Below are positions 1-64,000 of a DNA stretch of 64,000 nucleotides, piece after piece. The DNA is from Ignavibacteria bacterium UBA2373. Lineage in GTDB: Bacteria > Bacteroidota > Ignavibacteria > Kapaibacteriales > UBA961. The DNA lies in NCBI GenBank assembly GCA_002344005.1, contig DDTD01000046.1, forward strand, positions 66,403 to 130,402, given 5' to 3'. The notes under the pieces are model-generated. The model was not told the origin of the DNA. It was given only the letters and a program-made list of their open reading frames with translations, and did no database searches. The position numbers were made by a program, and so were the translations under genes. Numbering within the stretch: the first letter of the stretch is position 1; every line of letters begins with the position of its first letter.

Positions 1-44
1 AGACTCGGCAATGCCAATGCAAAAAAAGAAATGGGAGAACAATA

Positions 45-1244
45 ATGCTGGCTTCTCTGGCAGAAACAATTACCGATAAAATTAACCATAATGAAGGACA
101 TTTTGTACTCACTCTGTCACAACCACATCCTTTCACTAATAATACTGCCTTTTCAGAAAAAAAACACGTTCTTCGCATACTCCAAAAAAATAGCGATACA
201 TATATACAAGAACAATATTATACGGATACACAACATTTTTCGGAAAAGCCGCTACCTTATACTCCTGACACTCTCTCAACGGTATTGCAGAAGATATTAG
301 ACAAACCCTATAAAAGAGTTCATTTGCAAACGCCATCCGCCGATTTTTTTGCGAAAGTGACTCTCAAAGCAGGTACACAAAAAATATTGACCACAACATC
401 GAAGCCATCCATTACTCAATGGAACAGCGTGCAACACGATAAAAATAAGCAGTATCCGATTACTCCCGACAATTCTCAGAATCTTTTATATGCTTTGGGT
501 ATTACAGATAATCAACAAAGGATTATCCCCTCACGAAGAGATAAATATACACAAATAAATCATTTTATTTCCATTATTCAGACATTGGATTGCTTGACAA
601 ATCCACCATCAGAATTAACTATTGTGGATTGCGGATGCGGAAAAGCATATTTGAGCTTGGCATTATATCATTATTTGACTTCGACATATTCGATGACTGT
701 GCATTTACATGGTATAGATACTAATACATCGGTCATAGATTTTTGCCGTGTAACAGTAGAGAATCTTGCATATAACACTGTTTTTTTTCATAATACTACC
801 ATTGCTGATGCACCCCTTGACTCTGTTAATGCCAATATAGTTATCGCATTGCACGCATGCGATACTGCAACCGATGATGCCTTGGCTTTTGCCGTACAAA
901 AAAATGCTTAAGCGATAGTGGCAGCACCTTGTTGTCATAATTATGTAAACAGTATGTTATCGAAGAATTCAGTTCCCGATAATGCAGCACTGTTAGTGCA
1001 AGACGGTATTACCCGTGAAAGACTAGCAGATTTACTGACCGACAGCATGAGGCGTGATATTCTGATAGGATTCGGATATTCAGCCAAACTCATTGAGTTT
1101 ATCAGCCCTGAGCATACATTGAAAAATATTATGATACGTGCGGAGAAGAAATCTCACGCTTTTGCACCTGATTTCGCGGCTTTTCACACGCAGAGAACTT
1201 TGTGGAATGTTGCGCCGAAATTAGCAGAATTGCTTGACGTGTAA
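45..1244 (+). pseudogene. Class I SAM-dependent methyltransferase interrupted by one in-frame TAA (909-911); ORFs 45..911 and 918..1244 share a frame
   Basis: ATG at 45 follows a GGGAGAA RBS. The first half carries the SAM-binding VDCGCGKAY motif and LHACDTATDDAL. The second half continues in the same frame with APCCHN and a conserved C-terminal region. Translation across the junction reads ...AVQKNA-stop-AIVAAPCCH..., so a single codon is replaced by TAA. Confidence 0.6.
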
Positions 1245-1266
1245 TGATAGTGCAGAAAAAGAAAAA

Positions 1267-1295
1267 AGCGATACACTCAAGTGCATCGCTTTTAT
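1267..1295. terminator. Bidirectional rho-independent terminator hairpin between the methyltransferase gene and tRNA-Ser
   Basis: Stem AGCGATACAC / GTGCATCGCT with loop TCAA, followed by TTTTATT on the plus strand and preceded by AAAAAA (a T-run on the minus strand). Confidence 0.55.
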
Positions 1296-1302
1296 TATGA
1301 AT

Positions 1303-1394
1303 GGCGGAGAGAGAGGGATTCGAACCCTCGGTAGAGCTAAACACCCTACGACGGTTTAGCAAACCGTTGCCTTCAGCCACTCGGCCATCTCTCC
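1303..1394 (-). tRNA. tRNA-Ser (anticodon GCU), CCA encoded
   Basis: Reverse complement reads GGAGAGATGGCCGAGTGGCTGAAGGCAACGGTTTGCTAAACCGT...GGTTCGAATCCCTCTCTCTCCGCCA. Acceptor, D, anticodon (loop TTGCTAA gives GCT) and T arms fold, with the long variable arm typical of Ser. Confidence 0.85.
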
Positions 1395-1539
1395 GTCTGC
1401 CCGATGTGTAAATCGGATTGCGAAAATACGAGAAATTTATCATAATCAAAAATTCAGAGTAAAATTTTACGCTAATTCATATTTTTTTTGCAATTTGATA
1501 TCAAAAACCGAAACGCTTTATCTTATCATAGGTGATTCC

Positions 1540-2559
1540 ATGCTCACATCTCTCCGGCAAACTATTGCAGAGCTTTTAGTCAATAAAGTTGCTCCACCCA
1601 AACATGAACTGTTTCGTTCACGTCACGATATATCCGACCCTCGAATTGGTGATTATCTCTTTTCCTATGAACAAGTTAAAGAAACACAAATCAACACTGT
1701 CGCAGTGCTTTTGAGTGTACCTCAAGACCTTGGAGTATCGCGCAATGGAGGAAGAGCCGGTGCTGCCGCAGCGCCTTATGCCATACTGCAATCATTGTAT
1801 AAACTTACTCCATTCAATGGTGAAGATTCACTTTTTGATACAATACATCTGATTGATGCAGGCACTTTGCTCTTAAATAATCTGACACTCGAAGAAGGAC
1901 AAGCATTGCAAGAGAATGTGGTGTTTACACTGCTTGAACACGGTTTTATACCGATAATAGTAGGCGGAGGACATGAAATTGCATATCCCAATGGAGCGGC
2001 AATCGGTTTACATGCTATGTCATTCGGCATTCTAAATTTTGATGCCCATACGGATGTACGTCCTTTATTGGATGAACGTCTTGGTCATTCGGGCAGTCCC
2101 TTTCGCCAGATTGCAGAGCGAGAAGATATTGCGTTCAATGGCAATTCATTCGTCGAATTCGGTATTCAACCTTGTGCTTCATCTCGCTCACATTGTGACT
2201 ATATTCATCGGCTTGGCGGTACCATAATGACATATACATCAATTCGCCAAACAGGATTTCACACTTCTTTACAAGAGGCATTACGCATAGCTGAAAACGA
2301 TAATGATGCCTTGTATGTATCCTTTGATATTGATGCCATTGCCTCAGCGTATGCTCCGGGTGTCAGTGCGCCTGCAGCAATTGGGTTTACCGCTGATGAG
2401 TTTATAGAAACGGCATATATGGCAGGAAGGAACCCCAAAACACGTTTAGTGGACTTTGTAGAAATGAACCCGCTCTATGATATTGACAATCGCACGGCAA
2501 AACTAGTTGCATTGGGTATAGCATCTTTTTGTTTCGGTCTGGCGGCAAGACATACGTAA
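1540..2559 (+). CDS. Arginase/agmatinase/formimidoylglutamase family metallohydrolase (HutG-like)
   Basis: Motifs GVSRNGGRAGAAAAP, IIVGGGHEIAYP, FDAHTDV and SFDIDAIASAYAPGVSAPAAIG are the Mn-binding signatures of the ureohydrolase family. The ORF track opens at a TTG at 1495. The ATG at 1540 is preferred because an AGGTGA RBS precedes it. Confidence 0.7.
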   Translation: MLTSLRQTIAELLVNKVAPPKHELFRSRHDISDPRIGDYLFSYEQVKETQINTVAVLLSVPQDLGVSRNGGRAGAAAAPYAILQSLYKLTPFNGEDSLFDTIHLIDAGTLLLNNLTLEEGQALQENVVFTLLEHGFIPIIVGGGHEIAYPNGAAIGLHAMSFGILNFDAHTDVRPLLDERLGHSGSPFRQIAEREDIAFNGNSFVEFGIQPCASSRSHCDYIHRLGGTIMTYTSIRQTGFHTSLQEALRIAENDNDALYVSFDIDAIASAYAPGVSAPAAIGFTADEFIETAYMAGRNPKTRLVDFVEMNPLYDIDNRTAKLVALGIASFCFGLAARHT

Positions 2560-2661
2560 AATGGTACAAAAATCATCACGAATAACTGTGTGATGATATA
2601 CATCCTATTCATAGGTCAATCACTTCAATACTACATAATTTTCGAATCTTTATCTTAGCTG

Positions 2662-3936
2662 TCATTTCCATTGTTTTAAGGGTAAAAGCAGTCTTTCTAA
2701 GAGTCGTATATTTTCAGTAATTATTTCCACTTTCCCTTCCATATCTTGCTGAAAAGTAAGCGTTTTCCCATACGAAGTGGTCAATCCTTTATCTAAACTT
2801 ATGGTGGCAATATAAGCATTATCTTTTGCCGATAAAGACATAGTGCGTATGGTGCCGGCAACGGCTCCAAATTCCGTATAAGGATAATTATCGAATTTAA
2901 GTATCACAGGACTACCTATATGCACTTTACCTGCCCCATATTGTGGAACATTAACTTTACCTATAATCTCAATATTGGGAGGAATAACAGTAAAGACCTC
3001 ATCACCTTGATTTACTGACTGATTTTTACTCCACACTCGATAAAAAGAAATAGTTCCGTCAATAGGGCTGCGAAGCATATATTTTTTTTCCCAGAGTTCA
3101 ATAGCACTTTGTAAATTTTTATATGTTTCCCGCAAGCGAACTTCTGTAATATGAATTCTTTCTTGTCTTTGTTGTTCGGTTTCTTGTATATTCTTTTGTG
3201 CATCCACAACACGCATAGAATTATTGACAATATTTGCATCTAATGCATCAAGGGCATATTTTTTTTGCAGAAAATTACTTTCCGACAAAGCTAAATCTGC
3301 ATCAGAGATATGACCTTTTTGTCTGAGAACTTTATCATTATCCATTTTTCTTTCAGCAAGTTCCAAATCACGTTTCAACAATTCTTTTTGTTGCTTTAAT
3401 TTTTGCTCAACTGATTTAGCATAGGTAATTTGTTTTTCAATGGAGACAACACTTGCACTATTATATTCTGCGGAAGAATAAAAACGATAATCCGAAACAG
3501 CAAGTAAAAAATCGGAATATGCGGTTTGAACTTCACCCAGAGTAGAATATTCGGGAAAATACATATTTTCTGCAAGAATTGCTTTGGTTACTGATTGAGA
3601 AATAGAAGTTAATTGTTTCTTGATAATTGCAATTTTGATTGGATCGGCAGCGGTCTCAAGCAATGCAATCGGTTGACCTGCTTTGACCAAAGATGTGTCT
3701 TTGACATATAAATCCACAATACGTCCGGAAGCTTGTGCAATAATTTTAGCGGGCGGATCGGCTGATGTTAAACGACATTGAGCAATAACCACATCGGGAT
3801 AATGAATAAACCATGTTGCACCGATAATTATACACATAAAAATAAAAAGTGCAGCAATTCCCCACCGCATTGTCCATTGTGGCATTTGAGTGAGAATATC
3901 CTCAAACTCTTCACTGTGTTGAGTATGACGCGGCAT
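2662..3936 (-). CDS. HlyD-family membrane fusion/periplasmic adaptor protein (peptide exporter accessory)
   Basis: N-terminal TM segment, long coiled-coil middle region and C-terminal beta domain. Translationally coupled to the upstream C39-ABC transporter (3-nt gap). Confidence 0.75.
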   Translation of the reverse strand: MPRHTQHSEEFEDILTQMPQWTMRWGIAALFIFMCIIIGATWFIHYPDVVIAQCRLTSADPPAKIIAQASGRIVDLYVKDTSLVKAGQPIALLETAADPIKIAIIKKQLTSISQSVTKAILAENMYFPEYSTLGEVQTAYSDFLLAVSDYRFYSSAEYNSASVVSIEKQITYAKSVEQKLKQQKELLKRDLELAERKMDNDKVLRQKGHISDADLALSESNFLQKKYALDALDANIVNNSMRVVDAQKNIQETEQQRQERIHITEVRLRETYKNLQSAIELWEKKYMLRSPIDGTISFYRVWSKNQSVNQGDEVFTVIPPNIEIIGKVNVPQYGAGKVHIGSPVILKFDNYPYTEFGAVAGTIRTMSLSAKDNAYIATISLDKGLTTSYGKTLTFQQDMEGKVEIITENIRLLERLLLPLKQWK

Positions 3937-3938
3937 AA

Positions 3939-6128
3939 TTATGCTCCCAGTTCTAATTGATTTTTAACCAAAGAAAAATATGCGCCTCTTTGTGCAAGTA
4001 ATTGCTCATGGTTGCCCTGTTCAACAATTTTTCCATTATGTAAGACGACAATATTATCGGCATTTTTTACAGTACTCAAACGATGCGCTATAATCAATAC
4101 CGTTTTACCTTTGTATATAGTATTTAACTGCTCGACGATTGTTTTTTCATTCAAAGCATCTAAAGCACTTGTTGCTTCATCAAAAAATAAATAGTCGGGA
4201 TTTTTATATACTGCGCGGGCAATCAATAAACGTTGCTGTTGCCCTGTACTTAATCCTAAGCCCTCTTGCCCGATTTTGGTAGAATACCCTAAAGGCAAAC
4301 CTGTGATAAATTCTCGTATATTAGCCACTTTGACAGCATGCTCCAAGCGTTCGCGATCCAATTTTTCTTCACCGGGAGCAATATTGCGTGCTATGGTATC
4401 AGAAAAAATAAAACCGTCTTGCAACACGACACCACAAGCATCGCGCCATGAATGATGGGCTATAGATTGCAAATCAGTATCGCCAATGCTTATCGTTCCC
4501 GCCGTAGGTTCATAAAATTTTAACAATAATTTTAGCAATGTTGATTTACCGCTTCCACTGGTGCCCACAAGTGCAGTAATTTTTCCTTCAGGAATTGAAA
4601 ATGTCAATGAGTCTAATACGGCAGGGCTATGCGGACCTGTATAATGAAATGACAAATTATGTATATAAATTGACTTATCCTGTGGAACAACATTATATGG
4701 TAATAAATCGGGCTGTTCTTCATTCGGAGCTGCATGAATTTCTGCCATACGTTCAAGACTTAATCTGGCATCTTGCGATAAAAGAAAAAAGCCCAATAAT
4801 TGTTCCACTGGGCTATTAAGGACCCCAAGGATATAAGAAACCGACAGCATCATACCTATGGTCATATTCCCGTTCAGAACTTCATGAGCAGCAAGAAAAG
4901 TAATGACAATATTTTTTAACTCATTAATAAAGAGAATACCCGATTGTTGTTTTTGTGCTAAAGCCAATGCCTTTACATTAAGATGAAACATTTTTGCTTG
5001 CAAGCGTTCCCATTCCCATCTTTTTTGCATTTCAATATTATGCAATTTTATTTCTTGCACACCATGTATCAATTGAATCAAAGAATTTTGATTATCACTT
5101 AATTGCCTAAAACGTTTGTGATCTATGTCTGCCCTTTTTTTGAGAAATGCCAATATCCATAGAACCGAGAGCAGAGTTCCTGCAAAAAACACTATAAACA
5201 TTGTAGTGCTGTAAAGGAAAAACATTACACCGAAGACAAGTAAGGTAAAAAGAGAAAAAATAACAGAAATGGAAGATGAAGTGAGCAAGGTTTCAATGCG
5301 TTTATGATCTTGAATACGCTGCAGGATATCTCCTGTTTTCTTCGTTTCAAAAAATGAAATCGGCAAACGCATTATTTTTCTCAAAAAGTCGGCAATCAAC
5401 GAGATATTAATACGCGAACCAATATGCAATAAGATACGGCTACGTAAGAACTCAATGACAACCTTGCTTAAAAACAGGACAAGTTGCGATATCAGCACAA
5501 TAGTAACAAACTCAGTATTTCTTGTATTGATGCCAATATCCACCAAAGATTGTGTCAGCAAGGGGAAAATTATTCCTATCACACTTATGACAATAGCTCC
5601 TATAAGCAATTGTACAATGAATTGTTTGTAGGGTGCAATGTAGGTCGAAAGAAATGAGAATGCACTGCGTGAGTTTGTCACTTCATTTTCATCATCGGCA
5701 CGATGGAAGGAAGGCGTTGGTTCAAGGAGCAACACGATACCTTGTTGTTGTTCCGGCGGCAACCATCCCTTCAAAAATTCTGCTGAAGAATAGCGTATAA
5801 TACCATGTGCAGGATCGGCAACAGTGACTTTATTTTTTTCTACCTTAATGACAATCACAAAGTGTCTTTGTTCCCAAAATACAATGAGAGGAGTTGTTAA
5901 TGTGCGGAGAGTACCAAAATCCGATTTAGCAGCATGGGTGCGAAAGCCAATACTTTCTGCTGCATTGCTCAGCCCTAACAAAGAAACCCCTATGCGCGAG
6001 ATGTGAGTACGTTCACGCAATGTTTGCATGGTAAATGTTTTGCCATGATACTTGGCAATCATGCGTAAGCATGCCGCGCCGCAATCTTCTGCATCATGCT
6101 GTTTATATATTGGAAACCTTGAAAACAT
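3939..6128 (-). CDS. Peptidase C39 domain-containing ABC transporter (bacteriocin/peptide-processing exporter, ATP-binding/permease)
   Basis: The N-terminus has the C39 catalytic cysteine context QHDAEDCGAACLRM. There are six TM helices and an ABC domain with Walker A GTSGSGKST, signature LSTGQQQRLLIARA and Walker B FFDEATSALD. Confidence 0.85.
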   Translation of the reverse strand: MFSRFPIYKQHDAEDCGAACLRMIAKYHGKTFTMQTLRERTHISRIGVSLLGLSNAAESIGFRTHAAKSDFGTLRTLTTPLIVFWEQRHFVIVIKVEKNKVTVADPAHGIIRYSSAEFLKGWLPPEQQQGIVLLLEPTPSFHRADDENEVTNSRSAFSFLSTYIAPYKQFIVQLLIGAIVISVIGIIFPLLTQSLVDIGINTRNTEFVTIVLISQLVLFLSKVVIEFLRSRILLHIGSRINISLIADFLRKIMRLPISFFETKKTGDILQRIQDHKRIETLLTSSSISVIFSLFTLLVFGVMFFLYSTTMFIVFFAGTLLSVLWILAFLKKRADIDHKRFRQLSDNQNSLIQLIHGVQEIKLHNIEMQKRWEWERLQAKMFHLNVKALALAQKQQSGILFINELKNIVITFLAAHEVLNGNMTIGMMLSVSYILGVLNSPVEQLLGFFLLSQDARLSLERMAEIHAAPNEEQPDLLPYNVVPQDKSIYIHNLSFHYTGPHSPAVLDSLTFSIPEGKITALVGTSGSGKSTLLKLLLKFYEPTAGTISIGDTDLQSIAHHSWRDACGVVLQDGFIFSDTIARNIAPGEEKLDRERLEHAVKVANIREFITGLPLGYSTKIGQEGLGLSTGQQQRLLIARAVYKNPDYLFFDEATSALDALNEKTIVEQLNTIYKGKTVLIIAHRLSTVKNADNIVVLHNGKIVEQGNHEQLLAQRGAYFSLVKNQLELGA

Positions 6129-6282
6129 AGTATCACTTAAAATCCTGTCATTACCGCAATAGCGATTGTGGGCTTACTCAATTCTCTTCTGCGAAAAACC
6201 ACAATGCTCTATGAAAGTACTTTTCTAAACAGAAAGTGGCAAATACTACGCCAAAAGAAATTGTTGGCTAATTATCAACAGA

Positions 6283-6320
6283 TAAAGAAAAAGGCGACTC
6301 ATTCATTTGTGGGTCGCCTT
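6283..6320 (-). terminator. Rho-independent terminator for the GAF/GGDEF gene
   Basis: Stem AAGGCGAC / GTCGCCTT (6291-6320) with a T-run on the minus strand (plus AAAGAAAAA at 6283-6291), directly downstream of the stop at 6353. Confidence 0.5.
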
Positions 6321-6352
6321 CATCAAAATTTTATACTATACGTGATGGTCAA

Positions 6353-8737
6353 TTAGTCAAAGACCGAAACCGTATTTGTTCTTTGCAAAGCCATGGAAAG
6401 AACTCTTTCAGTATTAGCATGGAGCGCGTCGGATGTTTCTCTGGCTCTTGCTTGTGAGACCCCGATGCACACAGTAACAGAAAAACGCTTGCCAAACATA
6501 TCTACAATAGAAATAGCAACTTCTTTGCGCATTTTCTCTGCCCAAAGATGAGCTTGCTGTGCTGTACGTCCGATAAGTAATACAGCCAGCATTCCTTCAT
6601 TCGATTCACCGACAACATCATAAGCATTAAGGTTACGCCTAAGAATTTCAACGACATGACATGTGAGATTTTCTATTGCATCTTGGCTCATTTCAGAAAT
6701 GATATAATGGTCAATTTGAACCAAACATAGTGATAAAGCAATATTGAAATCACCTGCACGGGCAATCTCTTCATCCATACGTTGCTGGAAAGCTGTTCTG
6801 TTAAGAATACCTTTTGTTCTATCCAACATAGCAGAATTATCGAACATTGCATTGAAACGTAATTGTTCAATCATTGTGCCTGCTTGTTCGCCAAGTAATT
6901 CCAAAATTGATATATCGTGGTGTGATATGAACGAGTTACGCGCTTCAATGAAGAGTGTGCCATAACTATGAGAAAGTGATTTGAGCGGAACAGCAAGGAA
7001 ACTGCCTCCTTGAGCTTCGGGTTCAGCATCTGTGACACGAATCATTTCGGGTTCAAGTGGCGCTAAAAGTGTAGTAGATGCCGTCTGAATTGTTTTACCT
7101 ATGACAGAACGTTGCAAATCAACCGGTGTACCGCGAAGAACAATTGTTCTTTCATCCATTGGTCGTATTTCATTGACTATCCATTCATCACAATATTCAT
7201 CATAGAGGCATGTTCCAACCAATGTCGCATCAACCATTTCGGCAGCTGCTTGTATGATACTCGTACATACAGCTGATATGCCGGCAGTGTCGGCATTCGC
7301 CAAAAGATTGCGAAATTTACTTATCACCTCAAGAGCCCTATTTGCTTGAAGTAAATCATACTTACCAGTATAACTTTGTACTAATCCGCTGATAAGTTTG
7401 GTAAAATGACCAAAGAAACTTACTGTAATGGCATCATAAGCGTCAGGTTCTTCAGAGTCAGCACAGAGGACACCTACCACAGTATCATGATAATACACGG
7501 GAACACCAATAAATGACACTGTTTTTGAAGGAGTATGATAATATGGTATCAGATCTAATTCAGCCGAGGATTTAATCTCGGTCAATATTTCAGGTCTTCC
7601 ACCCTGAGCTACTTGGCTAATGACATCACCGGAGAATTTGAACTTTCTTTCTTCGGATATGCTATCTTTAATGTCAGAGATAAATGCTTCTAATACAAGA
7701 TGTTGCTTATCTGCATTAACCCAGAAAAATGCGGCTGTCCTTGCATTTGTCACCGAACGAATAACCATAAGAACACGATTCAGCAAAAAATCAAGCTCTT
7801 TGCGCGGCTCATTGTGTGGAACAAGAGGTGTCTCGTCAGATAAATCTAATTTATCAACATCAATTGTATGACGTTTTGCTGGTCTTTGATTTTCATTATC
7901 TTTTTTGTTTTCAACAACTTCAACAGATTCATTTGAAGTTGGTACATTATGGGTATTGCTTTCAGCAGAAAAATCCTGCGCAACTCTTTCTCCTGTATCA
8001 ACCGTCATATCAGAGTAGGTTTGTTGCTGTGATGATTCTGTGCTGCTTGTATGTTCAACTTGCGGCTCATCGGACGGAGATTTGTGTTCTTCCGTCTTTT
8101 GTTGATATTGTACTACTGGTTCTGTAACAATTTCTACTGCACGGTGAGCGACTTGCTTCTGTACTTCCGGAGATGGTTTCGGTTTTGGAGGCATTGGCGG
8201 AGGTACCTCTCTGCGTTGTGTTGGTTTTGGTGTTGAAGACTTTGCCTTCCCAACGATACGAACATGGGAAATATCATCGCCGAAGTGACGCACACCACTT
8301 TGCTTTGAAGGTCCGTCAGATTCTTTTTTGGGAAGCTCATCGGTAAACTTCGAAGCGACTTTTTTGCGAACTTCTTCTTCAGGATTGTTTTCCGGTATTT
8401 CATCCGGTACATCATCATCACCAAAGGATTTTTTGAAATCGCTGTCATCAAAAATAATTCGGCGACTGCCATTGCCACTTTTTTCTACAGTACGTAATGA
8501 CACATTGGCACTCACAGGTTTACGCGAGTATTCCACTGTTTCGCTCAAACGCTGTGATATCATCATAAAATGTCCGACTCCACCAAGAATCGAAACACAG
8601 ATACCGATAAGCCGAATAGGCAATTCGGGCAAAAAGAGAGCAATACACAAGCCTCCGATAATCGCCAGAAGAGCAAAAACCTCTGTGGCGTTAGCCGGCG
8701 TGATTATTTTTTTCACGTCAATGCTACGATTAACCAT
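6353..8737 (-). CDS. Membrane-anchored signalling protein: 2 TM, long Pro/Glu/Lys-rich disordered linker, tandem GAF domains, C-terminal degenerate GGDEF-like domain
   Basis: Hydrophobic N-terminus, low-complexity region (PPPMPPKPKPSPEVQKQ...), GAF-like segments and a C-terminal GGDEF-like fold (LNRTAFQQRMDEE...SVTVCIGVS...ALQRTNTV). GESNEG replaces the catalytic GG(D/E)EF. Confidence 0.55.
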   Translation of the reverse strand: MVNRSIDVKKIITPANATEVFALLAIIGGLCIALFLPELPIRLIGICVSILGGVGHFMMISQRLSETVEYSRKPVSANVSLRTVEKSGNGSRRIIFDDSDFKKSFGDDDVPDEIPENNPEEEVRKKVASKFTDELPKKESDGPSKQSGVRHFGDDISHVRIVGKAKSSTPKPTQRREVPPPMPPKPKPSPEVQKQVAHRAVEIVTEPVVQYQQKTEEHKSPSDEPQVEHTSSTESSQQQTYSDMTVDTGERVAQDFSAESNTHNVPTSNESVEVVENKKDNENQRPAKRHTIDVDKLDLSDETPLVPHNEPRKELDFLLNRVLMVIRSVTNARTAAFFWVNADKQHLVLEAFISDIKDSISEERKFKFSGDVISQVAQGGRPEILTEIKSSAELDLIPYYHTPSKTVSFIGVPVYYHDTVVGVLCADSEEPDAYDAITVSFFGHFTKLISGLVQSYTGKYDLLQANRALEVISKFRNLLANADTAGISAVCTSIIQAAAEMVDATLVGTCLYDEYCDEWIVNEIRPMDERTIVLRGTPVDLQRSVIGKTIQTASTTLLAPLEPEMIRVTDAEPEAQGGSFLAVPLKSLSHSYGTLFIEARNSFISHHDISILELLGEQAGTMIEQLRFNAMFDNSAMLDRTKGILNRTAFQQRMDEEIARAGDFNIALSLCLVQIDHYIISEMSQDAIENLTCHVVEILRRNLNAYDVVGESNEGMLAVLLIGRTAQQAHLWAEKMRKEVAISIVDMFGKRFSVTVCIGVSQARARETSDALHANTERVLSMALQRTNTVSVFD

Positions 8738-8930
8738 GATATTTTTCTATTTGAAATGAGGAGTTTAGCCGCTGCTGCAATTACGACCATTACAAATTTA
8801 CAAATGAAAAGTAATTAACGCAAATTATTCTAAGAAAAAGTTTTTACAGAATTTGTTTAAGAGCATTTACTATCATCAGATTTCATTCGTTTTTTCTTGT
8901 AAACTGGCCCTCTTCACGATGCTTGTAATG

Positions 8931-9497
8931 CTACTCATGTGATATTTTTGTCTGTCGTACTCGTGCCACTCTTTGGGGATTCTCTTCAAGAAATTTTTTC
9001 CAACTTTTTGCCTTTGTTTTATTTTCATTGCGTTTTAGTGCATGACAAACAGCAATAGCAAGGGCATCGGTAGCATCAAAAAAGTCAGGTGTTTCTTCTA
9101 TTCCCAACATTTTTCTGACCATATAGCCGACTTGTTCTTTTGCTGCATTACCATTACCGGTTACGGATCGCTTCACTTCTTTGGCAGAATATTCCGTGAC
9201 AGGTATTTCCTTGAGAGTTGCCGACAACATTGCAACGCCGCGGGCATGGGAAAGTTTGGCTAATGATTGTGCATTTTTGGCAAAGAATACTGCTTCCAAA
9301 GCAGCTTCATCCGGCAATGTTCTTTCAATCACACTAGTCAATCGTTGATAAATTACCTCTAATCGGCGGGGTAATTCAGCATATTGCTTTTTTGCTTCCA
9401 CTACCCCATATTCCACTAATTTCATTTTTCTGTTTTCAATATCAATCACACCATAACCACAGACTATTGTACCCGGATCAATACCTAAAATTCTCAT
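8931..9497 (-). CDS. ruvC: Crossover junction endodeoxyribonuclease RuvC
   Basis: MRILGIDPGTIVCGYGVID N-terminus and conserved acidic catalytic residues; length 188 aa. Confidence 0.85.
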   Translation of the reverse strand: MRILGIDPGTIVCGYGVIDIENRKMKLVEYGVVEAKKQYAELPRRLEVIYQRLTSVIERTLPDEAALEAVFFAKNAQSLAKLSHARGVAMLSATLKEIPVTEYSAKEVKRSVTGNGNAAKEQVGYMVRKMLGIEETPDFFDATDALAIAVCHALKRNENKTKAKSWKKFLEENPQRVARVRQTKISHE

Positions 9498-10342
9498 TGC
9501 TTTATTTCCATCGTAAATGTGTCTAAAATTTCTGCACCGCCACGTAAATATACGTCGGTAATTCCTTTATTCGAATTCATAAATCCTACAACTAATTGTT
9601 GTCCGGAAGTTGGTACAAGGCGAATAGGTGATGGAATATTATGGGTTAATGCACAATATAGTGCAGTAGATATTGCACCTGTACCGCAAGCCCCTGTTTC
9701 TGCTTCCACACCTCTTTCATATGTTCGCATATATACTACCTCATCCTCTTGACGAGTGTATATATTTACGTTTACCCCTCTCGGCAAAAAATCCGGGTGA
9801 TAGCGTAAAGGAAGTGCAAATTCTACAAGTGGAAATTCAGAAAAGAGATGAGAATTAATTTCTGTTACAAAGTGATCACTGCCAACATTAATGTATCCGC
9901 CAATAATGGTATTACCATTTACAATAATATTTTTTTCTTGTATAATTTCTAAGGGGTCAGGGAAATAAACCGTTACTTCATTATCTTCGATAGTGGCAGT
10001 ATAAAGTGAATTTGCCATAGTAAAAGTAGTTGCAAATTCTTGAGTTATCAATCCACGAGAATATGCAAACTTTACAGCACAACGAGCACCATTTCCGCAC
10101 ATTGCACCGTATGATCCATCAGGGTTAAAAAAATACACAATAAAATCATTAACAGAGTCGCCCTCATTAAGAGCAATTAACCCTTCTGTGGGTTTTGATA
10201 CATTATAGCCACAAATTAATGGCGCATATTTTTCTAACTCTTTTATCGAAAATTTATATTTTCTATTATCTATAACAGAGAATATATTTCCTGCGCCGGA
10301 CATAGTATATACAACTATTTTCATAAGACAAACCTTTGGCAA
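9494..10342 (-). CDS. dapF: Diaminopimelate epimerase
   Basis: MSGAGNIF..., catalytic Cys motifs MCGNGARC and ETGACGTGA; 282 aa; 4-nt overlap with ruvC. Confidence 0.85.
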   Translation of the reverse strand: MPKVCLMKIVVYTMSGAGNIFSVIDNRKYKFSIKELEKYAPLICGYNVSKPTEGLIALNEGDSVNDFIVYFFNPDGSYGAMCGNGARCAVKFAYSRGLITQEFATTFTMANSLYTATIEDNEVTVYFPDPLEIIQEKNIIVNGNTIIGGYINVGSDHFVTEINSHLFSEFPLVEFALPLRYHPDFLPRGVNVNIYTRQEDEVVYMRTYERGVEAETGACGTGAISTALYCALTHNIPSPIRLVPTSGQQLVVGFMNSNKGITDVYLRGGAEILDTFTMEIKQ

Positions 10343-10392
10343 TATATCAAAAATTATTAGACTTATCTATTGTAAAAATTCACAATATTTAT

Positions 10393-11037
10393 TTACTCGA
10401 CAACTTCACGAGCTTTCTCAAGTGCTTGAGTATCAGCACCTTCTCTTGCAATAAAAAACTTATCTTGGGTCATATCAATGACTGTTGATTCGCCACTAAA
10501 TTCATACCATTCGGGTTCGATAACGGCATCTACATTTTTTTCATAGGCAAACAGTATATCCGTTGGATCAAAATAGTCTTCTATCAGAAGGTCATCATCA
10601 TTAAGACGCGCAGAAATGGAGATAATCGGCGATTGACAAGCATGGAGCAATGCTGTAGCAATCGCACTATCGGGAATACGGATACCGACGGTTTTTCTTT
10701 TTTCATCATGGACAAATTTGGGCACAGCACGTGAAGCCGGCAAAATAAACGTATAAGGTCCGGGAGTAAGTTTTCTTATAGCTTTAAATGCTGCATTTGA
10801 TACTTGTGCATAATTAGCTATTGACTGAAGATTTTCACATAAGAATGTAAGAGGTTTCTTATCGGAAATCTTGCGCAATCGTCGAATTCGTTCGATAGCG
10901 GATTTATTAGCTAATCCACATCCTAAAGCAAATCCTGTATCGGTCGGATATAAGAGCAACGCACCTTTATGGACAAGGCGCGCTGCTTCTTCGATTTTAT
11001 ATCTTTCGGGCGTTATGGGATGTATTCGTAGAATCAT
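10393..11037 (-). CDS. tsaC: L-threonylcarbamoyladenylate synthase (YrdC/TsaC family)
   Basis: YrdC-domain signature LLYPTDTGFALGC, KISDKKPLTFL; 214 aa, single domain. Confidence 0.7.
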   Translation of the reverse strand: MILRIHPITPERYKIEEAARLVHKGALLLYPTDTGFALGCGLANKSAIERIRRLRKISDKKPLTFLCENLQSIANYAQVSNAAFKAIRKLTPGPYTFILPASRAVPKFVHDEKRKTVGIRIPDSAIATALLHACQSPIISISARLNDDDLLIEDYFDPTDILFAYEKNVDAVIEPEWYEFSGESTVIDMTQDKFFIAREGADTQALEKAREVVE

Positions 11038-11043
11038 ATTTAT

Positions 11044-12432
11044 TTACATATTCGGTCCGAGCATATCTTCCGGTCTTACCCATTCATCAAATTGCTCGGC
11101 AGTCAAAAGTCCCAATGCTAATGCAGCTTCTTTAAGAGTCGTATTATTTTTATGGGCATATTTGGCAATTTTTGCTGCATTATCATAGCCTATATGTGTA
11201 TTGAGTGCTGTCACTAACATAAGCGTGTTTTGATTGTAATACTCCAATTTATCCACAACCGGTTCAATACCAACGGCACAATGTTCATTGAACATAATGC
11301 AAGCATCCGCAAGCAATCGCACGCTTTGTAAATAATTATAAATCATCACGGGTTTAAACACATTTAACTCAAAATTACCCTGCGATCCGGCAAAATTGAT
11401 TGTAGCATCATTACCCATTACTTGAGCAACGACCATTGTCATTGCTTCTGATTGTGTTGGATTCACTTTACCGGGCATAATGGAAGAACCGGGCTCATTT
11501 TCGGGAATGGTAATTTCTCCAAGACCACAGCGTGGACCGGATGCCATCCAACGAATATCATTGGCAATTTTCATCAATGAAGCAGCCAAAGTCTTGATAG
11601 CTCCGTGAGCAAATACGATTGCATCGTGGGCAGCTAGGGCTTCAAATTTATTTGGCGCAGTGATAAACGGAATACCTGTCAGCTCCGCAATTTTTGCTGC
11701 TCCCCTTACTGCAAATTCGGGATGAGTATTCAACCCCGTACCCACTGCTGTACCGCCAAGTGCAAGTTCCAACAATCCGCCGAGAACCAAGTTAATTCTT
11801 TGTATATCATTCGTCAATTGCTGAACATAACCCGAGAATTCTTGCCCCAAAGAAATTGGTGTGGCATCCATAAGATGCGTACGACCACTTTTTATATACG
11901 AAGCAAAATCTTTCGATTTTTGTGCTAATGTGTCTCGCAACTGTACAACAGCAGGTAATAGGTGATGGAGAGTTTGCTCAGCTGCAGCAATGTGCATGGC
12001 GGTAGGAAATGTATCATTCGAGCTTTGGCTTTTGTTCACATCATCATTAGGGTGAACAGGCTTTTTCGACCCCATTTCTCCTCCGGCTATCTCTATTGCT
12101 CTATTGGAAATAACTTCATTCGTATTCATATTGGTTTGCGTACCCGAGCCTGTTTGCCATATCGAAAGCGGGAAATGAGCATCCAGCGTACCGGCAATAA
12201 CTTCATCTGCAGCTTGCGCTATACGCTGCGCTTTCTCATCCGACAAAAGTCCTAACTCATTATTGACAAGGGCAGCAGCTTTCTTCAATATTCCCAAAGC
12301 GCGTATCAGTTCACGAGGCATACGCTCATTACCTATTGCAAAATGGATAAGAGACCGAGCTGTTTGAGCACCATAGTATTGATTGGAAGGAACTTCGATA
12401 CTTCCCATTGAATCTGTTTCTATTCTAAACAT
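11044..12432 (-). CDS. fumC: Fumarate hydratase class II
   Basis: Lyase-1 signature [35 protein letters not shown]-terminus [15 protein letters not shown]; 462 aa. The TQSEAMTM context after the signature favours FumC over AspA. Confidence 0.8.
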
Positions 12433-12787
12433 CGTGTTATGATAAAAATGGTTGATGAATGATTATTTGCAAAATTACGGAAGACTGAGGAATAACTTCT
12501 ACGTACTTTCAAACACCACACAAACACAATAAAAATTAAGCTTTTACTACAAAAACGCTTCAAAACCCACTTTTTAAGATAAGTTTTACACAAAAACGAA
12601 ATAAAATTTGCATCTTTTGAAGAAATTTTGTAAGTTTGAAATGAAGAAGGAGAAAGTAAAACACTAATTTTAATAGTGCTTAACAATCTTTCAGGGTTTA
12701 GATTCGGCATACTTAGTTTGAAAAAGACAAAGATACTTACACCCACTTGGGTTTTTTTATTCACATTTTCATTAGAAAGGGACTTCG

Positions 12788-12952
12788 ATGAAACGCGAAT
12801 TCCAAACTTTAACAGCTGCTGAAATGACAGCAATCGTCGGTGGTACAACTGCGACAATCGTTGAAACAAGTTCACCTGATGCACCGGGCATCTATGATTT
12901 ATATATGGATTGGGGCTGGAGATCAGATCCCGTTGATCCTTCTAAAAAATAA
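12788..12952 (+). CDS. Double-glycine (GG) leader peptide precursor, 54 aa: leader MKREFQTLTAAEMTAIVGG plus 35-aa Cys-free acidic Trp-containing core
   Basis: Not in the ORF track (<60 aa). ATG at 12788 follows an AAAGGGA RBS. The leader matches the GG-leader consensus at every key position (F-15, L-12, E-8, M-7, I-4, G-2, G-1). The gene has its own downstream terminator. The matching C39-ABC/HlyD exporter lies at 2.7-6.1 kb. Confidence 0.65.
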   Translation: MKREFQTLTAAEMTAIVGGTTATIVETSSPDAPGIYDLYMDWGWRSDPVDPSKK

Positions 12953-12971
12953 TCATAACAAAACAAAAAAA

Positions 12972-13000
12972 CCTCATTGAAAACAATGAGGTTTTTTTTT
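12972..13000 (+). terminator. Rho-independent terminator of the GG-peptide gene
   Basis: Stem CCTCATTG / CAATGAGG with loop AAAA, followed by a T9 run. Confidence 0.7.
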
Positions 13001-13032
13001 GGCACTGACCGAGCTAAGGTTATGTTTTCAAC

Positions 13033-13066
13033 AAAAAAAAACCTCTGCCGACATAGTCAACAGAGG
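13033..13066 (-). terminator. Rho-independent terminator for rpsU
   Basis: Stem CCTCTG / CAGAGG preceded on the plus strand by an A9 run (T-run on the minus strand), just downstream of the rpsU stop. Confidence 0.55.
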
Positions 13067-13093
13067 TATAAGCAAACGCAATGAATCGAGGAA

Positions 13094-13288
13094 CTATTCT
13101 TGTTCCATTGTTGCACGATGCTGGCGACGAACCGCTTTCATGTGCGACATACGCTTTTCAATAGATGGCTTTAAATAATACGTACGTTTTTTGTACTCAC
13201 GAAGTACGCCGCTGCGTTCGTACTTTTTTTTGAACCGACGAAGAGCGCGGTCAATGTTTTCATTCGATTGAATTGTCACACCTATCAT
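13094..13288 (-). CDS. rpsU: 30S ribosomal protein S21
   Basis: 64 aa, basic; matches S21 throughout (VTIQSNENIDRALRRFKKK...MKAVRRQHR). Confidence 0.9.
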   Translation of the reverse strand: MIGVTIQSNENIDRALRRFKKKYERSGVLREYKKRTYYLKPSIEKRMSHMKAVRRQHRATMEQE

Positions 13289-13321
13289 GGTGATAAGACC
13301 TTTAGTTTATGATGTTAAAAA

Positions 13322-13729
13322 TTAAATTGTTAGCTTTTCAATGAGTCGTTTCTCTTTATTTTTTTCAAACTGAACTATAATCGCCTGCGCTCCGTTTGAA
13401 GTCATATCTTTGCCGGTAATAATACCGATATCGTCCCACATTTTGTGATAGATAATCTCACCAACCTGATACTCATCTCTCGGACTATATGGTATAGAGT
13501 CATCTTTAGATATTGGCACAATAACTGCCGATTTATCTTGTCGTGCTTCTAAAGCGTCCAAATCAATCATTTGGGAGTGTCTGCTCACCGTGCATCGTGC
13601 CCATTGACGGCGATTACCGGTTTCAGTCACCATCGGCTCACCAATGAGTTCATGCTTGGTTTCTCGCATTAAAAACGGCGAGTATAATTTGAGATACTTG
13701 ACCTTTTTTGCGCGTCGAACACGTGCCAT
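13322..13729 (-). CDS. Hypothetical protein (135 aa, basic N-terminus)
   Basis: Clean ORF between rpsU and the ccp terminator; no recognisable motif. Confidence 0.4.
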   Translation of the reverse strand: MARVRRAKKVKYLKLYSPFLMRETKHELIGEPMVTETGNRRQWARCTVSRHSQMIDLDALEARQDKSAVIVPISKDDSIPYSPRDEYQVGEIIYHKMWDDIGIITGKDMTSNGAQAIIVQFEKNKEKRLIEKLTI

Positions 13730-13779
13730 GTTTATCCTTTCGTCGTGGGTGTGTAAGTGGACGAACTTTTCCGAAAGTG

Positions 13780-13821
13780 CAAAAATACAAAAAAATAGTC
13801 TTTCAGCAATTCTTAAAGACT
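13780..13821 (-). terminator. Rho-independent terminator downstream of the cytochrome c peroxidase gene
   Basis: Stem AGTCTTT / AAAGACT preceded on the plus strand by an A-rich run (13780-13796), which is a T-run on the minus strand. Confidence 0.5.
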
Positions 13822-13889
13822 GATTTGTGCGCAGGTAAGCACCCTCTACTTACATAGTTGGCACAGCTACGGAGGAGTATTATGTGTTT

Positions 13890-14951
13890 TCAGGGCTTCT
13901 TAAATTCTTTCCTTTTCAAGAGAGTCTCGTCTGTTAATGTATGGAGAAAAGCAACAAGTGCTTGTTTATCATCACTGCTTAACTTAAGAGGAACAATACG
14001 TTTATCTTTATTCACAAAGGCTTTTCCTCCATGGTCATAATGCTCTATGACTTCTTCCAACGTCGCTACACTGCCATCGTGCATATAAGGAGCTGTAACT
14101 CCACAGTTACGCAAGGTTGGTGTCTTAAATGTTCCAACATCTTTAGCTTGATTGGTAACCAAAGCTCTGCCTTTATCATAATAATGAAGATACAACCCTG
14201 TGGAATGAAATTTGTCATCAGTGAAATTGAAACCATTATGACACGATGCACATTGTGTTTGCTCACTGAAAAATAAATCTCGACCTCTTAGCTCCATCAT
14301 TGTCAATGCCGAAGTTTGTCCTTGGAGAAAGCGGTCATAGCGCGAATCGCCCGATAACACAATACGCACAAATGAAGCAAGTGCTTTGATGGCAAGACGT
14401 GAATTCGGCAGAGAATCTTTGCCGAATGCCGTACTAAATTGTGTCTTGTAATAGCTGTCAGCTTGTAAGATTTCGGTTACCTTACCCTCATCCGCATACA
14501 TCTCGACAGGGCTGAATAATGCACCATGTATCTGTTCTTCTAATGTAGAAGCTCTGCCATCAAAGAAAAATGCAGTTTGATAACTCGTATTAACAATTGT
14601 TGGTGAATTGCGCCCTCCATGTTCTCCATTGACTCCCCTGCTCACCGGCAAACCATCCGTAAAAGCCAGCTCTTGCTTATGACAATCAACACAAGCAAGC
14701 GTTTGATCTAATGATAGTCGTTTATCATAAAACAAATGTCTGCCAAGTTCAATTTTCTCCAAAGTCAAAGGATTGTCTTGTGGCGCAGGAATAGCAGGAA
14801 AACCAAACGGCACATCCATAACAGACGGTTGTTTAGTATCAGGTACAGCCGTTTCACTGCCGCATGAAATGAACACGGCACATGCAACAACACTAGAAAA
14901 TCTTACTAGTGTGTTACGATAACAATATGCGGATTTTGTCAAGAAATTCAT
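13890..14951 (-). CDS. Di-heme cytochrome c peroxidase (CCP/MauG family), lipoprotein-type signal
   Basis: Two CxxCH heme motifs (CVDCH, CASCH), conserved PTLRN and MHDG segments, signal/lipobox-like N-terminus. The annotated start overlaps the thyX 3' end by 38 nt, so the true start may lie downstream. Confidence 0.8.
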   Translation of the reverse strand: MNFLTKSAYCYRNTLVRFSSVVACAVFISCGSETAVPDTKQPSVMDVPFGFPAIPAPQDNPLTLEKIELGRHLFYDKRLSLDQTLACVDCHKQELAFTDGLPVSRGVNGEHGGRNSPTIVNTSYQTAFFFDGRASTLEEQIHGALFSPVEMYADEGKVTEILQADSYYKTQFSTAFGKDSLPNSRLAIKALASFVRIVLSGDSRYDRFLQGQTSALTMMELRGRDLFFSEQTQCASCHNGFNFTDDKFHSTGLYLHYYDKGRALVTNQAKDVGTFKTPTLRNCGVTAPYMHDGSVATLEEVIEHYDHGGKAFVNKDKRIVPLKLSSDDKQALVAFLHTLTDETLLKRKEFKKP

Positions 14952-15747
14952 TTTGCTCTCGCTTTTTAAGTCCGATTTCTTCCATTGTTATTTCCGAAGG
15001 TACGGAGCCATTAAGCATAGTTTTCAAAACTTGTAATTCAACTTTGGATAGTTTTACCGAACCTAACATATAATCTTCAAATGCTTCATAAGCCACGGGG
15101 ACTATTGCCTTCACTATATCAGCCATTGCTTCTGCGTACACCCTTATTTCATATTGCGCATGAGCATCAAGTCGTAAGCGAAGGAAATGGAATAAATTAT
15201 GCAAATCAACTTTCCAATACCATTCCGTATAATTCGATACAGGCAATACAATACGTGCAATCTCGCGTGCGACACCTTTTTCTAAAAGTGCTTCATAATG
15301 TGCGTAGGATGTATCGGCATGTTGCTGAAATGATGACAATATATCCATTGCCTCATTGGTATCGAATCCCTCTTCGGAACGCCCCTGTTTATTGGTGACG
15401 CTTTGCTTACGCAATTGCTGTTCATGAGGAGTATAGAACTCATCCTTCATCTCGGAATAACGACCGCTGTATTCATTCACATTCGCTGTACGATGACGTA
15501 TCCATTGACGTGCAACAAATATGGGTAACTTCACATGAAACTTAAACTCCACCATCTCAAATGGGGTTGTATGCTGATGGCGCATCAAATAACGAATAAG
15601 ACCTCTGTCTTCATGGACTTTCTTTGTGCCGGTGCCATACGATACTCGCGCAGCTTGCACTATCGAGTCATCATTACCCATGACATCAACAAGGCGCACA
15701 AACCCTTTATCTAAACATCTAAACTCTTTACCAACTAAATCTTGCAT
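14914..15747 (-). CDS. thyX: Flavin-dependent thymidylate synthase
   Basis: ThyX signature RHRTANVNEYSGRYS (RHRxxxxxxxSxR); 277 aa. Confidence 0.85.
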   Translation of the reverse strand: MQDLVGKEFRCLDKGFVRLVDVMGNDDSIVQAARVSYGTGTKKVHEDRGLIRYLMRHQHTTPFEMVEFKFHVKLPIFVARQWIRHRTANVNEYSGRYSEMKDEFYTPHEQQLRKQSVTNKQGRSEEGFDTNEAMDILSSFQQHADTSYAHYEALLEKGVAREIARIVLPVSNYTEWYWKVDLHNLFHFLRLRLDAHAQYEIRVYAEAMADIVKAIVPVAYEAFEDYMLGSVKLSKVELQVLKTMLNGSVPSEITMEEIGLKKREQNEFLDKIRILLS

Positions 15748-15794
15748 CGCTTTTACTATTATCTATTCTAAAAGTTATTGGACAAAAATACGTA

Positions 15795-16874
15795 CTATCG
15801 GCTTGAAGACAACTGTTTTTTATCTTCGATTTTTTGGTGAAGCATTCTAATTTTTGCTTCATATTCCTCACATAATTCCGGTTTGGAGCGTGCAAGTTGC
15901 TGATATACCTTAACTGCCAAAGCATACGCTCCTTGTGACTCATAAATTTTTGCAACCGTTTCTGTGGCTGTAGAAACTATTTCATTACCCGAACTTGATG
16001 TCGGCACATGTTCTTCATGAACAATAGAAATTCTGGCTTTTTCTAAACGCGCTGCAAGCTCTTCAAGAGGAGTTTTATTCTTTACTTTTTGACTAATTAA
16101 TCGTGGGGCAAATTGCCTAAACGGAGGCAAGGGAGGTAAACTGCCCCCTGATGATATGTGAGACACCCGACGCTTCATCATCGGCGCAAAATGCAATCCC
16201 GGTATTAAACCCACGCTCGAAGCACGTATCATCACCTTATCAACGCTATCGGCTGAGTCCATAACTCGCAAAGGAGGATATGAAGTTCGTGTAGGCAAAG
16301 AAGTCTCTGCAACAATGGTTTCTGTCTTGTTTACATTCTCGAATGATATGGGTTCTGTATTATCTTCATACGCCGGCTCTGCTAATGCTCTATCCGGCGC
16401 AAACTCTTCTTCTAAGGCAGCAATATCTTGCTCACTATCCACAGACACAGATACCGCAGCAGCATCGTGATTATCCGCTTCAATCACCTCGATATCGAAT
16501 ATATCATCATGAGAATATGGTTCTTCTTGATTATCAATAGGTGGGGCATCTTCTGTCACCACCTCACCAATGACTGTAGGGAAATCATAAGACTCTTCCA
16601 CAATATTCGGACTATGGTGCTTCATCATCTGCGTATGTTCTGCGGATAAACGCATAAGGATACGATTGGCAGGCATGGCTACCAAACCACGATGCAGCAC
16701 CGACAAAGCATCGTCATACTGCTCAATCGCTATTAGCGAACGATACAATACCGCATAACCGGAAGCATATTCAGGATAAAGCTCCAATCCTTGACGACAT
16801 AATGCAGCAGCATCCGTGAACTGACCTGCGTCGTAAAGATCTTCGGCATCAAGTGCAAAAAGAGGTGTAATCAT
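15795..16874 (-). CDS. TPR-repeat protein with acidic central region
   Basis: N-terminal TPR-like helices (AALCRQGLELYPEYASGYAVLY...) and a C-terminal TPR-like segment (AYALAVKVYQQLARSKPE). Confidence 0.5.
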   Translation of the reverse strand: MITPLFALDAEDLYDAGQFTDAAALCRQGLELYPEYASGYAVLYRSLIAIEQYDDALSVLHRGLVAMPANRILMRLSAEHTQMMKHHSPNIVEESYDFPTVIGEVVTEDAPPIDNQEEPYSHDDIFDIEVIEADNHDAAAVSVSVDSEQDIAALEEEFAPDRALAEPAYEDNTEPISFENVNKTETIVAETSLPTRTSYPPLRVMDSADSVDKVMIRASSVGLIPGLHFAPMMKRRVSHISSGGSLPPLPPFRQFAPRLISQKVKNKTPLEELAARLEKARISIVHEEHVPTSSSGNEIVSTATETVAKIYESQGAYALAVKVYQQLARSKPELCEEYEAKIRMLHQKIEDKKQLSSSR

Positions 16875-16943
16875 AGATATAAAAAAAACGGAGCCGAATA
16901 TTCTCCCGACCCCGTTTCTTAGAGTATAATCAAAAGAAAAAAA

Positions 16944-17645
16944 TTAACGACGGTCGCCGAAAAGGCGTAACAAATATATAAACAAATTGATGAAATCTAA
17001 ATAAAGGCGAAGCGCACCAAGAATACTCGCTTTGCGTGCAATTTCTGTTCCCATCATTTCTACTTCCCATTCTTCCTTGATTTTTTGTGTATCATAAGCC
17101 GTTAAACCAACGAATACCAAAACACCAATAACCGAAATGGCGAAATGTAAAGCGGAACTTGCCAAAAAGATATTCACCACACTTGCAATAATCAATCCGA
17201 TGACACCCATTATGAAAAAGCTGCCCATAGATGTCAAATCGCGCTTAGTGGTAAATCCATAGACACTCATGGCACCAAAGGTCGCCGCACATATAAAAAA
17301 TGTACTCGCTATAGACTCCGATGTGTAAATAGCTGCTAATGTGGCAAGCGTTAATCCATTCAATCCCGCATACAATAAAAATGTGCCCGATGCCATGGCG
17401 GAACTCATACGCTCTATTGCGCCCGATAGCCACATCACCAGCAATACCTGTACGCCAAAACCAACCCAGATAAGCCAACTGTTTTCAAAAAGAATGCTCC
17501 AATATGTTTCTGAAGTGACAGCCCAACCCGCCACTACACCGGTAAGTGCCAATCCACCTACCATCCATCCATACACCCGCGCCAAATAGGTTCTTTGCGC
17601 CTCTGCCAATGCAGACTGAACTTGTTGTACTTGCGTGTCCAACAT
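16944..17645 (-). CDS. Bax inhibitor-1/YccA family membrane protein
   Basis: Seven predicted TM helices; the N-terminal YLARVYGWMVGGLALTGV and overall pattern are typical of the BI-1/YccA family. A hairpin plus T-run terminator lies downstream at 16880-16920. Confidence 0.7.
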   Translation of the reverse strand: MLDTQVQQVQSALAEAQRTYLARVYGWMVGGLALTGVVAGWAVTSETYWSILFENSWLIWVGFGVQVLLVMWLSGAIERMSSAMASGTFLLYAGLNGLTLATLAAIYTSESIASTFFICAATFGAMSVYGFTTKRDLTSMGSFFIMGVIGLIIASVVNIFLASSALHFAISVIGVLVFVGLTAYDTQKIKEEWEVEMMGTEIARKASILGALRLYLDFINLFIYLLRLFGDRR

Positions 17646-17778
17646 ACGATTTTCTCCTAAAAAATAAATATGAGACGATAACTTTACTAATTACAACGAT
17701 ATTGTACTATGCAATATATGGTTTTTTACGATTTCCGCTGCCTTTCATTGTAAAACGAACAAACCGCCAACGCTCAAC

Positions 17779-18801
17779 TTAATGGATAACAACACACATA
17801 CGTGTTTGTTCTTCGCAATGAAGTGTATAGATGCCATTTGGTAAAGATTCCACCGATAATCGTGCAGAATTACCAAAGCGTTGTAAAGGTAATAGTGTTT
17901 TTTCGCCCGTCATTGTGACCACAGTTATTTCGTCACATGCTGTGTGCAAACCATCTATGGTAACAATATTGCTGCTCGGCTGCGGATACACAGATAAAGC
18001 AATTCTTTTATATTGTTCCTGTTCTTCAACAGAAACGGCTCCACTATTCACCATCAACGCTATCGTTTCTTCAAAAAACACATTCATCGTTTCCACATCC
18101 ATAAACCAAGGGTCAAATGTCGAGATTATGACATTCCCGCCGGACACTCCTTTTTTCATCCACATAGATTTCTTTCCGCCAAAGACATAATCCGACGGAC
18201 CCATACTATACAGTGGAATAATATCCTCACGAATATCACAAGCATCCGCATACCATAAATTGCCCGAAGTCCATGTCAGCGTATCAGTCACACTGCCTTT
18301 CGGAATATGGGCTGCAAGCAAAGGCAAGCCAATATCATTATCGTTTTTTTTGGATTCACCCACAAAACGCATTATACCAAAATATTCATAAGCATAATCC
18401 TCACTTGTAAACATTTTCGGAGCGTCGCCATAACGGTCTGACAAAAAATCATTACCCATAATCCACACATGAACACCGCGTTCCAACAAATTTGGAATCA
18501 TCACATTATCGGATTTAGTACCGTTCCACAATGCTGTTCCCACTGCTGTATTAGCACAATACCACACAACAATATCACCTTTATTCAAAGAATCAAACAC
18601 CGTTGGCGCATCCACTCCGGTAACAAACTCTTTAATTTCGGCTTGAGGCAAAGATTGCGCAGCAAGCGTCACGGCATTTTTCACTCGCGGATAATGATCC
18701 GGTTTCGAGTATGTGTCATCATCAACAAGAAGAATTCGTTGTCCCCATAAGTCAACACTGCATAAGTACATCAATGCACAAAACACAATACCTATTTTCA
18801 T
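17779..18801 (-). CDS. Secreted hypothetical protein with T9SS-type C-terminal sorting domain
   Basis: N-terminal signal peptide. C-terminal ~80 aa carry ALSVYPQPSSNIVTI...LPNGIYTLHC, resembling the Por/T9SS CTD (YPNP and GxY motifs). Confidence 0.5.
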   Translation of the reverse strand: MKIGIVFCALMYLCSVDLWGQRILLVDDDTYSKPDHYPRVKNAVTLAAQSLPQAEIKEFVTGVDAPTVFDSLNKGDIVVWYCANTAVGTALWNGTKSDNVMIPNLLERGVHVWIMGNDFLSDRYGDAPKMFTSEDYAYEYFGIMRFVGESKKNDNDIGLPLLAAHIPKGSVTDTLTWTSGNLWYADACDIREDIIPLYSMGPSDYVFGGKKSMWMKKGVSGGNVIISTFDPWFMDVETMNVFFEETIALMVNSGAVSVEEQEQYKRIALSVYPQPSSNIVTIDGLHTACDEITVVTMTGEKTLLPLQRFGNSARLSVESLPNGIYTLHCEEQTRMCVVIH

Positions 18802-18804
18802 AGA

Positions 18805-20274
18805 TTATGCCCCCCGAGCAATAGACAAAAATTCATCATAAAAAACAGAAGTAGCAATAATACCTTTTTCAAAATTCTCCAAAGAAAAATGTTCATCAGG
18901 TGAATGGGCATTTTCAGTATTAAGACCAAAACCCATCAATACTGTCGGTGCATTAAGTATGGTATCGAATAATAAACATACGGGAATAGAGCCACCTTCA
19001 CGACTCAACACAGGTTTTGCATTATAGGCATACTCTAATGCTTTTACCGCTGCTTTGACGCCATCGCTGTCACGGGGTGTCAAGGCAGGATCTGCTCCAT
19101 GCAAATTCGTCACTTTTACTTTCATCGTCGGTGGTGCAATAGTGCGTATATGCTCTTCAAACAAAGCAGCAATAGTATCCGTTTTCTGATGAGGCACTAA
19201 ACGCATGGAAATTTTTGCCGTTGCTTTTGATGGCAATACCGTTTTGGCTCCCTCACCGATAAAACCGCCCCATATACCATTCACATCCAAAGTGGGACGC
19301 GCACCGGTACGCTCATACGTCGAATAGCCAAATTCACCATACGTAGAAGAAATATCCAATTCATCGCAATATGCCTGATCATTATAGGGCAAACGTGCAA
19401 AATCCTCACGCTCCTCTTGTGTTAATGGCACAACATCACCATAAAAACCCGGAATAGTAATGCGTCCGAAACCGTCTTTCAACCGTGCAATAGTTTCTGC
19501 CAAAGCATTAATAGGATTATGCACGGCACCACCGAATGTGCCGGAATGTAAATCACGATTAGGACCCGTAAATTCCACTTCCATATAACAAAGACCACGC
19601 AGACCATAGACCAAAGAAGGTAAACCCGGAGCAAAAATCGGTGTGTCGGAAATCAGCACTGTATCGCAACGAAGCATCTCACGATATTCGTTCATAAACG
19701 GCTCTAAATTTGGGCTGCCTATCTCCTCTTCGCCCTCGATAAGCAATTTCACATTCACCGGCAAAGAACCGCGCTCGGCAAAAAGTGCTTCCAATGCTTT
19801 CAAATGCAAAAACACTTGCCCCTTATCATCCGTTGCCCCGCGAGCAAATACCTTACCATCACGAAACACAGGTTCAAAAGGAGGATTAGTCCATAAATGT
19901 AAGGGATCAACGGGCTGAACATCATAATGACCATAAAAAAGAACCGTCGGCGCATCAGCACCCGCACCAAGCCATTCGGCATAGACAATAGGATGACCCG
20001 GCGTGGGATATATTCTTGTTTCCGTCATGCCTATAGCACGGCAATGATCGGCTATCCATTCAGCACAGCGTTGCACATCCGCCGCATTCGACGGCTCAGT
20101 ACTGATACTTGGTATTGACAATAATTCCGTTAGCTCTTTCAACATCCGCTCTTTATTCTTTGCGATAAATGATTCTGTCATGGAAATATCCTTTGTAAAA
20201 CATGCAATAATATCAGCAAAAATAGCCACCACCACAGAAATACTGCCCAAATACCATTGATGAGTGAGTATCAA
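18805..20274 (-). CDS. M20-family metallopeptidase (dipeptidase/DapE-ArgE-like)
   Basis: HYDVQP, GATDDKG, EGEEEIGS and the dimerisation-domain pattern characteristic of peptidase M20; 489 aa. Confidence 0.75.
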   Translation of the reverse strand: MILTHQWYLGSISVVVAIFADIIACFTKDISMTESFIAKNKERMLKELTELLSIPSISTEPSNAADVQRCAEWIADHCRAIGMTETRIYPTPGHPIVYAEWLGAGADAPTVLFYGHYDVQPVDPLHLWTNPPFEPVFRDGKVFARGATDDKGQVFLHLKALEALFAERGSLPVNVKLLIEGEEEIGSPNLEPFMNEYREMLRCDTVLISDTPIFAPGLPSLVYGLRGLCYMEVEFTGPNRDLHSGTFGGAVHNPINALAETIARLKDGFGRITIPGFYGDVVPLTQEEREDFARLPYNDQAYCDELDISSTYGEFGYSTYERTGARPTLDVNGIWGGFIGEGAKTVLPSKATAKISMRLVPHQKTDTIAALFEEHIRTIAPPTMKVKVTNLHGADPALTPRDSDGVKAAVKALEYAYNAKPVLSREGGSIPVCLLFDTILNAPTVLMGFGLNTENAHSPDEHFSLENFEKGIIATSVFYDEFLSIARGA

Positions 20275-20330
20275 CTACCATTCACTTACTCCCTACTTGG
20301 GCAGCGACGTAACCAAAAAAACGCAATGGC

Positions 20331-20742
20331 TTAACTTCTATATCTCTCCCCTTTTCTTCTATGCTCGTCGGATTAACTTCTATATCAGTCGTCTCATTTG
20401 CTATGGCTTACTTTTTATCTTCTATGCTCGACGGCTCATTTTTTATACTCGTCGGATTAACTTCTATGCTCGACGGCTCACTTGCTATGGCTTGCTTTTT
20501 ATCTTCTATGCCTGTCGGATTAACTTCTATGCTCGTCGGATTAACTTCTATCTCAGTCTGCTCACTTTCTATGGCTGTCTGCTCATCTTCTATGCTCGTC
20601 GGATGACTTGCTATGGCTGTCGGATTAACTTCTATACCTGTCTGCTCAACTTCTATGCTCGACGGCTCATCGTCTATACTCGTCGGATGACTTACTATAT
20701 GCAGAACTTTATCATCTATGCGCAGAACTTGATCAACTATAC
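20331..20742. repeat. Tandem array of ~20 copies of a 21-bp unit (consensus TTCTATGCTCGTCGGATTAAC)
   Basis: The 21-bp periodicity is visible directly. The array is open as heptad-repeat ORFs on both strands (minus: SIEVNPT; plus: FYARRIN). Confidence 0.9.
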
Positions 20743-20945
20743 GTCCAGATGGTCTCATGCCGCGCCCAGATGGTCTTCTGCCGCGTCCAGATGGTCTCTC
20801 GCCGCGTCCAGATGCTCTCTCGCCGCATCCAGATGGTCTTTTGCCACGTCCAGATGGTCTCTCGCCGCATCCAGATGGTCTTCTGCCACGTCCAGATGGT
20901 CTTTTGCTGCGCCCAGATGGTCTCTCGCCGCATCCAGATGGTCAA
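20743..20945. repeat. Tandem array of ~10 copies of a second 21-bp unit (consensus CCAGATGGTCTCTCGCCGCGT)
   Basis: Abuts the first array directly. Open as PRPDGLL (plus) and DHLDAAR (minus) heptad ORFs. Followed by a Lys/Glu-rich ORF tail to 21179. Confidence 0.9.
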
Positions 20946-21180
20946 TTTTCAGGGAAAGTTGCCAACAATCACCCCCCAGAATCCAAAAATCCACCCCCAG
21001 AAGGTAAAAAACGAGGAAAAGAACAGAACAAGCGAACTAAAGATGAAAACGAGCAAGCGAAAGAAGCAGAAAAACGAGGAAAAGAAGCAGCGCAAACACT
21101 CATGGCAAAAGAGCAGCAATACACAGATATTCAGATGCGTAGAATAGAAGGGAAAAAGAGTAGCGGCGAAGTTTTCTGAT

Positions 21181-21505
21181 TAAATCCCGCAGGGATGGAA
21201 TGTTTATAGAAATAAATACATCCACCCCGTCAGACTGCGTCTGACACCCCTCAATGAGGGGAATTTTTGAAACGCAATAGCGGATAAATCCCGCAGGGAT
21301 GGAATGTTAATAGAAAAGGATGTAAAAAAATATAAAATCCCGCAGGGATGAAAGGTTTATAGAAATAAATACATCCACCCCGTCAGACTGCGTCTGACAC
21401 CGAGCAATGAGAACCCACCCCGTCCTTCGGACACCCCTCCGATGGATGGGATGAAATTCAATAGTTCATAAATCCCAAAGGGATTGAACGTTTATAGAAT
21501 TTGCG
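21181..21505. repeat. Cluster of REP/BIME-like palindromic units (GC-rich mini-hairpins with 3-nt loops) in an AT-rich background
   Basis: Three copies of AAATCCCGCAGGGATGGAATGTTTATAGAA. Two copies of ATCCACCCCGTCAGACTGCGTCTGACACC. CCCCTCAATGAGGGG, GTCCTTCGGAC and AATCCCAAAGGGATT are also present. The same modules recur at 23716-23952. Confidence 0.8.
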
Positions 21506-21530
21506 TTTGATGTGATGGGCGAATTCCCGT

Positions 21531-21563
21531 AAACCTATAAGGTTTTCAAAACCTTATAGGTTT
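21531..21563. promoter_or_regulatory. Perfect 16-bp-arm inverted repeat AAACCTATAAGGTTTT-C-AAAACCTTATAGGTTT (candidate operator site or strong hairpin)
   Basis: Both arms are identical in reverse complement with a 1-nt spacer. The repeat lies ~160 bp upstream of the first toxin cassette. Confidence 0.5.
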
Positions 21564-21719
21564 GGATAAGGAAATCCATCTTTATGACCCGCGCTTGGCG
21601 CAATGACGATTCATTGAGTCAATACTCTCGCATCAGCCAAAAAATGAGTATTTTTGGCAAGGCATCAAAAGCATTGAGCAAAGCCACTCAACCATAAGCG
21701 GGCGAAAAATGTTGATGAG

Positions 21720-22076
21720 ATGGCGGAGGGTAGAAGTTATGTTAATTTAGCTAGTGAATCACGAACAGCTCACATAATTGCAAGTGATGCAACAGGTGGT
21801 GGACATGCATGGTTTGGAAGTTGGAAAAGCTTTTCAAATGGAATTACGGGTCAAAAAACAATGTTTCCGATTACTTGGAGTAAAAATAAAATTATGCATG
21901 CTGCTTCGGATGTTTTAGTAAATAACCCAATTGCAAGGCAAACAGGATCAGCCGGAAGTCTTTTTGAAAGAAGTGGAAGACTATCAAGATTCACAACTTT
22001 TGGGGAATATCAAGGAGTTAAAATAAAAGTAGTTTGGGATAATACAGATATAATTACAGCACTTCCTATAAAATGA
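21720..22076 (+). CDS. Orphan polymorphic-toxin C-terminal domain, bacterial EndoU-like RNase (118 aa, no delivery or N-terminal region)
   Basis: GGGHAW...KTMFPITWSKNKIMHAASDVL...GVKIKVVWDNTDIITALP matches the EndoU_bacteria pattern (GGxH, K..FP..Ws..kI, C-terminal ...iTAyP). An in-frame stop lies 45 nt upstream of the ATG, so the gene is a standalone module. AT-rich. Confidence 0.55.
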   Translation: MAEGRSYVNLASESRTAHIIASDATGGGHAWFGSWKSFSNGITGQKTMFPITWSKNKIMHAASDVLVNNPIARQTGSAGSLFERSGRLSRFTTFGEYQGVKIKVVWDNTDIITALPIK

Positions 22077-22360
22077 ATAAAATGAATAGTAAAAAAGAGA
22101 ATATGATAATTCAATTATTAAAAAATTTACTCTCTAATGCTTTAATGCTTGGAGTTAAAGGGGAATGTAAATTAATAGTTGATGAGTATATCGAATTTAA
22201 TGAATTCGGCTTAGCGTTCGAACACATTGTTTATGAGTTACATGAAAATAATATTCGAATCCCCAATGAACTTTATTTCGACTTTAAAAATGTTGCGGAT
22301 TTGATGGAGCTTAATGAGAATGAATATCAGCCTAGGTTATTAGAATTAATTTTGAAATAA
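22073..22360 (+). CDS. Putative cognate immunity protein (95 aa)
   Basis: Start ATG overlaps the toxin stop (ATGA). Small acidic protein, the typical toxin-immunity arrangement. Confidence 0.5.
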   Translation: MNKMNSKKENMIIQLLKNLLSNALMLGVKGECKLIVDEYIEFNEFGLAFEHIVYELHENNIRIPNELYFDFKNVADLMELNENEYQPRLLELILK

Positions 22361-22473
22361 TCTTATGTAGTTGCCGCTAAGACGATTACGAAACTGTTAA
22401 ACCCTGCTATCAAAATAACTGAGAGCGGTTTAGCACATACATTGGATAGGCATACTTTTAATGGTATTCCAAG

Positions 22474-22698
22474 ATGGCTGATAAGAGTAAGTGTTTTGAT
22501 GCTTCTGAGGTTGAAAGCCTAATTCGGCAGGGAACACAAATGCCAATGAAAAGACAGATTAATGGAAACTTCTCTCGTGTTGTAAATGCAGGAAGAAATA
22601 TTGGCATAGACAGAGCAACAGGGAATCTAACATCAATTTACACAATCATTACTAATGGGCAAGGCAATTTAATTACTGCATTACCAGGTATCCCATAA
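22474..22698 (+). CDS. Second, truncated orphan toxin C-terminal fragment (74 aa), related to the C-terminal half of the first module
   Basis: PMKRQINGNF...TSIYTIITNGQGNLITALPGIP parallels PIARQTGSAG...KIKVVWDNTDIITALPIK of module 1. It lacks the GGGH/K-FP catalytic N-half. A stop lies 15 nt upstream of the ATG. Confidence 0.45.
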   Translation: MADKSKCFDASEVESLIRQGTQMPMKRQINGNFSRVVNAGRNIGIDRATGNLTSIYTIITNGQGNLITALPGIP

Positions 22699-22709
22699 TA
22701 AGAACAAAT

Positions 22710-22994
22710 ATGGCGTGGACAATCATTTTAGAAGATGAAAATAAAGAACCAATAATCACACTAAGCAATGAGCTTGAGATTAAGTTCAATGACGATAAGA
22801 GTAACTTTAAACTACTTTGCTTCTTAGACGCTTATGGCGACACCATTTTTAACCGCTTACAAATGGATGATTTAATCAAGGATTTACAAAATTTAAATTT
22901 GATAGAAGCTAATCCTCTTTTAGATGAGATCAAAATACTTGCAGAACGCTGCAAAAATGGAGAACATACATATTTAGCCTTTTATGGTGACTAA
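22710..22994 (+). CDS. Putative immunity protein of the second cassette (94 aa)
   Basis: Begins 11 nt after toxin fragment 2; small acidic protein with no similarity to immunity protein 1, as expected for polymorphic cassettes. Confidence 0.45.
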   Translation: MAWTIILEDENKEPIITLSNELEIKFNDDKSNFKLLCFLDAYGDTIFNRLQMDDLIKDLQNLNLIEANPLLDEIKILAERCKNGEHTYLAFYGD

Positions 22995-23043
22995 AGACAA
23001 AAGCCCAGAGTAGGTGGCTACCTCCTTCATTCTTTGAAAACTA

Positions 23044-23079
23044 TGAGACATTTCGATTAGCCCCATCCCGATTTCCCGA
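23044..23079. repeat. 36-bp direct repeat TTGAAAACTATGAGACATTTCGATTAGCCCCATCCC (copy 1), followed by imperfect palindrome GCCCCATCCCGATTTCCCGACGGCGAGAAAAAAAGAGGGGC
   Basis: 34/36 identical to 23716-23751. Both copies lie 10-50 nt after the stop of a cassette gene. Confidence 0.8.
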
Positions 23080-23165
23080 CGGCGAGAAAAAAAGAGGGGC
23101 AAAGTTTTGAGGAATGGAACATCAACATCAAACAATGATAGATAACTTTAATATAAGGTGTTTTT

Positions 23166-23705
23166 ATGAAATATGAATTTAGTGACATGGGAATTCCTGT
23201 GAAGTTTACGAAACAGCAAGAAAAATTAATGAAAAAATTTATCATATCTTTTGTAGAAGGCGTATCAGAAATTTGCAAAGAAAAAATAAATCCTTTTATT
23301 AAAAAAAGATACCATTACTATGAAGCTCGCGGATTGTATATAGGAGCGAGTCACTACAGTTATAATTGGCAGATGCTTGATTATTGTGATTTTAGAAACG
23401 CTAATTTAGCTAATGAATATGATTATGTTGGTACTGAAGGTCCATGTTTAGCATTTTCATTTTGTATTCAAGACGATAAAGAACGTTTCTCGAAAATTCC
23501 AATAGTTGCGACAGTGTTTCTTTGTAAGGTTGAGATATTGTTAGATTATAAAGATTTAGAATATTCATTTACGGTAGATTTTAGAGATGAACATAAGCTT
23601 GAAGAAGTTTTCGAAAAAGAGTTGCAAAATATTTTTGAATTTATCAGTGATTCTGTTGATAATATAATCTACGATATAAACAATAATTGGAAAATAGAAG
23701 AGTGA
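23166..23705 (+). CDS. Hypothetical cassette protein (179 aa), possible orphan immunity protein
   Basis: AT-rich ORF flanked exactly by the two 36-bp direct repeats; no recognisable catalytic motif. Confidence 0.4.
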   Translation: MKYEFSDMGIPVKFTKQQEKLMKKFIISFVEGVSEICKEKINPFIKKRYHYYEARGLYIGASHYSYNWQMLDYCDFRNANLANEYDYVGTEGPCLAFSFCIQDDKERFSKIPIVATVFLCKVEILLDYKDLEYSFTVDFRDEHKLEEVFEKELQNIFEFISDSVDNIIYDINNNWKIEE

Positions 23706-23715
23706 GAAGTAAAAG

Positions 23716-23952
23716 TTGAAAACTATGAGGCATTTCGGTTAGCCCCATCCCTCAATGAGAACCCACCCCGTCCTGCGGACACCCCTCCGATGGATGGTAT
23801 GAAATTCATTGCGTCACGGAATCCCGAAGGGATTGAACGTTTATAGAATTTGTGAAAAATCATCCACCCCGTCAGACTGCGTCTGCCACCCCTCAATGAG
23901 GGGAATTTTGAAATTCATTGCGTCATGGAATCGCAAAAGGATGGAATGATAA
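23716..23952. repeat. Second REP/BIME-like hairpin cluster (direct-repeat copy 2 plus the same hairpin modules as 21181-21505)
   Basis: Contains GAGAACCCACCCCGTCCTGCGGACACCCCTCCGATGGATGG, AATCCCGAAGGGATTGAACGTTTATAGAATTTG, ATCCACCCCGTCAGACTGCGTCTGCCACCCCTCAATGAGGGG and GGAATCGCAAAAGGATGGAATG. All match units in the upstream cluster. Confidence 0.8.
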
Positions 23953-23975
23953 TAGAAAAAACAATCCGATAAGTC

Positions 23976-25037
23976 TTACCGTCCGGTGAGTGTTTGTGCC
24001 ACATGGGTTAATAAAGGCACTAAGCGCGGATAATTCATACGTCGTGGTCCGATAATGCCGAGAGAGCCCTTGGCATCGCCGAATTTATAATGCGATACAA
24101 TAACGCTATAATCATTGAGCAATTCCGATCCCATTTCGGAGCCAATCATCACAAAAGGTTTATTATCGCCTGTGTCTTGTCTGTCAAGGATATGAACAAT
24201 TAAATCTTCATTTTCTATGAGTTCTATGACACCTTTTATTCTGTCACGTGACTCAAATTCGGGATATTCGAGCAGATTTTGCGTGCCGGCAATATGCACT
24301 GCCTCATCGGGTGAAGTATAATCAGCAAATAATGTTTCCACCGAGTCAATAAATAATCGCAAATAGGCATTGACTTCGGCGGGTAAACGGTCACGAATAA
24401 TTACCGTAAAATTATCACGGAGAAAAGAAACAGGTCTGCCGCTGATTTTTTCATTGAGCAATCGCGCAATTTCATCTAATGCCTGATAATCAATTTCAAA
24501 ATTAGCTTCGAGAGTGACTGTGCGGACAATATCGGATTGCAATTCGACCACAACGAGTAAGCGCGTGGAGGAAAGAGCAATCAAACGCAGACGTTGTAAT
24601 ATGACATCCGATAAATTGGGTAAAACCACAATGCCAAGATAATGTGATAAAGAGCTGAGTATTTTCGAGGCATCGCGCAAGACATGTTCCCGCGAGGAAT
24701 TCTGAAGATTCTCTTGGACAAATGTGGCAATTTGATTTGTGACATGCTCTGTTTTCATAAGCGAATCCACATAGAGCCGATAGCCCTTATCGGTGGGGAT
24801 ACGCCCTGCGGATGTGTGAGGATGGGCAATAAATCCCATATCTTCCAAATCACTCATAATATTGCGTATGGTGGCGGGACTGAGCTTATAATGCTCTTCC
24901 AGATATTTTGATAAAAAGCGCGAGCCGATTGGTTCAGCCGACAAAATATACATTTGTATAATTGCCCGCAAAATATCCTTTTCCCTTTCGGTTAATTCCC
25001 TGTCACGGTGATGATATGGAAGAAAATCTGCTTTCAT
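23976..25037 (-). CDS. hrcA: Heat-inducible transcriptional repressor HrcA
   Basis: N-terminal winged-helix region ELTEREKDILRAIIQMYILSAEPIGSRFLSK and the HrcA C-terminal domain pattern; 353 aa. Confidence 0.85.
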   Translation of the reverse strand: MKADFLPYHHRDRELTEREKDILRAIIQMYILSAEPIGSRFLSKYLEEHYKLSPATIRNIMSDLEDMGFIAHPHTSAGRIPTDKGYRLYVDSLMKTEHVTNQIATFVQENLQNSSREHVLRDASKILSSLSHYLGIVVLPNLSDVILQRLRLIALSSTRLLVVVELQSDIVRTVTLEANFEIDYQALDEIARLLNEKISGRPVSFLRDNFTVIIRDRLPAEVNAYLRLFIDSVETLFADYTSPDEAVHIAGTQNLLEYPEFESRDRIKGVIELIENEDLIVHILDRQDTGDNKPFVMIGSEMGSELLNDYSVIVSHYKFGDAKGSLGIIGPRRMNYPRLVPLLTHVAQTLTGR

Positions 25038-25067
25038 ACTTAGTCTTTTACATACTTCGTTGAGTGA

Positions 25068-26369
25068 TTATTGTTTAATTTCCCAATAAAGATTTGCGCG
25101 TAATTCTTTTATCCATTCTTCAAACATACGAGATTGTTTGAAGTTTACTGCCATTTTTTCAATTTGTTTATCATCCGTTTCTAAGGTGAACTTGTGTTCT
25201 GCGATAGTTCTTTTTTTCCAAACAATATGAAATGCCGGCTTTGTTGGGTCGGAAGCATACGGTAACGGATCTGTCACTCCTCCATCGGGTAAGCCATCAA
25301 GAACAGATTTTAGATCCGCGCCAAGGCGAGAAGCATCCATTGACCCCATTGCACCGCCAAATCCTTGGGTTTCTTTTTCTTCGGAATAACGACGCGCCAT
25401 TTCATCGAAAGGAGCACCGGCAACAATTTTTTGTTTCAATGCAAGCAAAGTATCTTTCACACGCTGATTATCATCATTAGAGCCGCCAAGTTTAAAAAGA
25501 ATATGGCGGGTATTGCAAGCGTTCATGCGTTTATCATTTAATTGAATAACATGATAGCCAAAGGGCGATTCCACCGGCATAGAAATCTCACCGGGCTGCA
25601 AAGAATATGCTGCTTTTTCATATTCGGCAACAAATTTTCCTTTTTCTACCCATCCCACTTCTCCGCCCATTACGGCAGACGCAGCATCGGCACTGTAGCG
25701 TTTAGCAAAATCGGCAAAATCACCGCCTTTGACAATAGAATCACGGATTTTAATAGCTTTTTGACGAATTTCTTCGCGAATTTCTGCCGATGGTTTGACA
25801 TAAATAACTATATGGGATAATTCCAACTGTGCAGGCGCAACAGGTAATGAATCTTTATAGCGTTGATAAAATTCTTCTACTTCACGCGGAGTACATTTGA
25901 CAGCGAAGAATTTTTGTTGTTGCAAACGTTCCGCCATCATTTGTTTACGCATATCATCACGGAAATTACGTTTTAATCTGTCAATAGACATACCGTAAAG
26001 GTCTTCAACACGACGTTCACTGCCATATTGTTGTATAAGATTCTGTATGGTATAATCCAAACGTTGATTTACTTCTTCGGGCGCGACTTCCACACTGTCT
26101 TCAATGGCTTTGGTAATAATAAGTTTTTCATTAACCAAATCATTTAATATTTGTTTTTTGAACTGCGGATTATTAGGATCGAGTTTTTTTTGCTGTGCAA
26201 ACATAGCAGCGCGCCCTTCCACATCGGAGGCAAACACAACTTCTTTTCCGACAATGGCAACAATTTTATCTAATTGCTTTGTGTCCGACATTTGGGCGTA
26301 CATGGTCAAATAAGGGAAAAAAAGTAATCCGATTATTGTCGTAACAATGAGCATTAATCCGTTTTTCAT
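25068..26369 (-). CDS. SurA-like periplasmic chaperone / PpiC-type peptidyl-prolyl isomerase
   Basis: Signal peptide, SurA N-domain-like helices and a parvulin domain (GGEVGWVEKGKFVAEYEKAAYSLQPGEISMPVESPFGYHVIQL). Confidence 0.75.
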   Translation of the reverse strand: MKNGLMLIVTTIIGLLFFPYLTMYAQMSDTKQLDKIVAIVGKEVVFASDVEGRAAMFAQQKKLDPNNPQFKKQILNDLVNEKLIITKAIEDSVEVAPEEVNQRLDYTIQNLIQQYGSERRVEDLYGMSIDRLKRNFRDDMRKQMMAERLQQQKFFAVKCTPREVEEFYQRYKDSLPVAPAQLELSHIVIYVKPSAEIREEIRQKAIKIRDSIVKGGDFADFAKRYSADAASAVMGGEVGWVEKGKFVAEYEKAAYSLQPGEISMPVESPFGYHVIQLNDKRMNACNTRHILFKLGGSNDDNQRVKDTLLALKQKIVAGAPFDEMARRYSEEKETQGFGGAMGSMDASRLGADLKSVLDGLPDGGVTDPLPYASDPTKPAFHIVWKKRTIAEHKFTLETDDKQIEKMAVNFKQSRMFEEWIKELRANLYWEIKQ

Positions 26370-26470
26370 AATCCAAAGAATAGTATTGAGGTGATGAAGT
26401 GGCTTTGTAATAATTCAATCCGGTGCATACTTGATTGAATGAATACACACCGGATGATTATTGATTTCGA

Positions 26471-28522
26471 TTATTTTTTGATAAGGAGTTTATCTATATT
26501 TTTCTGATTCAAAGCAACTTTGAATTTATTTTTTAGGCGTTTTATCCATTCTTCGGTCAAACGTTTTTGGGTCATATCCTGAAAAGCCGGTGCAAAATCG
26601 GGTATGGCTTCTTGGAATGTTTTGACACGCGGCTGCTGAATATCATTCACACTGACAATAACCCATCCTTTATCATGTGCCAATGGACCGAATGTAGTGC
26701 CGCTTTTTTGAGGATTAAATTGTTCTAAAATTGCTTTTGCCAATTTATTTGTTTTTGTTGAAACAAGCCCAAGAGCGCCTTTTTTCTCTTTTAAAGTACG
26801 ACGTTCTGTAAATTCTTTGGCTAAATCACCAATTACTTCGCCTGCATCAATGCGTTTGCGTAATGATTTTGCAAGAGAATCATTGGTTGTATAAATTTCT
26901 GTCATATCGTACGATAAATCGGTATTATAGGAATTTTTCTTTGGCTCCCAGAATTGACGTGCCTGCGTGGAATCAAATTTCAATTTACTCCACACTTCAT
27001 TTTCTTCGACTTTGAATAACATAATACCATCACGAAATTCTTTCATCAGAATAGCAAAATCAGCATATTCATTTTCAAGTCCCGAAGTCATTTTTTCAAT
27101 TACCGGCTGATCGAACATTTTATAAATTGCATTTTTAATACCGGCAGTATTGAGGAATGTTCCGCGTAAATCTTTACGAGAGCGCAAAGAATCAGCAATT
27201 GCTCCAACAGAATATTTCACAGAAGGCGTAGTATAAAGCGGTAAAGCACGCAATGCAGTACCTACATTTTTTAACCATGTTGTGTCACTTGCTGTTTTTG
27301 TTGTATCAATAGTGCGCAATAATGAAGAAAAGCTCTGTGTATTTAACACATAACCAAATGCTTTGCGAACAGAATCAAGATGACGCTCTTTGTCTGCTTG
27401 GAAAAATAAACGTTTATATTCTTTTTTGACAAAATCTCTTTCTTTTTCGACATCAGGAATGATGGTGGAATCGCGTCGAATAATGTGACAACCGAAATCT
27501 GTCCATACTTTATCGGAGAAAGTACCGTCTTTAAGAGCGAAAAGTGCACGTTCAAATTCGGGGACAACCGTTTCGCGAATACTTTCCAATCCCTCGGAAC
27601 GTGTATAATACGCTCCCATATATCCGCCTTTTTGTGCAGTGGAGGGATCATTGGAATTTTCTTTTGCCAATTGTTCGAAGGAAGCACCTTTTTTCAATAA
27701 TGCAAGCACACTATCGGCTTTTTGGGATGCTGTGACAGAATCCATTTTACCGTTCGTACTGAAAAGAATATGGCTTGCACGCACTTTAAGCCGCGGTTCA
27801 TTTTTCACTAATTTCACCACAAAATACCCAACACGGGTTCTTACAAGAGAGGGATACAATTCACCAATTTTGGAACTGTATGCGGCATCTTCAACCTCAC
27901 GCAGTACACGTGCGCTTGTGAAGAATGGCAACATACCGCCTTTACGACCGGTTTCTGTATCTTCCGATGAATCCTTAGCCACTTGGGCAAAATCACGACC
28001 ATTTTTAACAAGGTTGAAACAATTCTTAGCACGATTGTATGCACGAATGGTATCGCCTTTATCGTTTTTCTGGAACAAAAAGACCATAATTTGAGCTTGG
28101 AGTTCACGCTTGCGACGCTCTAACAACATACCCACTGTAGGGTCAACAACTTTTTTATCGAAGTAATATGTTTCACTCAACATACGACGATTATTGCCAA
28201 TGTCGGTTTTTACAGCACTGTCTTGATCGAATTTACGGTCAAATGCATCCTGTACCTTAAGGCGATAACGCGTATATAACTCTATAAAATCCATCACACT
28301 ATCACGTGGAATCTCTGCAAAACGTGTGGCACGACGTGACATGTTTTTCTGGAAAGCTCTCTCAAGTTCTCCATAGGTGATATTCTCTTTACCGACTGCG
28401 ACGAGAACAATATCGGCATCCGATGTTTTAACTTTTTTGCCGGCTTTCTGTGCTTTGGTGAGCGGTGCAGACATAGCCGATAAAGCCATCAATGCTGCCG
28501 TCAGACATACAAATGTCTTCAT
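26471..28522 (-). CDS. PpiC/PpiD-type peptidyl-prolyl cis-trans isomerase with two parvulin-like domains
   Basis: Signal peptide. Parvulin signatures (ASHILF..., GGYMGAYYTRSEGLE; second domain KKGALGLV...GWVIVSV). 683 aa, SurA/PpiD-like architecture. Confidence 0.7.
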   Translation of the reverse strand: MKTFVCLTAALMALSAMSAPLTKAQKAGKKVKTSDADIVLVAVGKENITYGELERAFQKNMSRRATRFAEIPRDSVMDFIELYTRYRLKVQDAFDRKFDQDSAVKTDIGNNRRMLSETYYFDKKVVDPTVGMLLERRKRELQAQIMVFLFQKNDKGDTIRAYNRAKNCFNLVKNGRDFAQVAKDSSEDTETGRKGGMLPFFTSARVLREVEDAAYSSKIGELYPSLVRTRVGYFVVKLVKNEPRLKVRASHILFSTNGKMDSVTASQKADSVLALLKKGASFEQLAKENSNDPSTAQKGGYMGAYYTRSEGLESIRETVVPEFERALFALKDGTFSDKVWTDFGCHIIRRDSTIIPDVEKERDFVKKEYKRLFFQADKERHLDSVRKAFGYVLNTQSFSSLLRTIDTTKTASDTTWLKNVGTALRALPLYTTPSVKYSVGAIADSLRSRKDLRGTFLNTAGIKNAIYKMFDQPVIEKMTSGLENEYADFAILMKEFRDGIMLFKVEENEVWSKLKFDSTQARQFWEPKKNSYNTDLSYDMTEIYTTNDSLAKSLRKRIDAGEVIGDLAKEFTERRTLKEKKGALGLVSTKTNKLAKAILEQFNPQKSGTTFGPLAHDKGWVIVSVNDIQQPRVKTFQEAIPDFAPAFQDMTQKRLTEEWIKRLKNKFKVALNQKNIDKLLIKK

Positions 28523-28781
28523 TCCCTACAACTCCAATTAATTAAACATACATAGTTATTTGCTCAACATGAAAAACCTCACGTGCGGTCATAAAACAAC
28601 CCGTGAGATAATTTTAAGAATACAAAAATCCGAAAACGGACTCACATATTCAACGAAATGTTGCTTAAAGACGAGATTTTAGTGTATTTATGACTGAATC
28701 AATGCTAAAAACAGACTCTATGGCTTATCATAATGCTGTAGTTAGAGCTTCATTGGACGCAATCATACCTACAAAATAAAA

Positions 28782-28812
28782 GAATCCATAATCTACATGA
28801 CTATGGATTCCC
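28782..28812 (-). terminator. Candidate terminator hairpin downstream of flgE
   Basis: Stem GAATCCATA / TATGGATTC preceded on the plus strand by AAAATAAAA (a T-rich run on the minus strand). Confidence 0.35.
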
Positions 28813-28890
28813 CTAATATGTGCATATGAACTATGCGGTGTATGTATCGGTGGTAGTTTGTAGTACCACATAGCTCATACTATGGTTCTA

Positions 28891-30216
28891 TTATCGTTTA
28901 AGCTGATTGATTTCACCAAGGAACTGGTCACTTATAGTCACTGTACGCGATGCGGCTTCAAAAGCTCTTTGCGTAGTGATAAGATCGGTAAACTGTTCGG
29001 TCAAATCAACATTAGACTCTTCCAATGCGGTTGAGTTTATACGGGTGGAAGGGAAAATTTCCACAGCCGTTCCCACTGTGGGCAATCCACTATTAGGAGA
29101 TATGGAGAAGAAGTTACCGCCTTCTTTCATCAATCCGCCCGGATTGGTAAAGCGTGCAAGCACTACTTGACCCAATAGCTCTGACTGACCATTGGTAAAT
29201 GCTCCAAGTATCTTACCTGTCTGATCAACCGAAATTCTTGAAAGTTCACCGGAAGTATATCCATCTTGTTCGCGAGCTGTTACTGTATTCAAACCGGCGA
29301 ACTGAGTTAAACCGCCTAATAAATTATCGGGCGTGGCTAAAGTTATAGTCACATCCTTGGGTGTATCCTGATCAAATGCATTCGATGTACTGACAGCATT
29401 TAATGCACTTGCGGCTAAAGTAAAGTTTAATGGAGTTTGAAGTGTACCGTCAGAATTAAAATTGATGGATGTGGGTGCTCCGGCAATAGGTGTAGAATTA
29501 CCATCCATTGTCGCCACTAAACCAAAGGTGTTTGGAGCAGTTTTCGTGAAAGCTAAATTCAAAACGCGAGGCGCACCCTGCGTATCATAAATAGTGATAC
29601 TTGTATTAAACTCATCGCCTGTATTTGCATCACCACGTAAATTACCTGTAATCTGTACACTTTGAGTTTGGCGCGGTGCAGATTTAAATGTTGGCGATAT
29701 TTGTACATTTGTTACTTTACGATTTAATTGATTGGTGCCACTTGAATCTTTCAACACACGACCTGAACTATCTGTTTCAAGATTATAGCCCTGCACATAA
29801 GAGCCGGAAGAACTATCCACAAGATTACCACGGGAATCTAAGGAGAATGCTCCTGCACGTGAATATAATGTTTGACCATTTTGCTTAAACACAAAAAGTC
29901 CATCGCCTTGCAAAGCCAAATCAAGTGCACGAGTTGTATTTTGTATAGATCCTTGATTTAAATCTAATTTAATTGCACCGAGGCGAACGCCTAAACCAAT
30001 TTGAACCGGATCGCCACCACCGATACCGCCCGCGGCTATATTACTTGGTGAAGAACCTGAACCAAATGTTTGTGAAAATTGCTCGGCAAATGTTGTGCGG
30101 CTTCCTTTAAACCCTATAGTATTAACATTTGCGATATTATTAGAAATAACATCAAGACGTTGTTGATGCGCACGCAGGGAACTTGTGCCTGCCGATAAAG
30201 AACGAATAAGTGCCAT
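28891..30216 (-). CDS. flgE: Flagellar hook protein FlgE
   Basis: N-terminus MALIRSLSAGTSSLRAHQQRLDVISNNIANVNTIGFK and C-terminus ...RAFEAASRTVTISDQFLGEINQLKR are canonical rod/hook-family termini; 442 aa from the ATG at 30216. That ATG follows a GGAGGT RBS; the ORF track extends it 11 codons upstream. Confidence 0.85.
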   Translation of the reverse strand: MALIRSLSAGTSSLRAHQQRLDVISNNIANVNTIGFKGSRTTFAEQFSQTFGSGSSPSNIAAGGIGGGDPVQIGLGVRLGAIKLDLNQGSIQNTTRALDLALQGDGLFVFKQNGQTLYSRAGAFSLDSRGNLVDSSSGSYVQGYNLETDSSGRVLKDSSGTNQLNRKVTNVQISPTFKSAPRQTQSVQITGNLRGDANTGDEFNTSITIYDTQGAPRVLNLAFTKTAPNTFGLVATMDGNSTPIAGAPTSINFNSDGTLQTPLNFTLAASALNAVSTSNAFDQDTPKDVTITLATPDNLLGGLTQFAGLNTVTAREQDGYTSGELSRISVDQTGKILGAFTNGQSELLGQVVLARFTNPGGLMKEGGNFFSISPNSGLPTVGTAVEIFPSTRINSTALEESNVDLTEQFTDLITTQRAFEAASRTVTISDQFLGEINQLKR

Positions 30217-30335
30217 AATGAATGACCTCCAATAAGAAAAAAAATATTTCAAAAAAACATCAAATCATCAGTCAGTCAGATTTGATTTGGAGGGATTTCC
30301 TGCCATAGCAATGGCGAGGTCCTATCCCTGATTAT

Positions 30336-30722
30336 TTATGCGAAAACAGCGGAATCAATATTCGTAAAGACCGTTGGCTCGCTTTCATTTTTTTGCATTG
30401 CCGTGATGACCGTTTTATTGGGTACGCTAACCACAAAAGCCATATCTCGTAACATTACTAATGTTTCCGTTCCGCCTTTATCTTGTACTCTTTGAATTGC
30501 AGTATCAATCCTCTGTAAATCTTCATCCGATAATTGCACATCACGACTTGTCAAACGACTTTGCGCATGTGCTGAAAAACGCAATTTATTAATTTCCTGT
30601 TCAAATAAATCACCAAATGAGACTTTGGGTTGCTCAGTTTGAACCGGAACGGATTGACGTTTTAACTCACGAATACCACCCACAGGAATAAAAGGCAAAG
30701 AAACATTATGTATTTCAGACAT
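30336..30722 (-). CDS. Small flagellar-operon protein between flgD and flgE (TIGR02530-like)
   Basis: 128 aa, conserved position between flgD and flgE as in Firmicutes/spirochete fla operons. Assignment is by synteny only. Confidence 0.4.
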   Translation of the reverse strand: MSEIHNVSLPFIPVGGIRELKRQSVPVQTEQPKVSFGDLFEQEINKLRFSAHAQSRLTSRDVQLSDEDLQRIDTAIQRVQDKGGTETLVMLRDMAFVVSVPNKTVITAMQKNESEPTVFTNIDSAVFA

Positions 30723-30761
30723 TCATATCACCTCCTTAGAGTCAAAAAGGATTAAAAAATA

Positions 30762-31454
30762 TTATGGAATAATTTCAACAATATCCGCCAATGGCATTTC
30801 ACCACCATTAACAACAAGCATTGTACCTTCTTGTTTAAATCTCAAGCCACTTACGGTACCGCGCACAAATGTTTTTGCTTCAACGGGTGATGAACCCGCT
30901 GTAGCAACAACTTCGATGCGATAATTATCTTTTCCCAACATCTGACCCCGATTATTTTTTCCGTCAAACATCAGGGTATGACGGCCATTTTTCAAATTTG
31001 CGCCCTCAAGTGGAATGCTTCTTACAACGGCACCTGCTTCCGTTTTAATTTGTAAAACACCCTCTGATGCAGACTGCGGTAAATCGTATGCAATTGTCAC
31101 AGGATTAGCACCGTCAAATGCCAAATAATCTGTTTGAGCTTCGACATTTTTACCGATGAGTGCAGGCGCACTTGCATTTGTTACGGATGCCGCAAGTACT
31201 TTATTACCCTCTAATTGATTTTCCAGTAATTTACTGATATTTGTTAATTGTTCTAACGATGAAAATTGTGCTAACTGCGAAGCAAACTCTTGGCCTTCTT
31301 GCGGTTTTAATGGGTTCTGAGATTTCATTTGTTGTGTTAATAATTTTAGAAACTCTTCTTTACCCAGTTCTTTCTTTGGAGCTGTACCTGTTTTTCGTAA
31401 ATCCTCAAATACATTACTCGTATTCGATGTATTATTTACTGATGTTGTTGCCAT
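30762..31454 (-). CDS. flgD: Flagellar hook capping/assembly protein FlgD
   Basis: LGKEEFLKLLTQQMKSQNPLKPQEGQEFASQLAQFSSLEQLTNI is the conserved FlgD N-domain. The C-terminal FlgD Ig-like region is also present. Confidence 0.8.
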   Translation of the reverse strand: MATTSVNNTSNTSNVFEDLRKTGTAPKKELGKEEFLKLLTQQMKSQNPLKPQEGQEFASQLAQFSSLEQLTNISKLLENQLEGNKVLAASVTNASAPALIGKNVEAQTDYLAFDGANPVTIAYDLPQSASEGVLQIKTEAGAVVRSIPLEGANLKNGRHTLMFDGKNNRGQMLGKDNYRIEVVATAGSSPVEAKTFVRGTVSGLRFKQEGTMLVVNGGEMPLADIVEIIP

Positions 31455-31473
31455 ATATAACTCCCGTATTTAC

Positions 31474-34400
31474 TTATCGCTGTGATTGAAAAATTCTATT
31501 AAATGCACTGGTAGTATAATTTACCGTTGTTTGTGATTTTCGTGCATCGGCAGCATATTTAAACGATCGAGTAAATTGTTGACGACTCTCTTGTTCTTGC
31601 TGCGATTGACCTTGGCGATTATGCGAAGAATATTGTGAATTATGGGACATTTCTTCCTCTTTTTTTCGCACAGTCACTTCCACGCTATCAAGTTGCATGC
31701 CTTGTTTACCAAATTGATCTTTTAATTGAGGAAGCTGTGACTCAATTATCTGTTTCGTTTGCTGTGAATCAACTTGTATTTGTAATTGTGTATCAGAATT
31801 TAAAGTGGAATATCGCACAATGACTGTACCTAACTCTTCAGGTTGCAATACCATACGTACTGTTCCATTTCCTTGTGTTTTTGAGGAAATATATTCATGA
31901 GCCTTATCCGCAAAATGCTGTACCGGTAATAATTCCATTATTTCCATAGATGCAACCTTTTTTATAGTAGGTATGCCGACTTTTTGGACTGGCTGAATAT
32001 GAACATTGTGAGGAATAATGATAGAATCTTGAGAAGGGAAATTACTATTTTCAGTCAAGACAAAATTTTGAGAACTATCTGCTACTCCTAAAGATTGATT
32101 TGAGATTGGTGATAATGTCGTTTGTATTTCATTTTCTACATCAATATTATCACTTTTTGACTTAATACTTGAGTTTTGCTGCAATAGATTGCTTTGATTA
32201 TTAATATTATTCGTTATCTCCCCTCTTGGTACTACTCGCTCAGAAGTAGAGGTAATGAACATATTATTAAAAGTATTGTTTTTTTCTACATTCTGATTCG
32301 CAACTGCATTTTTTAACGAAGAACGATAGTGTGATAATTCTTTTTTGAGTAAACTATTATCTTGGTTTGTTGAATTTTGTTGAGTTAGATTTTCGGACTT
32401 TTTAATTATACCATCATTAAAAACGACTGTTTTTTCATATTCAACAAAAGACAAACCTTTCTTTACTTCAGATTTTTTTTCTACCTCACCGGATATTTGC
32501 TTAGAAACAAAACTTCTTTGTATTTTTTCCGAACCATCGTTTGTTTCCAACGAATTCAAAACGTTCATTTTAACTTCATTGGGAATAGTCTCGACTGATT
32601 TTTCAAGGTGGATCTTTTTTGTATTTCGAGAATCAACTTGAGTGTTCTGTATTATAGCGTCAGATGGAGAAGTAGCACTATCATTATAGCGAATCTTAAA
32701 GACAATATTTTTAACCGGAACACCGACTGACGACGCCTTTTCAATAATGGAATGAAGTGCCATTACCGTATTCGGAATAACTTGATGAGAAGTTTGTATA
32801 TCAGAAGGTGGAGTTACAACAATTGCTGAATTATCATGGGTTTTGTTCTTTAAGACATAGAGTGCACCATCGCTGGTTTGTAATGGCTCATGAACAGTAC
32901 GATCAAAAGCCGAAGTATTAAGTATTTTCACAGCTTTAGAATCAGTATCATCATTGATTGTTAATTCTTCATCATTCTCAATAACTTCCTGTTCATCTAA
33001 GTTCTCCGGAACAATTGATTCATAGGTATTCTTTAGTGTATGAACTAATATTGTATCTGTCGGTTGTATAATTGATTTTGATTTGTCATCATTTTGTTTA
33101 ATAGTATGTTGATTGGTTTTCGATGCAATACTTACATTGTCATCAATTCTACTATCCGTTCTTTCTGTAAAAGGAATATTTGACAAAGTGTTAAGTTGTA
33201 TATTCTCCTTGGTTTTTTTACTGAGATTATGTACACCTTTATTTTTCAAAGATTCCTGTTTAGATAAAGATACTATTTGTGGACTATTGTCATTTTTCAC
33301 CATTACATTGTCATCAACAATACCAGCATCACCATTAAATGTATCATTTTTTGAAACTTGATAAACATTGTTATCTAATTGAGTTGATTTTTTTATCTCA
33401 GTAACAACATTCTCTTTCGAGGACAATGCAACAGTATTAGTTTCTTGACTTTTACCTATAGTAACTCGATCATAAGTAAGCGACTCCGAAGATGTCACGG
33501 TAGCATTTAACTTGTTGTCATTTATAACAGCATTGTCTTCAGCTTCCGTAAGAATCGCATTATTATGAGTATTTGTTGTATTATGAGTAATAGTATTTTT
33601 CGATTTTTGATTAAGTTCTGTCAATAAAGTACTATTACTTTTATCACTGTACAGTAATCCGGCATCAGTTTCTTGTACTTCGTCAACGACAGGTTTAGGC
33701 GGAACCTTATATATTACCTCTGATTTGAAAACTTTATCGTGTTTGACAGTATCTAAGTTATTATCTGAAAATGTATTCTTTTTCTGATTCTGATGTACTT
33801 TCGGTGTATTTCCTACAGCATTCGATTCTCCCTTAGATGCACTACTTTCAACTGAATTAAGATTATTGATAGTTTTTAATAAAATTGCTTCTTCTTCTGG
33901 AGAATATTCAACAGACGGAATATCACGCTTTTTAAATTTCATATTGTTGTCATCTGAATCAAAAACACCATAATCAGATGTATTTTTCACAGTCGAATCA
34001 TCGTTTGAGATAATGTCAGAAATTAATTTTATATCCTGCTTGGAAGTATTTCGAGTACCATTATCAATTGATTCATGAATTATTTGCTCAGTAGATGTAT
34101 TATTTACAACACTATTATAGACCGAGTCTTTTTTAGTCTTATTTACAACAATATTATTGACATTGTTTAAGCCAATATCTTTTAGGCTAATGCTATAAGA
34201 ATCATTATTTTCTAAAGCAGATATCTGCTCAGAATAAACCATATGATTATTTGACTTTTTTTTGTCTGATAAAACATTTAATTCATTTACAGTGCTATTT
34301 TCTTTATAATTTAAGGTATCTGATGAATGTACTTTTTGTTGTCCGTCTATATCATAGTCTTTTAATCTATTACGGGACAGCCTGTCAACAGTATATCCTT

Positions 34401-37400
34401 GCACAGTCTGATTTTTATTCTCTTTTGTATGAAGATCTGAAATATTACTTTCATGCGGTGATCTATACATGATATTATCACTCGAATCAACAGATATTTC
34501 TTCTTGAGAATTGTCTAATATAAGATTTACACGATGTTCTGAACTGTTTTTCTCACCACCGTCTGCTGTCTGACGTGCACCTACTTTATCCGATATAACT
34601 GCGTTTGTAGCAGATTTCACTTTTGCAAATGATAATCTTTCTAATGGTTTTGCACTTTTTTCTTGTATTCCTGATGTTGCTTTGGATTTACTATTACCTT
34701 TCAACAACTCAATTTCTGAACGAACTGTAACAGATTTAGCGGAAAAATCTAATTTCGCCGATGATTCCTCCGAAGAATTATCTATGACAATACTGTGTTC
34801 AGTAAGATTTTTCTTATCACCGTCTGTCTGATGTACACCCAATTTATCAGATGTATCGTTTTCTAATTTTGCAAATAATGATTTCTCTAATGGTTTTGTA
34901 CTTTGTTCTTGTATTCCTGCTACTACTTTGGATTTACTATTACCTTCCAATGACTCAATTTCTGAACGAACAATAACAGATTTAGCGGAAAAATCTAATT
35001 TCGCCGATGATTCCTCCGAAGAATTACCTGTTACAAGAGCAACATTACTTTCTGAAAGATTTTTCTCACCACCATCTGTCTGATGTACACTCAATTTATC
35101 AAATGTATCGTTTTCTGATTTTGTAAATGATGATTTCTCTAATGGTTTTGTACTTTGTTCTTGTATTCGTGCTACTGCTTTGGATTTACTATTACCTTCC
35201 ATTGACTCAATTTCTGAACGAACAATAACAGATTTAGCGGAAAAATCTAATTTCGCCGATAATTCTTCCGAAGAATTATCTGTTACAAGAGCAACATTAT
35301 GTTCTGAAAGATTTTTCTCACCACCGTCTGCTTGATTTACTCCTAAATTATTAGTAAAAACTTCGATTATTTCTTTATCGTCAATAGATTTTGTACTTGA
35401 TGTTTTATGAGTAAACGTATTTGCATACGTTTTAGAGTTATCTCTAGTACTTTCAATAGGAATAGAATTCTCAGTATTGCTTCCGTTTGTGATTTCTTTT
35501 ATTGATTCAGAAAAGAAATGTCCGGATGTTTTTTGAATTATCTTTTCAATACTTCTTTCTGATTCTTCGACATCAATAGTACGATTTGATTGTTTTGATT
35601 TTATTGAAGAAAATTTATCATAATCGCTTTCATTATATTCCGTACCTGTATGTATTTCTACGTTTTCACCTGTTCTTAATACATCTTGAAAAGAAATTTT
35701 GGAGTTTTTTGCATTACCTTGATCTATTGTCTGATCAATAATAGAGTCTTTAGCATATTGCCTAACAGTTTGCTGTTGTTCTAGCGAAATGCTCTTTGCA
35801 ACAAGATTTTTCTCATTATGTTCATTTTGTGATGTTTCACTATATGTTATTTTTTGATTGTTTGCTTGTTGAGATGTATCTGGCATTGACATGACTTTAG
35901 ATTCAGGTCTTTTTTCCTCATTTTGATTATATGATAGATGATTTTCAATCTGAGGATGGTTTATATCCGCGTCAATATCATCATTATAAATATTGTTTTG
36001 CGATGATTTTATTGTTTGAATGATTGAGGTCTTAGTACGGATAGTGCTGTTTTCAATATTTACTGATTTATCATCTTCCTTCAATGTATTCACATACATT
36101 CCTATAGCAGGTGCTTTTTCAGATGATAGTATTTTTGATGTCGTATTTTCAAATTGTGCCACTGTGTTTACTTCATTATTAGTCTTCTTCACTCCGGCAT
36201 TCTTAATTTTTGCTTCTGCATCACTATTATATGCGATGATATTTTCTCTATCGTTCTGACTTTTCAATTCAGACTTATCATGAATAAGCTGTTCATTGAC
36301 TATGTCTGTTTTTTCCAATGTATTTCTCGAATTGCTTGAATTGTTGTATTTATTTGCATTCGATATCGGTTGAAATTTTTCTGTTAATTGTGCATGCTTT
36401 TCATTATTTCTATGAAACTCAAGACTATTTTCTTCAGGAAATAATTTTTCAATGTATTCTTCAATAGCAGCATTCTGCAAACTCGGATCTACCGTTGTTA
36501 TTGATATTGATTTCCTTGTATTTTTATTATCTATATTATCTGTATTGGAATTTTCATCTCCAACAGGCTGATTAATTTTGTTTTGTTGTTCATCACCTAT
36601 ATTATCTAAATTGGAATTTTCATTTCCAACAAGTTGGTTAATCTTGTTTTGTGATATATATGTGTCTTTAGCTCGACTTTTATTTACTACATTTTCTTGC
36701 AATGAATCACTCCCATGATAACTCATTGCTTTATCTTTATACGGGAATGTATTATTCTTTACGGCTTTGTCTGATTCACTATTATTTACATTTTGTTGAG
36801 ACTGCAGGACTCCACCTTTGATAGTATCATTATAAAACCTCATTGGTATATTCTGTTCTTCATTTGTACCATTTTGAAGCGGTAATGATGTATTTGATGC
36901 TTTATTTGACCCTTGAGGTAGATTTAAGTTCTTATTAGCAGTTATACTTTCATTTGTCGAAGTTATTGTATCAGGATTTGATATAGACTCAGCATGATTA
37001 TTTAGATTTACGACTTTAGTATGCTGTGGAAGTACAGTTTTCTCTTGTAAACCATTATTAACCGGTTTATGATATACTGATCCAAATACTTGTTCAAAGC
37101 TTACTTCCGTATTTTGATTGTTGTACTTTACAGTCACTTGATCTTTACTAAAGGAACTCTCCAACGGTTGTGATTTTTGTTGCATGGGTATCCATAAATT
37201 TTGGATTACCATATCAATAATGTGCGGTATTTCCTCCTGTGATGTTGTCGAAATATCAACACGTACTTGAATATCCTCATTATGTGAGGAAAGTAAATTG
37301 ATTTGAACTTTACTTTTATTGTGCACCTTCATTGAATCACTAAAATCTCGTATCATGGATTCAATTTCTGAAGATTTTTCCTTATTTTTCGATTGTGTAT

Positions 37401-37971
37401 TTGATAGAACAATATCTGTGGCACTATCATTTTTTTGTCTGTAAGAATCCGTCTTTTTACTATCAATGTTTATAGCATCAACTAATCCACCTACATTCGA
37501 GTTTTCTTTTGTTTTCTGAATCTCTGTATCGGTAGTGACTTGCTTTGCAAGAGTGGGATTATTGGCATCGAACAGTTGGGATTGTTTTTTCACTTTTTGA
37601 TTATCCAGACCTTGAAACAACGATAGCTCTTCTCCCTCCGAATCGTTTGAGGATTGGGATTTCACCACTATATCATATACATATTCCCATTGGTTATCTA
37701 TATCTGTCGTTGGTTGAAATATTCTAGCTGTATTTGATTGTACAACTTGCTCATTTTGTGTATAAGACGAATTTTCTTTTAATAAAGTAACAGGTACTGT
37801 GATATTGTTACGTGTGCTTTTAGCATCAATCGTTGATTGAAGCAGATTTGAAAAGGCAAATATTGGTGGAGAATAATCACCATCTGGCGATTTAGACACA
37901 GAGGCATCCGTAAGATTTCCGGATGAGTTTGTGAGAAAATGTATGTCTATTTTCATTGTTGCGTCCTGCAA
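31474..37971 (-). CDS. fliK: Giant FliK-like hook-length control protein (2165 aa): FliK C-terminal domain preceded by ~1900 aa of Asn/Ser/Thr/Lys-rich low-complexity sequence with internal tandem repeats
   Basis: The C-terminal ~150 aa (GNGTVRMVLQPEELGTVIVRYS...LQIQVDSQQTKQIIESQLPQLKDQFGKQGMQLDSVEVTV, then a Gln-rich tail) match the FliK/Flg_hook domain. The gene sits between fliJ/MotE-like and flgD, as fliK does in fla operons. Uninterrupted ORF. Confidence 0.65.
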   Translation of the reverse strand: MQDATMKIDIHFLTNSSGNLTDASVSKSPDGDYSPPIFAFSNLLQSTIDAKSTRNNITVPVTLLKENSSYTQNEQVVQSNTARIFQPTTDIDNQWEYVYDIVVKSQSSNDSEGEELSLFQGLDNQKVKKQSQLFDANNPTLAKQVTTDTEIQKTKENSNVGGLVDAINIDSKKTDSYRQKNDSATDIVLSNTQSKNKEKSSEIESMIRDFSDSMKVHNKSKVQINLLSSHNEDIQVRVDISTTSQEEIPHIIDMVIQNLWIPMQQKSQPLESSFSKDQVTVKYNNQNTEVSFEQVFGSVYHKPVNNGLQEKTVLPQHTKVVNLNNHAESISNPDTITSTNESITANKNLNLPQGSNKASNTSLPLQNGTNEEQNIPMRFYNDTIKGGVLQSQQNVNNSESDKAVKNNTFPYKDKAMSYHGSDSLQENVVNKSRAKDTYISQNKINQLVGNENSNLDNIGDEQQNKINQPVGDENSNTDNIDNKNTRKSISITTVDPSLQNAAIEEYIEKLFPEENSLEFHRNNEKHAQLTEKFQPISNANKYNNSSNSRNTLEKTDIVNEQLIHDKSELKSQNDRENIIAYNSDAEAKIKNAGVKKTNNEVNTVAQFENTTSKILSSEKAPAIGMYVNTLKEDDKSVNIENSTIRTKTSIIQTIKSSQNNIYNDDIDADINHPQIENHLSYNQNEEKRPESKVMSMPDTSQQANNQKITYSETSQNEHNEKNLVAKSISLEQQQTVRQYAKDSIIDQTIDQGNAKNSKISFQDVLRTGENVEIHTGTEYNESDYDKFSSIKSKQSNRTIDVEESERSIEKIIQKTSGHFFSESIKEITNGSNTENSIPIESTRDNSKTYANTFTHKTSSTKSIDDKEIIEVFTNNLGVNQADGGEKNLSEHNVALVTDNSSEELSAKLDFSAKSVIVRSEIESMEGNSKSKAVARIQEQSTKPLEKSSFTKSENDTFDKLSVHQTDGGEKNLSESNVALVTGNSSEESSAKLDFSAKSVIVRSEIESLEGNSKSKVVAGIQEQSTKPLEKSLFAKLENDTSDKLGVHQTDGDKKNLTEHSIVIDNSSEESSAKLDFSAKSVTVRSEIELLKGNSKSKATSGIQEKSAKPLERLSFAKVKSATNAVISDKVGARQTADGGEKNSSEHRVNLILDNSQEEISVDSSDNIMYRSPHESNISDLHTKENKNQTVQGYTVDRLSRNRLKDYDIDGQQKVHSSDTLNYKENSTVNELNVLSDKKKSNNHMVYSEQISALENNDSYSISLKDIGLNNVNNIVVNKTKKDSVYNSVVNNTSTEQIIHESIDNGTRNTSKQDIKLISDIISNDDSTVKNTSDYGVFDSDDNNMKFKKRDIPSVEYSPEEEAILLKTINNLNSVESSASKGESNAVGNTPKVHQNQKKNTFSDNNLDTVKHDKVFKSEVIYKVPPKPVVDEVQETDAGLLYSDKSNSTLLTELNQKSKNTITHNTTNTHNNAILTEAEDNAVINDNKLNATVTSSESLTYDRVTIGKSQETNTVALSSKENVVTEIKKSTQLDNNVYQVSKNDTFNGDAGIVDDNVMVKNDNSPQIVSLSKQESLKNKGVHNLSKKTKENIQLNTLSNIPFTERTDSRIDDNVSIASKTNQHTIKQNDDKSKSIIQPTDTILVHTLKNTYESIVPENLDEQEVIENDEELTINDDTDSKAVKILNTSAFDRTVHEPLQTSDGALYVLKNKTHDNSAIVVTPPSDIQTSHQVIPNTVMALHSIIEKASSVGVPVKNIVFKIRYNDSATSPSDAIIQNTQVDSRNTKKIHLEKSVETIPNEVKMNVLNSLETNDGSEKIQRSFVSKQISGEVEKKSEVKKGLSFVEYEKTVVFNDGIIKKSENLTQQNSTNQDNSLLKKELSHYRSSLKNAVANQNVEKNNTFNNMFITSTSERVVPRGEITNNINNQSNLLQQNSSIKSKSDNIDVENEIQTTLSPISNQSLGVADSSQNFVLTENSNFPSQDSIIIPHNVHIQPVQKVGIPTIKKVASMEIMELLPVQHFADKAHEYISSKTQGNGTVRMVLQPEELGTVIVRYSTLNSDTQLQIQVDSQQTKQIIESQLPQLKDQFGKQGMQLDSVEVTVRKKEEEMSHNSQYSSHNRQGQSQQEQESRQQFTRSFKYAADARKSQTTVNYTTSAFNRIFQSQR

Positions 37972-38083
37972 AATTCATCGAATTGATGAAAGGGTTTATC
38001 CTTACCCTTTGTTCTTTTCTACATTTTTTTAGTCATACATATTGCGTACAACTACTGTAAAACAATCATTCGTTTGTCTAAAT

Positions 38084-38647
38084 TTACTCTTGAGTTGCAC
38101 TTAAAACCAGAATTGATGCAGCAAGCTCAGGTTTAATATTTTCAAGGACTTTTGCAGCATTCTTTGGTTTCATTTTTTTCAAAATAAATGCTGCATCTCT
38201 TTCATCTAACTCACTAATGATTTTAGCTACGTCTTCGGGGTTTGCTTTATCATACATTTGTGCAAACACAGTATAATTAGTCCTAATCAGTGAATCTCTT
38301 TTCCTTGTAAGTTCCTGCTCAATCTTTGCGTTTTCAAGTTTTAAATACTCATTCGTTTTCTTAGCTTCATTGCCAATAGAACGAACTTTCATTAGTGAAT
38401 CAGAAATTTGTGCCAACTTTTTCTCTAGTGAATCATTTTTTTTCTTAATCTTATTGAGGTCACTCTTTTTAATTTTTACTGAATCAATGACAGACTTAGC
38501 TTTCTTCATTTGTGCTAATAATGCAACACTGTCAATCTTGGGCGGAGGAAAACCGAGGAATGTCGGATCGTATGTGTAAACGCCAAATAGTGTAGCCAGA
38601 AACACCAAAAAGAATACGGCAGTCCCTATGATTACTTTGAATATCAT
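38084..38647 (-). CDS. MotE/YlxF-like flagellar protein (N-terminal TM, coiled coil, C-terminal MgtE_N-like domain)
   Basis: C-terminus PEDVAKIISELDERDAAFILKKMKPKNAAKVLENIKPELAASIL resembles the MgtE_N fold of YlxF/MotE. Sits between fliJ and fliK as ylxF does in B. subtilis. Confidence 0.5.
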   Translation of the reverse strand: MIFKVIIGTAVFFLVFLATLFGVYTYDPTFLGFPPPKIDSVALLAQMKKAKSVIDSVKIKKSDLNKIKKKNDSLEKKLAQISDSLMKVRSIGNEAKKTNEYLKLENAKIEQELTRKRDSLIRTNYTVFAQMYDKANPEDVAKIISELDERDAAFILKKMKPKNAAKVLENIKPELAASILVLSATQE

Positions 38648-38650
38648 ATT

Positions 38651-39097
38651 CTATCGTTTCCGCTCTATTGATTGTCGGATGTTCATACCATTGGCTATTT
38701 CATCCAAAAATTGTTGTTCCTCAGCATTCATTTTTTTCTCATACTCCATTTTTTTTCTTTCACGGAGTTTTTCTATTACTTTTTTTTCTTGTAATTTTTT
38801 ATTTAACTCATTACGCCGAATGTTTTCCAGCTCTTGTAATTTTTTGATTTCATTTTTTAATATTTCAACCTCTTCTCGTACAGCAGTCCTGTGATGTGCA
38901 TTCATCTGCAAATCAGTAATGATTGTCTTTTCATGATCTTGCTTCATACTTTGAAGATAATTTACTTTTTCATCAATTCTTTTTTCCATGGATTCTCGCG
39001 CGATTATAACCTCACCCAATGCAATTTTTGCCTGTGATACTTCATATTCGCGTAAATGTAAAACACTTTGTAATTGAAATGTAAATATTTTTCCCAT
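38651..39097 (-). CDS. fliJ: Flagellar export chaperone FliJ
   Basis: 148-aa coiled-coil protein immediately downstream of fliI; N-terminus FTFQLQSVLHLREYEVSQAKIAL is typical of FliJ. Confidence 0.65.
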   Translation of the reverse strand: MGKIFTFQLQSVLHLREYEVSQAKIALGEVIIARESMEKRIDEKVNYLQSMKQDHEKTIITDLQMNAHHRTAVREEVEILKNEIKKLQELENIRRNELNKKLQEKKVIEKLRERKKMEYEKKMNAEEQQFLDEIANGMNIRQSIERKR

Positions 39098-39110
39098 ACT
39101 ATCTTCTCAA

Positions 39111-40424
39111 TTACTGCACAATTGTTTTCATCCATTCTATTGTATCAACAAACTCTGTTGGATCTTCTACTTTCTGCTGAAGAAAATTACGTATTTCCCC
39201 TTGTAATCGTAATGATTTATCCACTAATGGATTCGATCCGTGATTATAAGCGCCGACAGTTATCATATCTTCATTTTCCCGATACGCTGAAAGTAATATC
39301 CTCAGCAGTTGTGCCGCTTCTTTATGGTCAGATTGTGACACTTCCTTCATTAATCGGCTGATACTTTCCAATACATCTATGGCGGGAAAATGCCCCATGG
39401 CGGCTAATCTGCGTGAGAGCACAAAGTGACCATCAAGAATACCGCGCGCCGTGTCGGCAATCGGTTCATTCATGTCATCACCCTCGACTAATACTGTATA
39501 AAGTCCTGTAATTGAACCGATGTCGGATGTGCCCGCTCTTTCCATTAATTTGGGCATCATCGTGAATACTGATGGCGGATACCCTTTTGTCGTCGGCGGT
39601 TCACCGATAGTTAGACCAATTTCTCTTTGTGCCATTGAAAGACGTGTTACCGAATCCATCATCAACATGACGTCAAGTCCCTGATCGCGGAAAAATTCAG
39701 CAATCGTTGTGGCTATCAAAGGTGCTTTTACACGCACCAAAGGTGGCATATCACTCGTGGCAACAATCACCACCGAACGTCTCATACCATCTTCGCCTAA
39801 GGATTCTTCAATGAAATCCCTTACCTCTCTCCCGCGTTCACCTATAAGTGCAATAACATTCACGTCCGCTGTGGTATAACGTGCTATCATACCCATCAAT
39901 GTTGATTTTCCAACACCCGAACCAGCGAATATACCGACTCTTTGTCCCTTACCGATTGTTAATGTCCCGTCAATGGCTCTCACTCCTGTAATCAAGGGCT
40001 CTGTGATGCGCCGACGCATGAGCGGATTAGGTGGTTGTGCATATACGGAACGCTGCACCACACCCGTAAGCCGTCCTTTATTATCTAAAGGTTCACCCAA
40101 ACCATCCAATACTCTTCCCAATAAATTTTCTCCAACTGATACCGTCAATTTAGTACCTGTGGCAATAATTTCCATACCCGGTTCAATATCGTGCAAATCA
40201 CCGAGAACCATAGATAATATGCGTGAATCCCTAAATCCGATAATTTCAGAACGACATACTTCATTGCCCGCCCTATCACGCAAACTACACACTTCACCGA
40301 CAGGTGCCTGTGGTCCTTCACTTTCAATAACCAACCCCACAACCTGCACCACCCTTCCGACTGCACGCACAGATTTGGTGTTACGAATAATAGGCGAATA
40401 TTTATCAAGTAAAGAGCTTGTCAT
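39111..40424 (-). CDS. fliI: Flagellum-specific ATP synthase FliI
   Basis: Walker A GSGVGKSTL, Walker B VMLMMDSVTR, F1/V1-ATPase beta-like fold; 437 aa. Confidence 0.9.
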   Translation of the reverse strand: MTSSLLDKYSPIIRNTKSVRAVGRVVQVVGLVIESEGPQAPVGEVCSLRDRAGNEVCRSEIIGFRDSRILSMVLGDLHDIEPGMEIIATGTKLTVSVGENLLGRVLDGLGEPLDNKGRLTGVVQRSVYAQPPNPLMRRRITEPLITGVRAIDGTLTIGKGQRVGIFAGSGVGKSTLMGMIARYTTADVNVIALIGERGREVRDFIEESLGEDGMRRSVVIVATSDMPPLVRVKAPLIATTIAEFFRDQGLDVMLMMDSVTRLSMAQREIGLTIGEPPTTKGYPPSVFTMMPKLMERAGTSDIGSITGLYTVLVEGDDMNEPIADTARGILDGHFVLSRRLAAMGHFPAIDVLESISRLMKEVSQSDHKEAAQLLRILLSAYRENEDMITVGAYNHGSNPLVDKSLRLQGEIRNFLQQKVEDPTEFVDTIEWMKTIVQ

Positions 40425-40430
40425 GAGTAT

Positions 40431-41135
40431 TTATTCGGATAATCGTGCTGCATGTAATTGTCGGCGAATTTCTTGTAATTGTGTCGTAATCTGAGCATCC
40501 ACTGCCCCAATATCGGATTCGACAATACAACCGCCTCGAGAAATGCTTGAATCGGCAATAATAGTAATATCGGGGTTACGCATTGTATCGCCAATTAATG
40601 TATTTTTAACTTGCTCTATCGCCTCATATTCATGAGGATTAATTCTCACACGTAATGTCTGTGCATTGCGATAACCGTCAATTGCTTTTCGTGCCTGCCT
40701 TATTACCATTGAGGCATCATGACTAATTGTATCGGCAATAATCGTTTCCGCTATCTCCACAGCAATATTTAAGGATAACTCTTCCATTTGTTTGGTGATT
40801 TTCTGAAATTCTCCATGCAAACGAAGTATCATCTTTTCAAAATGATTGCGGATTTCTTGTTGCTCTTGTATTTCTACGGTCATTGTTGCTGCTGTCACTT
40901 GCTTACCATCATCAAAGCCGCGATCATAGGCGTCTTGTATCATCTGCTGAGCTTCGGCATAAGAAATTGGCTCGGGCAAATCACTTTCCTGTAATAATTC
41001 ATCACCGTCCGGAAAATCATTTTCGTCAAATTCAGCAAAATTTGCCGCAAGAATAGATTCATCCTCATACGATGGAATTATTTTCAATCGTGAATGACCC
41101 GGCGAAGGAATTTCTATCGTTAATACTTTACTCAT
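40431..41135 (-). CDS. fliH: Flagellar assembly protein FliH
   Basis: 234 aa, acidic N-terminus, central coiled coil and FliH-like C-terminal domain; positioned between fliG and fliI. Confidence 0.65.
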   Translation of the reverse strand: MSKVLTIEIPSPGHSRLKIIPSYEDESILAANFAEFDENDFPDGDELLQESDLPEPISYAEAQQMIQDAYDRGFDDGKQVTAATMTVEIQEQQEIRNHFEKMILRLHGEFQKITKQMEELSLNIAVEIAETIIADTISHDASMVIRQARKAIDGYRNAQTLRVRINPHEYEAIEQVKNTLIGDTMRNPDITIIADSSISRGGCIVESDIGAVDAQITTQLQEIRRQLHAARLSE

Positions 41136-41140
41136 AATGC

Positions 41141-42178
41141 TTATACAAATACATCCTCGGAACCGCGACCGCTAATAACAATTTCATCACGTTCTTCAAG
41201 CACTTTAATAACATCAACAATGCGTACTTGTGCCGCTTCGACATCTTTGAGCTTCACAGGTCCCATAAATTCCAATTCTTCGCGAATAACTTCGGCTGCC
41301 CTTTCGGACATATTTTTGAAAATCTTGGTCTGGATTTTTTCATCGGCAACTTTTAATGCCATTGCCAAATCTCGTTTGTCAACTTCACGAAGAATACGCT
41401 GAATGCCTTTATCATCTATCATGATTATATCTTCAAACAAGAACATCAAGCGTTTAATTTCTCCCGATAATCCGGGATTGCGTTCTTCAATGGATTCCAA
41501 AAGACTTTTTGCAGTGGCATTATTCGTTTTATTCAAAATTGCAGCAACTAATTGCGCACCACCTGTTGCTGCAAGATTTTGTGAAAGCACTGCATCACCT
41601 ATTTGGTCAACAACTGCCTCTACTTCTGCAATAATAGAAGGCGACACCTTTCCTAAAGTCGCAATACGCACCAAAGTATCGGCGCGTAATTCATCCGTAA
41701 ATTCACTCAATAAATCCGAACTTTGATCGGGTGTTAAATGCGATAAAATAAGTGCTATGGTTTGTGGATGTTCTTTCGATAAAAAGCTGGCTAATTGTTG
41801 CGGATCGGCTTTCCGTAATATATCGAAGCCACGTATGGTAGTTAGGATTTTTATTTTGTCGAGAATTTCCTTAGCGCGCTCCGGACCAAAAGATTTTTGC
41901 AATAATGTGAGGGCATAATCAAGACCACCATCCAAATAATAGCCGTGCGCTGTCATTAATTCAAAAAATTCTTCATTAACCTTATGGATTATATCTTTCG
42001 ATACACCCTTAAGTGTCGTAATCTCTACGGCTATGGATTCTACATCCTTGGGATCAAGTTGGGAATATATTTTTGCTGCATTATCCACATCTAATGTCAT
42101 AAGCAAAATTGCTACTTTTTGTTTGCCATTCAATCGCTCATAGGTCAGATGTCTTGATATTTCTAATTCTTTAGCCAT
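41141..42178 (-). CDS. fliG: Flagellar motor switch protein FliG
   Basis: 345 aa. The C-terminal torque-generating region MFLFEDIIMIDDKGIQRILREVDKRDLAMALKVADEKIQTKIFKNMSERAAEVIREELEFMGPVKLKDVEAAQ is highly conserved. Confidence 0.9.
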   Translation of the reverse strand: MAKELEISRHLTYERLNGKQKVAILLMTLDVDNAAKIYSQLDPKDVESIAVEITTLKGVSKDIIHKVNEEFFELMTAHGYYLDGGLDYALTLLQKSFGPERAKEILDKIKILTTIRGFDILRKADPQQLASFLSKEHPQTIALILSHLTPDQSSDLLSEFTDELRADTLVRIATLGKVSPSIIAEVEAVVDQIGDAVLSQNLAATGGAQLVAAILNKTNNATAKSLLESIEERNPGLSGEIKRLMFLFEDIIMIDDKGIQRILREVDKRDLAMALKVADEKIQTKIFKNMSERAAEVIREELEFMGPVKLKDVEAAQVRIVDVIKVLEERDEIVISGRGSEDVFV

Positions 42179-42197
42179 AGTAAGTCGGTTATATATA

Positions 42198-43910
42198 TTA
42201 TTTTTTCATATAATCTTGCTGCATTACCAATTTAAGCAATCTTGACGCATCAGCCGGTTTTTCCAGTAAATAATTCTTCACACGATTGCCTATCTCCTCT
42301 TTCATGAAATCATCCTCAGTCAATTCGCCAAGCGTTTGCTCATCAAGTCGTCTGCGAGCTAATTCCGCCAGATTTTCTCGCTCAGCATTAGGATCATAAG
42401 GCTCAAGACGGCTTACAGAACTCGAAGCAACATTACTGCCCGGTAATAATAACAATGGATCATCCCCACGTATTGTGGCTAATAATGCCGCATCAACGGC
42501 GGGCGGCTCACCCAATACCCATTCTATACGACTGCGTACTTGCGGCGACATAATCAACTTGCGTATCATCCAAATGGCTAATAACATCGCCAACACTATC
42601 AATACTTTCTCAATTATCTCCTCTGTGGTCAATGGCAAATCAGTACCGCGCAATCGCTCAAGTTCTTCTTGCTCCGACGTGATGTCAAATTGGATATTTT
42701 CTACCGTCACTTGATCGCTACGGGTCGGATTGTAACCCACTGAATTTTTTATTATCTGATTTAATTGCAACATTTGTTCTTGCGGGCGCGGCGTATATTC
42801 CAGCGTGGGTGCGCCGTCTTTCTCCACTACCTTCGTGGTGCCATTTATCAATGCCGCTACCGTCATCCTTTTGATGCCGCCACCATTATTTATGATTTTC
42901 TCCACTGTCTTGGATATTTCATAATTCGTAATTTTGTTCCGGTTCTCGCTATTAGAATTTGTGGCAGGGTAATTTAATGAATCTACTGCCGCACTACGCC
43001 CTTCTAATTGCTGCTCGCTGCGAACTACCTGCTCATCCGGGTTAAATTTCTCTTCTGTTTTCTCTATTTGCTGAAAATCAAGCTCCGTGGTTGCACGCAC
43101 CACCGCATTGCCAACACCCAAAACGCCATCCAACAAACTCTGAACTTTTGAAGTAAGATACTGATCAACTTTTTGCTGCAATTCATACTGCGTATCGCTC
43201 ATCGCTGCCAAAGAATTCTTATCCCTTTGCGGTTCTGACAATATCTGACCCTTCTGATCAACAACCGTTACTGCCCCGGCATCCAAACCTTCTATGCTGC
43301 TCGCAACCAAGTTCTGTATGCCCTCCACATTTAACTTATTGATACTCTTCGTGCCCTTCAATTGCAAGACAACAGATGCCGTCGCTTGCTTCTGGTCTTT
43401 GTCGAACAATGCCTTTTCCGGTATTACTATATGCACACGGGCTTTCTTAACCTCGCCTATAGAACCTATAGTACGCGCTAATTCACCCTCCAATGCACGA
43501 CGATAATTTAACTTCTGCACAAAATCCGACATACCCAAATTGGTCTTATCGAACAATTCATAACCAACAACGCTCGATTCTGGCAAGCCCTCCGATGCCA
43601 ATGACAATCGTGTATCATGCAACACTTCCTGCGGTATCAATATCGTGCTGCCATTGTTCGACAACTCATACGGTATATTACGCTCTCGCAATTTATCAGT
43701 TATCGTCGCCGCATCCTTTGCCTCCAACTCACTGAACAATACCGACATCTGGGTCTTATTTGCCATCCCTATTATCATCACTATAGCAGCAATCGCCGCT
43801 ACCACCGCCCCACCGATGAATATTTTCTGCGTACGAGTCAATCTGTTCGCAAAATTGCGTAATTGTCCCGCCAAACTCTGTCCCGATTGCAATTGCTGAA
43901 GCTCTGCCAT
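42198..43910 (-). CDS. fliF: Flagellar M-ring protein FliF
   Basis: 570 aa, two TM segments (N-terminal and ~residue 440), conserved region VHIVIPEKALFDKDQKQATASVVLQLK. Confidence 0.85.
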   Translation of the reverse strand: MAELQQLQSGQSLAGQLRNFANRLTRTQKIFIGGAVVAAIAAIVMIIGMANKTQMSVLFSELEAKDAATITDKLRERNIPYELSNNGSTILIPQEVLHDTRLSLASEGLPESSVVGYELFDKTNLGMSDFVQKLNYRRALEGELARTIGSIGEVKKARVHIVIPEKALFDKDQKQATASVVLQLKGTKSINKLNVEGIQNLVASSIEGLDAGAVTVVDQKGQILSEPQRDKNSLAAMSDTQYELQQKVDQYLTSKVQSLLDGVLGVGNAVVRATTELDFQQIEKTEEKFNPDEQVVRSEQQLEGRSAAVDSLNYPATNSNSENRNKITNYEISKTVEKIINNGGGIKRMTVAALINGTTKVVEKDGAPTLEYTPRPQEQMLQLNQIIKNSVGYNPTRSDQVTVENIQFDITSEQEELERLRGTDLPLTTEEIIEKVLIVLAMLLAIWMIRKLIMSPQVRSRIEWVLGEPPAVDAALLATIRGDDPLLLLPGSNVASSSVSRLEPYDPNAERENLAELARRRLDEQTLGELTEDDFMKEEIGNRVKNYLLEKPADASRLLKLVMQQDYMKK

Positions 43911-43939
43911 AATCCTCTTTCCTGTTCTGTACTAACTTC

Positions 43940-44266
43940 TTATACCTGTATCCTGATAAGTTCCCTATATGTATCTAAGGACTTATTACGCAATTCCATC
44001 AATAACTGAAACGTAGTCTTTGCCTTCTCTGCCGAAATCATAACATCATGCAAATCAATTGGCTCCCCCTTCACAAATTTTGCCGTGTTCTCTGCCGATT
44101 CTTGCTGCGATTGATTAACATCGCCTATCAAACCCTTCAAAGAATCAACAAATGATTCCTTACCGGCTTCCGTGCTGCCCGATGAATCTTTCTCACCCAA
44201 TTCATGACGCTGCAACTCTATCGGCTTATACAAACGCTTCAGCGGATTTGTCTCATTCACTACCAT
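43940..44266 (-). CDS. fliE: Flagellar hook-basal body complex protein FliE
   Basis: C-terminal FVKGEPIDLHDVMISAEKAKTTFQLLMELRNKSLDTYRELIRIQV is the FliE signature region; 108 aa. Confidence 0.8.
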   Translation of the reverse strand: MVVNETNPLKRLYKPIELQRHELGEKDSSGSTEAGKESFVDSLKGLIGDVNQSQQESAENTAKFVKGEPIDLHDVMISAEKAKTTFQLLMELRNKSLDTYRELIRIQV

Positions 44267-44280
44267 TGCTCTTCTCCCGT

Positions 44281-44583
44281 TTAAGCGCGACCATCAAACA
44301 ATGTGCCTTTGGTCGCCTGTTCTTCCTGTAAAGAACCGTTCTTCGTAAATACTGTATATGATTCTTTCTGTACTGATTCCTGTCCATAAGCACGCATCAC
44401 ATAATGGCGGGCGGCTATGCCCTGACCGCTACTCGATTGCCCTGCTGCTTCGCTAACTTTCGCCCGTGATGGCTCCGAAACTGCCGTATCAAAACTGTCA
44501 GTGATGCGCTCGCGCCGGCGAACAGGCAAACTTGGACGGCTGCCCGATGCTTGCGAATATGCTTTCACTGCTTGGATATTCAT
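44281..44583 (-). CDS. Hypothetical 100-aa Ser/Gly/Ala-rich protein inserted between flgC and fliE
   Basis: ORF exactly fills the flgC-fliE gap (about 15-nt spacers each side). No recognisable motif. Confidence 0.4.
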   Translation of the reverse strand: MNIQAVKAYSQASGSRPSLPVRRRERITDSFDTAVSEPSRAKVSEAAGQSSSGQGIAARHYVMRAYGQESVQKESYTVFTKNGSLQEEQATKGTLFDGRA

Positions 44584-44597
44584 TACTGCTGCCTATA

Positions 44598-45089
44598 TCA
44601 TATTTCCAATGACTCGCGCGCCATATTCTTCGCCGATGTTATCACCGACGTATTCGCCTCAAATGAACGCTGCGCGCTTATCATCTCAACCATCTCGGTC
44701 ACTATATTCACATTCGGCATAGATACATAACCCTCCTCATTCGCATCAGGATGCGATGGGTCATATACTTTCCTTGCCGGAGAATTATCATTCACAACAC
44801 GAGCCGTCACTGCCTTCGCATCCTTGCCATACACATCCTCATTAAGATTCGGCGCATGGTACTTGCTCGTCCCTTGCAACGCAATCTGATCTTCTAATGT
44901 CTTAAAAAAAGGTGCGCGAGGATTCGCTTGAGCTATCACAACCTCACGCTTATATACTTCCCCCCGCTCGCCGCGTGTCGTGTTTGCATTGGCTATATTT
45001 TTTGCCACCGCACTCAATCTTTGACGCTGCACGCCCAATCCTTGACTGCTTATATTCAATGATGTAAACAAATTCTCAGCCATAATCAT
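44598..45089 (-). CDS. flgC: Flagellar basal-body rod protein FlgC
   Basis: N-terminus FTSLNISSQGLGVQRQRLSAVAKNIANANTT and C-terminus GYVSMPNVNIVTEMVEMISAQRSFEANTSVITSAKNM are canonical rod-family termini. Confidence 0.85.
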   Translation of the reverse strand: MIMAENLFTSLNISSQGLGVQRQRLSAVAKNIANANTTRGERGEVYKREVVIAQANPRAPFFKTLEDQIALQGTSKYHAPNLNEDVYGKDAKAVTARVVNDNSPARKVYDPSHPDANEEGYVSMPNVNIVTEMVEMISAQRSFEANTSVITSAKNMARESLEI

Positions 45090-45094
45090 ACTCC

Positions 45095-45517
45095 CTATTG
45101 ATTAGCACCGCGTATCGCGTTCTGCATACCCTGAAAAAATCGCTGCGTCATTCGCGAAGCGAAGCGAAAACGTATCTGGTTCTGTGCCAATTCTGACATC
45201 TCCTTATCCACATTCACATGACTCTCTCCGCTAAATAATCGCTCCGGCTCCGGAATAGCCGCCGACTCGCCCTCACCGCGTATCTCACCATCTTGCAATG
45301 AACCTATAGGCAAATGACGACTATCACCACGCGCCCCACTCAATACCGTTTGCTGCTTTTGGAACTCCTCCTCAAACTTAACACGCTGCGGGCGATACAC
45401 AGGAGATGTCGCATTCGTCATATTAGTCGCTATCGTTTGCTGACGCATCGCATAAGCATCCAATGCCCGATTCATCAATGGCAAACGACCCTTCGTAAAC
45501 AAATGATCATGTATCAT
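45095..45517 (-). CDS. flgB: Flagellar basal-body rod protein FlgB
   Basis: NRALDAYAMRQQTIATNMTNATSPVYRPQRVKFEE and C-terminus HVNVDKEMSELAQNQIRFRFASRMTQ. The ATG at 45517 follows a GAGGAA RBS. The ORF track extends the frame 21 codons further upstream. Confidence 0.8.
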   Translation of the reverse strand: MIHDHLFTKGRLPLMNRALDAYAMRQQTIATNMTNATSPVYRPQRVKFEEEFQKQQTVLSGARGDSRHLPIGSLQDGEIRGEGESAAIPEPERLFSGESHVNVDKEMSELAQNQIRFRFASRMTQRFFQGMQNAIRGANQ

Positions 45518-45736
45518 ACTTACTTTTCCTCGACAATTACTTCTCGCAACACTTCCGCTCCCAAGTTCAATGCCAATCAATGCTCATAAACTATCACATA
45601 ACACAAAGCAATCCGAAACCTTGATTTCGCTACACTTACCAAAACATAACCACATAATTCACCCTCATAAACAAAGGACAATACCATCCATCTGAACAAT
45701 AATAACCATCACAAACAATCAAACAATCAGCAAATA

Positions 45737-45926
45737 ATTACGAATGGTCAATTATCAATTACGAATGGTCAATTATCAATTACGGATGGTTAATGGTCAA
45801 TTACGGATGGTTAATGGTCAATTACGGATGGTCAATGGTCAATTACGGATGGTTAATGGTCAATTACGGATGGTTAATGGTCAATTACGAATGGTTAAGT
45901 ATCAATTACGAATGGTTAAGTATCAA
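45737..45926. repeat. Tandem array of ~9 copies of a 21-bp unit (AATGGTCAATTACGGATGGTT), 220-410 bp upstream of the flgB start
   Basis: Perfect 21-bp periodicity. Open in two plus-strand frames (MVNGQLR / MVNYGWL heptads). Closed in all three minus-strand frames. Confidence 0.9.
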
Positions 45927-45959
45927 CAATAATCAGGCACGCAATAACTGATTCAGCAT

Positions 45960-46150
45960 ACGGTCGGACATATCCAAAAGGGCATTGGAACTCGCAAAAA
46001 GGGCTTCCGTCTCACGCAGCAACACAACAGAACGCGACAATAACTCCGACGATTCCTCCAATAGCTTCGCCGACTCCAACAATAAAGCGTCGGACTCCTG
46101 CAAAAGCCCATCAGAGCTATATAATAATTGCTCGGACTTGCTCACAAGAG
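45960..46150. repeat. Degenerate 21-bp periodic array (CAAAAG-G/C-xxTTxxGxACTC family), diverged relative of the 46715-47090 array
   Basis: Nine successive 21-mers share CAAAAG...ACT positions. The minus-strand ORF 45933..46229 reads as heptads SxxLLxE. Confidence 0.65.
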
Positions 46151-46714
46151 CTTCCGAATGACTCACTAACCAATGAACTTGCTGCATACGTTCTCTATGG
46201 TGACAATGAAGTACTAACGAAATTATCAAATTCTTGGAATATAATAGACCTTATATTCAATAACACATTTCTTTTTCCATGAAACATGCACTCTATACCC
46301 CAAAAATAATCCAGTCAGTCCCGAAATAACGACATGATTCCATAAACTGTTTCATACTGTCCAAGAACTCATGTCCATGCCCAATGAAATGGGGCAAAAC
46401 TATGCCAAACACCAAATATTCCCCCATCAATGGCGATTAATAGCCATTATATCCCATCCCTTCTACAACAAGCCCTTCCCCTTGCGGGGCAATCCACACA
46501 CAATCTAATGCGGTGGACATCTGTTCCCACACAGAGATTATCACGTGATATATATACCATGAAAAAAGGCATCCATACCATGCTTCATACATCCCTAAAC
46601 AAGACAAGCACCATACTAAACAAAAACAACGATATATGAACTGATTTGCTCAATATATTTACCACAACTCATCATAATTATACCTCCTCTCATATCATAT
46701 ATACCACTTCTCAT

Positions 46715-47090
46715 TATTGGCGGACTTCTTCAAAAGCTTGGCAGACTTGTTCAAAAGCTTGGCAGACTTCCTCAAAAGTCTTACGGACTGCCTCAAAAGT
46801 CTTACGGACTTCTTCAAAAGCTTGGCGGACTTCTTCAAAAGCTTGGCGGACTACTTCAAAATCTTGGCGGACTACTTCAAAATCTTGGCGGACTACTTCA
46901 AAAGCTTGGCGGACTACTTCAAAAGCTTGGCGGACTGCCTCAAAAGTCTTACGGACTGCCTCAAAAGTCTTACGGACTACCTCAAAAGTCTTACGGACTT
47001 CTTCAAAAGCTTGGCGGACTGCCTCAAAAGTCTTACGGACTGCCTCAAAAGTCTTACGGACTGCCTCAAAAGTCTTACGGACTGCCCTCG
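46715..47090. repeat. Tandem array of ~18 copies of a 21-bp unit (CTTCAAAAGCTTGGCGGACTT / CCTCAAAAGTCTTACGGACTG variants)
   Basis: Near-perfect repeats with two alternating variants. Open as heptad ORFs on both strands. The minus-strand ORF has a true ATG (47100) 4 nt before the array and a TAA immediately after it. Confidence 0.9.
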
Positions 47091-47587
47091 CGATACTCAT
47101 TTTTCTCTTCAAATATCATACAACATTGTTCACATAGCTTTTATCATGATTCAAATATCATCCGCCCCCCTCCAATATAGCGTCAATATGCCCCAAAACA
47201 ATGCGGACATTGTCCAAAAATCGCTATCTATTCCCCATTATTCTCAAAATCCGCTTCATGAATATCAATATCCATTCCTCAACATAATCGCCGAAGTTCG
47301 CACAGCAAAAGAAAGAGTTCGCACAGCATAAAACATAGTCTCCATCAAAGAAGAAACATATTGAAACAGAAATACTTATATTTGCGTAGGTGATGATGCG
47401 CTTATGCATGCCATAGTACCTTTTCATCTGCTCAATGATGAAGTCCGGAAAGCGCGAATCGCCCCCTAATTATGTACAATACTGTTTCACATAGACATAT
47501 TTTCATTCAATCAAAGACAAGAAGCAACTCAAACCTGTAAAAAGGTTGTTTTTTATTTATTATTCATATATCAAAAGGAGCCAGACC

Positions 47588-48748
47588 ATGCCGGGTAGTC
47601 TCTTTTCAATGTCCGCCGAGCAAATGATAGCCAAAGCGCGGAGCGTGAAATCTGCTATGGAGCGAGATTTGACGGAATTAACTGTTTATGGGGTTACAGC
47701 CCCCGAAATTGCGGCGTTCAATAGCCAAATTGACGATGCCGATGCCCTTCCGAATGATGATATATTGCAATGGCATTGGACAGAAGCCATAGCGGCGCGT
47801 GAAGCCAAGGAAGTGCAAATCCGCACCGTGCTTGAGGGCATGGTGGCGAGGGTCGAGAACCGCTACGGAGCGCAAACGTCTTTGGTCAAGGTAATGCGAT
47901 GCAATGATTTGTCACGCAAGAATGCCGAAGCCCTCAAAGAATCATGTCAAAATGCTATTGTGGTGCTGACCGAACGATTGGCGGAGCTTTCCGGCGAGGG
48001 CTTGACCCAAGCCATGATTGACAATATCGAAACCTTGCGCGATGAGTTATTGGTATTGATGGATGATGTGACGGACAAAGCACGATTGCGCACGGAAGGA
48101 ACGGTCACGCGCACGGATGTACTGAATGCGGTCTATAATAAAATGGTCGGGTATTGCAAATATGGCAAATTGATCTGGGAAAAAGTCAATGAGTCCAAGT
48201 ATGCCGACTATCTGATTTATGACGATGGCGATGCGCCGCAAACTCCGCCGGCTGCGGTAGAGAATTTGATGATTGTGAACTCTATTGCTTCGTGGTATCC
48301 GTCGCCGACGGCAACAAGTTACCGTGTGGCAATGAGTGTGGAGCCGTCGCAAGGTGTATGGGAGCAAATCTATGCGGGGGAATCAACCCAAGTGCCCGTT
48401 CCTCTGCCCCAAACGGGTGGTGTGCATGTGCGAGTGCAAGCCCATAATAATGCAGGGTTGAGCGATCCGACCTTTGTGACGAAGGTAATCAGCTTGGAAA
48501 CACCCGCGAATTTGTCCTATGGCAGCGGTGAGCTTTCCTGGGGTCTGGTGGATTGGGCAAATGGCTATGAGGTGGAGGAATCGGAGAATCAATCGGATTG
48601 GACATTGATTTGGAATCAGAATACAAGTTCCATGCCCTTGACGGTGCAAAGCGGCACATGGTTCTATCGTGTTCGTTCAATGTATGGGAATGTCTTTTCG
48701 GCTTACAGCGATGTGTTGGAGATTGATGGCAATCAAGTGGGCGGCTAA
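47588..48748 (+). CDS. Hypothetical protein with a helical N-terminal half and Fn3-like beta C-terminal region
   Basis: ATG at 47588 follows an AAAGGAG RBS. GC content is visibly higher than the flanks. A hairpin plus T7 terminator lies at 48784-48818. No catalytic motif recognised. Confidence 0.5.
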   Translation: MPGSLFSMSAEQMIAKARSVKSAMERDLTELTVYGVTAPEIAAFNSQIDDADALPNDDILQWHWTEAIAAREAKEVQIRTVLEGMVARVENRYGAQTSLVKVMRCNDLSRKNAEALKESCQNAIVVLTERLAELSGEGLTQAMIDNIETLRDELLVLMDDVTDKARLRTEGTVTRTDVLNAVYNKMVGYCKYGKLIWEKVNESKYADYLIYDDGDAPQTPPAAVENLMIVNSIASWYPSPTATSYRVAMSVEPSQGVWEQIYAGESTQVPVPLPQTGGVHVRVQAHNNAGLSDPTFVTKVISLETPANLSYGSGELSWGLVDWANGYEVEESENQSDWTLIWNQNTSSMPLTVQSGTWFYRVRSMYGNVFSAYSDVLEIDGNQVGG

Positions 48749-48829
48749 ATTTTGATTGCTTTCATCTTCGGAGAATATCGGGAAATCCCTATTGCGCAGC
48801 AGTAGGGATTTTTTTGTGGAAAATCATCG

Positions 48830-48887
48830 GTGATAATAGATAATTGACAATTGACCATTCGTAATTGACAATTGATAATTCGTAATT
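48830..48887. repeat. Short inverted partial copy (~2.5 units) of the 45737-45926 21-bp repeat
   Basis: AATTGACAATTGACCATTCGTAATTGACAATTGATAATTCGTAATT is the reverse complement, at about 85-90% identity, of AATTACGAATGGTCAATTATCAATTACGAATGGTCAATT at 45737-45782. Confidence 0.7.
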
Positions 48888-48892
48888 TTTCG

Positions 48893-49912
48893 TCACGGAG
48901 CTTTGATAAATTTCTTAGCCCGTTTCATTTCCCATGGATTGGGTTCTTGTCGTCGTAAATGTGGGTATGGATGTTTTTCATTATCGGGTACGGCATCTGT
49001 GGGGGGTGGCGGAGGTTCTATGGCAATGGTGGGGAAGAGTTCGGTGGGGATATTGGGTTCAAAAGCCCATTCTTTGTGATTATAGGCGCACACGGGCAAA
49101 CATGCGGAGCAATAGTGATGCGTTCCGAAATAGGGAAAACATTTTCCGGTATCAACGGTGTAGCGATCATTGCCCAGATGATCTTTTCCGGCGAGGGGGT
49201 TTCGTTCATCGGGAATGGCATCGGCAGGGCAATATATCCTGCATGCTTTGCAGTTATCGCAAAATTGGGCTATGCCGGCATTGATGGGAGCATCGAGAGC
49301 TAAGGGCATAGATGTGAGAATGCAGCCGATACGAAAGAGAGGTCCGATGCGAGGATTGATGATGGAGCCATGTCTTCCGAGTTCGCCGAATCCTGCTTTG
49401 AGTGCGATGGGTATATGTAAGACATTGGTGTCGCCGATGGGATGCTCGACGGTGCAATGCCAGCCGAGTGCGCGTATATGTTCGGCAAGTTTGAGTACTA
49501 TATCGCCAAGGGAATGATAGATGCGTAAACATTCGATGGCAGCTTCGTCGGAGGGCACGGTTTGGAAGGGTTGCCAGCGCATTTTTTGCCCAAGTGCTAT
49601 GGCATAATGTTCATTGACTTGTTTTCCTTGATAGATGTCTTGTGGTTCTATGGCGCAAATGCCTACGAGGTCTGCGCCAAGTTGCAAAGCTTTTTCTTTG
49701 ATGGATTGTGCTGCGATGTCGGGCGGTAGTATTTGTTGAACGGGTGCGGGTATTCCTTCCATAGCGGGATATTGTTCATTGAAGATGGCGTGGAGATAGT
49801 GCTGCACTTCGGGTATAGTGATTGATCTGCCTCCTATGCTTTTATACCATTGTTCCCATTGGAAAGGCGGTGGTGATTGTTCATGGGCGAGTATGGGTAA
49901 TTCAAGGTTCAT
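48893..49912 (-). CDS. 4Fe-4S protein of the epoxyqueuosine reductase (QueG/DUF1730) family
   Basis: LGADLVGICAIEP, AGFGELGRHGSIINPRIGPLFRIG..., CDNCKACRIYCPADAI (CxxCxxCxxxCP) and a second Cys cluster CSACLPVC match the QueG-type arrangement. Confidence 0.5.
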   Translation of the reverse strand: MNLELPILAHEQSPPPFQWEQWYKSIGGRSITIPEVQHYLHAIFNEQYPAMEGIPAPVQQILPPDIAAQSIKEKALQLGADLVGICAIEPQDIYQGKQVNEHYAIALGQKMRWQPFQTVPSDEAAIECLRIYHSLGDIVLKLAEHIRALGWHCTVEHPIGDTNVLHIPIALKAGFGELGRHGSIINPRIGPLFRIGCILTSMPLALDAPINAGIAQFCDNCKACRIYCPADAIPDERNPLAGKDHLGNDRYTVDTGKCFPYFGTHHYCSACLPVCAYNHKEWAFEPNIPTELFPTIAIEPPPPPTDAVPDNEKHPYPHLRRQEPNPWEMKRAKKFIKAP

Positions 49913-49935
49913 GGGTTATTGTAGATGAGTGATGA

Positions 49936-51105
49936 TTACCATATCAAATCATTTGCGGCGGCAAGAGCTTGTTGGAGCACAGTGTCCGTATCATGCCCGA
50001 CGACGGTGAGATGTCCCATTTTGCGTCCTTTGCGAGAGTCTTTTTTGCCATAGAGATGAAAGGCGGTTTCGGGATGTCGTAAGAGAGGTGTGATGCTGTC
50101 GGGTACGCCGCTTCCGGGTCTTTCGCCGAGTATATTGACCATAACGGCGGCTTTTGTGAGCATTGCGGGCGAGCCCAGCGGCAAATTGTTCACTGCTCTG
50201 ACGGCATTTTCAAATTGCGAGCAATGGCATGCTTCGATAGTATAGTGCCCGCTATTGTGCGGACGTGGTGCGATTTCATTGAAGAGCACATTGCCGGATT
50301 CGGTGAGGAACATTTCGACGCCAAAGACTCCCACGCCTTTGATAGCTTCCACACAGGCAAGGGCGATTTGTTGTGCTTTGGTGTGAATATCGGTTGAGCA
50401 TCGTGCCGGCGCAATCACCACGCGGCATATATGATTTTCTTGGATGGTTTCCACGCAAGGGTATATGACATGTTCGCCTCGTCGGTTGCGTGCCACCATG
50501 ACGGCAAGCTCGGCAGTGAATCGGACGAATTGTTCCGCCATGACTTGGCGGGGTTCTTCGGATTGGGTGAACGTATTATATCCTGCGATGGCTTCTTGTT
50601 CGGAGCGGACGGTGATATTGCCATAGCCGTCATAGCCCAATGTTCTTGTTTTGATGATATAGGGGAATCCGTGCTTTTTCCCAAAATCCGCTGCTTGCTC
50701 CGGTGAGTTCAATTCCTCGAATGTAGTCATCGGTATGCCTGCGGCGGTGAACGTTTTCTTTTGGGTGAGTTTATCTTGCACCAAAGCGACGGTGTCGGCA
50801 TTGGGAAAAACCAATCGTCTTTCGGCAATAGTGCGCAATATGTCGGGATTAACGAACTCGTTTTCGAGCGTGATGATGTCGCTGATGTCAATGAAACGTT
50901 GTAGCTCGTCGGGGTCAGTCCATCCATTGGTAAATTCATGTTTAGTCATAGTCCCTGCGGGAGAATCCGCGCCATGTTCAATGACAGCGATGCCCAGCCC
51001 AAGACGATAGGCAGCTTGTGCGGTCATTTTTGCTAATTGCCCACCGCCGATAATGCCCAGCACAACGGGACGTGAGGTATGGAGAGAATAAGGAGAAGCC
51101 AGCAT
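49936..51105 (-). CDS. purK: N5-carboxyaminoimidazole ribonucleotide synthase
   Basis: VLGIIGGGQLAKMTAQAA N-terminus, ATP-grasp motifs, 389 aa. Confidence 0.85.
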   Translation of the reverse strand: MLASPYSLHTSRPVVLGIIGGGQLAKMTAQAAYRLGLGIAVIEHGADSPAGTMTKHEFTNGWTDPDELQRFIDISDIITLENEFVNPDILRTIAERRLVFPNADTVALVQDKLTQKKTFTAAGIPMTTFEELNSPEQAADFGKKHGFPYIIKTRTLGYDGYGNITVRSEQEAIAGYNTFTQSEEPRQVMAEQFVRFTAELAVMVARNRRGEHVIYPCVETIQENHICRVVIAPARCSTDIHTKAQQIALACVEAIKGVGVFGVEMFLTESGNVLFNEIAPRPHNSGHYTIEACHCSQFENAVRAVNNLPLGSPAMLTKAAVMVNILGERPGSGVPDSITPLLRHPETAFHLYGKKDSRKGRKMGHLTVVGHDTDTVLQQALAAANDLIW

Positions 51106-51151
51106 TATATTGATTGGATTTCAAAGTGAAAGAATGATGCAAAATTAAGGG

Positions 51152-51631
51152 CTAAGAGCGTTGAGCAAGGTTTTGATAGGCGTTTTCGATGAGTGCATTG
51201 ATGTCTTTATCGGGCAAAACAATCTGAATTTGCTTTCCTGTGGCTATGGTATGTGCCCCGCAGAGTATGGTAATATCGCAGATGATTTTTTTACCTTTTA
51301 CTTCGTTGACAGCAGCATTGACGGTAAGTTCCGCACCGACGGGAGCGGGTTGTATATGCTTGATTTCGACCAAAGCACCGATAGCGTTTTCGTTTGGCTC
51401 GAAGTATGGCTCTATAGCACGTCTTGCGGCGACTTCCGCGAAATAACAGAGGGAGTACGTGGAGCAAACTTTGTGGATAGTTTTGCCTTCGAGCATGGCT
51501 GTCATGTCTTGTGTGACGGTAAAAGTGATAGAGCCGACGGCAGAGTGTACATCATTGTTCATAGTAAGTGCCGAGAAAAGATTGATGGAAGAAAAACGGT
51601 CATTGCAGGGCGAAAAGACGGAATCAGCCAC
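51152..51631 (-). CDS. Hotdog-fold thioesterase-family protein
   Basis: Pattern ...TVTQDMTAM...CSTYSLCYFAEVAARRAIEPYF...ELTVNAAVNEVKGKKIICDITI is typical of the 4HBT/FlK-like hotdog fold. The true start is probably an internal Met. Confidence 0.5.
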   Translation of the reverse strand: MADSVFSPCNDRFSSINLFSALTMNNDVHSAVGSITFTVTQDMTAMLEGKTIHKVCSTYSLCYFAEVAARRAIEPYFEPNENAIGALVEIKHIQPAPVGAELTVNAAVNEVKGKKIICDITILCGAHTIATGKQIQIVLPDKDINALIENAYQNLAQRS

Positions 51632-51701
51632 GATAAAATTAGGTCTATGATAATATTGGGCGTGATAAGCGGTAATTTTGCAAATAATAATAGACAGAGA
51701 A

Positions 51702-53045
51702 ATGACTATGCGAGTGAGCTTTTATACATTAGGATGCAAGCTGAATTATGCCGAGAGCGCGGAGTTGCGCCACAGATTTGAGTCATCGGGTCATACGGTG
51801 GTTGAGTTTGGTGATATGGCGGACGCAGTGATTATCAACACATGCACGGTGACGGAAAATGCGGACACGGAATGTCGTAAGATCATTCGTCGGGCATTGA
51901 GAAGTTCCCCGGAGGCGTATATCGGCGTGACGGGCTGTTATGCGCAGCTTCAGCCGGAGGAAATAGCGTCTATTGAGGGTGTGGATGGTGTATTTGGGAG
52001 CAAAGAGAAATTCCGTATTCATGAATTAGCGGGCGATTTCCATAAAGTGGATGTTCCGCAGGTATTTGTGAGCGATTTGGAGGATGTGGGATTTGAGGAA
52101 TCGCAATCGGGCGAGGGCGACAGCCGCACCAGAGCCCATTTGAAATTGCAAGACGGTTGTAATTACAATTGCAGCTTTTGTACGATACCCTTAGCACGAG
52201 GCAAAAGCCGCAGCATGGATTTTGGGTTGATTTCCGCCAAGGTTGAGTCATTGGTCGCCGAGGGTTATCATGAGGTAATCTTGTCGGGGATTAACTTAGG
52301 GGACTATGTTTCGGAGTCCGGAGAGCGATTTACGGACATAGTGCGTTTGATGGAGCAAACCAGACCGCAAGCGCGTATTCGTATAGGATCAATAGAGCCG
52401 AATTTATTGAAGCGAGAGATTATAGATATGGTAGCGCAATCGTCGGTGATAGTGCCGCATTTCCATATACCATTGCAGAGCGGTTCAGCGGAGATGCTGC
52501 GATTGATGCGACGTCGTTACAAAGCGGACTATTATCGCGAGTTGATATTGACCATCAAACAGCAGATTCCCGATTGTTGTATTGGTGTTGATGTGATTGT
52601 AGGTTTTCCGGGCGAAACGGAAGAGCATTTTTCAGAGACCTTCGGGATGTTGGAAGCATTGCCAGTGTCATATTTGCATGTGTTTACCTATTCGGAACGT
52701 GAGAATACGCCGGCGGCAGTGTATGATGGTAAGGTTCCGGTGCATGTTAGGAAAGCGCGGACGAATCGTTTGCGTGCTTTGTCGGAGCAAAAGCGCCGTG
52801 AGTTTTATCGTTCGCAATTGGGCAAAGAATGGCGTGTTATACCCGAGACATATCATCCCGAGCGCGGGACATGGTCGGGCTGGTCAGATAATTATGTGCG
52901 TGTTGAATTTGCGGGAGCGATGACCTTATTGCAGCAACCATTGCAAGTTCGCCTTATATCATTCAATAATGACATAATGACAGGCGAGGTTATATCCACT
53001 GTGGAAGAGCATCAATGGCAGGGCTATATTCCTCTGATGGTGTAA
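51702..53045 (+). CDS. mtaB: tRNA (t6A37) methylthiotransferase MtaB (radical SAM / MTTase family)
   Basis: MTTase N-domain with Cys (FYTLGCKLN, INTCTV), radical-SAM CNYNCSFCTIPLARG, TRAM-like C-terminus. ATG at 51702 preferred over the TTG at 51678. Confidence 0.75.
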   Translation: MTMRVSFYTLGCKLNYAESAELRHRFESSGHTVVEFGDMADAVIINTCTVTENADTECRKIIRRALRSSPEAYIGVTGCYAQLQPEEIASIEGVDGVFGSKEKFRIHELAGDFHKVDVPQVFVSDLEDVGFEESQSGEGDSRTRAHLKLQDGCNYNCSFCTIPLARGKSRSMDFGLISAKVESLVAEGYHEVILSGINLGDYVSESGERFTDIVRLMEQTRPQARIRIGSIEPNLLKREIIDMVAQSSVIVPHFHIPLQSGSAEMLRLMRRRYKADYYRELILTIKQQIPDCCIGVDVIVGFPGETEEHFSETFGMLEALPVSYLHVFTYSERENTPAAVYDGKVPVHVRKARTNRLRALSEQKRREFYRSQLGKEWRVIPETYHPERGTWSGWSDNYVRVEFAGAMTLLQQPLQVRLISFNNDIMTGEVISTVEEHQWQGYIPLMV

Positions 53046-53080
53046 CGCATTGGTAGCAATGTCATTTTTGCAAATTCACT

Positions 53081-56000
53081 ATGAACGAGGTATATATAAT
53101 GTGGTCTGCGATACTATGTTTTTTGAGCATACTTTGCTCAAGTATGGGTGTTATTGCTTCAAATGCTCAGTGTTTTAGTTGTGCGCAAGCCCCGCCGGGT
53201 ACAGTATGGTGCGATGATTTTGAGGACGGAAAAAAACTTGAGGATAAATATTTCGAATATGATTCCGATGAGCAAGATTGCCGCGTTGATAAGAATATCG
53301 GACGTGATAATAGCCAAGGGTTGCGGATAGTTTGGCAAAAGGATGAAGTGTCGGCAGGTGGGTTGAAAAAATCCATCGGCAAAACACCGTCCGCCTATAT
53401 CGGTAAAAATGCAGCATATCCCGATTCGGTATTTACGGAAATATATTGGCGCATGGATGTACGTCATCAAAAGGGCTGGAAAGGAAATGGACCTGCCAAG
53501 TTATCACGGGCTTTGTGTTTAGCGAATAATTCTTGGTCAACCGGCATGATGGCGCATTTATGGTCGGGAGGTGAAGATAATACATACCTTGGCATGGATC
53601 CCGCAAGTGGCATCAGCACTGACGGAAAATTACAGACCACGCGATATAATGATTTTCCCAACTTACGATGGCTCGGATTTAAATCCGGCAGCACTCCCCT
53701 CTTCTCCGATAATAACAGCGACACTTGGTATTGCGTTGAGGGTCATGTAAAATTAAATACGCCCGGTAAAAATGATGGAATATTTGAATTTTGGATAAAT
53801 GATACGCTTCAAGCGCAATCCTCGGCATTAAATTGGCATGGCACTTGGAATTCTGACCCCAAAGCGATGGCAATAAATGCAGTATTTTTTGAGAATTATT
53901 GGAATGATGCTTCTCCCGTACAGCAGGAACGTTATTTTGACAATCTTGTAATCTCGACGCAAAGGATTGGTTGCGAATGTCAGAGCATAAGTGAAGCTGC
54001 TATTCCCGCATTACCCGTTACGGACAGCGTTATTACCTGTTTCCCTGATACGAGTGGCTATCGGACAATCACAGTCGGAGCAATGGGAAGAGATTATACC
54101 GATTTACAAAAAGCAATAGATAATGCGGAATTAGGAAGTATTATTCGCATTGATGCCGGGATGACATTACGAGGAAGTTATATTCTTCGCAATAAAAAGA
54201 ATGGTAAAGGATGGATTATCATTACAACATCGCATCAAGAATTATTACCGCATCAAAGAATAGATCCGCAAGGATTAACAAATAATAAGGATTATCCGAC
54301 GCAAGCCTCCGTAATGCCAAAGATAATAACAGTGAATCCGGCGGGTGTACCTTGTTTTACCACGGAGCCGCAATCACATCATTACCGTTTGGTTGGACTT
54401 GAAATCACTGCCGATACTACGGTCAAAGAAAGTTATGGTTTAGTGAATCTGGGTGATGTCTCACAAAAGCAAAATTCACTGCAAAGTATGCCTCATCATT
54501 ATATTGTTGATCGCTGTTATATTCATGGACACAGTAAAGGGACAATTATGAAATATGGTGTCGGTTTACATTGTGCAAATGCCGCTATTATTGATTCCTA
54601 TATTTCTGATTTTCACAGTATTGGTTTTGATGCGCAGGCAATATCGGGCATTAATGGAACGGGACCATTTAAAATCATCAACAATTATCTTGAAGCATCG
54701 GGGGAAAATATTATGTTCGGCGGAGCTGCTCCTGCAATTGCCGGCTTGGTACCATCGGATATTGAAATACGTAATAATTATCTCTACAAACCTTTGCGAT
54801 GGCGAACGACATCACCTTTGTATGAAGGAAAGCATTGGACAATTAAAAATCTTTTTGAGCTAAAAACGGGAAGACGTGTTCTACTCGAAGGAAATATTCT
54901 TGAAAATTCATGGGCTGATTTACCGATAGGACAAAGTGGTTATGCAATACTCTTGACAGTAAGAACAGAAAACGGAAAAGCCATGCAAGCCGATGTGAGC
55001 GATATTACGATACAACATAATATCATTAAAAATTGTGGCGCAGGCATTACTTTATCAGGTAAAGATGATAATAGTCAAGGAAATCAATCAAAAAGAATAT
55101 TAATTCAGAGTAATATCTTTGAAAATATAAATGGTGCTGAATTTGGTGATAATAATATCAATGGTCCTAATGATGGTACATTTATAAAAATGGGCGAGCC
55201 GCAGGATGTAATAATCCGATACAATACAATATTACAATCAGGACCGGTCACGTGGGTAATAAAACCCGTCAAAGGATTTACGTTTACGGATAATATTGTT
55301 CAATCGTATAAAACGAAAGCTGGATACCAAGGGATTTATGGTCCGGGATATGCGCAAGGTAATGCTACAATTGCTCATTATTTTCCAGACATTACAGACG
55401 CAAGTAAACGCATTCATCGTAATGTATTTATTGGCGGTGATTCTTTGCGCTATATATCTGTCATAAGTCAAAATTATTTCCCAAAAGAAAGAGCGATGGT
55501 TGGTTTTAGTGATGGTATTTTTACCGATTATCGGAAATATACTCTTTCTGCTCAAAGTCCCTATTCTAAAGGTTCTACCGAAGGTAAGAATATTGGAGCA
55601 GACATAAATGCGATAGATTCTGCTCTCAAATTTACTATTATATGTCCCTCGGCTGGTAGCATTGCTGTAAGCGGCTTCACGATTCTTCAAGATAGTGTGA
55701 CAATAAACAGAGATGATACTCTTTCTCTCACGGGTATTATTACTCCGATTAATGCAGATAATAAAAATATTGTGTGGAAATCGGGTGATAATAACGTTGT
55801 TACAATAGATAATAATGGTATGATAACAGCTCTTTCGGCGGGGTCAACATTTGTCTCTGGTACAACTCTCGATGGCGGTTATCGTGATTCTTGTTTTGTG
55901 AGAGTAAGAATTCCTTCGTCAATAACAGAGTCTGAGGCAGAATTAATGGATACTATTATTGTGCACAACGATATATTATATATCCCGGATTGTCTTATAG

Positions 56001-56155
56001 GCGCAAAGATTTCTATTGTTGATATTTTGGGTCATTATCATAGTATTGATGTGATGACAAACTCTGTAAGTATTGCCTCGCTACCATCAGGTGTGTACAG
56101 TGCTTTTTTCTCTTGTCATCATAATATACAGATGTATCGTTTCGTTAAAATGTGA
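53081..56155 (+). CDS. Large secreted protein: right-handed parallel beta-helix (pectate-lyase-like) repeats, Big_2 domain, T9SS-type C-terminal sorting domain
   Basis: Signal peptide. Repeated NxxxxN-type beta-helix rungs (IQHNIIKNCGAGITLSG, IQSNIFENINGAE...). Big_2-like segment SIAVSGFTILQDSVTI...NIVWKSGDNNVVTIDNNGMITALSAGSTFVSGTT. C-terminus LPSGVYSAFF...FVKM. Confidence 0.6.
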   Translation: MNEVYIMWSAILCFLSILCSSMGVIASNAQCFSCAQAPPGTVWCDDFEDGKKLEDKYFEYDSDEQDCRVDKNIGRDNSQGLRIVWQKDEVSAGGLKKSIGKTPSAYIGKNAAYPDSVFTEIYWRMDVRHQKGWKGNGPAKLSRALCLANNSWSTGMMAHLWSGGEDNTYLGMDPASGISTDGKLQTTRYNDFPNLRWLGFKSGSTPLFSDNNSDTWYCVEGHVKLNTPGKNDGIFEFWINDTLQAQSSALNWHGTWNSDPKAMAINAVFFENYWNDASPVQQERYFDNLVISTQRIGCECQSISEAAIPALPVTDSVITCFPDTSGYRTITVGAMGRDYTDLQKAIDNAELGSIIRIDAGMTLRGSYILRNKKNGKGWIIITTSHQELLPHQRIDPQGLTNNKDYPTQASVMPKIITVNPAGVPCFTTEPQSHHYRLVGLEITADTTVKESYGLVNLGDVSQKQNSLQSMPHHYIVDRCYIHGHSKGTIMKYGVGLHCANAAIIDSYISDFHSIGFDAQAISGINGTGPFKIINNYLEASGENIMFGGAAPAIAGLVPSDIEIRNNYLYKPLRWRTTSPLYEGKHWTIKNLFELKTGRRVLLEGNILENSWADLPIGQSGYAILLTVRTENGKAMQADVSDITIQHNIIKNCGAGITLSGKDDNSQGNQSKRILIQSNIFENINGAEFGDNNINGPNDGTFIKMGEPQDVIIRYNTILQSGPVTWVIKPVKGFTFTDNIVQSYKTKAGYQGIYGPGYAQGNATIAHYFPDITDASKRIHRNVFIGGDSLRYISVISQNYFPKERAMVGFSDGIFTDYRKYTLSAQSPYSKGSTEGKNIGADINAIDSALKFTIICPSAGSIAVSGFTILQDSVTINRDDTLSLTGIITPINADNKNIVWKSGDNNVVTIDNNGMITALSAGSTFVSGTTLDGGYRDSCFVRVRIPSSITESEAELMDTIIVHNDILYIPDCLIGAKISIVDILGHYHSIDVMTNSVSIASLPSGVYSAFFSCHHNIQMYRFVKM

Positions 56156-56511
56156 ATTAGTACATTTTTTCAATGTGATGTTTGACAATATTGATTGATC
56201 AACAGTTTATGTAATAGAACTGATTGTCATTCATTATTTTGCCTTTTTTTAATAATTTTCTGCATTCATTGAAAATAAAGTTCGAAGATGTCAACATCAT
56301 GCTTGATTTTATCTTGCAAATATTTACGGAATCTCAAGTCACGCGTTTCTACATACATCTCTGTTAAATCTCGGGACCATTGTTTCAGTTTCAGCGTGGT
56401 TAGTTGTACTTTTTGATATAACTCTTCGGTTTTTACTATAAGAGTGCTAAAGTAATGTAGATTTATGATTGAGAAACATACATTTGAGAGCTTACATGTG
56501 TTATTATTACA

Positions 56512-57567
56512 TTATTCATTGATTTTCCTTTTACAAAATTCTGTCCAAGTTTCATTACCGGGGTCAGAATACAGCAATGGATTTTTTCCATAATAGGAGA
56601 TATTTTTAACACCTACAGCATCAGCTCTTTGTTTGAGTGCTCTTGCATGAAATGCGTGATGGGAGGGTATGTCGGCAATAAAAGGATTATAGGGATTGAC
56701 AACATCTCTTAAAGTATTATTTATCCAAAGTTCCGGGTCATCAGACGACAATAATGATAACATATCAACTTCATTTCTATAGGCATCAATTGCGGGTGAT
56801 TCGTATTGAGCAAGTGAAGAAACGCCATACAGTTTTTGAATATTACCTGTTTCATTAGCTAATATTTGTGACCATGTCAGATTATAATCAGGAAAAACAT
56901 CCTTTGCCCAGCGACCTTCAATATCATAGCTTGATTGAGTTTCTCTGGCAACAACACCTTTTACTCTGGTCGATTGTCTTAATACAGGATCACTATTTTC
57001 GGAATCGGCAAAGTCATTATGCAAGGCAATCCACAGAGATGTACCTGCTCCCGCAGAATTACCAGCTACAATGATATTATCTTTATTGATATTAAAATCG
57101 CTTGCTCTGTATCTGATATATTGCAGTGCCCTTCGTACATCGGACATAGGTTTCTTTATGCCCTCTTTTTCTCCTGTTGGATTTAAGAGAGTATAACGAA
57201 CGGTTGCTACTGCTATATTGTTTTTCAGTAAAAATCTAATATCAGATGGAAAATCCCAAGCACCGCCGGACTGAACAGAATAGACAAAATCTTTATCACC
57301 ACTTGTAAAGCCACCACCGTGTACATAGATTACCAAACCTGTGGGTGTGTTTGAATTTGGTAGCCATATATCAAACTGTGTTCTTTCCTTTGTGTCATAA
57401 ATAATATCTTTGGCAAATTTTGCATTGATTCCTTGCAAATCAAAAGGTGAACTCGAAAATGTAATATTGGGAGTTGATGTTACCTGCGTCTCATCAGTAT
57501 TGTTACAACCGAATGTACATACAATGGCAAGTAAAAAAGCAATGGATTGTTTTTTATATATTTTCAT
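56512..57567 (-). CDS. Alpha/beta-hydrolase esterase/lipase lipoprotein
   Basis: Lipoprotein signal (LLAIVCTFGC), oxyanion HGGGF and nucleophile elbow GNSAGAG. Confidence 0.7.
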   Translation of the reverse strand: MKIYKKQSIAFLLAIVCTFGCNNTDETQVTSTPNITFSSSPFDLQGINAKFAKDIIYDTKERTQFDIWLPNSNTPTGLVIYVHGGGFTSGDKDFVYSVQSGGAWDFPSDIRFLLKNNIAVATVRYTLLNPTGEKEGIKKPMSDVRRALQYIRYRASDFNINKDNIIVAGNSAGAGTSLWIALHNDFADSENSDPVLRQSTRVKGVVARETQSSYDIEGRWAKDVFPDYNLTWSQILANETGNIQKLYGVSSLAQYESPAIDAYRNEVDMLSLLSSDDPELWINNTLRDVVNPYNPFIADIPSHHAFHARALKQRADAVGVKNISYYGKNPLLYSDPGNETWTEFCKRKINE

Positions 57568-57745
57568 AGTAGTGTATGTAAAAAATATCTACATGTTTTA
57601 TGTTGATTTATTATACTGTTATTCCCCAAATCTACAAAACTTTGGCTATACATCCAAACTTATGCGAGGGAATCATTTCACTGATAATGCTCGACACTGA
57701 TGAATGACACAAAAGAGAGATCTCCCAATGTCCGTGCAAAGGAAA

Positions 57746-59938
57746 TTAAAAATATGTTCTCCAATGCAGACGAATATTGGTGCCGGGTTCCGGAAAAATT
57801 GATTTAATTCTTGAAAGATGATTTCTGTATATGGTGTTGAAAAGATTATCGGCTGTCACAGTAACGGCATTGATAAATGTCCCCACAGAAAATCGAGTTT
57901 GTAAATATGCCCCACAAATCGTATATCCATTCGTTATTTCTTCAAAAGTATCGGTTCGTAATTGTGAGGCGGCAGTTTCTACTCGTATTCCTGCATTCCA
58001 ATTTTCTTTTGTGTATTGTAATTCGACCAATACTTTGAGAGGCGGAATCATAGGAAGCGGTCTTTGCTCATCCATATTATCTCCAACAGTAAAACTGCCT
58101 GTTATTTCTGTGGAAAGTCCATAGCCCAAACGTTGCGTAATTTTTGTTTCCACACCCCATATACGTGCGGCTAATGTTGATGTAGAAAATATTGGCAAAA
58201 ATGTTGCATAATTCGTATCACCTGTATTTCGAGGAGTAATAAACGATGAATAATTCATCAAAAAACCGGTAGCACTCACCGTTGTTGAAGTATCTTTGTA
58301 ATGTATAAATAGTTCAGAACCGTAACCGAGTTCATTGGGCAAATCAGGGTTTCCTGTTTCGAATGAATAAGCGGCTAAATGAGGACCGAGCGAAAATAAT
58401 TCTTCGGCAGTTGGTGGTCTATTGGAGCGAGTAAATGTTCCGCCAAGTGCAATATTGTCCGATAAAGGATGCAGTATAGAAATAGAAGCCGATAAAGAAG
58501 CAAAATCTTTTCTTTCGATACGTCCTATACGTGTATCTTTCTCCACATCGGGACTAATAGACAGATAATTAAAACGGAGAGCAGTTTGAAATTCTGTTTT
58601 TCCCCAATGCCATTCTTCAAAAATATATGGCGCATATTCAAGAACTGTATTTGCCGGGGTAAAGACAAATCCGCCATAACTGTAATATTTCAGAGAAAAA
58701 TATGCACCGATAGTACCATTGTCGAACAATGGATTACTATGTTGGATAATATCAAAATTTCCGGCATATGTCGTCACAAAAAATTCTGCACCTACAGCAC
58801 CATTCGATTCTTTTTCAGTGTGATGATAAAAAGTACGTGAAAGATTGACACGAATATCATCTGCAAAATCACCGTGAATATGAAAAGCTGTGCGCGTATT
58901 CACAGTACGTTTCAGCATTTCGATGCGTACACCTTTAGGATGAGCACCTATAAATCCGCCGGGTATTCCATATTGTGTTGTAAACTGTGCGAATGAAGCT
59001 CCGGCATCCGCATCTTCGTCAATATATCCACCGCCGAATGACAAATGCGATGTTGTGATATCGGTATTTGACAAAATACCTGTGGGTGCTGATATATTCT
59101 GCGTTGAACGAAGTCCGCCCATAGTTTTGAATGCAAAGGGTCCGATGGGAATTTCTGCTGAAGCAAGAGCAGAACCTCCTTGCAATACAGATTCATAGCC
59201 GCCGGCTACGGAAAACAAGGCATCATGTAAAAGGATGCGCGGAATGTCATCACGTATGGCATTGACAACGCCTCCCATCCCTGACGGAGAGTACAGCAAA
59301 GTCTTCGGTCCTCTGATAATTTCAATTTGCTCCATCATAGCAGGGTCTATGGCAACGGCGTGGTCGGGAGATGTTGCCGATAAATCCGCAGCGGGTACGC
59401 CATCTTCATTTATCTGGACGCGATTACCGCTTAGTCCGCGAATAACAGGTCGTGCAGGAGCAGGTCCCATAGAACGCACAGCAAGCCCGGCTTCATTGCG
59501 TAAGGTAGCCGCTAATGTTTGCCCAAGCTCTCTTTGTAATTCATTACCATGGAGAATATGGTCATGTTCCATGAGTTCGGTTAATTTTGACGATGATGAT
59601 GCCCTGTCTGTCACCACAACAGCCGGAGCTTCAATTGGTAATGGACTCAATGTGATGGCAATAGCAGCAGATACTGGCAGAGTAATATCAATATGGTCGG
59701 AACGATAGCCAATAGCTCTGATATCGAGATGATAACTGCCATTTGGAAGATTTTTGATAACAAACTTCCCTTCTTCATTGGCAGAATATGATTTCTGAAG
59801 TCGTTGAATAGTTATAACTGCATAAGGAATACCTTTGTTGGTATGCGCATCAAGGATAGTTCCTTGTACTGTTGTTTCTTGAGCAAATACGGCAGAAGTG
59901 ATTGTGAAAAAACACAAACAATAGAAGAAAAAGCGCAT
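57746..59938 (-). CDS. TonB-dependent outer-membrane receptor with N-terminal carboxypeptidase-regulatory-like domain
   Basis: Signal peptide, CarbopepD_reg-like TVQGTILDAHTNKGIPYAVITI, plug domain, beta-barrel with C-terminal aromatic residue (YF). Confidence 0.75.
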   Translation of the reverse strand: MRFFFYCLCFFTITSAVFAQETTVQGTILDAHTNKGIPYAVITIQRLQKSYSANEEGKFVIKNLPNGSYHLDIRAIGYRSDHIDITLPVSAAIAITLSPLPIEAPAVVVTDRASSSSKLTELMEHDHILHGNELQRELGQTLAATLRNEAGLAVRSMGPAPARPVIRGLSGNRVQINEDGVPAADLSATSPDHAVAIDPAMMEQIEIIRGPKTLLYSPSGMGGVVNAIRDDIPRILLHDALFSVAGGYESVLQGGSALASAEIPIGPFAFKTMGGLRSTQNISAPTGILSNTDITTSHLSFGGGYIDEDADAGASFAQFTTQYGIPGGFIGAHPKGVRIEMLKRTVNTRTAFHIHGDFADDIRVNLSRTFYHHTEKESNGAVGAEFFVTTYAGNFDIIQHSNPLFDNGTIGAYFSLKYYSYGGFVFTPANTVLEYAPYIFEEWHWGKTEFQTALRFNYLSISPDVEKDTRIGRIERKDFASLSASISILHPLSDNIALGGTFTRSNRPPTAEELFSLGPHLAAYSFETGNPDLPNELGYGSELFIHYKDTSTTVSATGFLMNYSSFITPRNTGDTNYATFLPIFSTSTLAARIWGVETKITQRLGYGLSTEITGSFTVGDNMDEQRPLPMIPPLKVLVELQYTKENWNAGIRVETAASQLRTDTFEEITNGYTICGAYLQTRFSVGTFINAVTVTADNLFNTIYRNHLSRIKSIFPEPGTNIRLHWRTYF

Positions 59939-59990
59939 AAAGTAAAATTACAAACCAAGAATCATTCACACAGACGCAAACAAACGTATT

Positions 59991-60848
59991 TTATGGATGC
60001 CAGACGAAATTATCAATAAGGCGTGTGGTGCCAAGGCGTATTGCCACAAGAAAGACAATGCTGTTATCATCAGAAAAATCAAGGGTTTCCATAAGAGTAT
60101 CGGCATGCACTGCTTGTGCATATTCAATATGAACATGGGGGATTGTCATAAGAATTTTCTGCATGATTGCTTGCAAACTATGAGCGTTTTTTTCTCCTTG
60201 TTGTCTGGCATCAACGGCTGCTGTCAGGGCTTTGTAAATCAATGATGCATTTTCACGATCATGTTCCGAAAGATAGACATTTCTTGAACTTCGAGCTAAA
60301 CCATTGAGTTCCCTTTCTGTGGGTGCAATGATGATACGAATATCGAAGTCAAGATCTTTGACTAAGCGTTTAATGACTAAAGTTTGTTGATAATCTTTTT
60401 GACCGAATACGGCAATATGAGGCTTTACGGCATTGAAGAGTTTAGCAACAACGGTCACGACACCATTAAAATGCCCGGGACGAGATACACCGTCAAATAC
60501 TTGGGATTCTTTACCTGCCAAAACCATGGATGAATATCCGTTTGGGTACATTTCTTCAACCGTGGGAGCATACATAATAGCAGCACCTGCCTCTTCCGCA
60601 ACATGACAATCTCTTTCAAAATCACGAGGATAACGAGAAAAATCCTCATTGGGTCCAAATTGCGTAGGATTAACGAATACCGACACAATGGTAATATCCG
60701 CTTCAAGGCATGAATGTCTGATAAGAGCAGCGTGTCCTTCATGGAGATACCCCATAGTGGGCACAAAGCCAATAGTTTTTCCTTTTGCACGCAGAACTGA
60801 GGAATAATTCTGCATTTCCTCAACGGATGTGATAATCTGTAATGGCAT
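59991..60848 (-). CDS. panC: Pantoate--beta-alanine ligase
   Basis: GFVPTMGYLHEGHAALIRHS (HIGH-type motif), 285 aa. Confidence 0.9.
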   Translation of the reverse strand: MPLQIITSVEEMQNYSSVLRAKGKTIGFVPTMGYLHEGHAALIRHSCLEADITIVSVFVNPTQFGPNEDFSRYPRDFERDCHVAEEAGAAIMYAPTVEEMYPNGYSSMVLAGKESQVFDGVSRPGHFNGVVTVVAKLFNAVKPHIAVFGQKDYQQTLVIKRLVKDLDFDIRIIIAPTERELNGLARSSRNVYLSEHDRENASLIYKALTAAVDARQQGEKNAHSLQAIMQKILMTIPHVHIEYAQAVHADTLMETLDFSDDNSIVFLVAIRLGTTRLIDNFVWHP

Positions 60849-61035
60849 TGTTTTTTGATTAACAGTAAAGATAAGCAGCGAAAATAGTCATTTATAGCGA
60901 CTGAGCGTTTTTAATCTTCGATTTGATTACGATAAAACGGAGAGGGTTATATGGCGGTTAGGGTAAAAAGTGATTATATCAGCACAACAATTCGACAGAG
61001 GACAAGGAAATACAATCGAAGAGATAGGCATAAAA

Positions 61036-61066
61036 AAAGTCCTTAACTTTAGAGAGTTAAGGACTT
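61036..61066 (-). terminator. Rho-independent terminator downstream of tRNA-Thr
   Basis: Stem AGTCCTTAAC / GTTAAGGACT preceded on the plus strand by ATAAAAAAA (a T-run on the minus strand). Confidence 0.6.
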
Positions 61067-61073
61067 ATGAACG

Positions 61074-61145
61074 AGCCAGCTATCGGATTTGAACCCATGA
61101 CCTGCTGATTACAAATCAGCTGCTCTACCCCTGAGCTAAGCTGGC
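61074..61145 (-). tRNA. tRNA-Thr (anticodon UGU), 72 nt, CCA not encoded
   Basis: Reverse complement GCCAGCTTAGCTCAGGGGTAGAGCAGCTGATTTGTAATCAGCAGGTCATGGGTTCAAATCCGATAGCTGGCT. Anticodon stem GCTGA/TCAGC with loop TTTGTAA (U33, TGT, A37). The T-stem has one G:G mismatch. Confidence 0.75.
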
Positions 61146-61335
61146 AAGCGCGCCAAAAGCGTCCGCAAAATTAAGAACTTTTTTAGAAATGACAAAATCT
61201 GTTGCAACTTTTTTAGGAGTTTCAATAAAATATTAAGAAATTTTTGCCCAAAGTGTTCCTTTTTTTGCGCAATCCTTCTATATTTGCGTTTATGGCAAAG
61301 CATTGTGTGTCAACAAAGTTATAATTAGGTGGTAA

Positions 61336-61779
61336 ATGTTCGAGCCGACGAAAAAGTATTTTTCCATTAGTGAGGTCGGAAAACTCATTGACGAACAGCA
61401 ACATGTTCTGCGATACTGGGAGCGTGAGTTTGGTGAGTTACGTCCCAAAAAGAATAGTGCCGGCAATAGGATTTACACTCAAAAAGATCTTGATTTATTG
61501 AAAGTTATCAAGATTATGCTGCGCAAAAAACGATTATCGGTCATTGATGCAAAGCTACAGTTAAAATCAACGGATATCAACGAGTTTCTTGCTCAAAACC
61601 CTTTTGATTTTATGACGGCGGCATCCGATACACAAGAAGAAACTCAAGCAAACACAGACACTCATGGTTCTGCCCACGATGGTACAAACAACGACGATTC
61701 GGTCAGAATACCTCGTGCAGAATTCAAGGCTATCTATGCAATGCTTAAAGACATTGAACAATTATTACGAACTGTATAA
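61336..61779 (+). CDS. MerR-family transcriptional regulator
   Basis: N-terminal HTH YFSISEVGKLIDEQQHVLRYWEREFGEL...RIYTQKDLDLLKVIK. Confidence 0.75.
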   Translation: MFEPTKKYFSISEVGKLIDEQQHVLRYWEREFGELRPKKNSAGNRIYTQKDLDLLKVIKIMLRKKRLSVIDAKLQLKSTDINEFLAQNPFDFMTAASDTQEETQANTDTHGSAHDGTNNDDSVRIPRAEFKAIYAMLKDIEQLLRTV

Positions 61780-61811
61780 TTCAATTACATTTACTCATTA
61801 AAGGGTTCTCT

Positions 61812-62810
61812 ATGGTGAAATCATTACGAGCGTTCATCTCCGCTGTTCCCTTGTTCTTTTTAGTTGTTATGCCCACACTGGCACAGCAGAGAACATACAG
61901 CATTGAGACAGTAGGAAAGCATGATGATGAAGTGTTAGGCGTATTCGTTAACGAAGCCGATACACGATTTGCAACATGCAGTGTTGATGAAACAATTAAA
62001 ATTTGGAGCTTGCCTGATGGTAAAGAACTCCGTACCCTCAAAGGGCATCTTGGTCAAGTAAACAATCTGTCATTCTCAGGTAATGACAAAATGCTTGCGA
62101 GCGGAAGCAGTGATCGCACCGTTCGTATATGGGACGTAGAATCCGGTAAACAGATTAACGTTCTCAAAGGTCATACTGCCGAAGTAATCGGGGTATATTT
62201 CAGCCAAGATGATACCAGTGGATATTTAGCAAGCACAAGTTTTGACAGAACTGTCAAGTTGTGGGATGTCAAAAATGGTGTAGAAGTGAAAACTTTACGC
62301 GGACATTCCTTACAAACAAATAATGTCGCATACAGCTATGACGGAAAATTTCTTGCCAGTTGCAGTGATGACAGAACAATCAAAATATGGTCAACTGACC
62401 CTAATTCTCGTGAGCCAATCATGAGTCTGGAAGGGCACAATGCTTCAGTATTAACCGTTCTGTTTAGTATGGATTCCAAAAATCTCTTTTCTGCCGATCA
62501 AGAGGGAATCATCAAAGTGTGGAGCATGCCGTCAGGTGAATTAGTTCGCACCATCGTTGCCCACAGCGATTTGATTCAAGATGTATCCATAGCATCCGAC
62601 AACAAAACATTAGTAAGCGGTAGCTTGGATAAATCCGTGAAAATGTGGGATATTTCAACAGGTGAGAATATTATGAAAATGGACATTGGAACTGAAGTAT
62701 GGAGCGTGGATTTAGTCAGCGATGCCTCCACTATTGTTATCGGTTGTGCCGATGGTAGCGTTCGTTTGCTCAAACAAACTAATACTACAATAAAGAAAGG
62801 CGGTAAATAA
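61812..62810 (+). CDS. WD40-repeat protein with signal peptide
   Basis: Seven WD repeats (GH...SxDxxx(L)ASxSxDxTIKIW pattern recurs), N-terminal signal sequence. Confidence 0.8.
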   Translation: MVKSLRAFISAVPLFFLVVMPTLAQQRTYSIETVGKHDDEVLGVFVNEADTRFATCSVDETIKIWSLPDGKELRTLKGHLGQVNNLSFSGNDKMLASGSSDRTVRIWDVESGKQINVLKGHTAEVIGVYFSQDDTSGYLASTSFDRTVKLWDVKNGVEVKTLRGHSLQTNNVAYSYDGKFLASCSDDRTIKIWSTDPNSREPIMSLEGHNASVLTVLFSMDSKNLFSADQEGIIKVWSMPSGELVRTIVAHSDLIQDVSIASDNKTLVSGSLDKSVKMWDISTGENIMKMDIGTEVWSVDLVSDASTIVIGCADGSVRLLKQTNTTIKKGGK

Positions 62811-62812
62811 AC

Positions 62813-63520
62813 ATGAAAAAAATTCTTACTTTAGTGTTGACCTTATCTTCATTGTTTTTTTCACACTCCTTATTTGCACAAATTAACGTTGTGGTAAGTG
62901 TGACAGGCACTGTATTAAAAGCGAATGATCGTAACCCTGCAAGTGTGAATATTACTTTTTATGATTCCAATAATAAGCGCGTAGGATCAAGCAGAAGCAA
63001 TGCCAAAGATGGCTATTATCTTGTAACCGGATTGAAGCCCGGTGAAACCTATAAAGTAAAAATCGAACATCCCGATTTTTTCCAAGAAGAAGTAACAGTA
63101 TCAACCCCAAGAACTTCAAAATACTCCGAATTATCGCGTGACTTTTTGGTGAAACCTTTAATTTCCGGTATTCGCTTACCTTTACCTGTCACGCCTTTTG
63201 AACTCAATAAATCGAAGTTGCGTGTCGGTTCTGAGGAATTTCTTGCCGAAACTGTAGAAGCTTTACTTATGAACCCTTCTGTCAAAGTACAGATTTCTTC
63301 TTACCCCGATGAAATGGAAAGCAAAGAGGCAAATATTAAATTGACACGTGAACGCTGCGAAACATTAAAAGCATTTTTTGTTGCAAAAGGTGTAAGTGCA
63401 GATAGAATTTCTATAGTTCCATCTGAAAATGCAGATCCAATTAATCCTCCACCGATGAAAAAAGCGGCAAAAGGTAAACGATATATCGGCTCAACTTATA
63501 TTGTGGTAACAAAAATCTAA
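62813..63520 (+). CDS. OmpA-family protein (CarbopepD_reg-like N-domain plus OmpA-like C-domain), signal peptide
   Basis: Signal peptide with FAQ cleavage context, beta N-domain, C-terminal OmpA/MotB-like segment (LRVGSEEFLAETVEALLMNPSVKVQISSYPD...TRERCETLKAFFVAKGVSADRI). Confidence 0.55.
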   Translation: MKKILTLVLTLSSLFFSHSLFAQINVVVSVTGTVLKANDRNPASVNITFYDSNNKRVGSSRSNAKDGYYLVTGLKPGETYKVKIEHPDFFQEEVTVSTPRTSKYSELSRDFLVKPLISGIRLPLPVTPFELNKSKLRVGSEEFLAETVEALLMNPSVKVQISSYPDEMESKEANIKLTRERCETLKAFFVAKGVSADRISIVPSENADPINPPPMKKAAKGKRYIGSTYIVVTKI

Positions 63521-63608
63521 TATTGCACCTTATCGGATTATTTCTTTCCAAAGACTGCTCAGAGTAATGGGCAGTCTTTTTTTTATGGACAAATGAGTGA
63601 TATCTTTA

Positions 63609-64000
63609 TCATACGACAGGTAATTCAACAATAAACGTAGTACCGCTCCCTTTACCTTTACTTTCTGCCCATATTTTTCCATTATGTAACTCAACAATAT
63701 GCTTGACAATATGTAAGCCCAACCCCGTAGAATGTTCTCCCCCCGTAGGTAATGATGAAAGTTTTTGAAATTGGCCGAATAATTTATCTACATCATCATC
63801 AGATAGACCTTGACCTTGATCATGAATGCTTACACGAAGAGTATTATCTATACGCTCAGAAAGTACTGTAATAAATGTATGATTATATGAATATTTAGAA
63901 GCATTACTCAAAATATTTTCAAAGACTTGAAATAATCTTTTTTCATCACCTTGTACATGGTCATCATTACATACCGACAGAGAAACGATTTGTTCTTTGC
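63609..64000 (-). CDS. Sensor histidine kinase, C-terminal HATPase_c portion (gene continues beyond the window end)
   Basis: N-box QVFENILSNASKYS, G1 box DQGQGL, G2 box GLGLHIVKHIVELHNGKIW. The frame stays open to the last base of the window. Confidence 0.75.
   Translation of the reverse strand, partial: KEQIVSLSVCNDDHVQGDEKRLFQVFENILSNASKYSYNHTFITVLSERIDNTLRVSIHDQGQGLSDDDVDKLFGQFQKLSSLPTGGEHSTGLGLHIVKHIVELHNGKIWAESKGKGSGTTFIVELPVV

What the first reader, a model, noticed from the sequence alone, without database searches (positions are those of the whole stretch)
12788..12952. Unannotated double-glycine-leader peptide gene (54 aa) with its own promoter region and terminator
MKREFQTLTAAEMTAIVGG matches the GG-leader consensus at all conserved positions (F-15, L-12, E-8, M-7, I-4, GG). 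The predicted 35-aa core TTATIVETSSPDAPGIYDLYMDWGWRSDPVDPSKK is acidic, Cys-free and Trp-rich. That composition is atypical for class II bacteriocins and more reminiscent of secreted signalling peptides. The gene is flanked by a strong rho-independent terminator at 12972-13000 and lies in the divergent intergenic region shared with fumC. An upstream hairpin plus T7 run at 12742-12762 could act as an attenuator.
Basis: partly seen in the sequence, partly recalled or inferred. Interest (0 to 1): 0.65.

Follow-up and report, generated by a model that had tools for sequence, protein, structure and literature searches.

The report
Conserved double-glycine-leader exported peptide gene
A real, evolutionarily conserved 54-residue gene in a Kapaibacterium genome encodes a peptide with a textbook double-glycine export leader. 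It is most likely cut and exported by a peptidase-ABC transporter 6.7 kb away, so it is a new family within a well-known kind of system, and its function is still unknown.

Summary
The ORF at 12788-12952 (+) exists and reads as described. It is a genuine protein-coding gene. In six diverged Kapaibacterium-type loci it always lies between fumC and rpsU. dN/dS is 0.04 for the 19-residue leader and 0.03 for an invariant motif, GIYDLYMDWGWR. It is about 0.6 for the Thr-rich linker and the tail, and all indels are in frame.

The leader meets every consensus position of double-glycine leaders. The transporter at 3939-6128 has the catalytic Cys/His/Asp of the C39 peptidase of PCAT1, with an HlyD-type adaptor gene beside it. 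Its orthologues occur in the same samples as the divergent peptides, although on other contigs.

The family is confined to this clade. No modifying enzyme or immunity gene is adjacent. An identical protein is already annotated as "hypothetical protein" in NCBI metagenome-assembled genomes, so it is uncharacterised rather than unpredicted.

The terminator is strong. The proposed "attenuator" hairpin is weak.

Some relatives carry an upstream paralogue that has the same core motif but no GG leader.

Most likely this is a PCAT-exported, unmodified, anionic peptide with a role other than killing competitors. That role is inferred, not shown. I rate it a new member of a known kind, of moderate interest.

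The parts
12788..12952 (+). Prepeptide gene: 54 codons plus TAA. MKREFQTLTAAEMTAIVGG | TTATIVETSSPDAPGIYDLYMDWGWRSDPVDPSKK
   Evidence: sequence. Homologues P0001-P0005 at 68-100% identity. Same position between fumC and rpsU in all related loci. Overall pN/pS of 0.27.
12788..12844 (+). Double-glycine leader (residues 1-19). Predicted cleavage after G19.
   Evidence: All consensus positions present (PMC6959990 and PMC7018657). Invariant except R3H and A10P across the six loci, with pN/pS of 0.039. AlphaFold2 predicts a helix only at residues 10-17, which are positions -10 to -3. TIGR01847 scores 12.7 bits, below its cut-off of 15.7.
12845..12886 (+). Thr/Ser/Pro-rich variable linker at the start of the mature peptide (residues 20-33)
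   Evidence: In-frame indels and pN/pS of 0.57. The Pro-Asp at residues 30-31 inside it is invariant.
12887..12922 (+). Invariant core motif GIYDLYMDWGWR (residues 34-45), presumed to be the functional determinant
   Evidence: Identical in all homologues although synonymous sites differ at pS = 0.60, with pN/pS of 0.029. A related motif, FDLYSDWGWRNEK, occurs in the leaderless upstream paralogue of L009, L010, L002 and L011.
12923..12949 (+). Variable C-terminal tail (SDPVDPSKK here; S/TEKPGTGK in the other clade)
   Evidence: pN/pS of 0.59.
12773..12787 (+). Invariant translation-initiation region TAGAAAGGGACTTCG (in-frame stop followed by a purine-rich, SD-like AAAGGG)
   Evidence: Invariant in all six aligned loci. 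Its function as a ribosome-binding site is inferred.
12742..12758 (+).
   Evidence: The ACCCAnTnGGG sequence is conserved in all loci, but the fold is weak (-4.5 to -5.9 kcal/mol, z of about 0). In L009 and L011 it starts 3 nt after the stop of the upstream paralogue. The T-run is present only in the window and L006.
12603..12638 (+). Candidate promoter region. AAAATTTG at 12603-12610 has one mismatch to TAnnTTTG, and a TTTGC block is present in all loci. TAAGTTTG at 12631-12638 is an exact match and is conserved in L006 only.
   Evidence: TAnnTTTG is 3.3-fold enriched in intergenic DNA of this window and usually lies 35-90 nt upstream of start codons. Block conservation. Not demonstrated. The sigma-70 scan found nothing convincing here.
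12965..13000 (.). Bidirectional intrinsic terminator (A7, 8-bp GC-containing stem, 4-nt loop, T9), starting 13 nt after the stop codon
   Evidence: -17.5 kcal/mol, z = -6.5. Every related locus has a strong terminator at the same place with a different sequence in the other clade (-26.1 and -18.6 kcal/mol).
12470..12477 (-). TAATTTTG -7-type box of the divergent fumC gene, 38 nt upstream of its ATG. It bounds the shared intergenic region.
   Evidence: Lies inside an invariant block, CAAAATTACGGAA, in all six loci.
3939..6128 (-). Peptidase-containing ABC transporter (PCAT), the presumed leader peptidase and exporter
   Evidence: Pfam Peptidase_C39 3e-36, ABC_membrane and ABC_tran. NCBIfam hits all fall below the curated cut-offs. 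Its Q10, C16, H89 and D105 occupy, in the alignment to PCAT1 (4RY2), the positions of the conserved QxxxxxC, HF and ADP motifs that I take to be PCAT1's catalytic set. C21 and H99 are named in PMC6959990; the Gln and Asp are from my own knowledge. Orthologues at 74-89% identity, two of them in the same samples as the divergent peptides.
2662..3936 (-). HlyD-family membrane-fusion (adaptor) protein. Its start lies 2 nt after the PCAT stop, so the two are probably co-transcribed.
   Evidence: Pfam HlyD_3 7e-16. TIGR01843 5.6e-37, below its cut-off. Adjacent to the PCAT in L006, L007, L012 and L013.

Best explanation
Proposed mechanism:
1. The ORF is a translated, vertically inherited small gene that encodes a double-glycine (GG) prepeptide.
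2. Transcription probably starts from a Bacteroidota-type promoter about 150-180 nt upstream. It stops at the strong terminator directly after the gene.
3. The leader (residues 1-19) forms a short amphipathic helix covering positions -10 to -4. This helix docks on the C39 peptidase domain of the PCAT at 3939-6128.
4. The PCAT cleaves after Gly19 and passes the cargo on. Export uses the HlyD adaptor (2662-3936) and an unidentified outer-membrane channel, and carries the cargo out of this diderm cell.
5. The product is a 35-residue, Cys-free, net-anionic linear peptide. Its active part is the invariant segment P-D-x-x-GIYDLYMDWGWR. The Thr-rich linker and the tail act as spacers.

Proposed role: the gene sits in the core genome, has no immunity gene, has no adjacent modifying enzyme, and is frozen in sequence across species. 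I therefore think it binds a conserved partner of the producer's own lineage, as an autocrine or intercellular cue or as a surface or matrix factor, and does not kill competitors.

Shown: the gene is real and under selection; the leader consensus is met; the peptidase catalytic residues are present; the peptide and the transporter co-occur.
Inferred: cleavage, export, absence of modification, and the biological role.
For: - Sequence and start codon.
- Chance expectation of 0.05 such ORFs per window.
- Six diverged loci keep the gene between fumC and rpsU.
- pN/pS is 0.039 for the leader, 0.029 for the core, 0.57 for the linker and 0.59 for the tail. Indels are in frame.
- The leader matches the published consensus and the helix position.
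- The PCAT has C39, TMD and NBD domains and aligns residue for residue with the PCAT1 catalytic residues. The adaptor gene is adjacent.
- Orthologous GAF-PCAT-HlyD blocks occur in the same metagenomes as the divergent peptides: SRR20005815 (L011 and L012) and JGI 3300001199 (L010 and L013).
- It is the only GG-leader ORF in the 64-kb window and in all fetched loci, including those around the PCAT orthologues.
- The ten immediate neighbouring genes and ten further large ORFs of the window show no RiPP-type enzyme. The only radical-SAM hit is a UPF0004 methylthiotransferase-type protein about 39 kb away.
- Strong terminators are kept in all clades, with different sequences.
- There is a non-antibiotic precedent for GG peptides in a Gram-negative: EbfG1-4/PteB in Synechococcus (PMC4997328).
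Against: - There are no expression, cleavage or secretion data.
- TIGR01847 scores below its cut-off.
- Peptide and PCAT are not physically linked in the second clade, and the co-occurrence there rests on two samples.
- Whole genomes could not be scanned, so other PCATs, other GG peptides, an unlinked immunity gene or an unlinked modifying enzyme cannot be excluded.
- No outer-membrane partner and no receptor were identified.
- The leaderless paralogue shows that the core motif can be kept without an export signal. This leaves room for an intracellular function.
- The AlphaFold2 model has low confidence (pLDDT 58.6).
Confidence: 0.6

Rival explanations
1. It is a class II-microcin-like bacteriocin. 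The unmodified GG-leader toxin is exported by PCAT/MFP/TolC and kills related bacteria, and immunity is encoded elsewhere.
For: GG leader, PCAT with catalytic triad and MFP are three of the five defining components of class II microcin systems (PMC9746304). The small size fits.
Against: None of the three nearest genes on either side is a small membrane protein. They are fumC, Sua5/TsaC, DapF, rpsU, a hydrophilic 135-residue protein and a cytochrome c peroxidase. The peptide is net anionic and Cys-free. The core is invariant across species and sits in a syntenic core-genome position. That pattern is unusual for bacteriocins, whose core sequences are described as highly variable.
Confidence: 0.15
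2. It is a RiPP precursor. The invariant Tyr/Trp-rich motif is post-translationally modified (for example by cross-linking, sulfation or prenylation) by an enzyme encoded elsewhere, before PCAT export.
For: The whole leader is invariant, not only the positions that contact the PCAT, as might be expected if a second protein also reads the leader. The core is rich in aromatic residues. The leaderless paralogue keeps the same motif.
Against: No modifying enzyme lies within 10 kb in any of the loci. The leaderless paralogue would not be recognised by a leader-dependent enzyme. No hit to any curated RiPP precursor family.
Confidence: 0.12
3. It is an intracellular small protein whose N-terminus only resembles a GG leader. 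It is neither cleaved nor exported, and the motif acts inside the cell.
For: A paralogue with the same motif but without GG exists and is itself under purifying selection: 0 non-synonymous against 5 synonymous changes in the motif between L009 and L011. No physical linkage to the PCAT in one clade. TIGR01847 is below its cut-off.
Against: All seven consensus positions are met and are invariant under saturated synonymous change. A chance match is rare. An otherwise substrate-less PCAT/MFP pair is conserved in the same clade.
Confidence: 0.08
4. It is a chance ORF in a non-coding or regulatory RNA region, or the real gene is the 154-codon ORF on the opposite strand (12420-12884).
For: The intergenic region is long (355 nt) and contains conserved blocks. 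The minus-strand ORF is longer.
Against: A codon-level selection signature and in-frame indels are seen on the plus strand. The longest stop-free minus-strand stretch falls to 57-100 codons in the relatives. No Rfam family is found there.
Confidence: 0.01

Closest known systems
Class II microcins of Enterobacterales (e.g. microcin V with CvaAB/TolC)
   Same: Gram-negative host. A small unmodified prepeptide with a 15-19-residue GG leader. Export by a C39-PCAT with catalytic triad plus an HlyD-type MFP (PMC9746304).
   Different: No adjacent immunity gene. An anionic, Cys-free core. A core-genome, syntenic, species-invariant locus separated from the transporter. No sequence similarity of the core to anything outside this clade.
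EbfG1-4 / PteB of Synechococcus elongatus (GG-motif small secreted proteins needed for biofilm)
   Same: GG-motif peptides of a diderm bacterium, secreted with the help of a C39-peptidase transporter. They have a non-antibiotic role and mature parts without homologues elsewhere (PMC4997328).
   Different: The ebfG genes lie in a cluster next to pteB and encode 6-7 kDa mature proteins. Here a single 3.8-kDa-scale peptide is unlinked or loosely linked to the PCAT. No biofilm evidence exists here, only a conserved GAF/degenerate-GGDEF neighbour of the PCAT.
Gram-positive GG pheromones (CSP/ComC with ComAB; BlpC with BlpAB)
   Same: GG leader with hydrophobic residues at -4/-7/-12/-15. Cleavage and export by a PCAT. 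A short linear unmodified signal (PMC7018657). The C39 domain here aligns with ComA structures.
   Different: Those genes sit beside a histidine kinase and response regulator and diversify into pherotypes. Here no receptor is linked and the core is invariant. The host is diderm and needs an MFP and an outer-membrane channel.
Bacteroidetocins (GG-leader peptide toxins of Bacteroidetes)
   Same: Same superphylum (FCB group) and same leader type (PMC6671954, abstract).
   Different: [quoted passage not shown] No similarity to them or to any other family was detected for this peptide.

Membership tests
Double-glycine (GG) leader peptides / PCAT substrates | G(-2)G(-1) cleavage motif, with L/hydrophobic at -12, E at -8 and L/hydrophobic at -7 (PMC6959990), and hydrophobic residues at -4 and -15 (PMC7018657) | tested here: met
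   F5(-15), L8(-12), E12(-8), M13(-7), I16(-4), G18, G19. Invariant in all homologues. Chance expectation of 0.05 per window.
Double-glycine (GG) leader peptides / PCAT substrates | Score above the curated cut-off of the GG-leader HMM (TIGR01847 bacteriocin_sig) | tested here: not met
   12.7 bits against a cut-off of 15.7, E = 0.16. The model has only 15 positions, so the shortfall is small, but the threshold is not reached.
Double-glycine (GG) leader peptides / PCAT substrates | Short helix spanning about positions -10 to -4 of the leader | tested here: inconclusive
   AlphaFold2 predicts a helix at residues 10-17 (positions -10 to -3) and nothing else, but at low confidence (mean pLDDT 58.6; first 10-residue block 74).
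Double-glycine (GG) leader peptides / PCAT substrates | A PCAT with catalytically competent C39 domain (Cys/His/Asp) in the same genome | tested here: met
   The protein at 3939-6128 has C16, H89 and D105 (plus Q10) at the positions that align with the conserved catalytic motifs of PCAT1. Orthologues occur in the samples that hold the divergent peptides.
Double-glycine (GG) leader peptides / PCAT substrates | Actual cleavage after GG and PCAT-dependent secretion | not testable with these tools
   Needs an in vitro C39 assay or supernatant peptidomics.
Class II microcin system (five components, PMC9746304) | Cognate immunity protein close to the precursor gene, usually small and with transmembrane helices | tested here: not met
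   The three nearest genes on each side are fumC, Sua5/TsaC and DapF, and rpsU, a hydrophilic 135-residue protein and a di-haem peroxidase. The same holds in all related loci.
Class II microcin system (five components, PMC9746304) | PCAT plus MFP | tested here: met
   They lie 6.7 kb away here and are unlinked in the other clade.
Class II microcin system (five components, PMC9746304) | TolC-type outer-membrane channel | not tested
   None was looked for systematically. Not all ORFs of the window were scanned.
Class II microcin system (five components, PMC9746304) | Antibacterial activity of the mature peptide | not testable with these tools
   Needs a bioassay.
RiPP precursor | A modifying enzyme (radical SAM/SPASM, LanM, YcaO, P450, sulfotransferase and the like) in the gene neighbourhood | tested here: not met
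   None in the Pfam scans of 20 of the window's large ORFs or in the 10-kb flanks of related loci. Unlinked enzymes cannot be excluded.

The most novel reading that the evidence does not exclude
The peptide is a genus-wide, core-genome-encoded intercellular signal of a Bacteroidota-group bacterium. It carries a Trp-x-Trp motif and is exported by an otherwise substrate-less PCAT/HlyD pair that is kept next to a membrane GAF/degenerate-GGDEF protein. The leaderless upstream paralogue found in some species (same DLYxDWGWR motif, no export signal) acts as an intracellular mimic or antagonist of the signal. This would be a peptide-based communication system of a kind not described in this bacterial group, with a built-in cytoplasmic decoy.
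Probability: 0.1. Interest if true: 0.7.

Novelty: new member of a known kind. Interest (0 to 1): 0.36.

Why it matters
GG-leader peptides of Gram-negative bacteria outside the Enterobacterales and cyanobacteria are almost entirely uncharacterised. Kapaibacteria have been little studied. Most bacteriocin-like GG peptides are variable and accessory. This one lies at a fixed core-genome position, and its 12-residue motif is frozen while synonymous sites are saturated. That pattern points to a conserved molecular partner. It gives a concrete, synthesisable 35-mer, or the 16-mer PDAPGIYDLYMDWGWR, for tests of signalling, biofilm or antagonism. It also gives a defined PCAT-substrate pair for tests of substrate selection by 'orphan' transporters. 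If it proves to be an ordinary microcin-like peptide, it is still a new sequence family, but of limited general interest.

Tried and rejected
1. Relic of the upstream paralogue in the window. I first read window 12616-12741 as a decayed copy of the leaderless ORF seen in L009, L002 and L011 (note 2). Local alignment against shuffles does not support this: window 48 of 500, L006 291 of 500 and L003 500 of 500 shuffles score at least as well, and a global test gave 34 of 300. The claim is withdrawn. Loss and later gain by tandem duplication cannot be told apart.

2. Remote homologues. A profile search of 1.84 billion representatives found only the family's own cluster plus one match to the leader alone (P0019). 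Pfam and NCBIfam gave nothing for the core.

3. Solved structures. The best hit is a Cys_rich_CPCC domain at E = 0.38. It lacks meaning here because the peptide has no Cys.

4. Structure prediction. Confidence is low and the core is predicted unstructured. No fold search was attempted, since it would be meaningless.

5. Rfam. No RNA family lies in the intergenic region.

6. Sigma-70 promoter scan. Counts are no better than in shuffles (4 found against 3.2 expected), and none lies upstream of the gene.

7. Opposite-strand 154-codon ORF. Not conserved.

8. Context of a 60%-identical PCAT in another Ignavibacteria MAG (L014). It has no GG peptide, no HlyD and no GAF neighbour, so it is uninformative.

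9. Whole-genome census of GG peptides and PCATs.

Full report
**1. What is in the sequence**

Window 12788-12952 (+) is an ATG-initiated ORF of 54 codons. It encodes MKREFQTLTAAEMTAIVGGTTATIVETSSPDAPGIYDLYMDWGWRSDPVDPSKK.

- An in-frame TAG lies 12 nt upstream, so there is no alternative start.
- A purine-rich AAAGGG lies 6 nt before the ATG.
- The gene is divergent to fumC (11044-12432, minus strand) and convergent with rpsU (13094-13288, minus strand).
- An A7-stem-loop-T9 hairpin starts 13 nt after the stop codon. It folds at -17.5 kcal/mol, with z = -6.5 against shuffles.
- A separate terminator at 13041-13067 (minus strand) serves rpsU.

Counted back from Gly19, the leader has F-15, L-12, E-8, M-7, I-4, G-2 and G-1. 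The published consensus is L(-12)xxxE(-8)L(-7)xxxxG(-2)G(-1), with hydrophobic residues at -4, -7, -12 and -15 (PMC6959990 and PMC7018657).

A strict pattern for such ORFs occurs once in the window. Composition-matched simulated windows give 0.05 per window. A looser pattern finds no other credible GG-leader ORF in the 64 kb.

The curated 15-position model TIGR01847 matches residues 5-19, but at 12.7 bits, below its 15.7-bit cut-off. Pfam finds nothing.

**2. Is it a gene?**

Yes. The identical protein occurs on 114 contigs in public data. NCBI annotates it as "hypothetical protein" in Candidatus Kapaibacterium and Ignavibacteria MAGs. An exact DNA match lies in Ca. Kapaibacterium sp. UWPOB_KAPA1. 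NCBI taxonomy places the genus in Bacteroidota (FCB group), family Kapaibacteriaceae. The gene is therefore uncharacterised, not unpredicted.

Four further 90%-identity clusters exist, at 68-81% identity. In every locus recovered the gene sits between fumC and rpsU. It is flanked by the same housekeeping genes: Sua5/TsaC on one side, and a 135-residue protein, a di-haem peroxidase and ThyX on the other. Across these loci FumC is 92-94% identical, ThyX 84-91% and Sua5 72-82%.

Codon-level comparison of six loci:

| Segment | pS | pN | pN/pS |
|---|---|---|---|
| Leader | 0.39 | 0.015 | 0.039 |
| GIYDLYMDWGWR | 0.60 | 0.018 | 0.029 |
| Thr-rich linker | – | – | 0.57 |
| Tail | – | – | 0.59 |

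All length differences (54-59 residues) are in-frame indels inside the linker. The 154-codon ORF on the opposite strand is not preserved in the relatives, where the longest open stretch is 57-100 codons. No Rfam family matches the region.

**3. Anatomy of the peptide**

- The leader is invariant apart from R3H and A10P.
- A variable T/S/P/A linker follows and ends in an invariant Pro-Asp.
- The invariant motif GIYDLYMDWGWR comes next.
- A clade-specific tail closes the peptide: SDPVDP(S/N/A)KK or (S/T)EKPGTGK.

The predicted mature 35-mer has six acidic and three basic residues, no Cys and two Trp. AlphaFold2 on the five-sequence alignment has low confidence (pLDDT 58.6). It predicts only a helix at residues 10-17, the segment that forms the docking helix in PCAT1 and LahT substrates.

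A profile search of 1.84 billion representative proteins finds only this family plus one protein that matches through the leader alone. No solved structure is related; the best E-value is 0.38.

**4. The export machinery**

The protein at 3939-6128 (minus strand) has Peptidase_C39, ABC_membrane and ABC_tran domains. Its N-terminal domain aligns over 142 residues with the peptidase domain of PCAT1 and ComA. In that alignment Q10, C16, H89 and D105 occupy the positions of the conserved QxxxxxC, HF and ADP motifs. I take these motifs to be the PCAT1 catalytic set. C21 and H99 are named in PMC6959990; the Gln and Asp are from my own knowledge. It is therefore a true peptidase and not a C39-like domain.

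An HlyD-family adaptor gene follows 2 nt downstream.

Orthologues of this PCAT exist at 89% and at 74-76% identity. The next homologues drop to 60%. The two 75-76% orthologues I looked up come from the same samples as the divergent peptides:
- SRR20005815, with peptide locus L011 and PCAT locus L012.
- JGI 3300001199, with peptide locus L010 and PCAT locus L013.

Both lie in the same block, DapF-RuvC-GAF protein-PCAT-HlyD.

In the window and in the P0002 lineage this block abuts Sua5-fumC, which puts the transporter 6.7 kb from the peptide. In the other clade the two lie on different contigs. No GG-leader ORF lies beside the PCAT in any locus. Peptide and transporter thus co-occur in the clade, and each lacks another visible partner. 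Whole genomes could not be scanned.

**5. Regulatory surroundings**

The Bacteroidota-type -7 motif TAnnTTTG is 3.3-fold enriched in intergenic DNA of the window. It usually lies 35-90 nt before start codons.

- fumC has an invariant TAATTTTG 38 nt upstream.
- The peptide gene has two candidates. AAAATTTG at 12603-12610 has one mismatch and lies in a TTTGC block present in all loci. TAAGTTTG at 12631-12638 is an exact match but is shared only with L006. Either implies a 5' UTR of about 150-180 nt. This is inference. The sigma-70 scan is uninformative.

The last 50 nt before the ATG are nearly invariant.

- The hairpin folds at only -4.5 to -5.9 kcal/mol, no better than shuffles.
- Its T-run exists only in the window/L006 lineage.
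- Attenuation is therefore not supported. A role in RNA processing or stability, or as a weak terminator, remains possible.

**6. An unexpected paralogue**

In L009, L010, L002 and L011 a 47-50-codon ORF lies directly upstream on the same strand. In L009 and L011 it ends 3 nt before the hairpin. It encodes MKDFVNDISEKPKEHNQTSIIEVSNCSESLRTFDLYSDWGWRNEKLKNNS.

- It shares the (F/Y)DLYxDWGWRxEK motif and the overall length with the GG peptide.
- It has no Gly-Gly, and a Pro lies where the leader helix would be.
- Between L009 and L011 its motif segment shows 5 synonymous and 0 non-synonymous changes. It is therefore a translated gene.

The window, L006 and L003 have no such ORF. My initial reading of a decayed relic did not survive shuffle tests. 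The paralogue shows that the motif, not the leader, is the conserved functional unit. It also shows that the motif can be kept in a product that probably stays in the cytoplasm.

**7. Interpretation**

The best-supported mechanism is the standard PCAT pathway:
1. The leader helix docks on the C39 domain.
2. The C39 domain cleaves after Gly19.
3. The cargo is exported through the PCAT, the HlyD adaptor and an unidentified outer-membrane channel.
4. A linear anionic 35-mer is released.

Five observations argue against a classical microcin or bacteriocin and against a locally encoded RiPP pathway:
- The locus is a fixed core-genome position.
- The core is invariant.
- No immunity-type neighbour is present.
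- The net charge is negative.
- No nearby modifying enzyme is present (criteria from PMC9746304).

I therefore favour a peptide that binds a conserved partner of the producer's own lineage, as a signal or as a surface or matrix factor. EbfG1-4/PteB of Synechococcus is a precedent for non-antibiotic GG peptides in diderm bacteria (PMC4997328). This functional part is inference.

The rivals are:
- a microcin with unlinked immunity;
- a RiPP with unlinked enzymes;
- a non-exported small protein;
- a chance ORF (effectively excluded).

**8. Novelty and score**

The kind of system, a GG-leader peptide with a PCAT and an MFP, is well known. This core family is new and confined to one genus-level clade. 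The peptide and the transporter are unusual in being conserved core-genome genes that are only loosely linked. I rate it a new member of a known kind, with interest about 0.36. The most novel reading not excluded is a peptide communication system with an intracellular leaderless mimic. I give that a probability of about 0.1.

Noticed in passing
L009:4490-4642, L010:1990-2142, L002:9791-9934, L011:9121-9273 (no counterpart in window 12616-12741): A 47-50-residue ORF lies directly upstream of the GG peptide in some relatives. It carries the same FDLYSDWGWRNEK core motif but has no double-glycine leader. It is under purifying selection: 0 non-synonymous against 5 synonymous changes in the motif between L009 and L011. 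It is absent from the window, L006 and L003, where no significant residual similarity was found.
   Followed up: yes
window 6353-8737 (-); also L006:3560-5950, L012:5411-7798, L013:1395-3782: A 794-residue protein is conserved immediately upstream of the PCAT-HlyD pair throughout the clade. It has two N-terminal hydrophobic segments, a low-complexity region of about 250 residues, two GAF domains and a weak GGDEF domain. By eye, the GGDEF signature position seems to read ESNEG, so the domain looks degenerate. It has its own terminator-like hairpin at about 6300-6330. It could be a regulator or sensor linked to the export system.
   Followed up: partly
window, intergenic regions; e.g. 12470-12477 (-), 13780-13787 (-), 61279-61286 (+): The Bacteroidota-type -7 promoter motif TAnnTTTG, often followed by C, is 3.3-fold enriched in intergenic DNA. 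It typically lies 35-90 nt upstream of start codons. This suggests that this Kapaibacterium uses Bacteroidota-like promoters. The sigma-70 consensus scan is uninformative here.
   Followed up: partly
window 13322-13729 (-): A hydrophilic 135-residue protein has no Pfam or NCBIfam hit. It always lies between the di-haem peroxidase gene and rpsU, and it is 92-94% identical across the clade, as conserved as FumC. Function unknown.
   Followed up: no
P0019 (164 aa, from the representative library; no locus): A protein call contains three tandem copies of a GG-leader-like unit (E(L/M)QALTLAELEAIAGG), each followed by a short region containing NHNETVV. It looks like a read-through or fusion of tandem GG-peptide genes from an unrelated organism. 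It matches the query only through the leader.
   Followed up: no
window 12420-12884 (-): A 154-codon GTG-initiated ORF lies antisense to the peptide gene and overlaps the fumC start. It is not preserved in relatives (longest open stretch 57-100 codons), so it is a spurious ORF that an automatic caller might pick instead of the peptide.
   Followed up: yes
L014:8001-10187 (Ignavibacteria MAG GCA_016720145.1): The nearest PCAT homologue outside the clade (60% identity) also has no adjacent GG-leader ORF, no HlyD gene and no GAF neighbour. 'Orphan' PCATs may be common in this group.
   Followed up: partly
window 28891-30252 (-), 31474-37971 (-): A flagellar hook protein gene (FlgE domains) and an unexamined 2165-codon ORF lie further along the window.
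   Followed up: no

Follow-up and report, generated by a model that had tools for sequence, protein, structure and literature searches.

A dispersed mosaic element of 21-bp phased repeats precedes strain-specific defence and toxin genes in Kapaibacterium-like bacteria

Upstream of an M20 peptidase gene in an uncultured Bacteroidota lineage, two abutting arrays of 21-bp units are open as heptad-repeat reading frames on both strands, which raises the question of whether this DNA encodes a protein, acts as DNA, or merely looks like a gene. A first-pass annotation had left two options standing, a length-variable heptad-repeat protein or an iteron-like non-coding array with a period of two helical turns. 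Here, we analyze the arrays within their window, i.e., the whole stretch of 64,000 nucleotides in which they lie, together with related loci from other assemblies. Together, the arrays form the core of a single copy of a mosaic element of ca. 0.85 kb, phased at 21 bp, that is dispersed and lineage-specific.

Both arrays were found where first described (Table 1), and the copy numbers of about 20 and 10 agree with ca. 19 units in the TTCTAT register followed by nine units in the CCAGATGG register and a truncated tenth. The repeat motifs are not expected by chance, with 0 matches across 100 shuffles. The arrays are, however, not perfect as had been claimed: TRF reports 67% matches for the first and 82% for the second, and the first is better described by a higher-order period of 84 bp (81% matches). 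Near-perfect identity of the units does not hold either. The window contains two exact copies of TTCTATGCTCGTCGGATTAAC and one of CCAGATGGTCTCTCGCCGCGT, and units within three mismatches of either sequence number 5 of ca. 19 in the first array and 7 of 9 in the second. The units are old and diverged, and the proposed recent expansion or ongoing homogenization does not fit because at least 216 substitutions separate distinct units. The feature also extends beyond the boundaries initially assigned to it. Lag-21 analysis revealed continuous 21-nt periodicity from 20324 to 21131, running through a leader, the arrays T1 and T2, an invariant block of 36 nt and a degenerate tail rich in purines. That tail had been read as the Lys/Glu tail of an ORF.

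Table 1. Coordinates of the element, its neighbours and the ORFs that cross it (window positions)
Feature	Position	Strand	Description
M20 peptidase gene	18805-20181	-	Pfam assignment; divergent from the arrays, which sit upstream of it
Leader	20182-20335		Separates the M20 start codon from the repeat units; kept in all M20-locus variants
T1 array	20336-20744		19 units in the TTCTAT register plus 10 nt
T2a array	20745-20933		9 units of CCAGATGGTCT plus 10 variable nt; tenth unit truncated
36-nt block	20934-20969		CCAGATGGTCAATTTTCAGGGAAAGTTGCCAACAAT; directly after the T2a array
Purine-rich tail	20970-21179		Degenerate 21-nt units
REP/BIME-like hairpin cluster	21180-21500		ATCCCGCAGGGAT...TTTATAGAAA units alternating with the dual hairpin CCACCCCGTC..GACACCCCTC..GAGGGG
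Strain-specific cargo	21720-23705	+	EndoU-type toxin domain (Pfam PF14436), small immunity-like ORFs, further orphan cassettes
Right-hand REP cluster	23730-23960
ORF, 247 aa	20264-21007	+	FYARRIN/SRWSLAA; codon-aligned antisense of the SIEVNPT frame
ORF, 140 aa	20757-21179	+	M-(PRPDGLx)9-PDGQFSGKVANN-PPE...-K/E tail; predicted by gene callers on 17 contigs
ORF, 116 aa	20408-20758	-	SIEVNPT-type acidic heptads; TAA end within a repeat unit
ORF, 79 aa	20755-20994	-	DHLDAAR; antisense to the 140-aa ORF

The modules of the element follow a fixed order of leader, T1 array, optional middle array, T2 array, 36-nt block and purine-rich tail. The leader, which is spanned by the homology between the window and copy L099, carries an 11-nt motif (TCACTTACTCC, 20282-20292) that recurs in the leader of copies at an LpxA-like locus. 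Within the T1 unit, CTAT alone is invariant (ca. 2 bits), with 0.4-1.7 bits at the remaining positions, and the final 2.5 units (20693-20744, GCAGAACTT type) serve as junction units, invariably followed by a T2a array. The first 11 nt of the T2a unit are essentially invariant, codon third positions included; other element copies carry T2b (CCAGATGGTCACCGTACAGAC) or T2c (CCAGAAGTTCAAGCGCAGCAC) in its place. The block is identical in every recovered T2a and T2b copy except for the L093 lineage, in which L093 has one G-to-C change and L102 further changes, a degree of conservation to be read in light of the fact that the 24-nt search pattern falls within the block itself. The version in T2c copies is 21 nt shorter. 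Phasing continues into the tail: the distance from the block to a GAGCAGC anchor is 135, 156, 177 or 198 nt in eight copies and always equals 9 modulo 21. Tail homology to L088, a second copy in the same MAG, stops at ca. 21168, and in the adjoining hairpin cluster the downstream DNA of some strains changes to a different sequence (L003).

Repeat arrays might arise as assembly artefacts through collapse or expansion, and some data point that way, as many short-read contigs terminate inside the array (L106-L109, L097, L098) and L090 contains an NN gap and fewer units than L091. We nevertheless consider this origin extremely improbable. At least six independent assemblies, from different samples and pipelines, reproduce the array with 0 differences over 20181-21229, a 668-kb contig of GCA_016713455.1 carries it with a single SNP, and the units are diverged enough for unique placement.

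As the annotation had anticipated, the tract is length-variable among strains at the same M20 locus. Between M20 and hrcA, the T1/T2 unit counts are 18/10, 16/6, 14/9, 20/4, 20/9 and 9/at least 3, which corresponds to 9 to 20 units for T1 and about 4 to 10 for T2. The M20 genes of these variants are ca. 98-99% identical in DNA; the M20 protein of L087 and L107 is identical to that of the window, and changes between strains amount to 15 synonymous and 0 nonsynonymous in one comparison and 11 and 1 in another. The anticipated phasing at two helical turns is strictly kept, every length difference being a multiple of 21 in arrays and tail alike. Some variants at this locus have T2a swapped for T2c, and their tails and islands also differ. 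L099 and L116 share an island and differ chiefly in the number of T2c units (4 vs 9), and L089 and L094 have both flanks in common and different internal modules. The element gains and loses whole 21-bp units between strains, conceivably through replication slippage or unequal crossing-over, and modules (T2 type, middle array, tail) are swapped between copies at different chromosomal sites, possibly through ectopic gene conversion. At the same locus of the next Kapaibacterium species (L010, 62% M20 identity), no 21-nt-periodic tract was detected.

The same architecture occurs in ca. 10 genomic contexts, all on Candidatus Kapaibacterium-like contigs from activated sludge, and two assemblies contain at least two copies each (GCA_017302855.1 with L007 and L088; GCA_016713455.1 with L089 and L118). 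Within the window, the element cores are confined to the element, which rules out a genome-wide motif such as a Chi site or an uptake sequence. Neither Rfam nor plasmid and phage collections yielded a described family for the element; viral contigs likewise gave no match, and a phage or plasmid origin was rejected. A literature search on Kapabacteria and 21-bp repeats returned nothing relevant, and the element is undescribed there. The idea of an iteron also loses ground in these contexts, as none of the ca. 10 shows a Rep/Par gene or a plasmid or phage setting.

What the contexts do share is the kind of gene that follows. In 9 of the 9 with readable downstream DNA, the element immediately precedes the next genes in the same orientation, and these are mostly defence or toxin genes, including Gabija, type IIG/III/IV restriction and EndoU cassettes. 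Downstream matches include GajA (E = 1e-222) and type III methyltransferases (1e-133 and 1.5e-181), further a type IIG restriction-modification gene (5e-32), Mrr, a HEAT-methyltransferase with CfrBI, and EndoU. In other strains, the island slot of the window is occupied by a type IIG restriction-modification system with a PDC-S45-like gene. The Gabija-associated copy L088 has only the hrcA flank in common with the window locus. Alignments place the switch from conserved flank to strain-specific island DNA inside the element: by megablast, homology between the window and L099 stops at 20698 and returns at 23960, which is the point, 16 nt beyond the hrcA stop codon, at which homology with other strains resumes. 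A more sensitive blastn search against L116 traced weaker homology out to ca. 21077, and in L093 and L102 divergence begins immediately past the block.

We then asked whether any of the reading frames behaves like a gene. All four ORFs listed by the annotation exist. Two of them can be dealt with briefly: the 247-aa ORF has negative codon-usage scores and is judged spurious, and the 79-aa frame is open in all T2 types, with Pfam matches that all fall below threshold and no other support. Across the element, substitution patterns gave no indication of purifying selection in any frame. The pN/pS ratio of the tail is 0.75-1.13 across all six frames, compared with 0-0.03 in the M20 control, and tail substitutions are spread evenly over codon positions (e.g., 12/15/13 and 24/29/28). 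The invariant cores form contiguous runs that take in wobble sites, T1 and T2 lack 3-periodicity, and the middle arrays show it only weakly (0.95, 1.50 and 1.31 bits). In T1 and the middle array, no frame is both stop-free and provided with a usable start codon in every copy. Among-unit pN/pS (0.46-2.4) produced no clear winning frame in a test without power, and we did not use it as evidence because a likely genuine coiled-coil array in the window is equally ambiguous. A Shine-Dalgarno test is similarly weak, since only 15 of 39 real genes carry the motif. Codon-usage log-odds, on the other hand, are positive in two frames only, SIEVNPT on the minus strand and PDG on the plus strand, with values like those of real genes. 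As to a hydrophobic a/d heptad pattern, each unit of the PDG and IEVNPTS heptads includes a Pro, and the antisense DHLDAAR/LELLGAA frame is amphipathic. AlphaFold2 models of the 140-aa and 116-aa ORFs are not decisive because confidence is low and no fold emerges.

The PDG frame deserves the closer look. On one reading, the 140-aa ORF would be the real first gene of each island and encode a small intrinsically disordered protein, laid out as Met, variable Pro-Asp-Gly (or Pro-Glu-Val) heptads, QFSGKVANN and a Lys/Glu-rich helix and subject to fast or diversifying evolution, with T1 and the middle arrays as its upstream region. Of the first 9 copies examined, 8 have an ATG where T1 meets T2, and the frame stays open across T2 and the block in all copies but L088, where a 1-nt deletion shifts it. 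This openness is uninformative, however, since none of the six frames contains a stop in T2a units, and stops seldom form in the purine-rich tail. Where stops do occur, they lie early and at different tail positions (L092, L095 and L098), and DNA homology runs on past them. Every length change is in frame, as is the stop-free hairpin-repeat sequence inside some tails, and in T2 and the tail this frame alone has a positive codon-usage score (+0.18 and +0.07 bits per codon, respectively). Yet its tail pN/pS is 0.88 with differences even over codon positions, and its CCA GAT GGT core is almost without synonymous variation while the nonsynonymous change of GGT to GCT is frequent. The ORF lies 45-175 nt upstream of co-oriented cargo genes wherever no REP cluster intervenes, but the DNA ahead of its ATG is pyrimidine-rich, unlike that of real genes in the window. 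The AlphaFold2 model (pLDDT 61) is mostly coil with a single confident helix at residues 94-134 (pLDDT 82-89). Genuine proteins with PDG heptads exist, e.g., P0012; among 1.84 billion representatives, the relatives of the 140-aa ORF are ca. 12 small ORFs from copies of the same element, the remaining matches are unrelated PDG-repeat proteins, and no Pfam or PADLOC family was matched. On balance, we find it rather unlikely that this ORF is the first gene of the islands; it is probably a by-product of the repeats and at most a fast-evolving disordered protein.

The minus strand offers a second candidate, an acidic protein of heptad repeats (SIEVNPT, IEDEQTA and similar) whose gene would lie upstream of M20 and be transcribed in its direction; the protein might be secreted or surface-exposed and length-variable. 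Codon usage in T1 favours its frame most (+0.22 bits per codon), the strand is purine-rich like real genes here, the frame is open across both arrays in L087 and L094, and some gene callers report the 116-aa ORF. Other copies speak against it. In L087 and L095, there is no ATG, GTG or TTG for more than 150 codons and a stop in the block closes the frame, and elsewhere the 116-aa frame is likewise without a start codon or interrupted. The TAA-bearing unit recurs and has been propagated; in L088, L099 and L116, it lies right at the junction, and the rest of T1 is therefore untranslatable. Every T2b unit contains a stop, the middle arrays of L091 and L092 contain several, and the Ile codon is always ATA, without synonymous variation. 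The element also occurs at loci where no M20 gene follows, and the 116-aa ORF returned one weak protein match (AlphaFold2 pLDDT 63, pTM 0.12). Copies without a start codon or with an immediate stop bring this reading close to refutation, and we regard it as very improbable. A role of T1 as silent donor for a larger expressed repeat protein was rejected, as a 5.8-billion-protein collection holds no larger SIEVNPT-repeat protein.

Overall, the heptad-repeat protein first envisaged is unsupported by substitution patterns, frame openness or homologues. The element is probably not a conserved protein-coding gene, its ORFs being by-products of stop-free repeat units, and the 140-aa and 116-aa "hypothetical proteins" annotated on these contigs are accordingly probably not genes.

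The 21-nt register holds over at least 216 inferred substitutions without a small indel, which is hard to square with a purely neutral element, and this strictness therefore points to a constraint on reading frame or helical phase. The 21-bp spacing may reflect binding by a putative protein. A more specific reading takes the arrays for phased sites at which each 21 bp offers one short core to a putative DNA-binding protein, whose nucleoprotein structure would control neighbouring genes or recruit a recombinase, in principle like iterons, centromeres or NIME/dRS3 repeats. Each array type pairs a contiguous invariant core (CTAT in T1, CCAGATGGTCT in T2, TCTGGATT in the middle array) with a spacer that varies in sequence but not in length, and the register is unbroken over up to 29 units, across array boundaries and on into the tail. 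The same core is present in both orientations because the middle array repeats T2b in inverted orientation (complementarity of 71% over 68 nt). The T1 core, however, is only 4 bp long, the T2 types differ in half of the unit, and slippage in whole units could in part account for the constancy of unit length. No candidate gene for a binding protein is conserved beside the element in any context, and the confinement of the cores and the lack of plasmid or phage similarity noted above also count against this reading, which, judged from sequence features, seems unlikely to us.

RNA-level explanations fared no better. A structured RNA was rejected, since nothing exceeded the Rfam threshold and the RNA of neither strand folds better than shuffles (z = +1.8 and +1.1), a result that is compatible with function as DNA-binding sites. 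A promoter and terminator scan gave the same counts as in shuffles. The units abut head to tail without spacers and do not form a CRISPR array; the sole Rfam match is a sub-threshold CRISPR-DR25 hit (22.4 bits vs a cut-off of 36) to the hairpin repeat at 21467-21490, outside the arrays.

The account that we favour, and hold with about even confidence, is that the element, by analogy with BOX and NIME, is a non-coding mosaic minisatellite and works as a recombination junction at the borders of defence islands. Acting as DNA, it would supply a transportable segment of homology at which defence cassettes could be exchanged, in a NIME-like role. A bolder version posits a dedicated platform for capture and exchange of defence cassettes in Bacteroidota, in which the phased arrays and the invariant 36-nt block would assemble a nucleoprotein complex with an unlinked recombinase and target crossovers to the island border, in a manner resembling integrons or NIMEs and based on phased tandem repeats. 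In a variant, the arms would encode a divergent pair of hypervariable heptad peptides in defence. We rate these bolder proposals, taken together, as quite unlikely.

If the recombination-junction reading is true, the element represents an undescribed interspersed repeat family in an uncultured Bacteroidota lineage that marks sites of anti-phage and toxin gene exchange between co-existing strains. It would then serve as a sequence tag with which to find the defence-island hotspots of Kapabacteria genomes, offer a natural VNTR marker by which strains could be followed in wastewater reactors, and provide a test case for recombination targeted by phased repeats, which has been proposed but never proven for neisserial NIME arrays.

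The likeness to BOX, MIRU and NIME is a functional analogy rather than homology and was drawn from descriptions of these families. BOX elements of Streptococcus pneumoniae (boxA - boxB(n) - boxC) carry variable boxB arrays that create ORFs, some of which are transcribed (PMC3049150). Like our element, they are dispersed intergenic composites with conserved end modules and a variable tandem middle that cluster with other small repeats, and their copy number varies between strains, more so in longer arrays (PMC3049150). The BOX module, however, measures 45 bp compared with 21 bp here, and BOX reaches more than 100 copies per genome, compared with a handful. BOX elements have predicted stem-loops and IS-related terminal inverted repeats, whereas the RNA of our element folds like shuffles and its arms are weakly inverted-similar. 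Unlike the element, BOX has no reported link to defence islands.

In Neisseria, variable genes lie next to NIME arrays, restriction-modification genes are among the cargo of minimal mobile elements, and the arrays have been proposed to promote exchange of adjacent genes via homologous recombination or a specific recombinase (PMC1797815). Both NIME/dRS3 and our element are short-repeat arrays of changing repeat number beside strain-variable genes, and the neisserial system, too, places restriction-modification genes in exchangeable slots with silent toxin cassettes nearby (PMC1797815). NIMEs are, however, 20-bp inverted repeats with heterogeneous spacers of 50-150 bp, whereas the element consists of head-to-tail 21-bp units in strict phase. 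The neisserial system also belongs to another phylum, and a recombinase acting on dRS3 is known there, in contrast to none for the element.

MIRUs are intergenic repeats inside operons that contain small ORFs, with units of 46-101 bp and usually one unit type per locus. They are not known to form a composite of leader, array, block and tail or to be associated with defence islands. MIRU-VNTR loci have been described as mycobacterial interspersed minisatellites with strain-specific copy numbers (PMC3635867), a trait that the element shares. Iterons and centromere arrays resemble the element in having direct repeats of ca. 20 bp at two helical turns with a conserved core per unit; iterons, however, are few, well-conserved full-length sites, whereas the element has 20-30 units with a core of 4-11 bp. 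Finally, the position of tandem direct repeats immediately upstream of a co-oriented defence or toxin gene recalls ToxI. A type III toxin-antitoxin system was rejected, as no ToxN-like protein was seen among the downstream genes. ToxI-type units measure ca. 34-45 nt and pair with one specific endoribonuclease family, whereas the genes downstream of the element are mutually unrelated (Gabija, restriction-modification types IIG/III/IV and EndoU).

The two arrays between the M20 peptidase gene (18805-20181, minus strand) and hrcA form part of an element of about 0.85 kb, built in a 21-nt phase, which we read with middling confidence as a non-coding, interspersed mosaic minisatellite that is at best 'pseudo-coding'. 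The first-pass annotation had described the arrays as perfect 21-bp tandem repeats. Every ORF it named is present in the window, and the arrays themselves proved degenerate: TRF matches amount to 67% for T1 and 82% for T2a, T1 is better fitted by an 84-bp higher-order period (81% matches), and exact copies in the window number two for the first proposed unit and one for the second. Only CTAT is invariant in T1, and T2a units consist of 11 invariant nucleotides (CCAGATGGTCT) followed by 10 variable ones. The 21-nt periodicity extends past 20933, with lag-21 autocorrelation unbroken over 20324-21131, so that the 'Lys/Glu tail' of the 140-aa plus-strand ORF (20757-21179) also consists of 21-nt units in degenerate form.

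Contigs matching the window come from Candidatus Kapaibacterium sp. UWPOB_KAPA1 (GCA_017302855.1) and GCA_002344465.1, of bioreactor or activated sludge origin, within the family Kapaibacteriaceae of the Bacteroidota. The 140-aa ORF, used as a protein query, recovered small ORFs in further genomic contexts, an exact scan with a 24-mer from the conserved block added eight metagenomic loci, and a profile run against 1.84 billion representative proteins contributed a few additional copies (L-numbers below denote contigs or loci compared with the window). All copies share a common build of leader, T1, optional middle array, T2, block and purine-rich tail. A dual-hairpin, REP-like repeat often follows the tail or interrupts it, and within the tails of several copies it lies in frame, translating as TTPSFGHPSDGGD. 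The element is dispersed to several sites, with at least two copies in each of two MAGs, GCA_017302855.1 (L007, L088) and GCA_016713455.1 (L089, L118). Searches of viral, plasmid and phage collections returned nothing similar to it, and in the next Kapaibacterium species of the genome collection (L010, 62% M20 identity) no 21-nt-periodic tract lies beside the M20 gene. At 11140-11340 in L094, some 350 bp downstream from the element, lies a second copy of the distal tail together with a dual-hairpin repeat, which suggests that the hairpin repeat and adjoining tail DNA can be copied jointly.

Element parts and other features of the window
Feature	Position	Description
T1 array	20336-20744	19 units in TTCTAT register + 10 nt
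T2a array	20745-20933	9 units in CCAGATGG register
Middle array (optional)		unit ATCATCTGGATTCATACGCTC
T2a type		unit CCAGATGGTCTCTCGCCGCGT
T2b type		unit CCAGATGGTCACCGTACAGAC
T2c type		unit CCAGAAGTTCAAGCGCAGCAC
Block		CCAGATGGTCAATTTTCAGGGAAAGTTGCCAACAAT; 21 nt shorter in T2c copies
BIME-like clusters	21180-21500; 23730-23960	two small repeat types
First BIME-like type		ATCCCGCAGGGAT hairpin, then TTTATAGAAA
Second BIME-like type		dual hairpin CCACCCCGTC..GAC ACCCCTC..GAGGGG
BIME-like unit	21467-21490	sub-threshold CRISPR-DR25 match
Toxin/immunity island	21500-23705	orphan polymorphic-toxin modules
Pre-toxin-like stretch	21585-21700	conserved; recurs in L102
EndoU domain	21720-22076	118 aa
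Second toxin-tip-like ORF	22474-22698	74 aa
Flg_hook ORF	31474-37971 (minus)	2165 aa
Repeat in Flg_hook ORF	34621-35351	252 bp, 2.9 copies
Second array group	45641-46013; 46612-47178	units AATTACGGATGGTTAATGGTC x9 (coding score in no frame) and TTGGCGGACTGCTTCAAAAGC x17
Array ORF	46714-47112 (minus)	reads MSIARAVRKTFEAVRK...
Strain-variable segment	46600-48750	array ORF and neighbouring gene
Gene of unknown function	47546-48748	~386-400 aa; neighbour of array ORF
Short 7-bp/21-bp repeat	48831-48887	TGATAAT / TAATTGACAATTGACAATTCG

Strains compared at the M20-hrcA locus have M20 genes that are 98-99% identical (synonymous to nonsynonymous changes 15:0 and 11:1). T1 ranges there from 9 to 20 units and the T2-phase array from 4 to 10, bearing out the earlier proposal of a length-variable array. 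Copies change by whole units and exchange modules. In L099 and L116 the island is the same and the number of T2c units is the main difference; the L095 tail, about 32% different from that of the window, is similar to the tail of L093, which lies at a different locus; and L089 and L094 share both flanks and differ in internal modules. These patterns indicate probable whole-unit slippage or unequal crossing-over, together with patchy gene conversion between copies. The array interior is the end point of many short-read contigs. That the arrays are an artefact of collapsed or expanded repeats in assembly, an outcome the first-pass annotation had allowed for, is hardly credible, as six or more contigs from independent assemblies carry the array sequence without a difference and a 668-kb contig (L118; GCA_016713455.1, JADJPC010000002.1) has it with a single SNP.

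Unit numbers at the M20-hrcA locus and cargo beside element copies
Locus	T1 units	T2-phase units	T2 type	Cargo
Window	18 (19 + 10 nt in TTCTAT register)	10 (9 in CCAGATGG register)	T2a	EndoU toxin domain, immunity-like ORFs, orphan cassettes
L087	16	6	T2a	
L095	14	9	T2a	
L099	20	4	T2c	type IIG restriction-modification enzyme, PDC-S45-like gene
L116 = L121	20	9	T2c	as L099
L107	9	at least 3	T2c	
L088				Gabija (GajA E=1e-222, UvrD-like partner); adjoins same hrcA
L090, L091				HEAT-methyltransferase, CfrBI-type endonuclease
L092, L098				type III methyltransferases
L101				Mrr
L093				AAA_33 kinase, Thg1-like enzyme
L102				toxin-cassette sequence with homology to 21585-21700 of the window

The element lies at the edge of islands of defence and toxin genes that vary from strain to strain. 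A megablast comparison of the window with L099 shows homology over 17000-20698 (96%) and again from 23960 onward (99.9%), with T2, tail, REP clusters and cargo genes all replaced in between; against L116, a more sensitive blastn traces homology of a weaker kind as far as about 21077, inside the tail. L093 and L102 have left flank, arrays and block in common, and diverge directly after the block. Downstream DNA is readable in nine contexts, and in each of them the gene that follows has the same orientation as the tail; in 7-8 of about 10 contexts this gene is a recognised defence or toxin gene. We infer that the element may serve as a portable recombination junction. Its behaviour is like that of pneumococcal BOX elements, in which end modules enclose a variable tandem boxB array with strain polymorphism and with ORFs when the array is large (PMC3049150), and of neisserial NIME arrays and minimal mobile elements, in which repeat arrays, proposed as recombination promoters, flank exchangeable genes including restriction-modification systems (PMC1797815). 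It probably belongs to neither family: Rfam and the plasmid and phage collections gave no sign of a sequence relationship, and unit length and phasing, phylum and the lack of predicted stem-loops set it apart from their descriptions. Iterons, a CRISPR array and a ToxI-type antitoxin were also considered and rejected, as no Rep or Par gene, no spacers and no cognate toxin, respectively, were found.

The window's own island also holds small immunity-like ORFs, has no full-length toxin gene upstream, and is bracketed by the BIME-like clusters. In L003, from position 8938 (about 21484 in the window) onward, the element and first REP units are joined to a different downstream region (an 85-aa ORF, urocanase, an M50 peptidase and others) that replaces the toxin island and hrcA; the junction reflects a rearrangement at the REP cluster, or else the assembly is chimeric.

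A signature of protein-level selection is absent from the element. Substitution patterns, a check proposed in the first-pass annotation, went against coding: tail differences between copies fall evenly across the three codon positions (pN/pS 0.75-1.13 in all six frames), and the conserved cores are contiguous, wobble positions included. The commonest change inside the T2 core, GGT to GCT, is nonsynonymous. Among-unit pN/pS was left unused as powerless: the coiled-coil array at 46718-47095, which is likely genuine, gave values no clearer. We regard it as rather unlikely that the plus-strand ORF encodes a fast-evolving, small disordered protein. In its favour, log-odds of codon usage, with the window's own genes as training set, are above zero in the plus-strand PDG frame through T2 (+0.18) and tail (+0.07), and the T1/T2 junction has an ATG in eight of the nine first-examined copies. 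On the other side, the ORF ends prematurely at different sites in L092, L095 and L098 as DNA homology runs on, Pfam and PADLOC gave no matches for element ORFs, and AlphaFold2 predicts coil except for one helix in the tail. An acidic protein encoded on the minus strand is very unlikely. Its SIEVNPT frame is the other positive-scoring one (+0.22 in T1; remaining frames are not positive), and a weak 3-periodicity in the middle arrays also favours coding; the Ile codon of this frame is ATA in every case, essentially no protein relatives of it were found, and throughout T1 and the middle arrays each frame is, in at least one copy, interrupted by stops or devoid of a start codon. A TAA-bearing T1 unit has been propagated, and lies directly at the junction in L088, L099 and L116.

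The T1/T2 junction is the point from which both positive-scoring frames run outward. T2b recurs in inverted form as the middle array (71% complementarity across 68 nt), and tail units recur inverted as the 'KKQA'-type T1 units (74-87%). The whole thus resembles an extended, decayed palindrome whose 21-nt units may all go back to an AATCCAGATG-containing unit, and this palindrome-like structure accounts for the mirrored purine skew and mirrored codon-usage signal. Such a build fits an ancient inverted duplication of heptad-coding sequence, which would not in itself establish present-day translation.

The register is unbroken from leader to block in every copy, crossing array-type boundaries (29, 23, 24, 17, 16, 24, 19 and 8 units in continuous register), and the distance from block to GAGCAGC anchor in eight tails is 135, 156, 177 or 198 nt, always 9 mod 21. 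Distinct units are separated by a minimum of 216 substitutions. Since indels in unconstrained bacterial DNA occur at roughly 5-10% of the substitution frequency, one would expect at least ten small indels. Only two kinds of off-phase indel were found, a 1-nt deletion in one L088 T2c unit and several 1-nt deletions in homopolymer-like runs of the L118 tail, which break the 140-aa ORF there and could reflect either errors of long-read sequencing or true frameshifts. As the expected indels are largely missing, either the phase is constrained or change is strongly biased by mechanism towards whole units. We infer that the 21-bp phase stems from a constraint on the DNA itself, for instance protein binding; that binding of protein to phased arrays is the element's primary function seems unlikely.

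A second group of 21-nt-periodic arrays lies upstream of the flagellar rod/FliE/FliF operon. Its minus-strand ORF has a canonical a/d heptad pattern and a positive codon-usage score, and matches only generic coiled-coil entries in Pfam. Comparison of L110 and L114 with L111 showed the segment with this ORF (called 128 aa) and the neighbouring gene to be missing from two other strains with identical FlgC, so that this second 21-bp-array locus is also strain-variable. Arrays of period 18, 20, 22 or 24 were looked for across the 64 kb, and none was found. The 2165-aa ORF matches Pfam Flg_hook (FliK-like hook-length protein), and its internal repeat, at 252 = 12 x 21, is likewise a multiple of the heptad length. 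The short 7-bp/21-bp repeat is located between two genes.

Follow-up and report, generated by a model that had tools for sequence, protein, structure and literature searches.

Two clusters of short hairpin repeats in Ignavibacteria bacterium UBA2373 probably represent REP/BIME-like (or NIME-like) mosaics whose core element belongs to a family partnered with an IS200-like Y1 transposase, and these mosaics may serve as portable homology or as break points in islet exchange; the mechanism proposed for mobilizing the elements is taken from related enzymes. The clusters lie in a stretch of 64,000 nucleotides (GCA_002344005.1 DDTD01000046.1:66403-130402), the whole of which is referred to below as the window. 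They are built of a small set of hairpin modules, the hairpin of the core is kept by compensatory change across phyla, the mosaic is dispersed among unrelated contexts, the core family is physically linked to a Y1 gene in relatives, and in the window the clusters coincide with the borders of a strain-variable islet.

Anatomy of the repeat clusters

Direct reading and a repeat scan resolved cluster 1 (21183-21563) and cluster 2 (23716-23957) into non-coding hairpin-repeat mosaics made of five module types, all on the + strand: the core, unit A, unit B, a 33-bp palindrome (PAL) and D8. The individual copies are the following:

21183-21211, + strand: core copy 1, ATCCC-GCA-GGGAT and tail GGAATGTTTATAGAA
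21221-21268, + strand: unit A copy 1, CCACCCC, GTCAGAC-TGC-GTCTGAC, A, CCCCTC-AAT-GAGGGG, AATTTTT; second hairpin terminator-like
21287-21315, + strand: core copy 2
21336-21364, + strand: core copy 3
21374-21413, + strand: unit A copy 2, second hairpin degenerate
21414-21460, + strand: unit B copy 1, CCACCCC, GTCC-TTC-GGAC, then ACCCCTCC...GGATGGG
21471-21499, + strand: core copy 4, AATCCC-AAA-GGGATT and tail GAACGTTTATAGAA
21531-21563, no strand assigned: PAL module, perfect 16+1+16 palindrome, AAACCTATAAGGTTTT-C-AAAACCTTATAGGTTT
23034-23069, + strand: D8 copy 1; ORF 22710-22994 stops 40 nt before it
23716-23751, + strand: D8 copy 2; ORF 23166-23705 stops 11 nt before it
23762-23808, + strand: unit B copy 2
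23820-23848, + strand: core copy 5, AATCCC-GAA-GGGATT and tail GAACGTTTATAGAA
23863-23909, + strand: unit A copy 3
23929-23957, + strand: core copy 6, degenerate, AATCGCAAAAGGATGGAATGATAATAGAA; right end 2 nt within the homology breakpoint at 23960

The core is 29 nt long and consists of a 5-6 bp hairpin with a G/A-N-A triloop followed by the tail AAYGTTWATAG (formula AATCCC-nnA-GGGAT-nn-AAnGTTnATAGAA), and it is present in five good copies and one degenerate copy. Its triloops (GCA in three copies, AAA and GAA in one each) bear out the GNA-type loops described in the first-pass annotation of this DNA. The motif ATCCC-NNN-GGGAT has five matches in the 64-kb window (21184, 21288, 21337, 21472 and 23821), compared with 0.04 expected from shuffled sequences. 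Unit A occurs three times (CCACCCC, GTCAGAC-TGC-GTCTGAC, A, CCCCTC-AAT-GAGGGG, AATTTT) and unit B twice (CCACCCC, a GTCC-TnC-GGAC hairpin, then ACCCCTCC...), while D8 is a 36-nt unit whose two copies each lie shortly 3' of a stop codon. The hairpins that the first-pass annotation had listed were recovered where it placed them, with CCCCTCA-A-TGAGGGG more aptly described as a triloop on a stem of 6 bp. The repeat families likewise reproduced the recurrence of the modules across 21181-21563 and again at 23716-23957, and the palindrome at 21531-21563 is perfect, with 16-nt arms around one base. However, the hairpins that it regarded as related, at 30290-30330, 46480-46510 and 48786-48812, gave no motif match and are unrelated sites; the one at 48786 looks like a terminator, since a longer hairpin is followed there by a T run. 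Nowhere else in the 64-kb window were modules found, and they are confined to this one locus.

The hairpins of the window measure 13-17 nt plus the tail, and every module lies outside the called ORFs, in keeping with the description of REP sequences as imperfect palindromes of 20-40 nt between genes. A coding reading was rejected because the clusters lie outside ORFs and the ORFs that overlap them (41-57 aa) are repeat artefacts. When folded in silico as single-stranded DNA, as had been proposed with the initial annotation, the whole of cluster 1 gave -68.9 kcal/mol (z = -7.2), and z-scores of -6.6 and -4.4 were obtained for PAL and unit A, respectively. Rfam returned nothing at threshold for the window clusters or their canonical relatives, the only weak matches being one to CRISPR-DR25 and one to whalefall-1 on a flanking hairpin (24.9 bits vs. 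a threshold of 37).

All six cores lie in direct orientation on the + strand, no inverted CTATAAACAT partner was found in the window, and the distances between cores are irregular (104, 49 and 135 nt), the apparent spacers being other repeats. Cassette recombination sites of the integron attC type or a degenerate CRISPR array might be suspected here, considering that small co-oriented promoter-less ORFs are separated by structured repeats and that the minus strand of core 4 weakly matches CRISPR-DR25 in Rfam (22.4 bits, E = 0.47). However, this score is far below the gathering score of 36, and neither the regular spacing nor the unique spacers between identical 23-50-nt repeats that mark a CRISPR array were found. 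As for integron or CALIN attC sites, the repeats are clustered at the ends rather than placed one per cassette, and the tails read GTTTATA or GTTAATA instead of providing R''/R' GTTRRRY cores. No integrase or cas genes were detected among the ORFs scanned with Pfam (near the locus and at 44.6-51.1 kb). The attC or CRISPR reading is contradicted by the anatomy, and we consider it extremely improbable.

A hairpin-tail family across phyla

We searched one genome per species with a pattern of 21 specified bases (fewer than one chance match expected in 596 Gb), which matched the core in at least 118 stretches from at least eight phyla. Among the matches listed were many families of Bacteroidota, Acidobacteriota (Pyrinomonadaceae, Blastocatellia), Calditrichota, Ignavibacteria and Candidatus Kapaibacterium, as well as Verrucomicrobiales, Victivallales, Cloacimonadota, Fidelibacterota and Smithellaceae. 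The core is not specific to one genome and is a member of a cross-phylum repeat family. Several copies per genome occur elsewhere, for example in OY781463.1, where 13 core copies are found in five stretches, and in nearly all of the 118 listed loci the element lies between ORFs of at least 100 aa.

Members of the family are defined by a GC-rich stem of 5-7 bp, a 3-nt loop (mostly G/A-N-A), 1-3 nt and AAYRTTTATAG, a definition which cores 1-5 of the window fit exactly and from which core 6 departs by six mismatches. The conserved flank AAYGTTTATAG follows the hairpin on its 3' side; read on the opposite strand, CTATAAACRTT precedes it. The canonical arrangement is that of an inverted doublet, written [hairpin]AAATGTTTATAG, ~22 nt, CGACCCCnnnGGGGTCG, ~25 nt, CTATAAACATT[hairpin], and is often found in tandem, as in L081 (seven units of 189 bp), L093, L120 and L125.

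In order to avoid circularity, the hairpin was evaluated in fetched loci anchored on the tail alone (n = 194 tails). A perfect hairpin of at least 5 bp preceded the tail in 174 of the 194, compared with 6 of 194 at a control offset, and this set contains 34 different stems with loops that are mostly GAA, GTA, GGA, AGA and AAA. Covariation was then assessed in 73 distinct tail-anchored elements which fail the search pattern, aligned in fixed register. Among these 73 elements, 79% of cells were paired vs. 61% in shuffles, none of 500 shuffles reaching 79%; double-sided changes numbered 95 vs. 33, with all six pairs covarying; and registers slid out of frame paired at only 21-57%. Stem sequences vary by compensatory changes that preserve the hairpin, whereas the tail does not vary. 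Wobble pairs were divided evenly between the strands (7 vs. 7) and hence gave no support for an RNA helix. The loops are strongly biased to C-GNA-G on the tail-bearing strand (GAA, GTA and GGA), which is the motif of unusually stable DNA mini-hairpins.

Linkage of the core family to an IS200-like Y1 transposase

Y1_Tnp (IS200-like) was the most frequent family in a Pfam scan of the 150 ORFs nearest to core matches (nine ORFs). By tblastn, a Y1 protein of about 153 aa was encoded in 12 of the 118 listed core loci, usually 20-250 nt from the repeat, and in none of 120 control loci (746 kb) fetched for unit B, these association statistics being drawn from a few hundred kilobases of sampled loci; beside more than 90% of the elements found, tnpA is absent. 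In a reciprocal test, four proteins were chosen from an independent protein search, regardless of repeats, and their contigs were fetched: all ten loci carried a hairpin-tail doublet, its start 4-65 nt 3' of the stop codon of tnpA. The gene is framed on both sides in L034 and L035, by a leader-hairpin immediately upstream and the hairpin-tail downstream, an arrangement that constitutes an IS200-like or REPtron-like frame. No Y1 gene linked to units A and B was found in the control loci.

The linked protein carries the signature DHIH...WQ...YIxNQxEHH, passes the NCBIfam IS200/IS605 model (65-69 bits; cut-off 55) and remains below the cut-off of the RayT model (24-36 bits; cut-off 80). Its closest solved structures are the ISDra2 and IS608 TnpA proteins. 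These features identify the enzyme as an IS200-like class-1 protein of subclass 1.2 and not as a RAYT. The link to a RAYT or IS200-type Y1 enzyme that the first-pass annotation had envisaged is accordingly retained in its IS200 form, as a class-1 gene beside the core family elsewhere, and dropped in its RAYT form. A RAYT-like gene in L020, the sole match of a regular expression combining HUH and Y-x2-NP, was dropped as a candidate, being flanked by a different REP; this expression missed the real partner because the latter has Y-x3-Q.

The protein search for subclass 1.2 returned at least 8000 clusters with 75-90% identity. Calditrichia, Fidelibacterota and a MAG titled Candidatus Onstottus arcticum contain relatives as well; a search of viral contigs with a TnpA profile gave none. 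The linked gene is usually single-copy and 75-90% conserved, and within R-M operons it often overlaps the stop of the upstream gene by 1 nt; because of these features it looks domesticated. The repeats and the enzyme are located within R-M operons, beside cas9 and at a toxin/R-M hotspot that varies between strains.

Subclass 1.2 has been described as low-copy and mostly limited to Cyanobacteria and Bacteroidetes, without the usual IS200 end structures or the properties of an IS, and it is listed with the entry "REP: no" (Quentin et al., 2018; PMC6006769). The core-linked proteins share with this subclass the signature (DH[IV]H, WQ and a YIKNQKEHH-like motif), the length of about 150 aa and the low copy number, but every gene sampled here has a hairpin-tail doublet. 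Since that study gives no REPs for the subclass, the linkage between repeat and enzyme is derived from the present sampling.

Neither the 64-kb window nor the 21-kb loci from the same species yielded a Y1 transposase gene by tblastn and motif searches, and neither tnpA nor tnpB was found between or near the clusters. The window cores may therefore be relics, as all are direct, lack inverted partners and have no tnpA nearby.

Dispersal of the mosaic and its modules

The same modules in the same order were found in L123, a Candidatus Kapaibacterium locus, where one cluster reads core, 30 nt, PAL, 8 nt, A, B, core, PAL, A and a second reads D8-A-B-core-PAL. As in the window, the clusters in L123 bracket a group of small ORFs, here located downstream of a T9SS-sorted Ig/PKD protein. 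In metagenomes, the A-B(-core-PAL) mosaic was observed in at least nine stretches with flanks unrelated to those of the window, and unit B in at least 120 stretches, whose sources include gut, hot-spring and sludge samples. Intact unit B is a double hairpin, CCACCCC[GTCC-TnC-GGAC]A[CCCCTCC-n3-8-GGAGGGG]AAT, sometimes forming 42-45-nt tandem arrays, and unit B copy 1 of the window is a decayed member of this widespread family. A lone unit B was also found in frame inside another ORF of the sister strain (L001). Given the mosaics with unrelated flanks and the in-frame lone unit B, the mosaic and its parts are dispersed in the lineage.

PAL follows a core by about 30 nt in the window, L123, L141, L169 and L238, and it occurs three times in L123, with small changes relative to the window copy. 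This module had been singled out in the first-pass annotation as a candidate operator, and it is conceivable that PAL, and perhaps the stems as duplex DNA, are operators or nucleoid-protein sites which control the toxin/immunity genes, as the IHF-binding motifs of some BIMEs provide a precedent for such a protein-binding array. A perfect 33-bp dyad has a size typical of a dimeric regulator site; moreover, PAL precedes the first ORF of the islet by about 155 nt and is conserved, with those small changes, in another species. However, PAL recurs at a fixed place within the mosaic and is therefore not a unique operator; in L123 and L169 it is found after rather than before the small-ORF group; no regulator gene adjacent to it was found; and a search of the rest of the window allowing three mismatches revealed no half-sites above chance. 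We regard control through PAL as very unlikely, and read the palindrome as a recurring module instead of a stand-alone operator. A reading of PAL as a "double-footed" fusion of two tails was also set aside as having too little support, a shared CTATAA/TTATAG hexamer being its sole basis.

Position of the mosaics at the ends of a strain-variable islet

The clusters occupy the outermost ends of a 2.8-kb segment containing orphan EndoU-toxin and immunity-like ORFs, and they bracket five small + strand ORFs (islet 21564-23715). The islet genes and their neighbors are the following:

18805-20274, minus strand: M20 peptidase, flanking gene
21720-22076, + strand: EndoU toxin C-terminal fragment, orphan (Pfam E = 5e-10, profile positions 66-128 of 129)
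22073-22360, + strand: immunity-like ORF, 95 aa, overlapping the EndoU ORF
22474-22698, + strand: second short toxin-tail-like ORF, its tail similar to that of the first ORF
22710-22994, + strand: immunity-like ORF, 94 aa
23166-23705, + strand: 179-aa ORF
23976-25037, minus strand: hrcA, flanking gene

This layout is that of orphan toxin/immunity cassettes. An exact-protein look-up with HrcA assigned the window to an uncultured bacterium of activated sludge (MAG GCA_016713455.1, also in several metagenomes) and retrieved the sister-strain loci L001 and L004. Outside the segment, the identities between the strains are 99.4% and 97.4%. Homology to the sister strain fades at about 21175, just before the first core, and ends at 23960, two bases past the last core; core copy 1, which begins 4 nt 3' of the stop of ORF 20757-21179, lies at the left edge of the strain-variable segment. 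Between these breakpoints the sister strain carries a different, 3.6-kb R-M-like island encoding a Trypsin_2 protein, an Eco57I-like methylase and a 236-aa ORF, and no core elements were found across 21 kb of its locus. Given these breakpoints and the different, repeat-free island of the sister strain, the mosaics are the outermost parts of the strain-variable segment. Strain-variable 21-bp tandem arrays also flank the islet.

The exact coincidence of the mosaics with the ends of the variable islet suggests a past or present role in islet exchange. Repeats at islet borders are also expected from hitch-hiking on an inserted fragment. The clusters could accordingly be inert baggage, that is, a decaying higher-order tandem repeat that arrived with a horizontally acquired toxin/immunity fragment, whose border position merely reflects the ends of the insert and which has no present activity. 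The degenerate copies (core 6, the second unit A and unit B with its broken second hairpin) fit such decay, as does the core-PAL-A-B order, which behaves as a repeat of about 200 nt with deletions. The islet also differs in composition (GC 32-36%, with positive GC skew against negative skew in the surroundings), and no transposase gene lies nearby, both in favor of this reading. However, the same mosaic in at least nine contexts with unrelated flanks, unit B alone in frame in another ORF of the sister strain, and core-family pairing kept by compensatory change across phyla are ill-suited to simple neutral decay of the family, although the window copies themselves may still be inert. Overall, inert baggage strikes us as a possible but rather unlikely account.

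Some E. coli REPs act as RNA-level punctuation, and the hairpins could similarly be part of the + strand cassette transcripts, where they would end transcription, protect 3' ends or provide processing sites, so that neighboring cassettes are expressed in isolation from one another. All modules are on the same strand as the islet ORFs, core 1 and the D8 copies start 4 nt and 11 and 40 nt, respectively, after stop codons, and in relatives the doublet lies in the 3' region of tnpA inside operons. Furthermore, the second hairpin of unit A with its AATTTTT fits the terminator scan (21247-21261). That was, however, the only match listed among + strand modules, so that a terminator consensus on this strand is present in just 1 of about 15 modules; two further matches, at 21280-21294 and 21337-21349, lie on the minus strand within cluster 1. 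In addition, the mosaic of L169 is antisense to its adjoining ORFs, canonical doublets hold both orientations side by side, the wobble pairs show no strand bias and no Rfam family was matched. We consider a function at the level of RNA unlikely.

Comparison with known repeat systems

The REP/BIME/REPIN sequences of Proteobacteria and their RAYT enzymes are similar to the present family in several respects: both are short extragenic palindromes with a conserved single-stranded motif at the foot of the hairpin, both may be found singly, as inverted doublets or in clustered mosaics, and in both a low-copy gene for a Y1 HUH transposase is flanked by copies. In-frame insertions into ORFs are known for REP/BIME elements and have a counterpart in the unit B of L001. 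The two differ in that the enzyme is of class 1 (subclass 1.2, Y-x3-Q-x2-HH) rather than a class 2 RAYT (Y-x3-NP), the motif is an 11-12-nt tail (AAAT/CGTTTATAG) 3' of the hairpin rather than GTAG/GTGG 5' of it, the stem has just 5-7 bp and a triloop, and one sequence family is shared by at least eight phyla instead of being limited to a single genus or family. Moreover, the window cores are all direct, unlike BIMEs and REPINs, inverted doublets being present in the canonical family elsewhere. Classical REP-RAYT membership thus fails on three features, since the window lacks copies in alternating orientation and neither the GTAG tag nor a RAYT partner of class 2 was found for the family. The REP/BIME architecture proposed in the initial annotation is upheld in outline by the extragenic palindromic mosaics, the dispersed core family and the Y1 (HUH) link, and weakened by the purely direct orientation in the window.

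IS200/IS605 ends, as in IS608 and ISDra2, resemble the family through the closest solved relatives of the linked protein, through subterminal hairpins with cleavage about 10-19 nt from the foot, and through the leader-hairpin upstream and hairpin-tail downstream of the gene in L034 and L035. Here, however, one end is the reverse complement of the other, the gene looks domesticated and is mostly present once, and more than 90% of elements have no adjoining tnpA. Identical copies of a tnpA bounded by LE/RE hairpins were not observed at the window locus, where tnpA and tnpB are lacking near the clusters.

In Neisseria, dRS3 (ATTCCC-N8-GGGAAT) inverted repeats flank RS units to form NIMEs. These are likewise large intergenic mosaics in which a palindromic repeat of about 20 nt alternates with other families, and they are concentrated beside variable or surface-related genes and have been proposed as recombination substrates. 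NIMEs differ in being of unrelated sequence and from a different phylum, and neither a CGTC tag nor a CCA tail is present here; the former refers to the "CGTC-1" repeats (Di Nocera et al., 2013; PMC3733652), and no dedicated Y1 gene is reported for NIMEs in that study.

Discussion

The mechanism by which the core family spreads can be outlined by analogy to the HUH Y1 enzymes of IS608 and ISDra2 and to RAYTs, which are the basis for expecting hairpin binding and cutting. First, the subclass-1.2 Y1 enzyme most likely binds the hairpin on single-stranded DNA, as IS200/IS605 TnpA and RAYT do. Second, it would cut and rejoin the DNA in or beside the conserved tail, as in IS608, ISDra2 and RAYT, and such cutting and rejoining would spread or rearrange the elements. 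In the lineage of the window, the core has been combined with the other hairpin modules (A, B, PAL and D8) into a larger unit whose order, core-PAL-A-B, is fixed. Finally, mosaics located at the ends of the islet would most plausibly act as portable homology or as hairpin-prone break points through which islets are gained or swapped. Cleavage by the Y1 enzyme, any present activity of the window copies and a causal role of the mosaics in islet exchange are the parts of this scheme that we infer.

A more far-reaching possibility is that subclass-1.2 Y1 enzymes and their doublets form an ancient, domesticated cross-phylum system, embedded in R-M operons and in defense or competition islands, that shuffles or exchanges defense and toxin/immunity cassettes, the window preserving the footprints of a live hotspot. 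This would amount to a REPIN-RAYT-like partnership with a host function in island plasticity, exerted through single-strand hairpin recognition. We consider this extended scenario doubtful and offer it only tentatively.

While REP-type repeats have been studied well in Proteobacteria, together with their tyrosine transposases, they are poorly described in Bacteroidota, Acidobacteriota and neighboring phyla. Nothing specific on a described Bacteroidota REP family or on an association of IS200 with R-M operons was found in the searchable literature, the coverage of which is incomplete, and the same incompletely covered literature yielded no report of the subclass-1.2 partnership, the long conserved tail or the cross-phylum spread. 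The present analysis links a near-invariant tail of 11-12 nt combined with a freely covarying hairpin, found in at least eight phyla, to a Y1 class that had been listed as lacking both cognate repeats and transposon features. If this link is true, it would assign a DNA substrate to a very large orphan protein family (at least 8000 clusters) and would provide a concrete oligonucleotide for binding and cleavage assays. The placement in R-M operons, next to cas9 and at the hotspot raises the testable idea that hairpin repeats may help defense and competition islands to turn over. One class of spurious small ORFs and of assembly breaks in these genomes may also be explained by the hairpin repeats.

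Doublets and tnpA beside defence genes

The subclass-1.2 tnpA, the IS200-like Y1 transposase gene found beside core elements in other genomes, is enclosed there within restriction-modification (R-M) operons (comparison loci L093 451-7052, L105 1052-7441, L126-L128 and L132-L134). In these operons the gene order is hsdR-tnpA-(hairpin/tail doublets)-hsdM-hsdS, where each doublet is an inverted pair of core elements, and a second layout is MTase-tnpA-hsdS. Because the tnpA start overlaps the stop codon of the upstream gene by 1 nt, the arrangement suggests that tnpA in R-M operons is a domesticated, co-translated gene.

Doublets are also found in tandem beside defence genes. At L081 3100-4700 (minus strand), a 189-bp unit is present in seven tandem copies. 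Every copy combines a hairpin-tail doublet with the final ~36 nt of an R-M gene in which methylase and specificity parts are fused, as if the 3' end of the gene had been duplicated repeatedly together with the element. In a cultured Weeksellaceae isolate (GCA_029664315.1; L125 2480-3400), five tandem doublets occupy the space between tnpA and a cas9-like gene with HNH_4 and RuvC_III domains.

Unit B and the sister strain

Unit B, the module of CCACCCC and two hairpins, forms head-to-tail arrays with a period of 42-45 nt in hot-spring and other metagenomes (L139, L145, L172, L227 and other unit-B loci), preceded in several loci by GCGTGAGGGATGCGGAGGGCGGCGAAA. No Y1 gene is present within these array loci. 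In the sister-strain locus L001, a single unit-B core is inserted in frame at 14712-14758, inside a putative, repeat-rich ORF (14585-15487, minus strand) that is the counterpart of window 20757-21179, and through this core the predicted product gains ...TTPSFGHPSGGWD.... The alternative island of L001, which carries genes for Trypsin_2, an Eco57I-like methylase and a 236-aa ORF, is bounded by the inverted repeats AATAGAGTGTnT(T)TAAA at 11083-11101 and 14479-14497; possibly, these repeats are the ends of another mobile unit located at the same hotspot.

Tandem arrays and other features of the window

Several independent tandem arrays are present in the window, always with a period of 21 bp.

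Tandem arrays and a related sequence in the window
20356-20698, 21-bp-period tandem array
20742-20943, 21-bp-period tandem array
45736-45919, 21-bp-period tandem array
46717-47085, 21-bp-period tandem array
48841-48887, short inverted relative of the array at 45736-45919

The two arrays adjoining the hairpin-cluster locus vary between strains in both copy number and sequence. Elsewhere, 21-bp arrays and an unusually long ORF-poor stretch (45.6-47.5 kb, with few convincing ORFs) flank a switch in GC skew at ~47000-48500, from strongly negative values (-0.24 to -0.32) to strongly positive ones (+0.20 to +0.27), which is independent of gene strand and could represent either a landmark of replication or an element that was inserted there. 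The hairpin at 48786-48812 (AAATCCCTA...TAGGGATTTTTTT), taken for a relative of the core in the first-pass annotation, does not share its motif and instead resembles a terminator, downstream of the ORF at 47546-48748.

A 252-bp tandem repeat (34621-35351; 2.9 copies, 88% matches) lies inside a long ORF:
31474-37971, minus strand, ORF of 2165 aa whose annotation includes a flagellar hook-length (Flg_hook) domain
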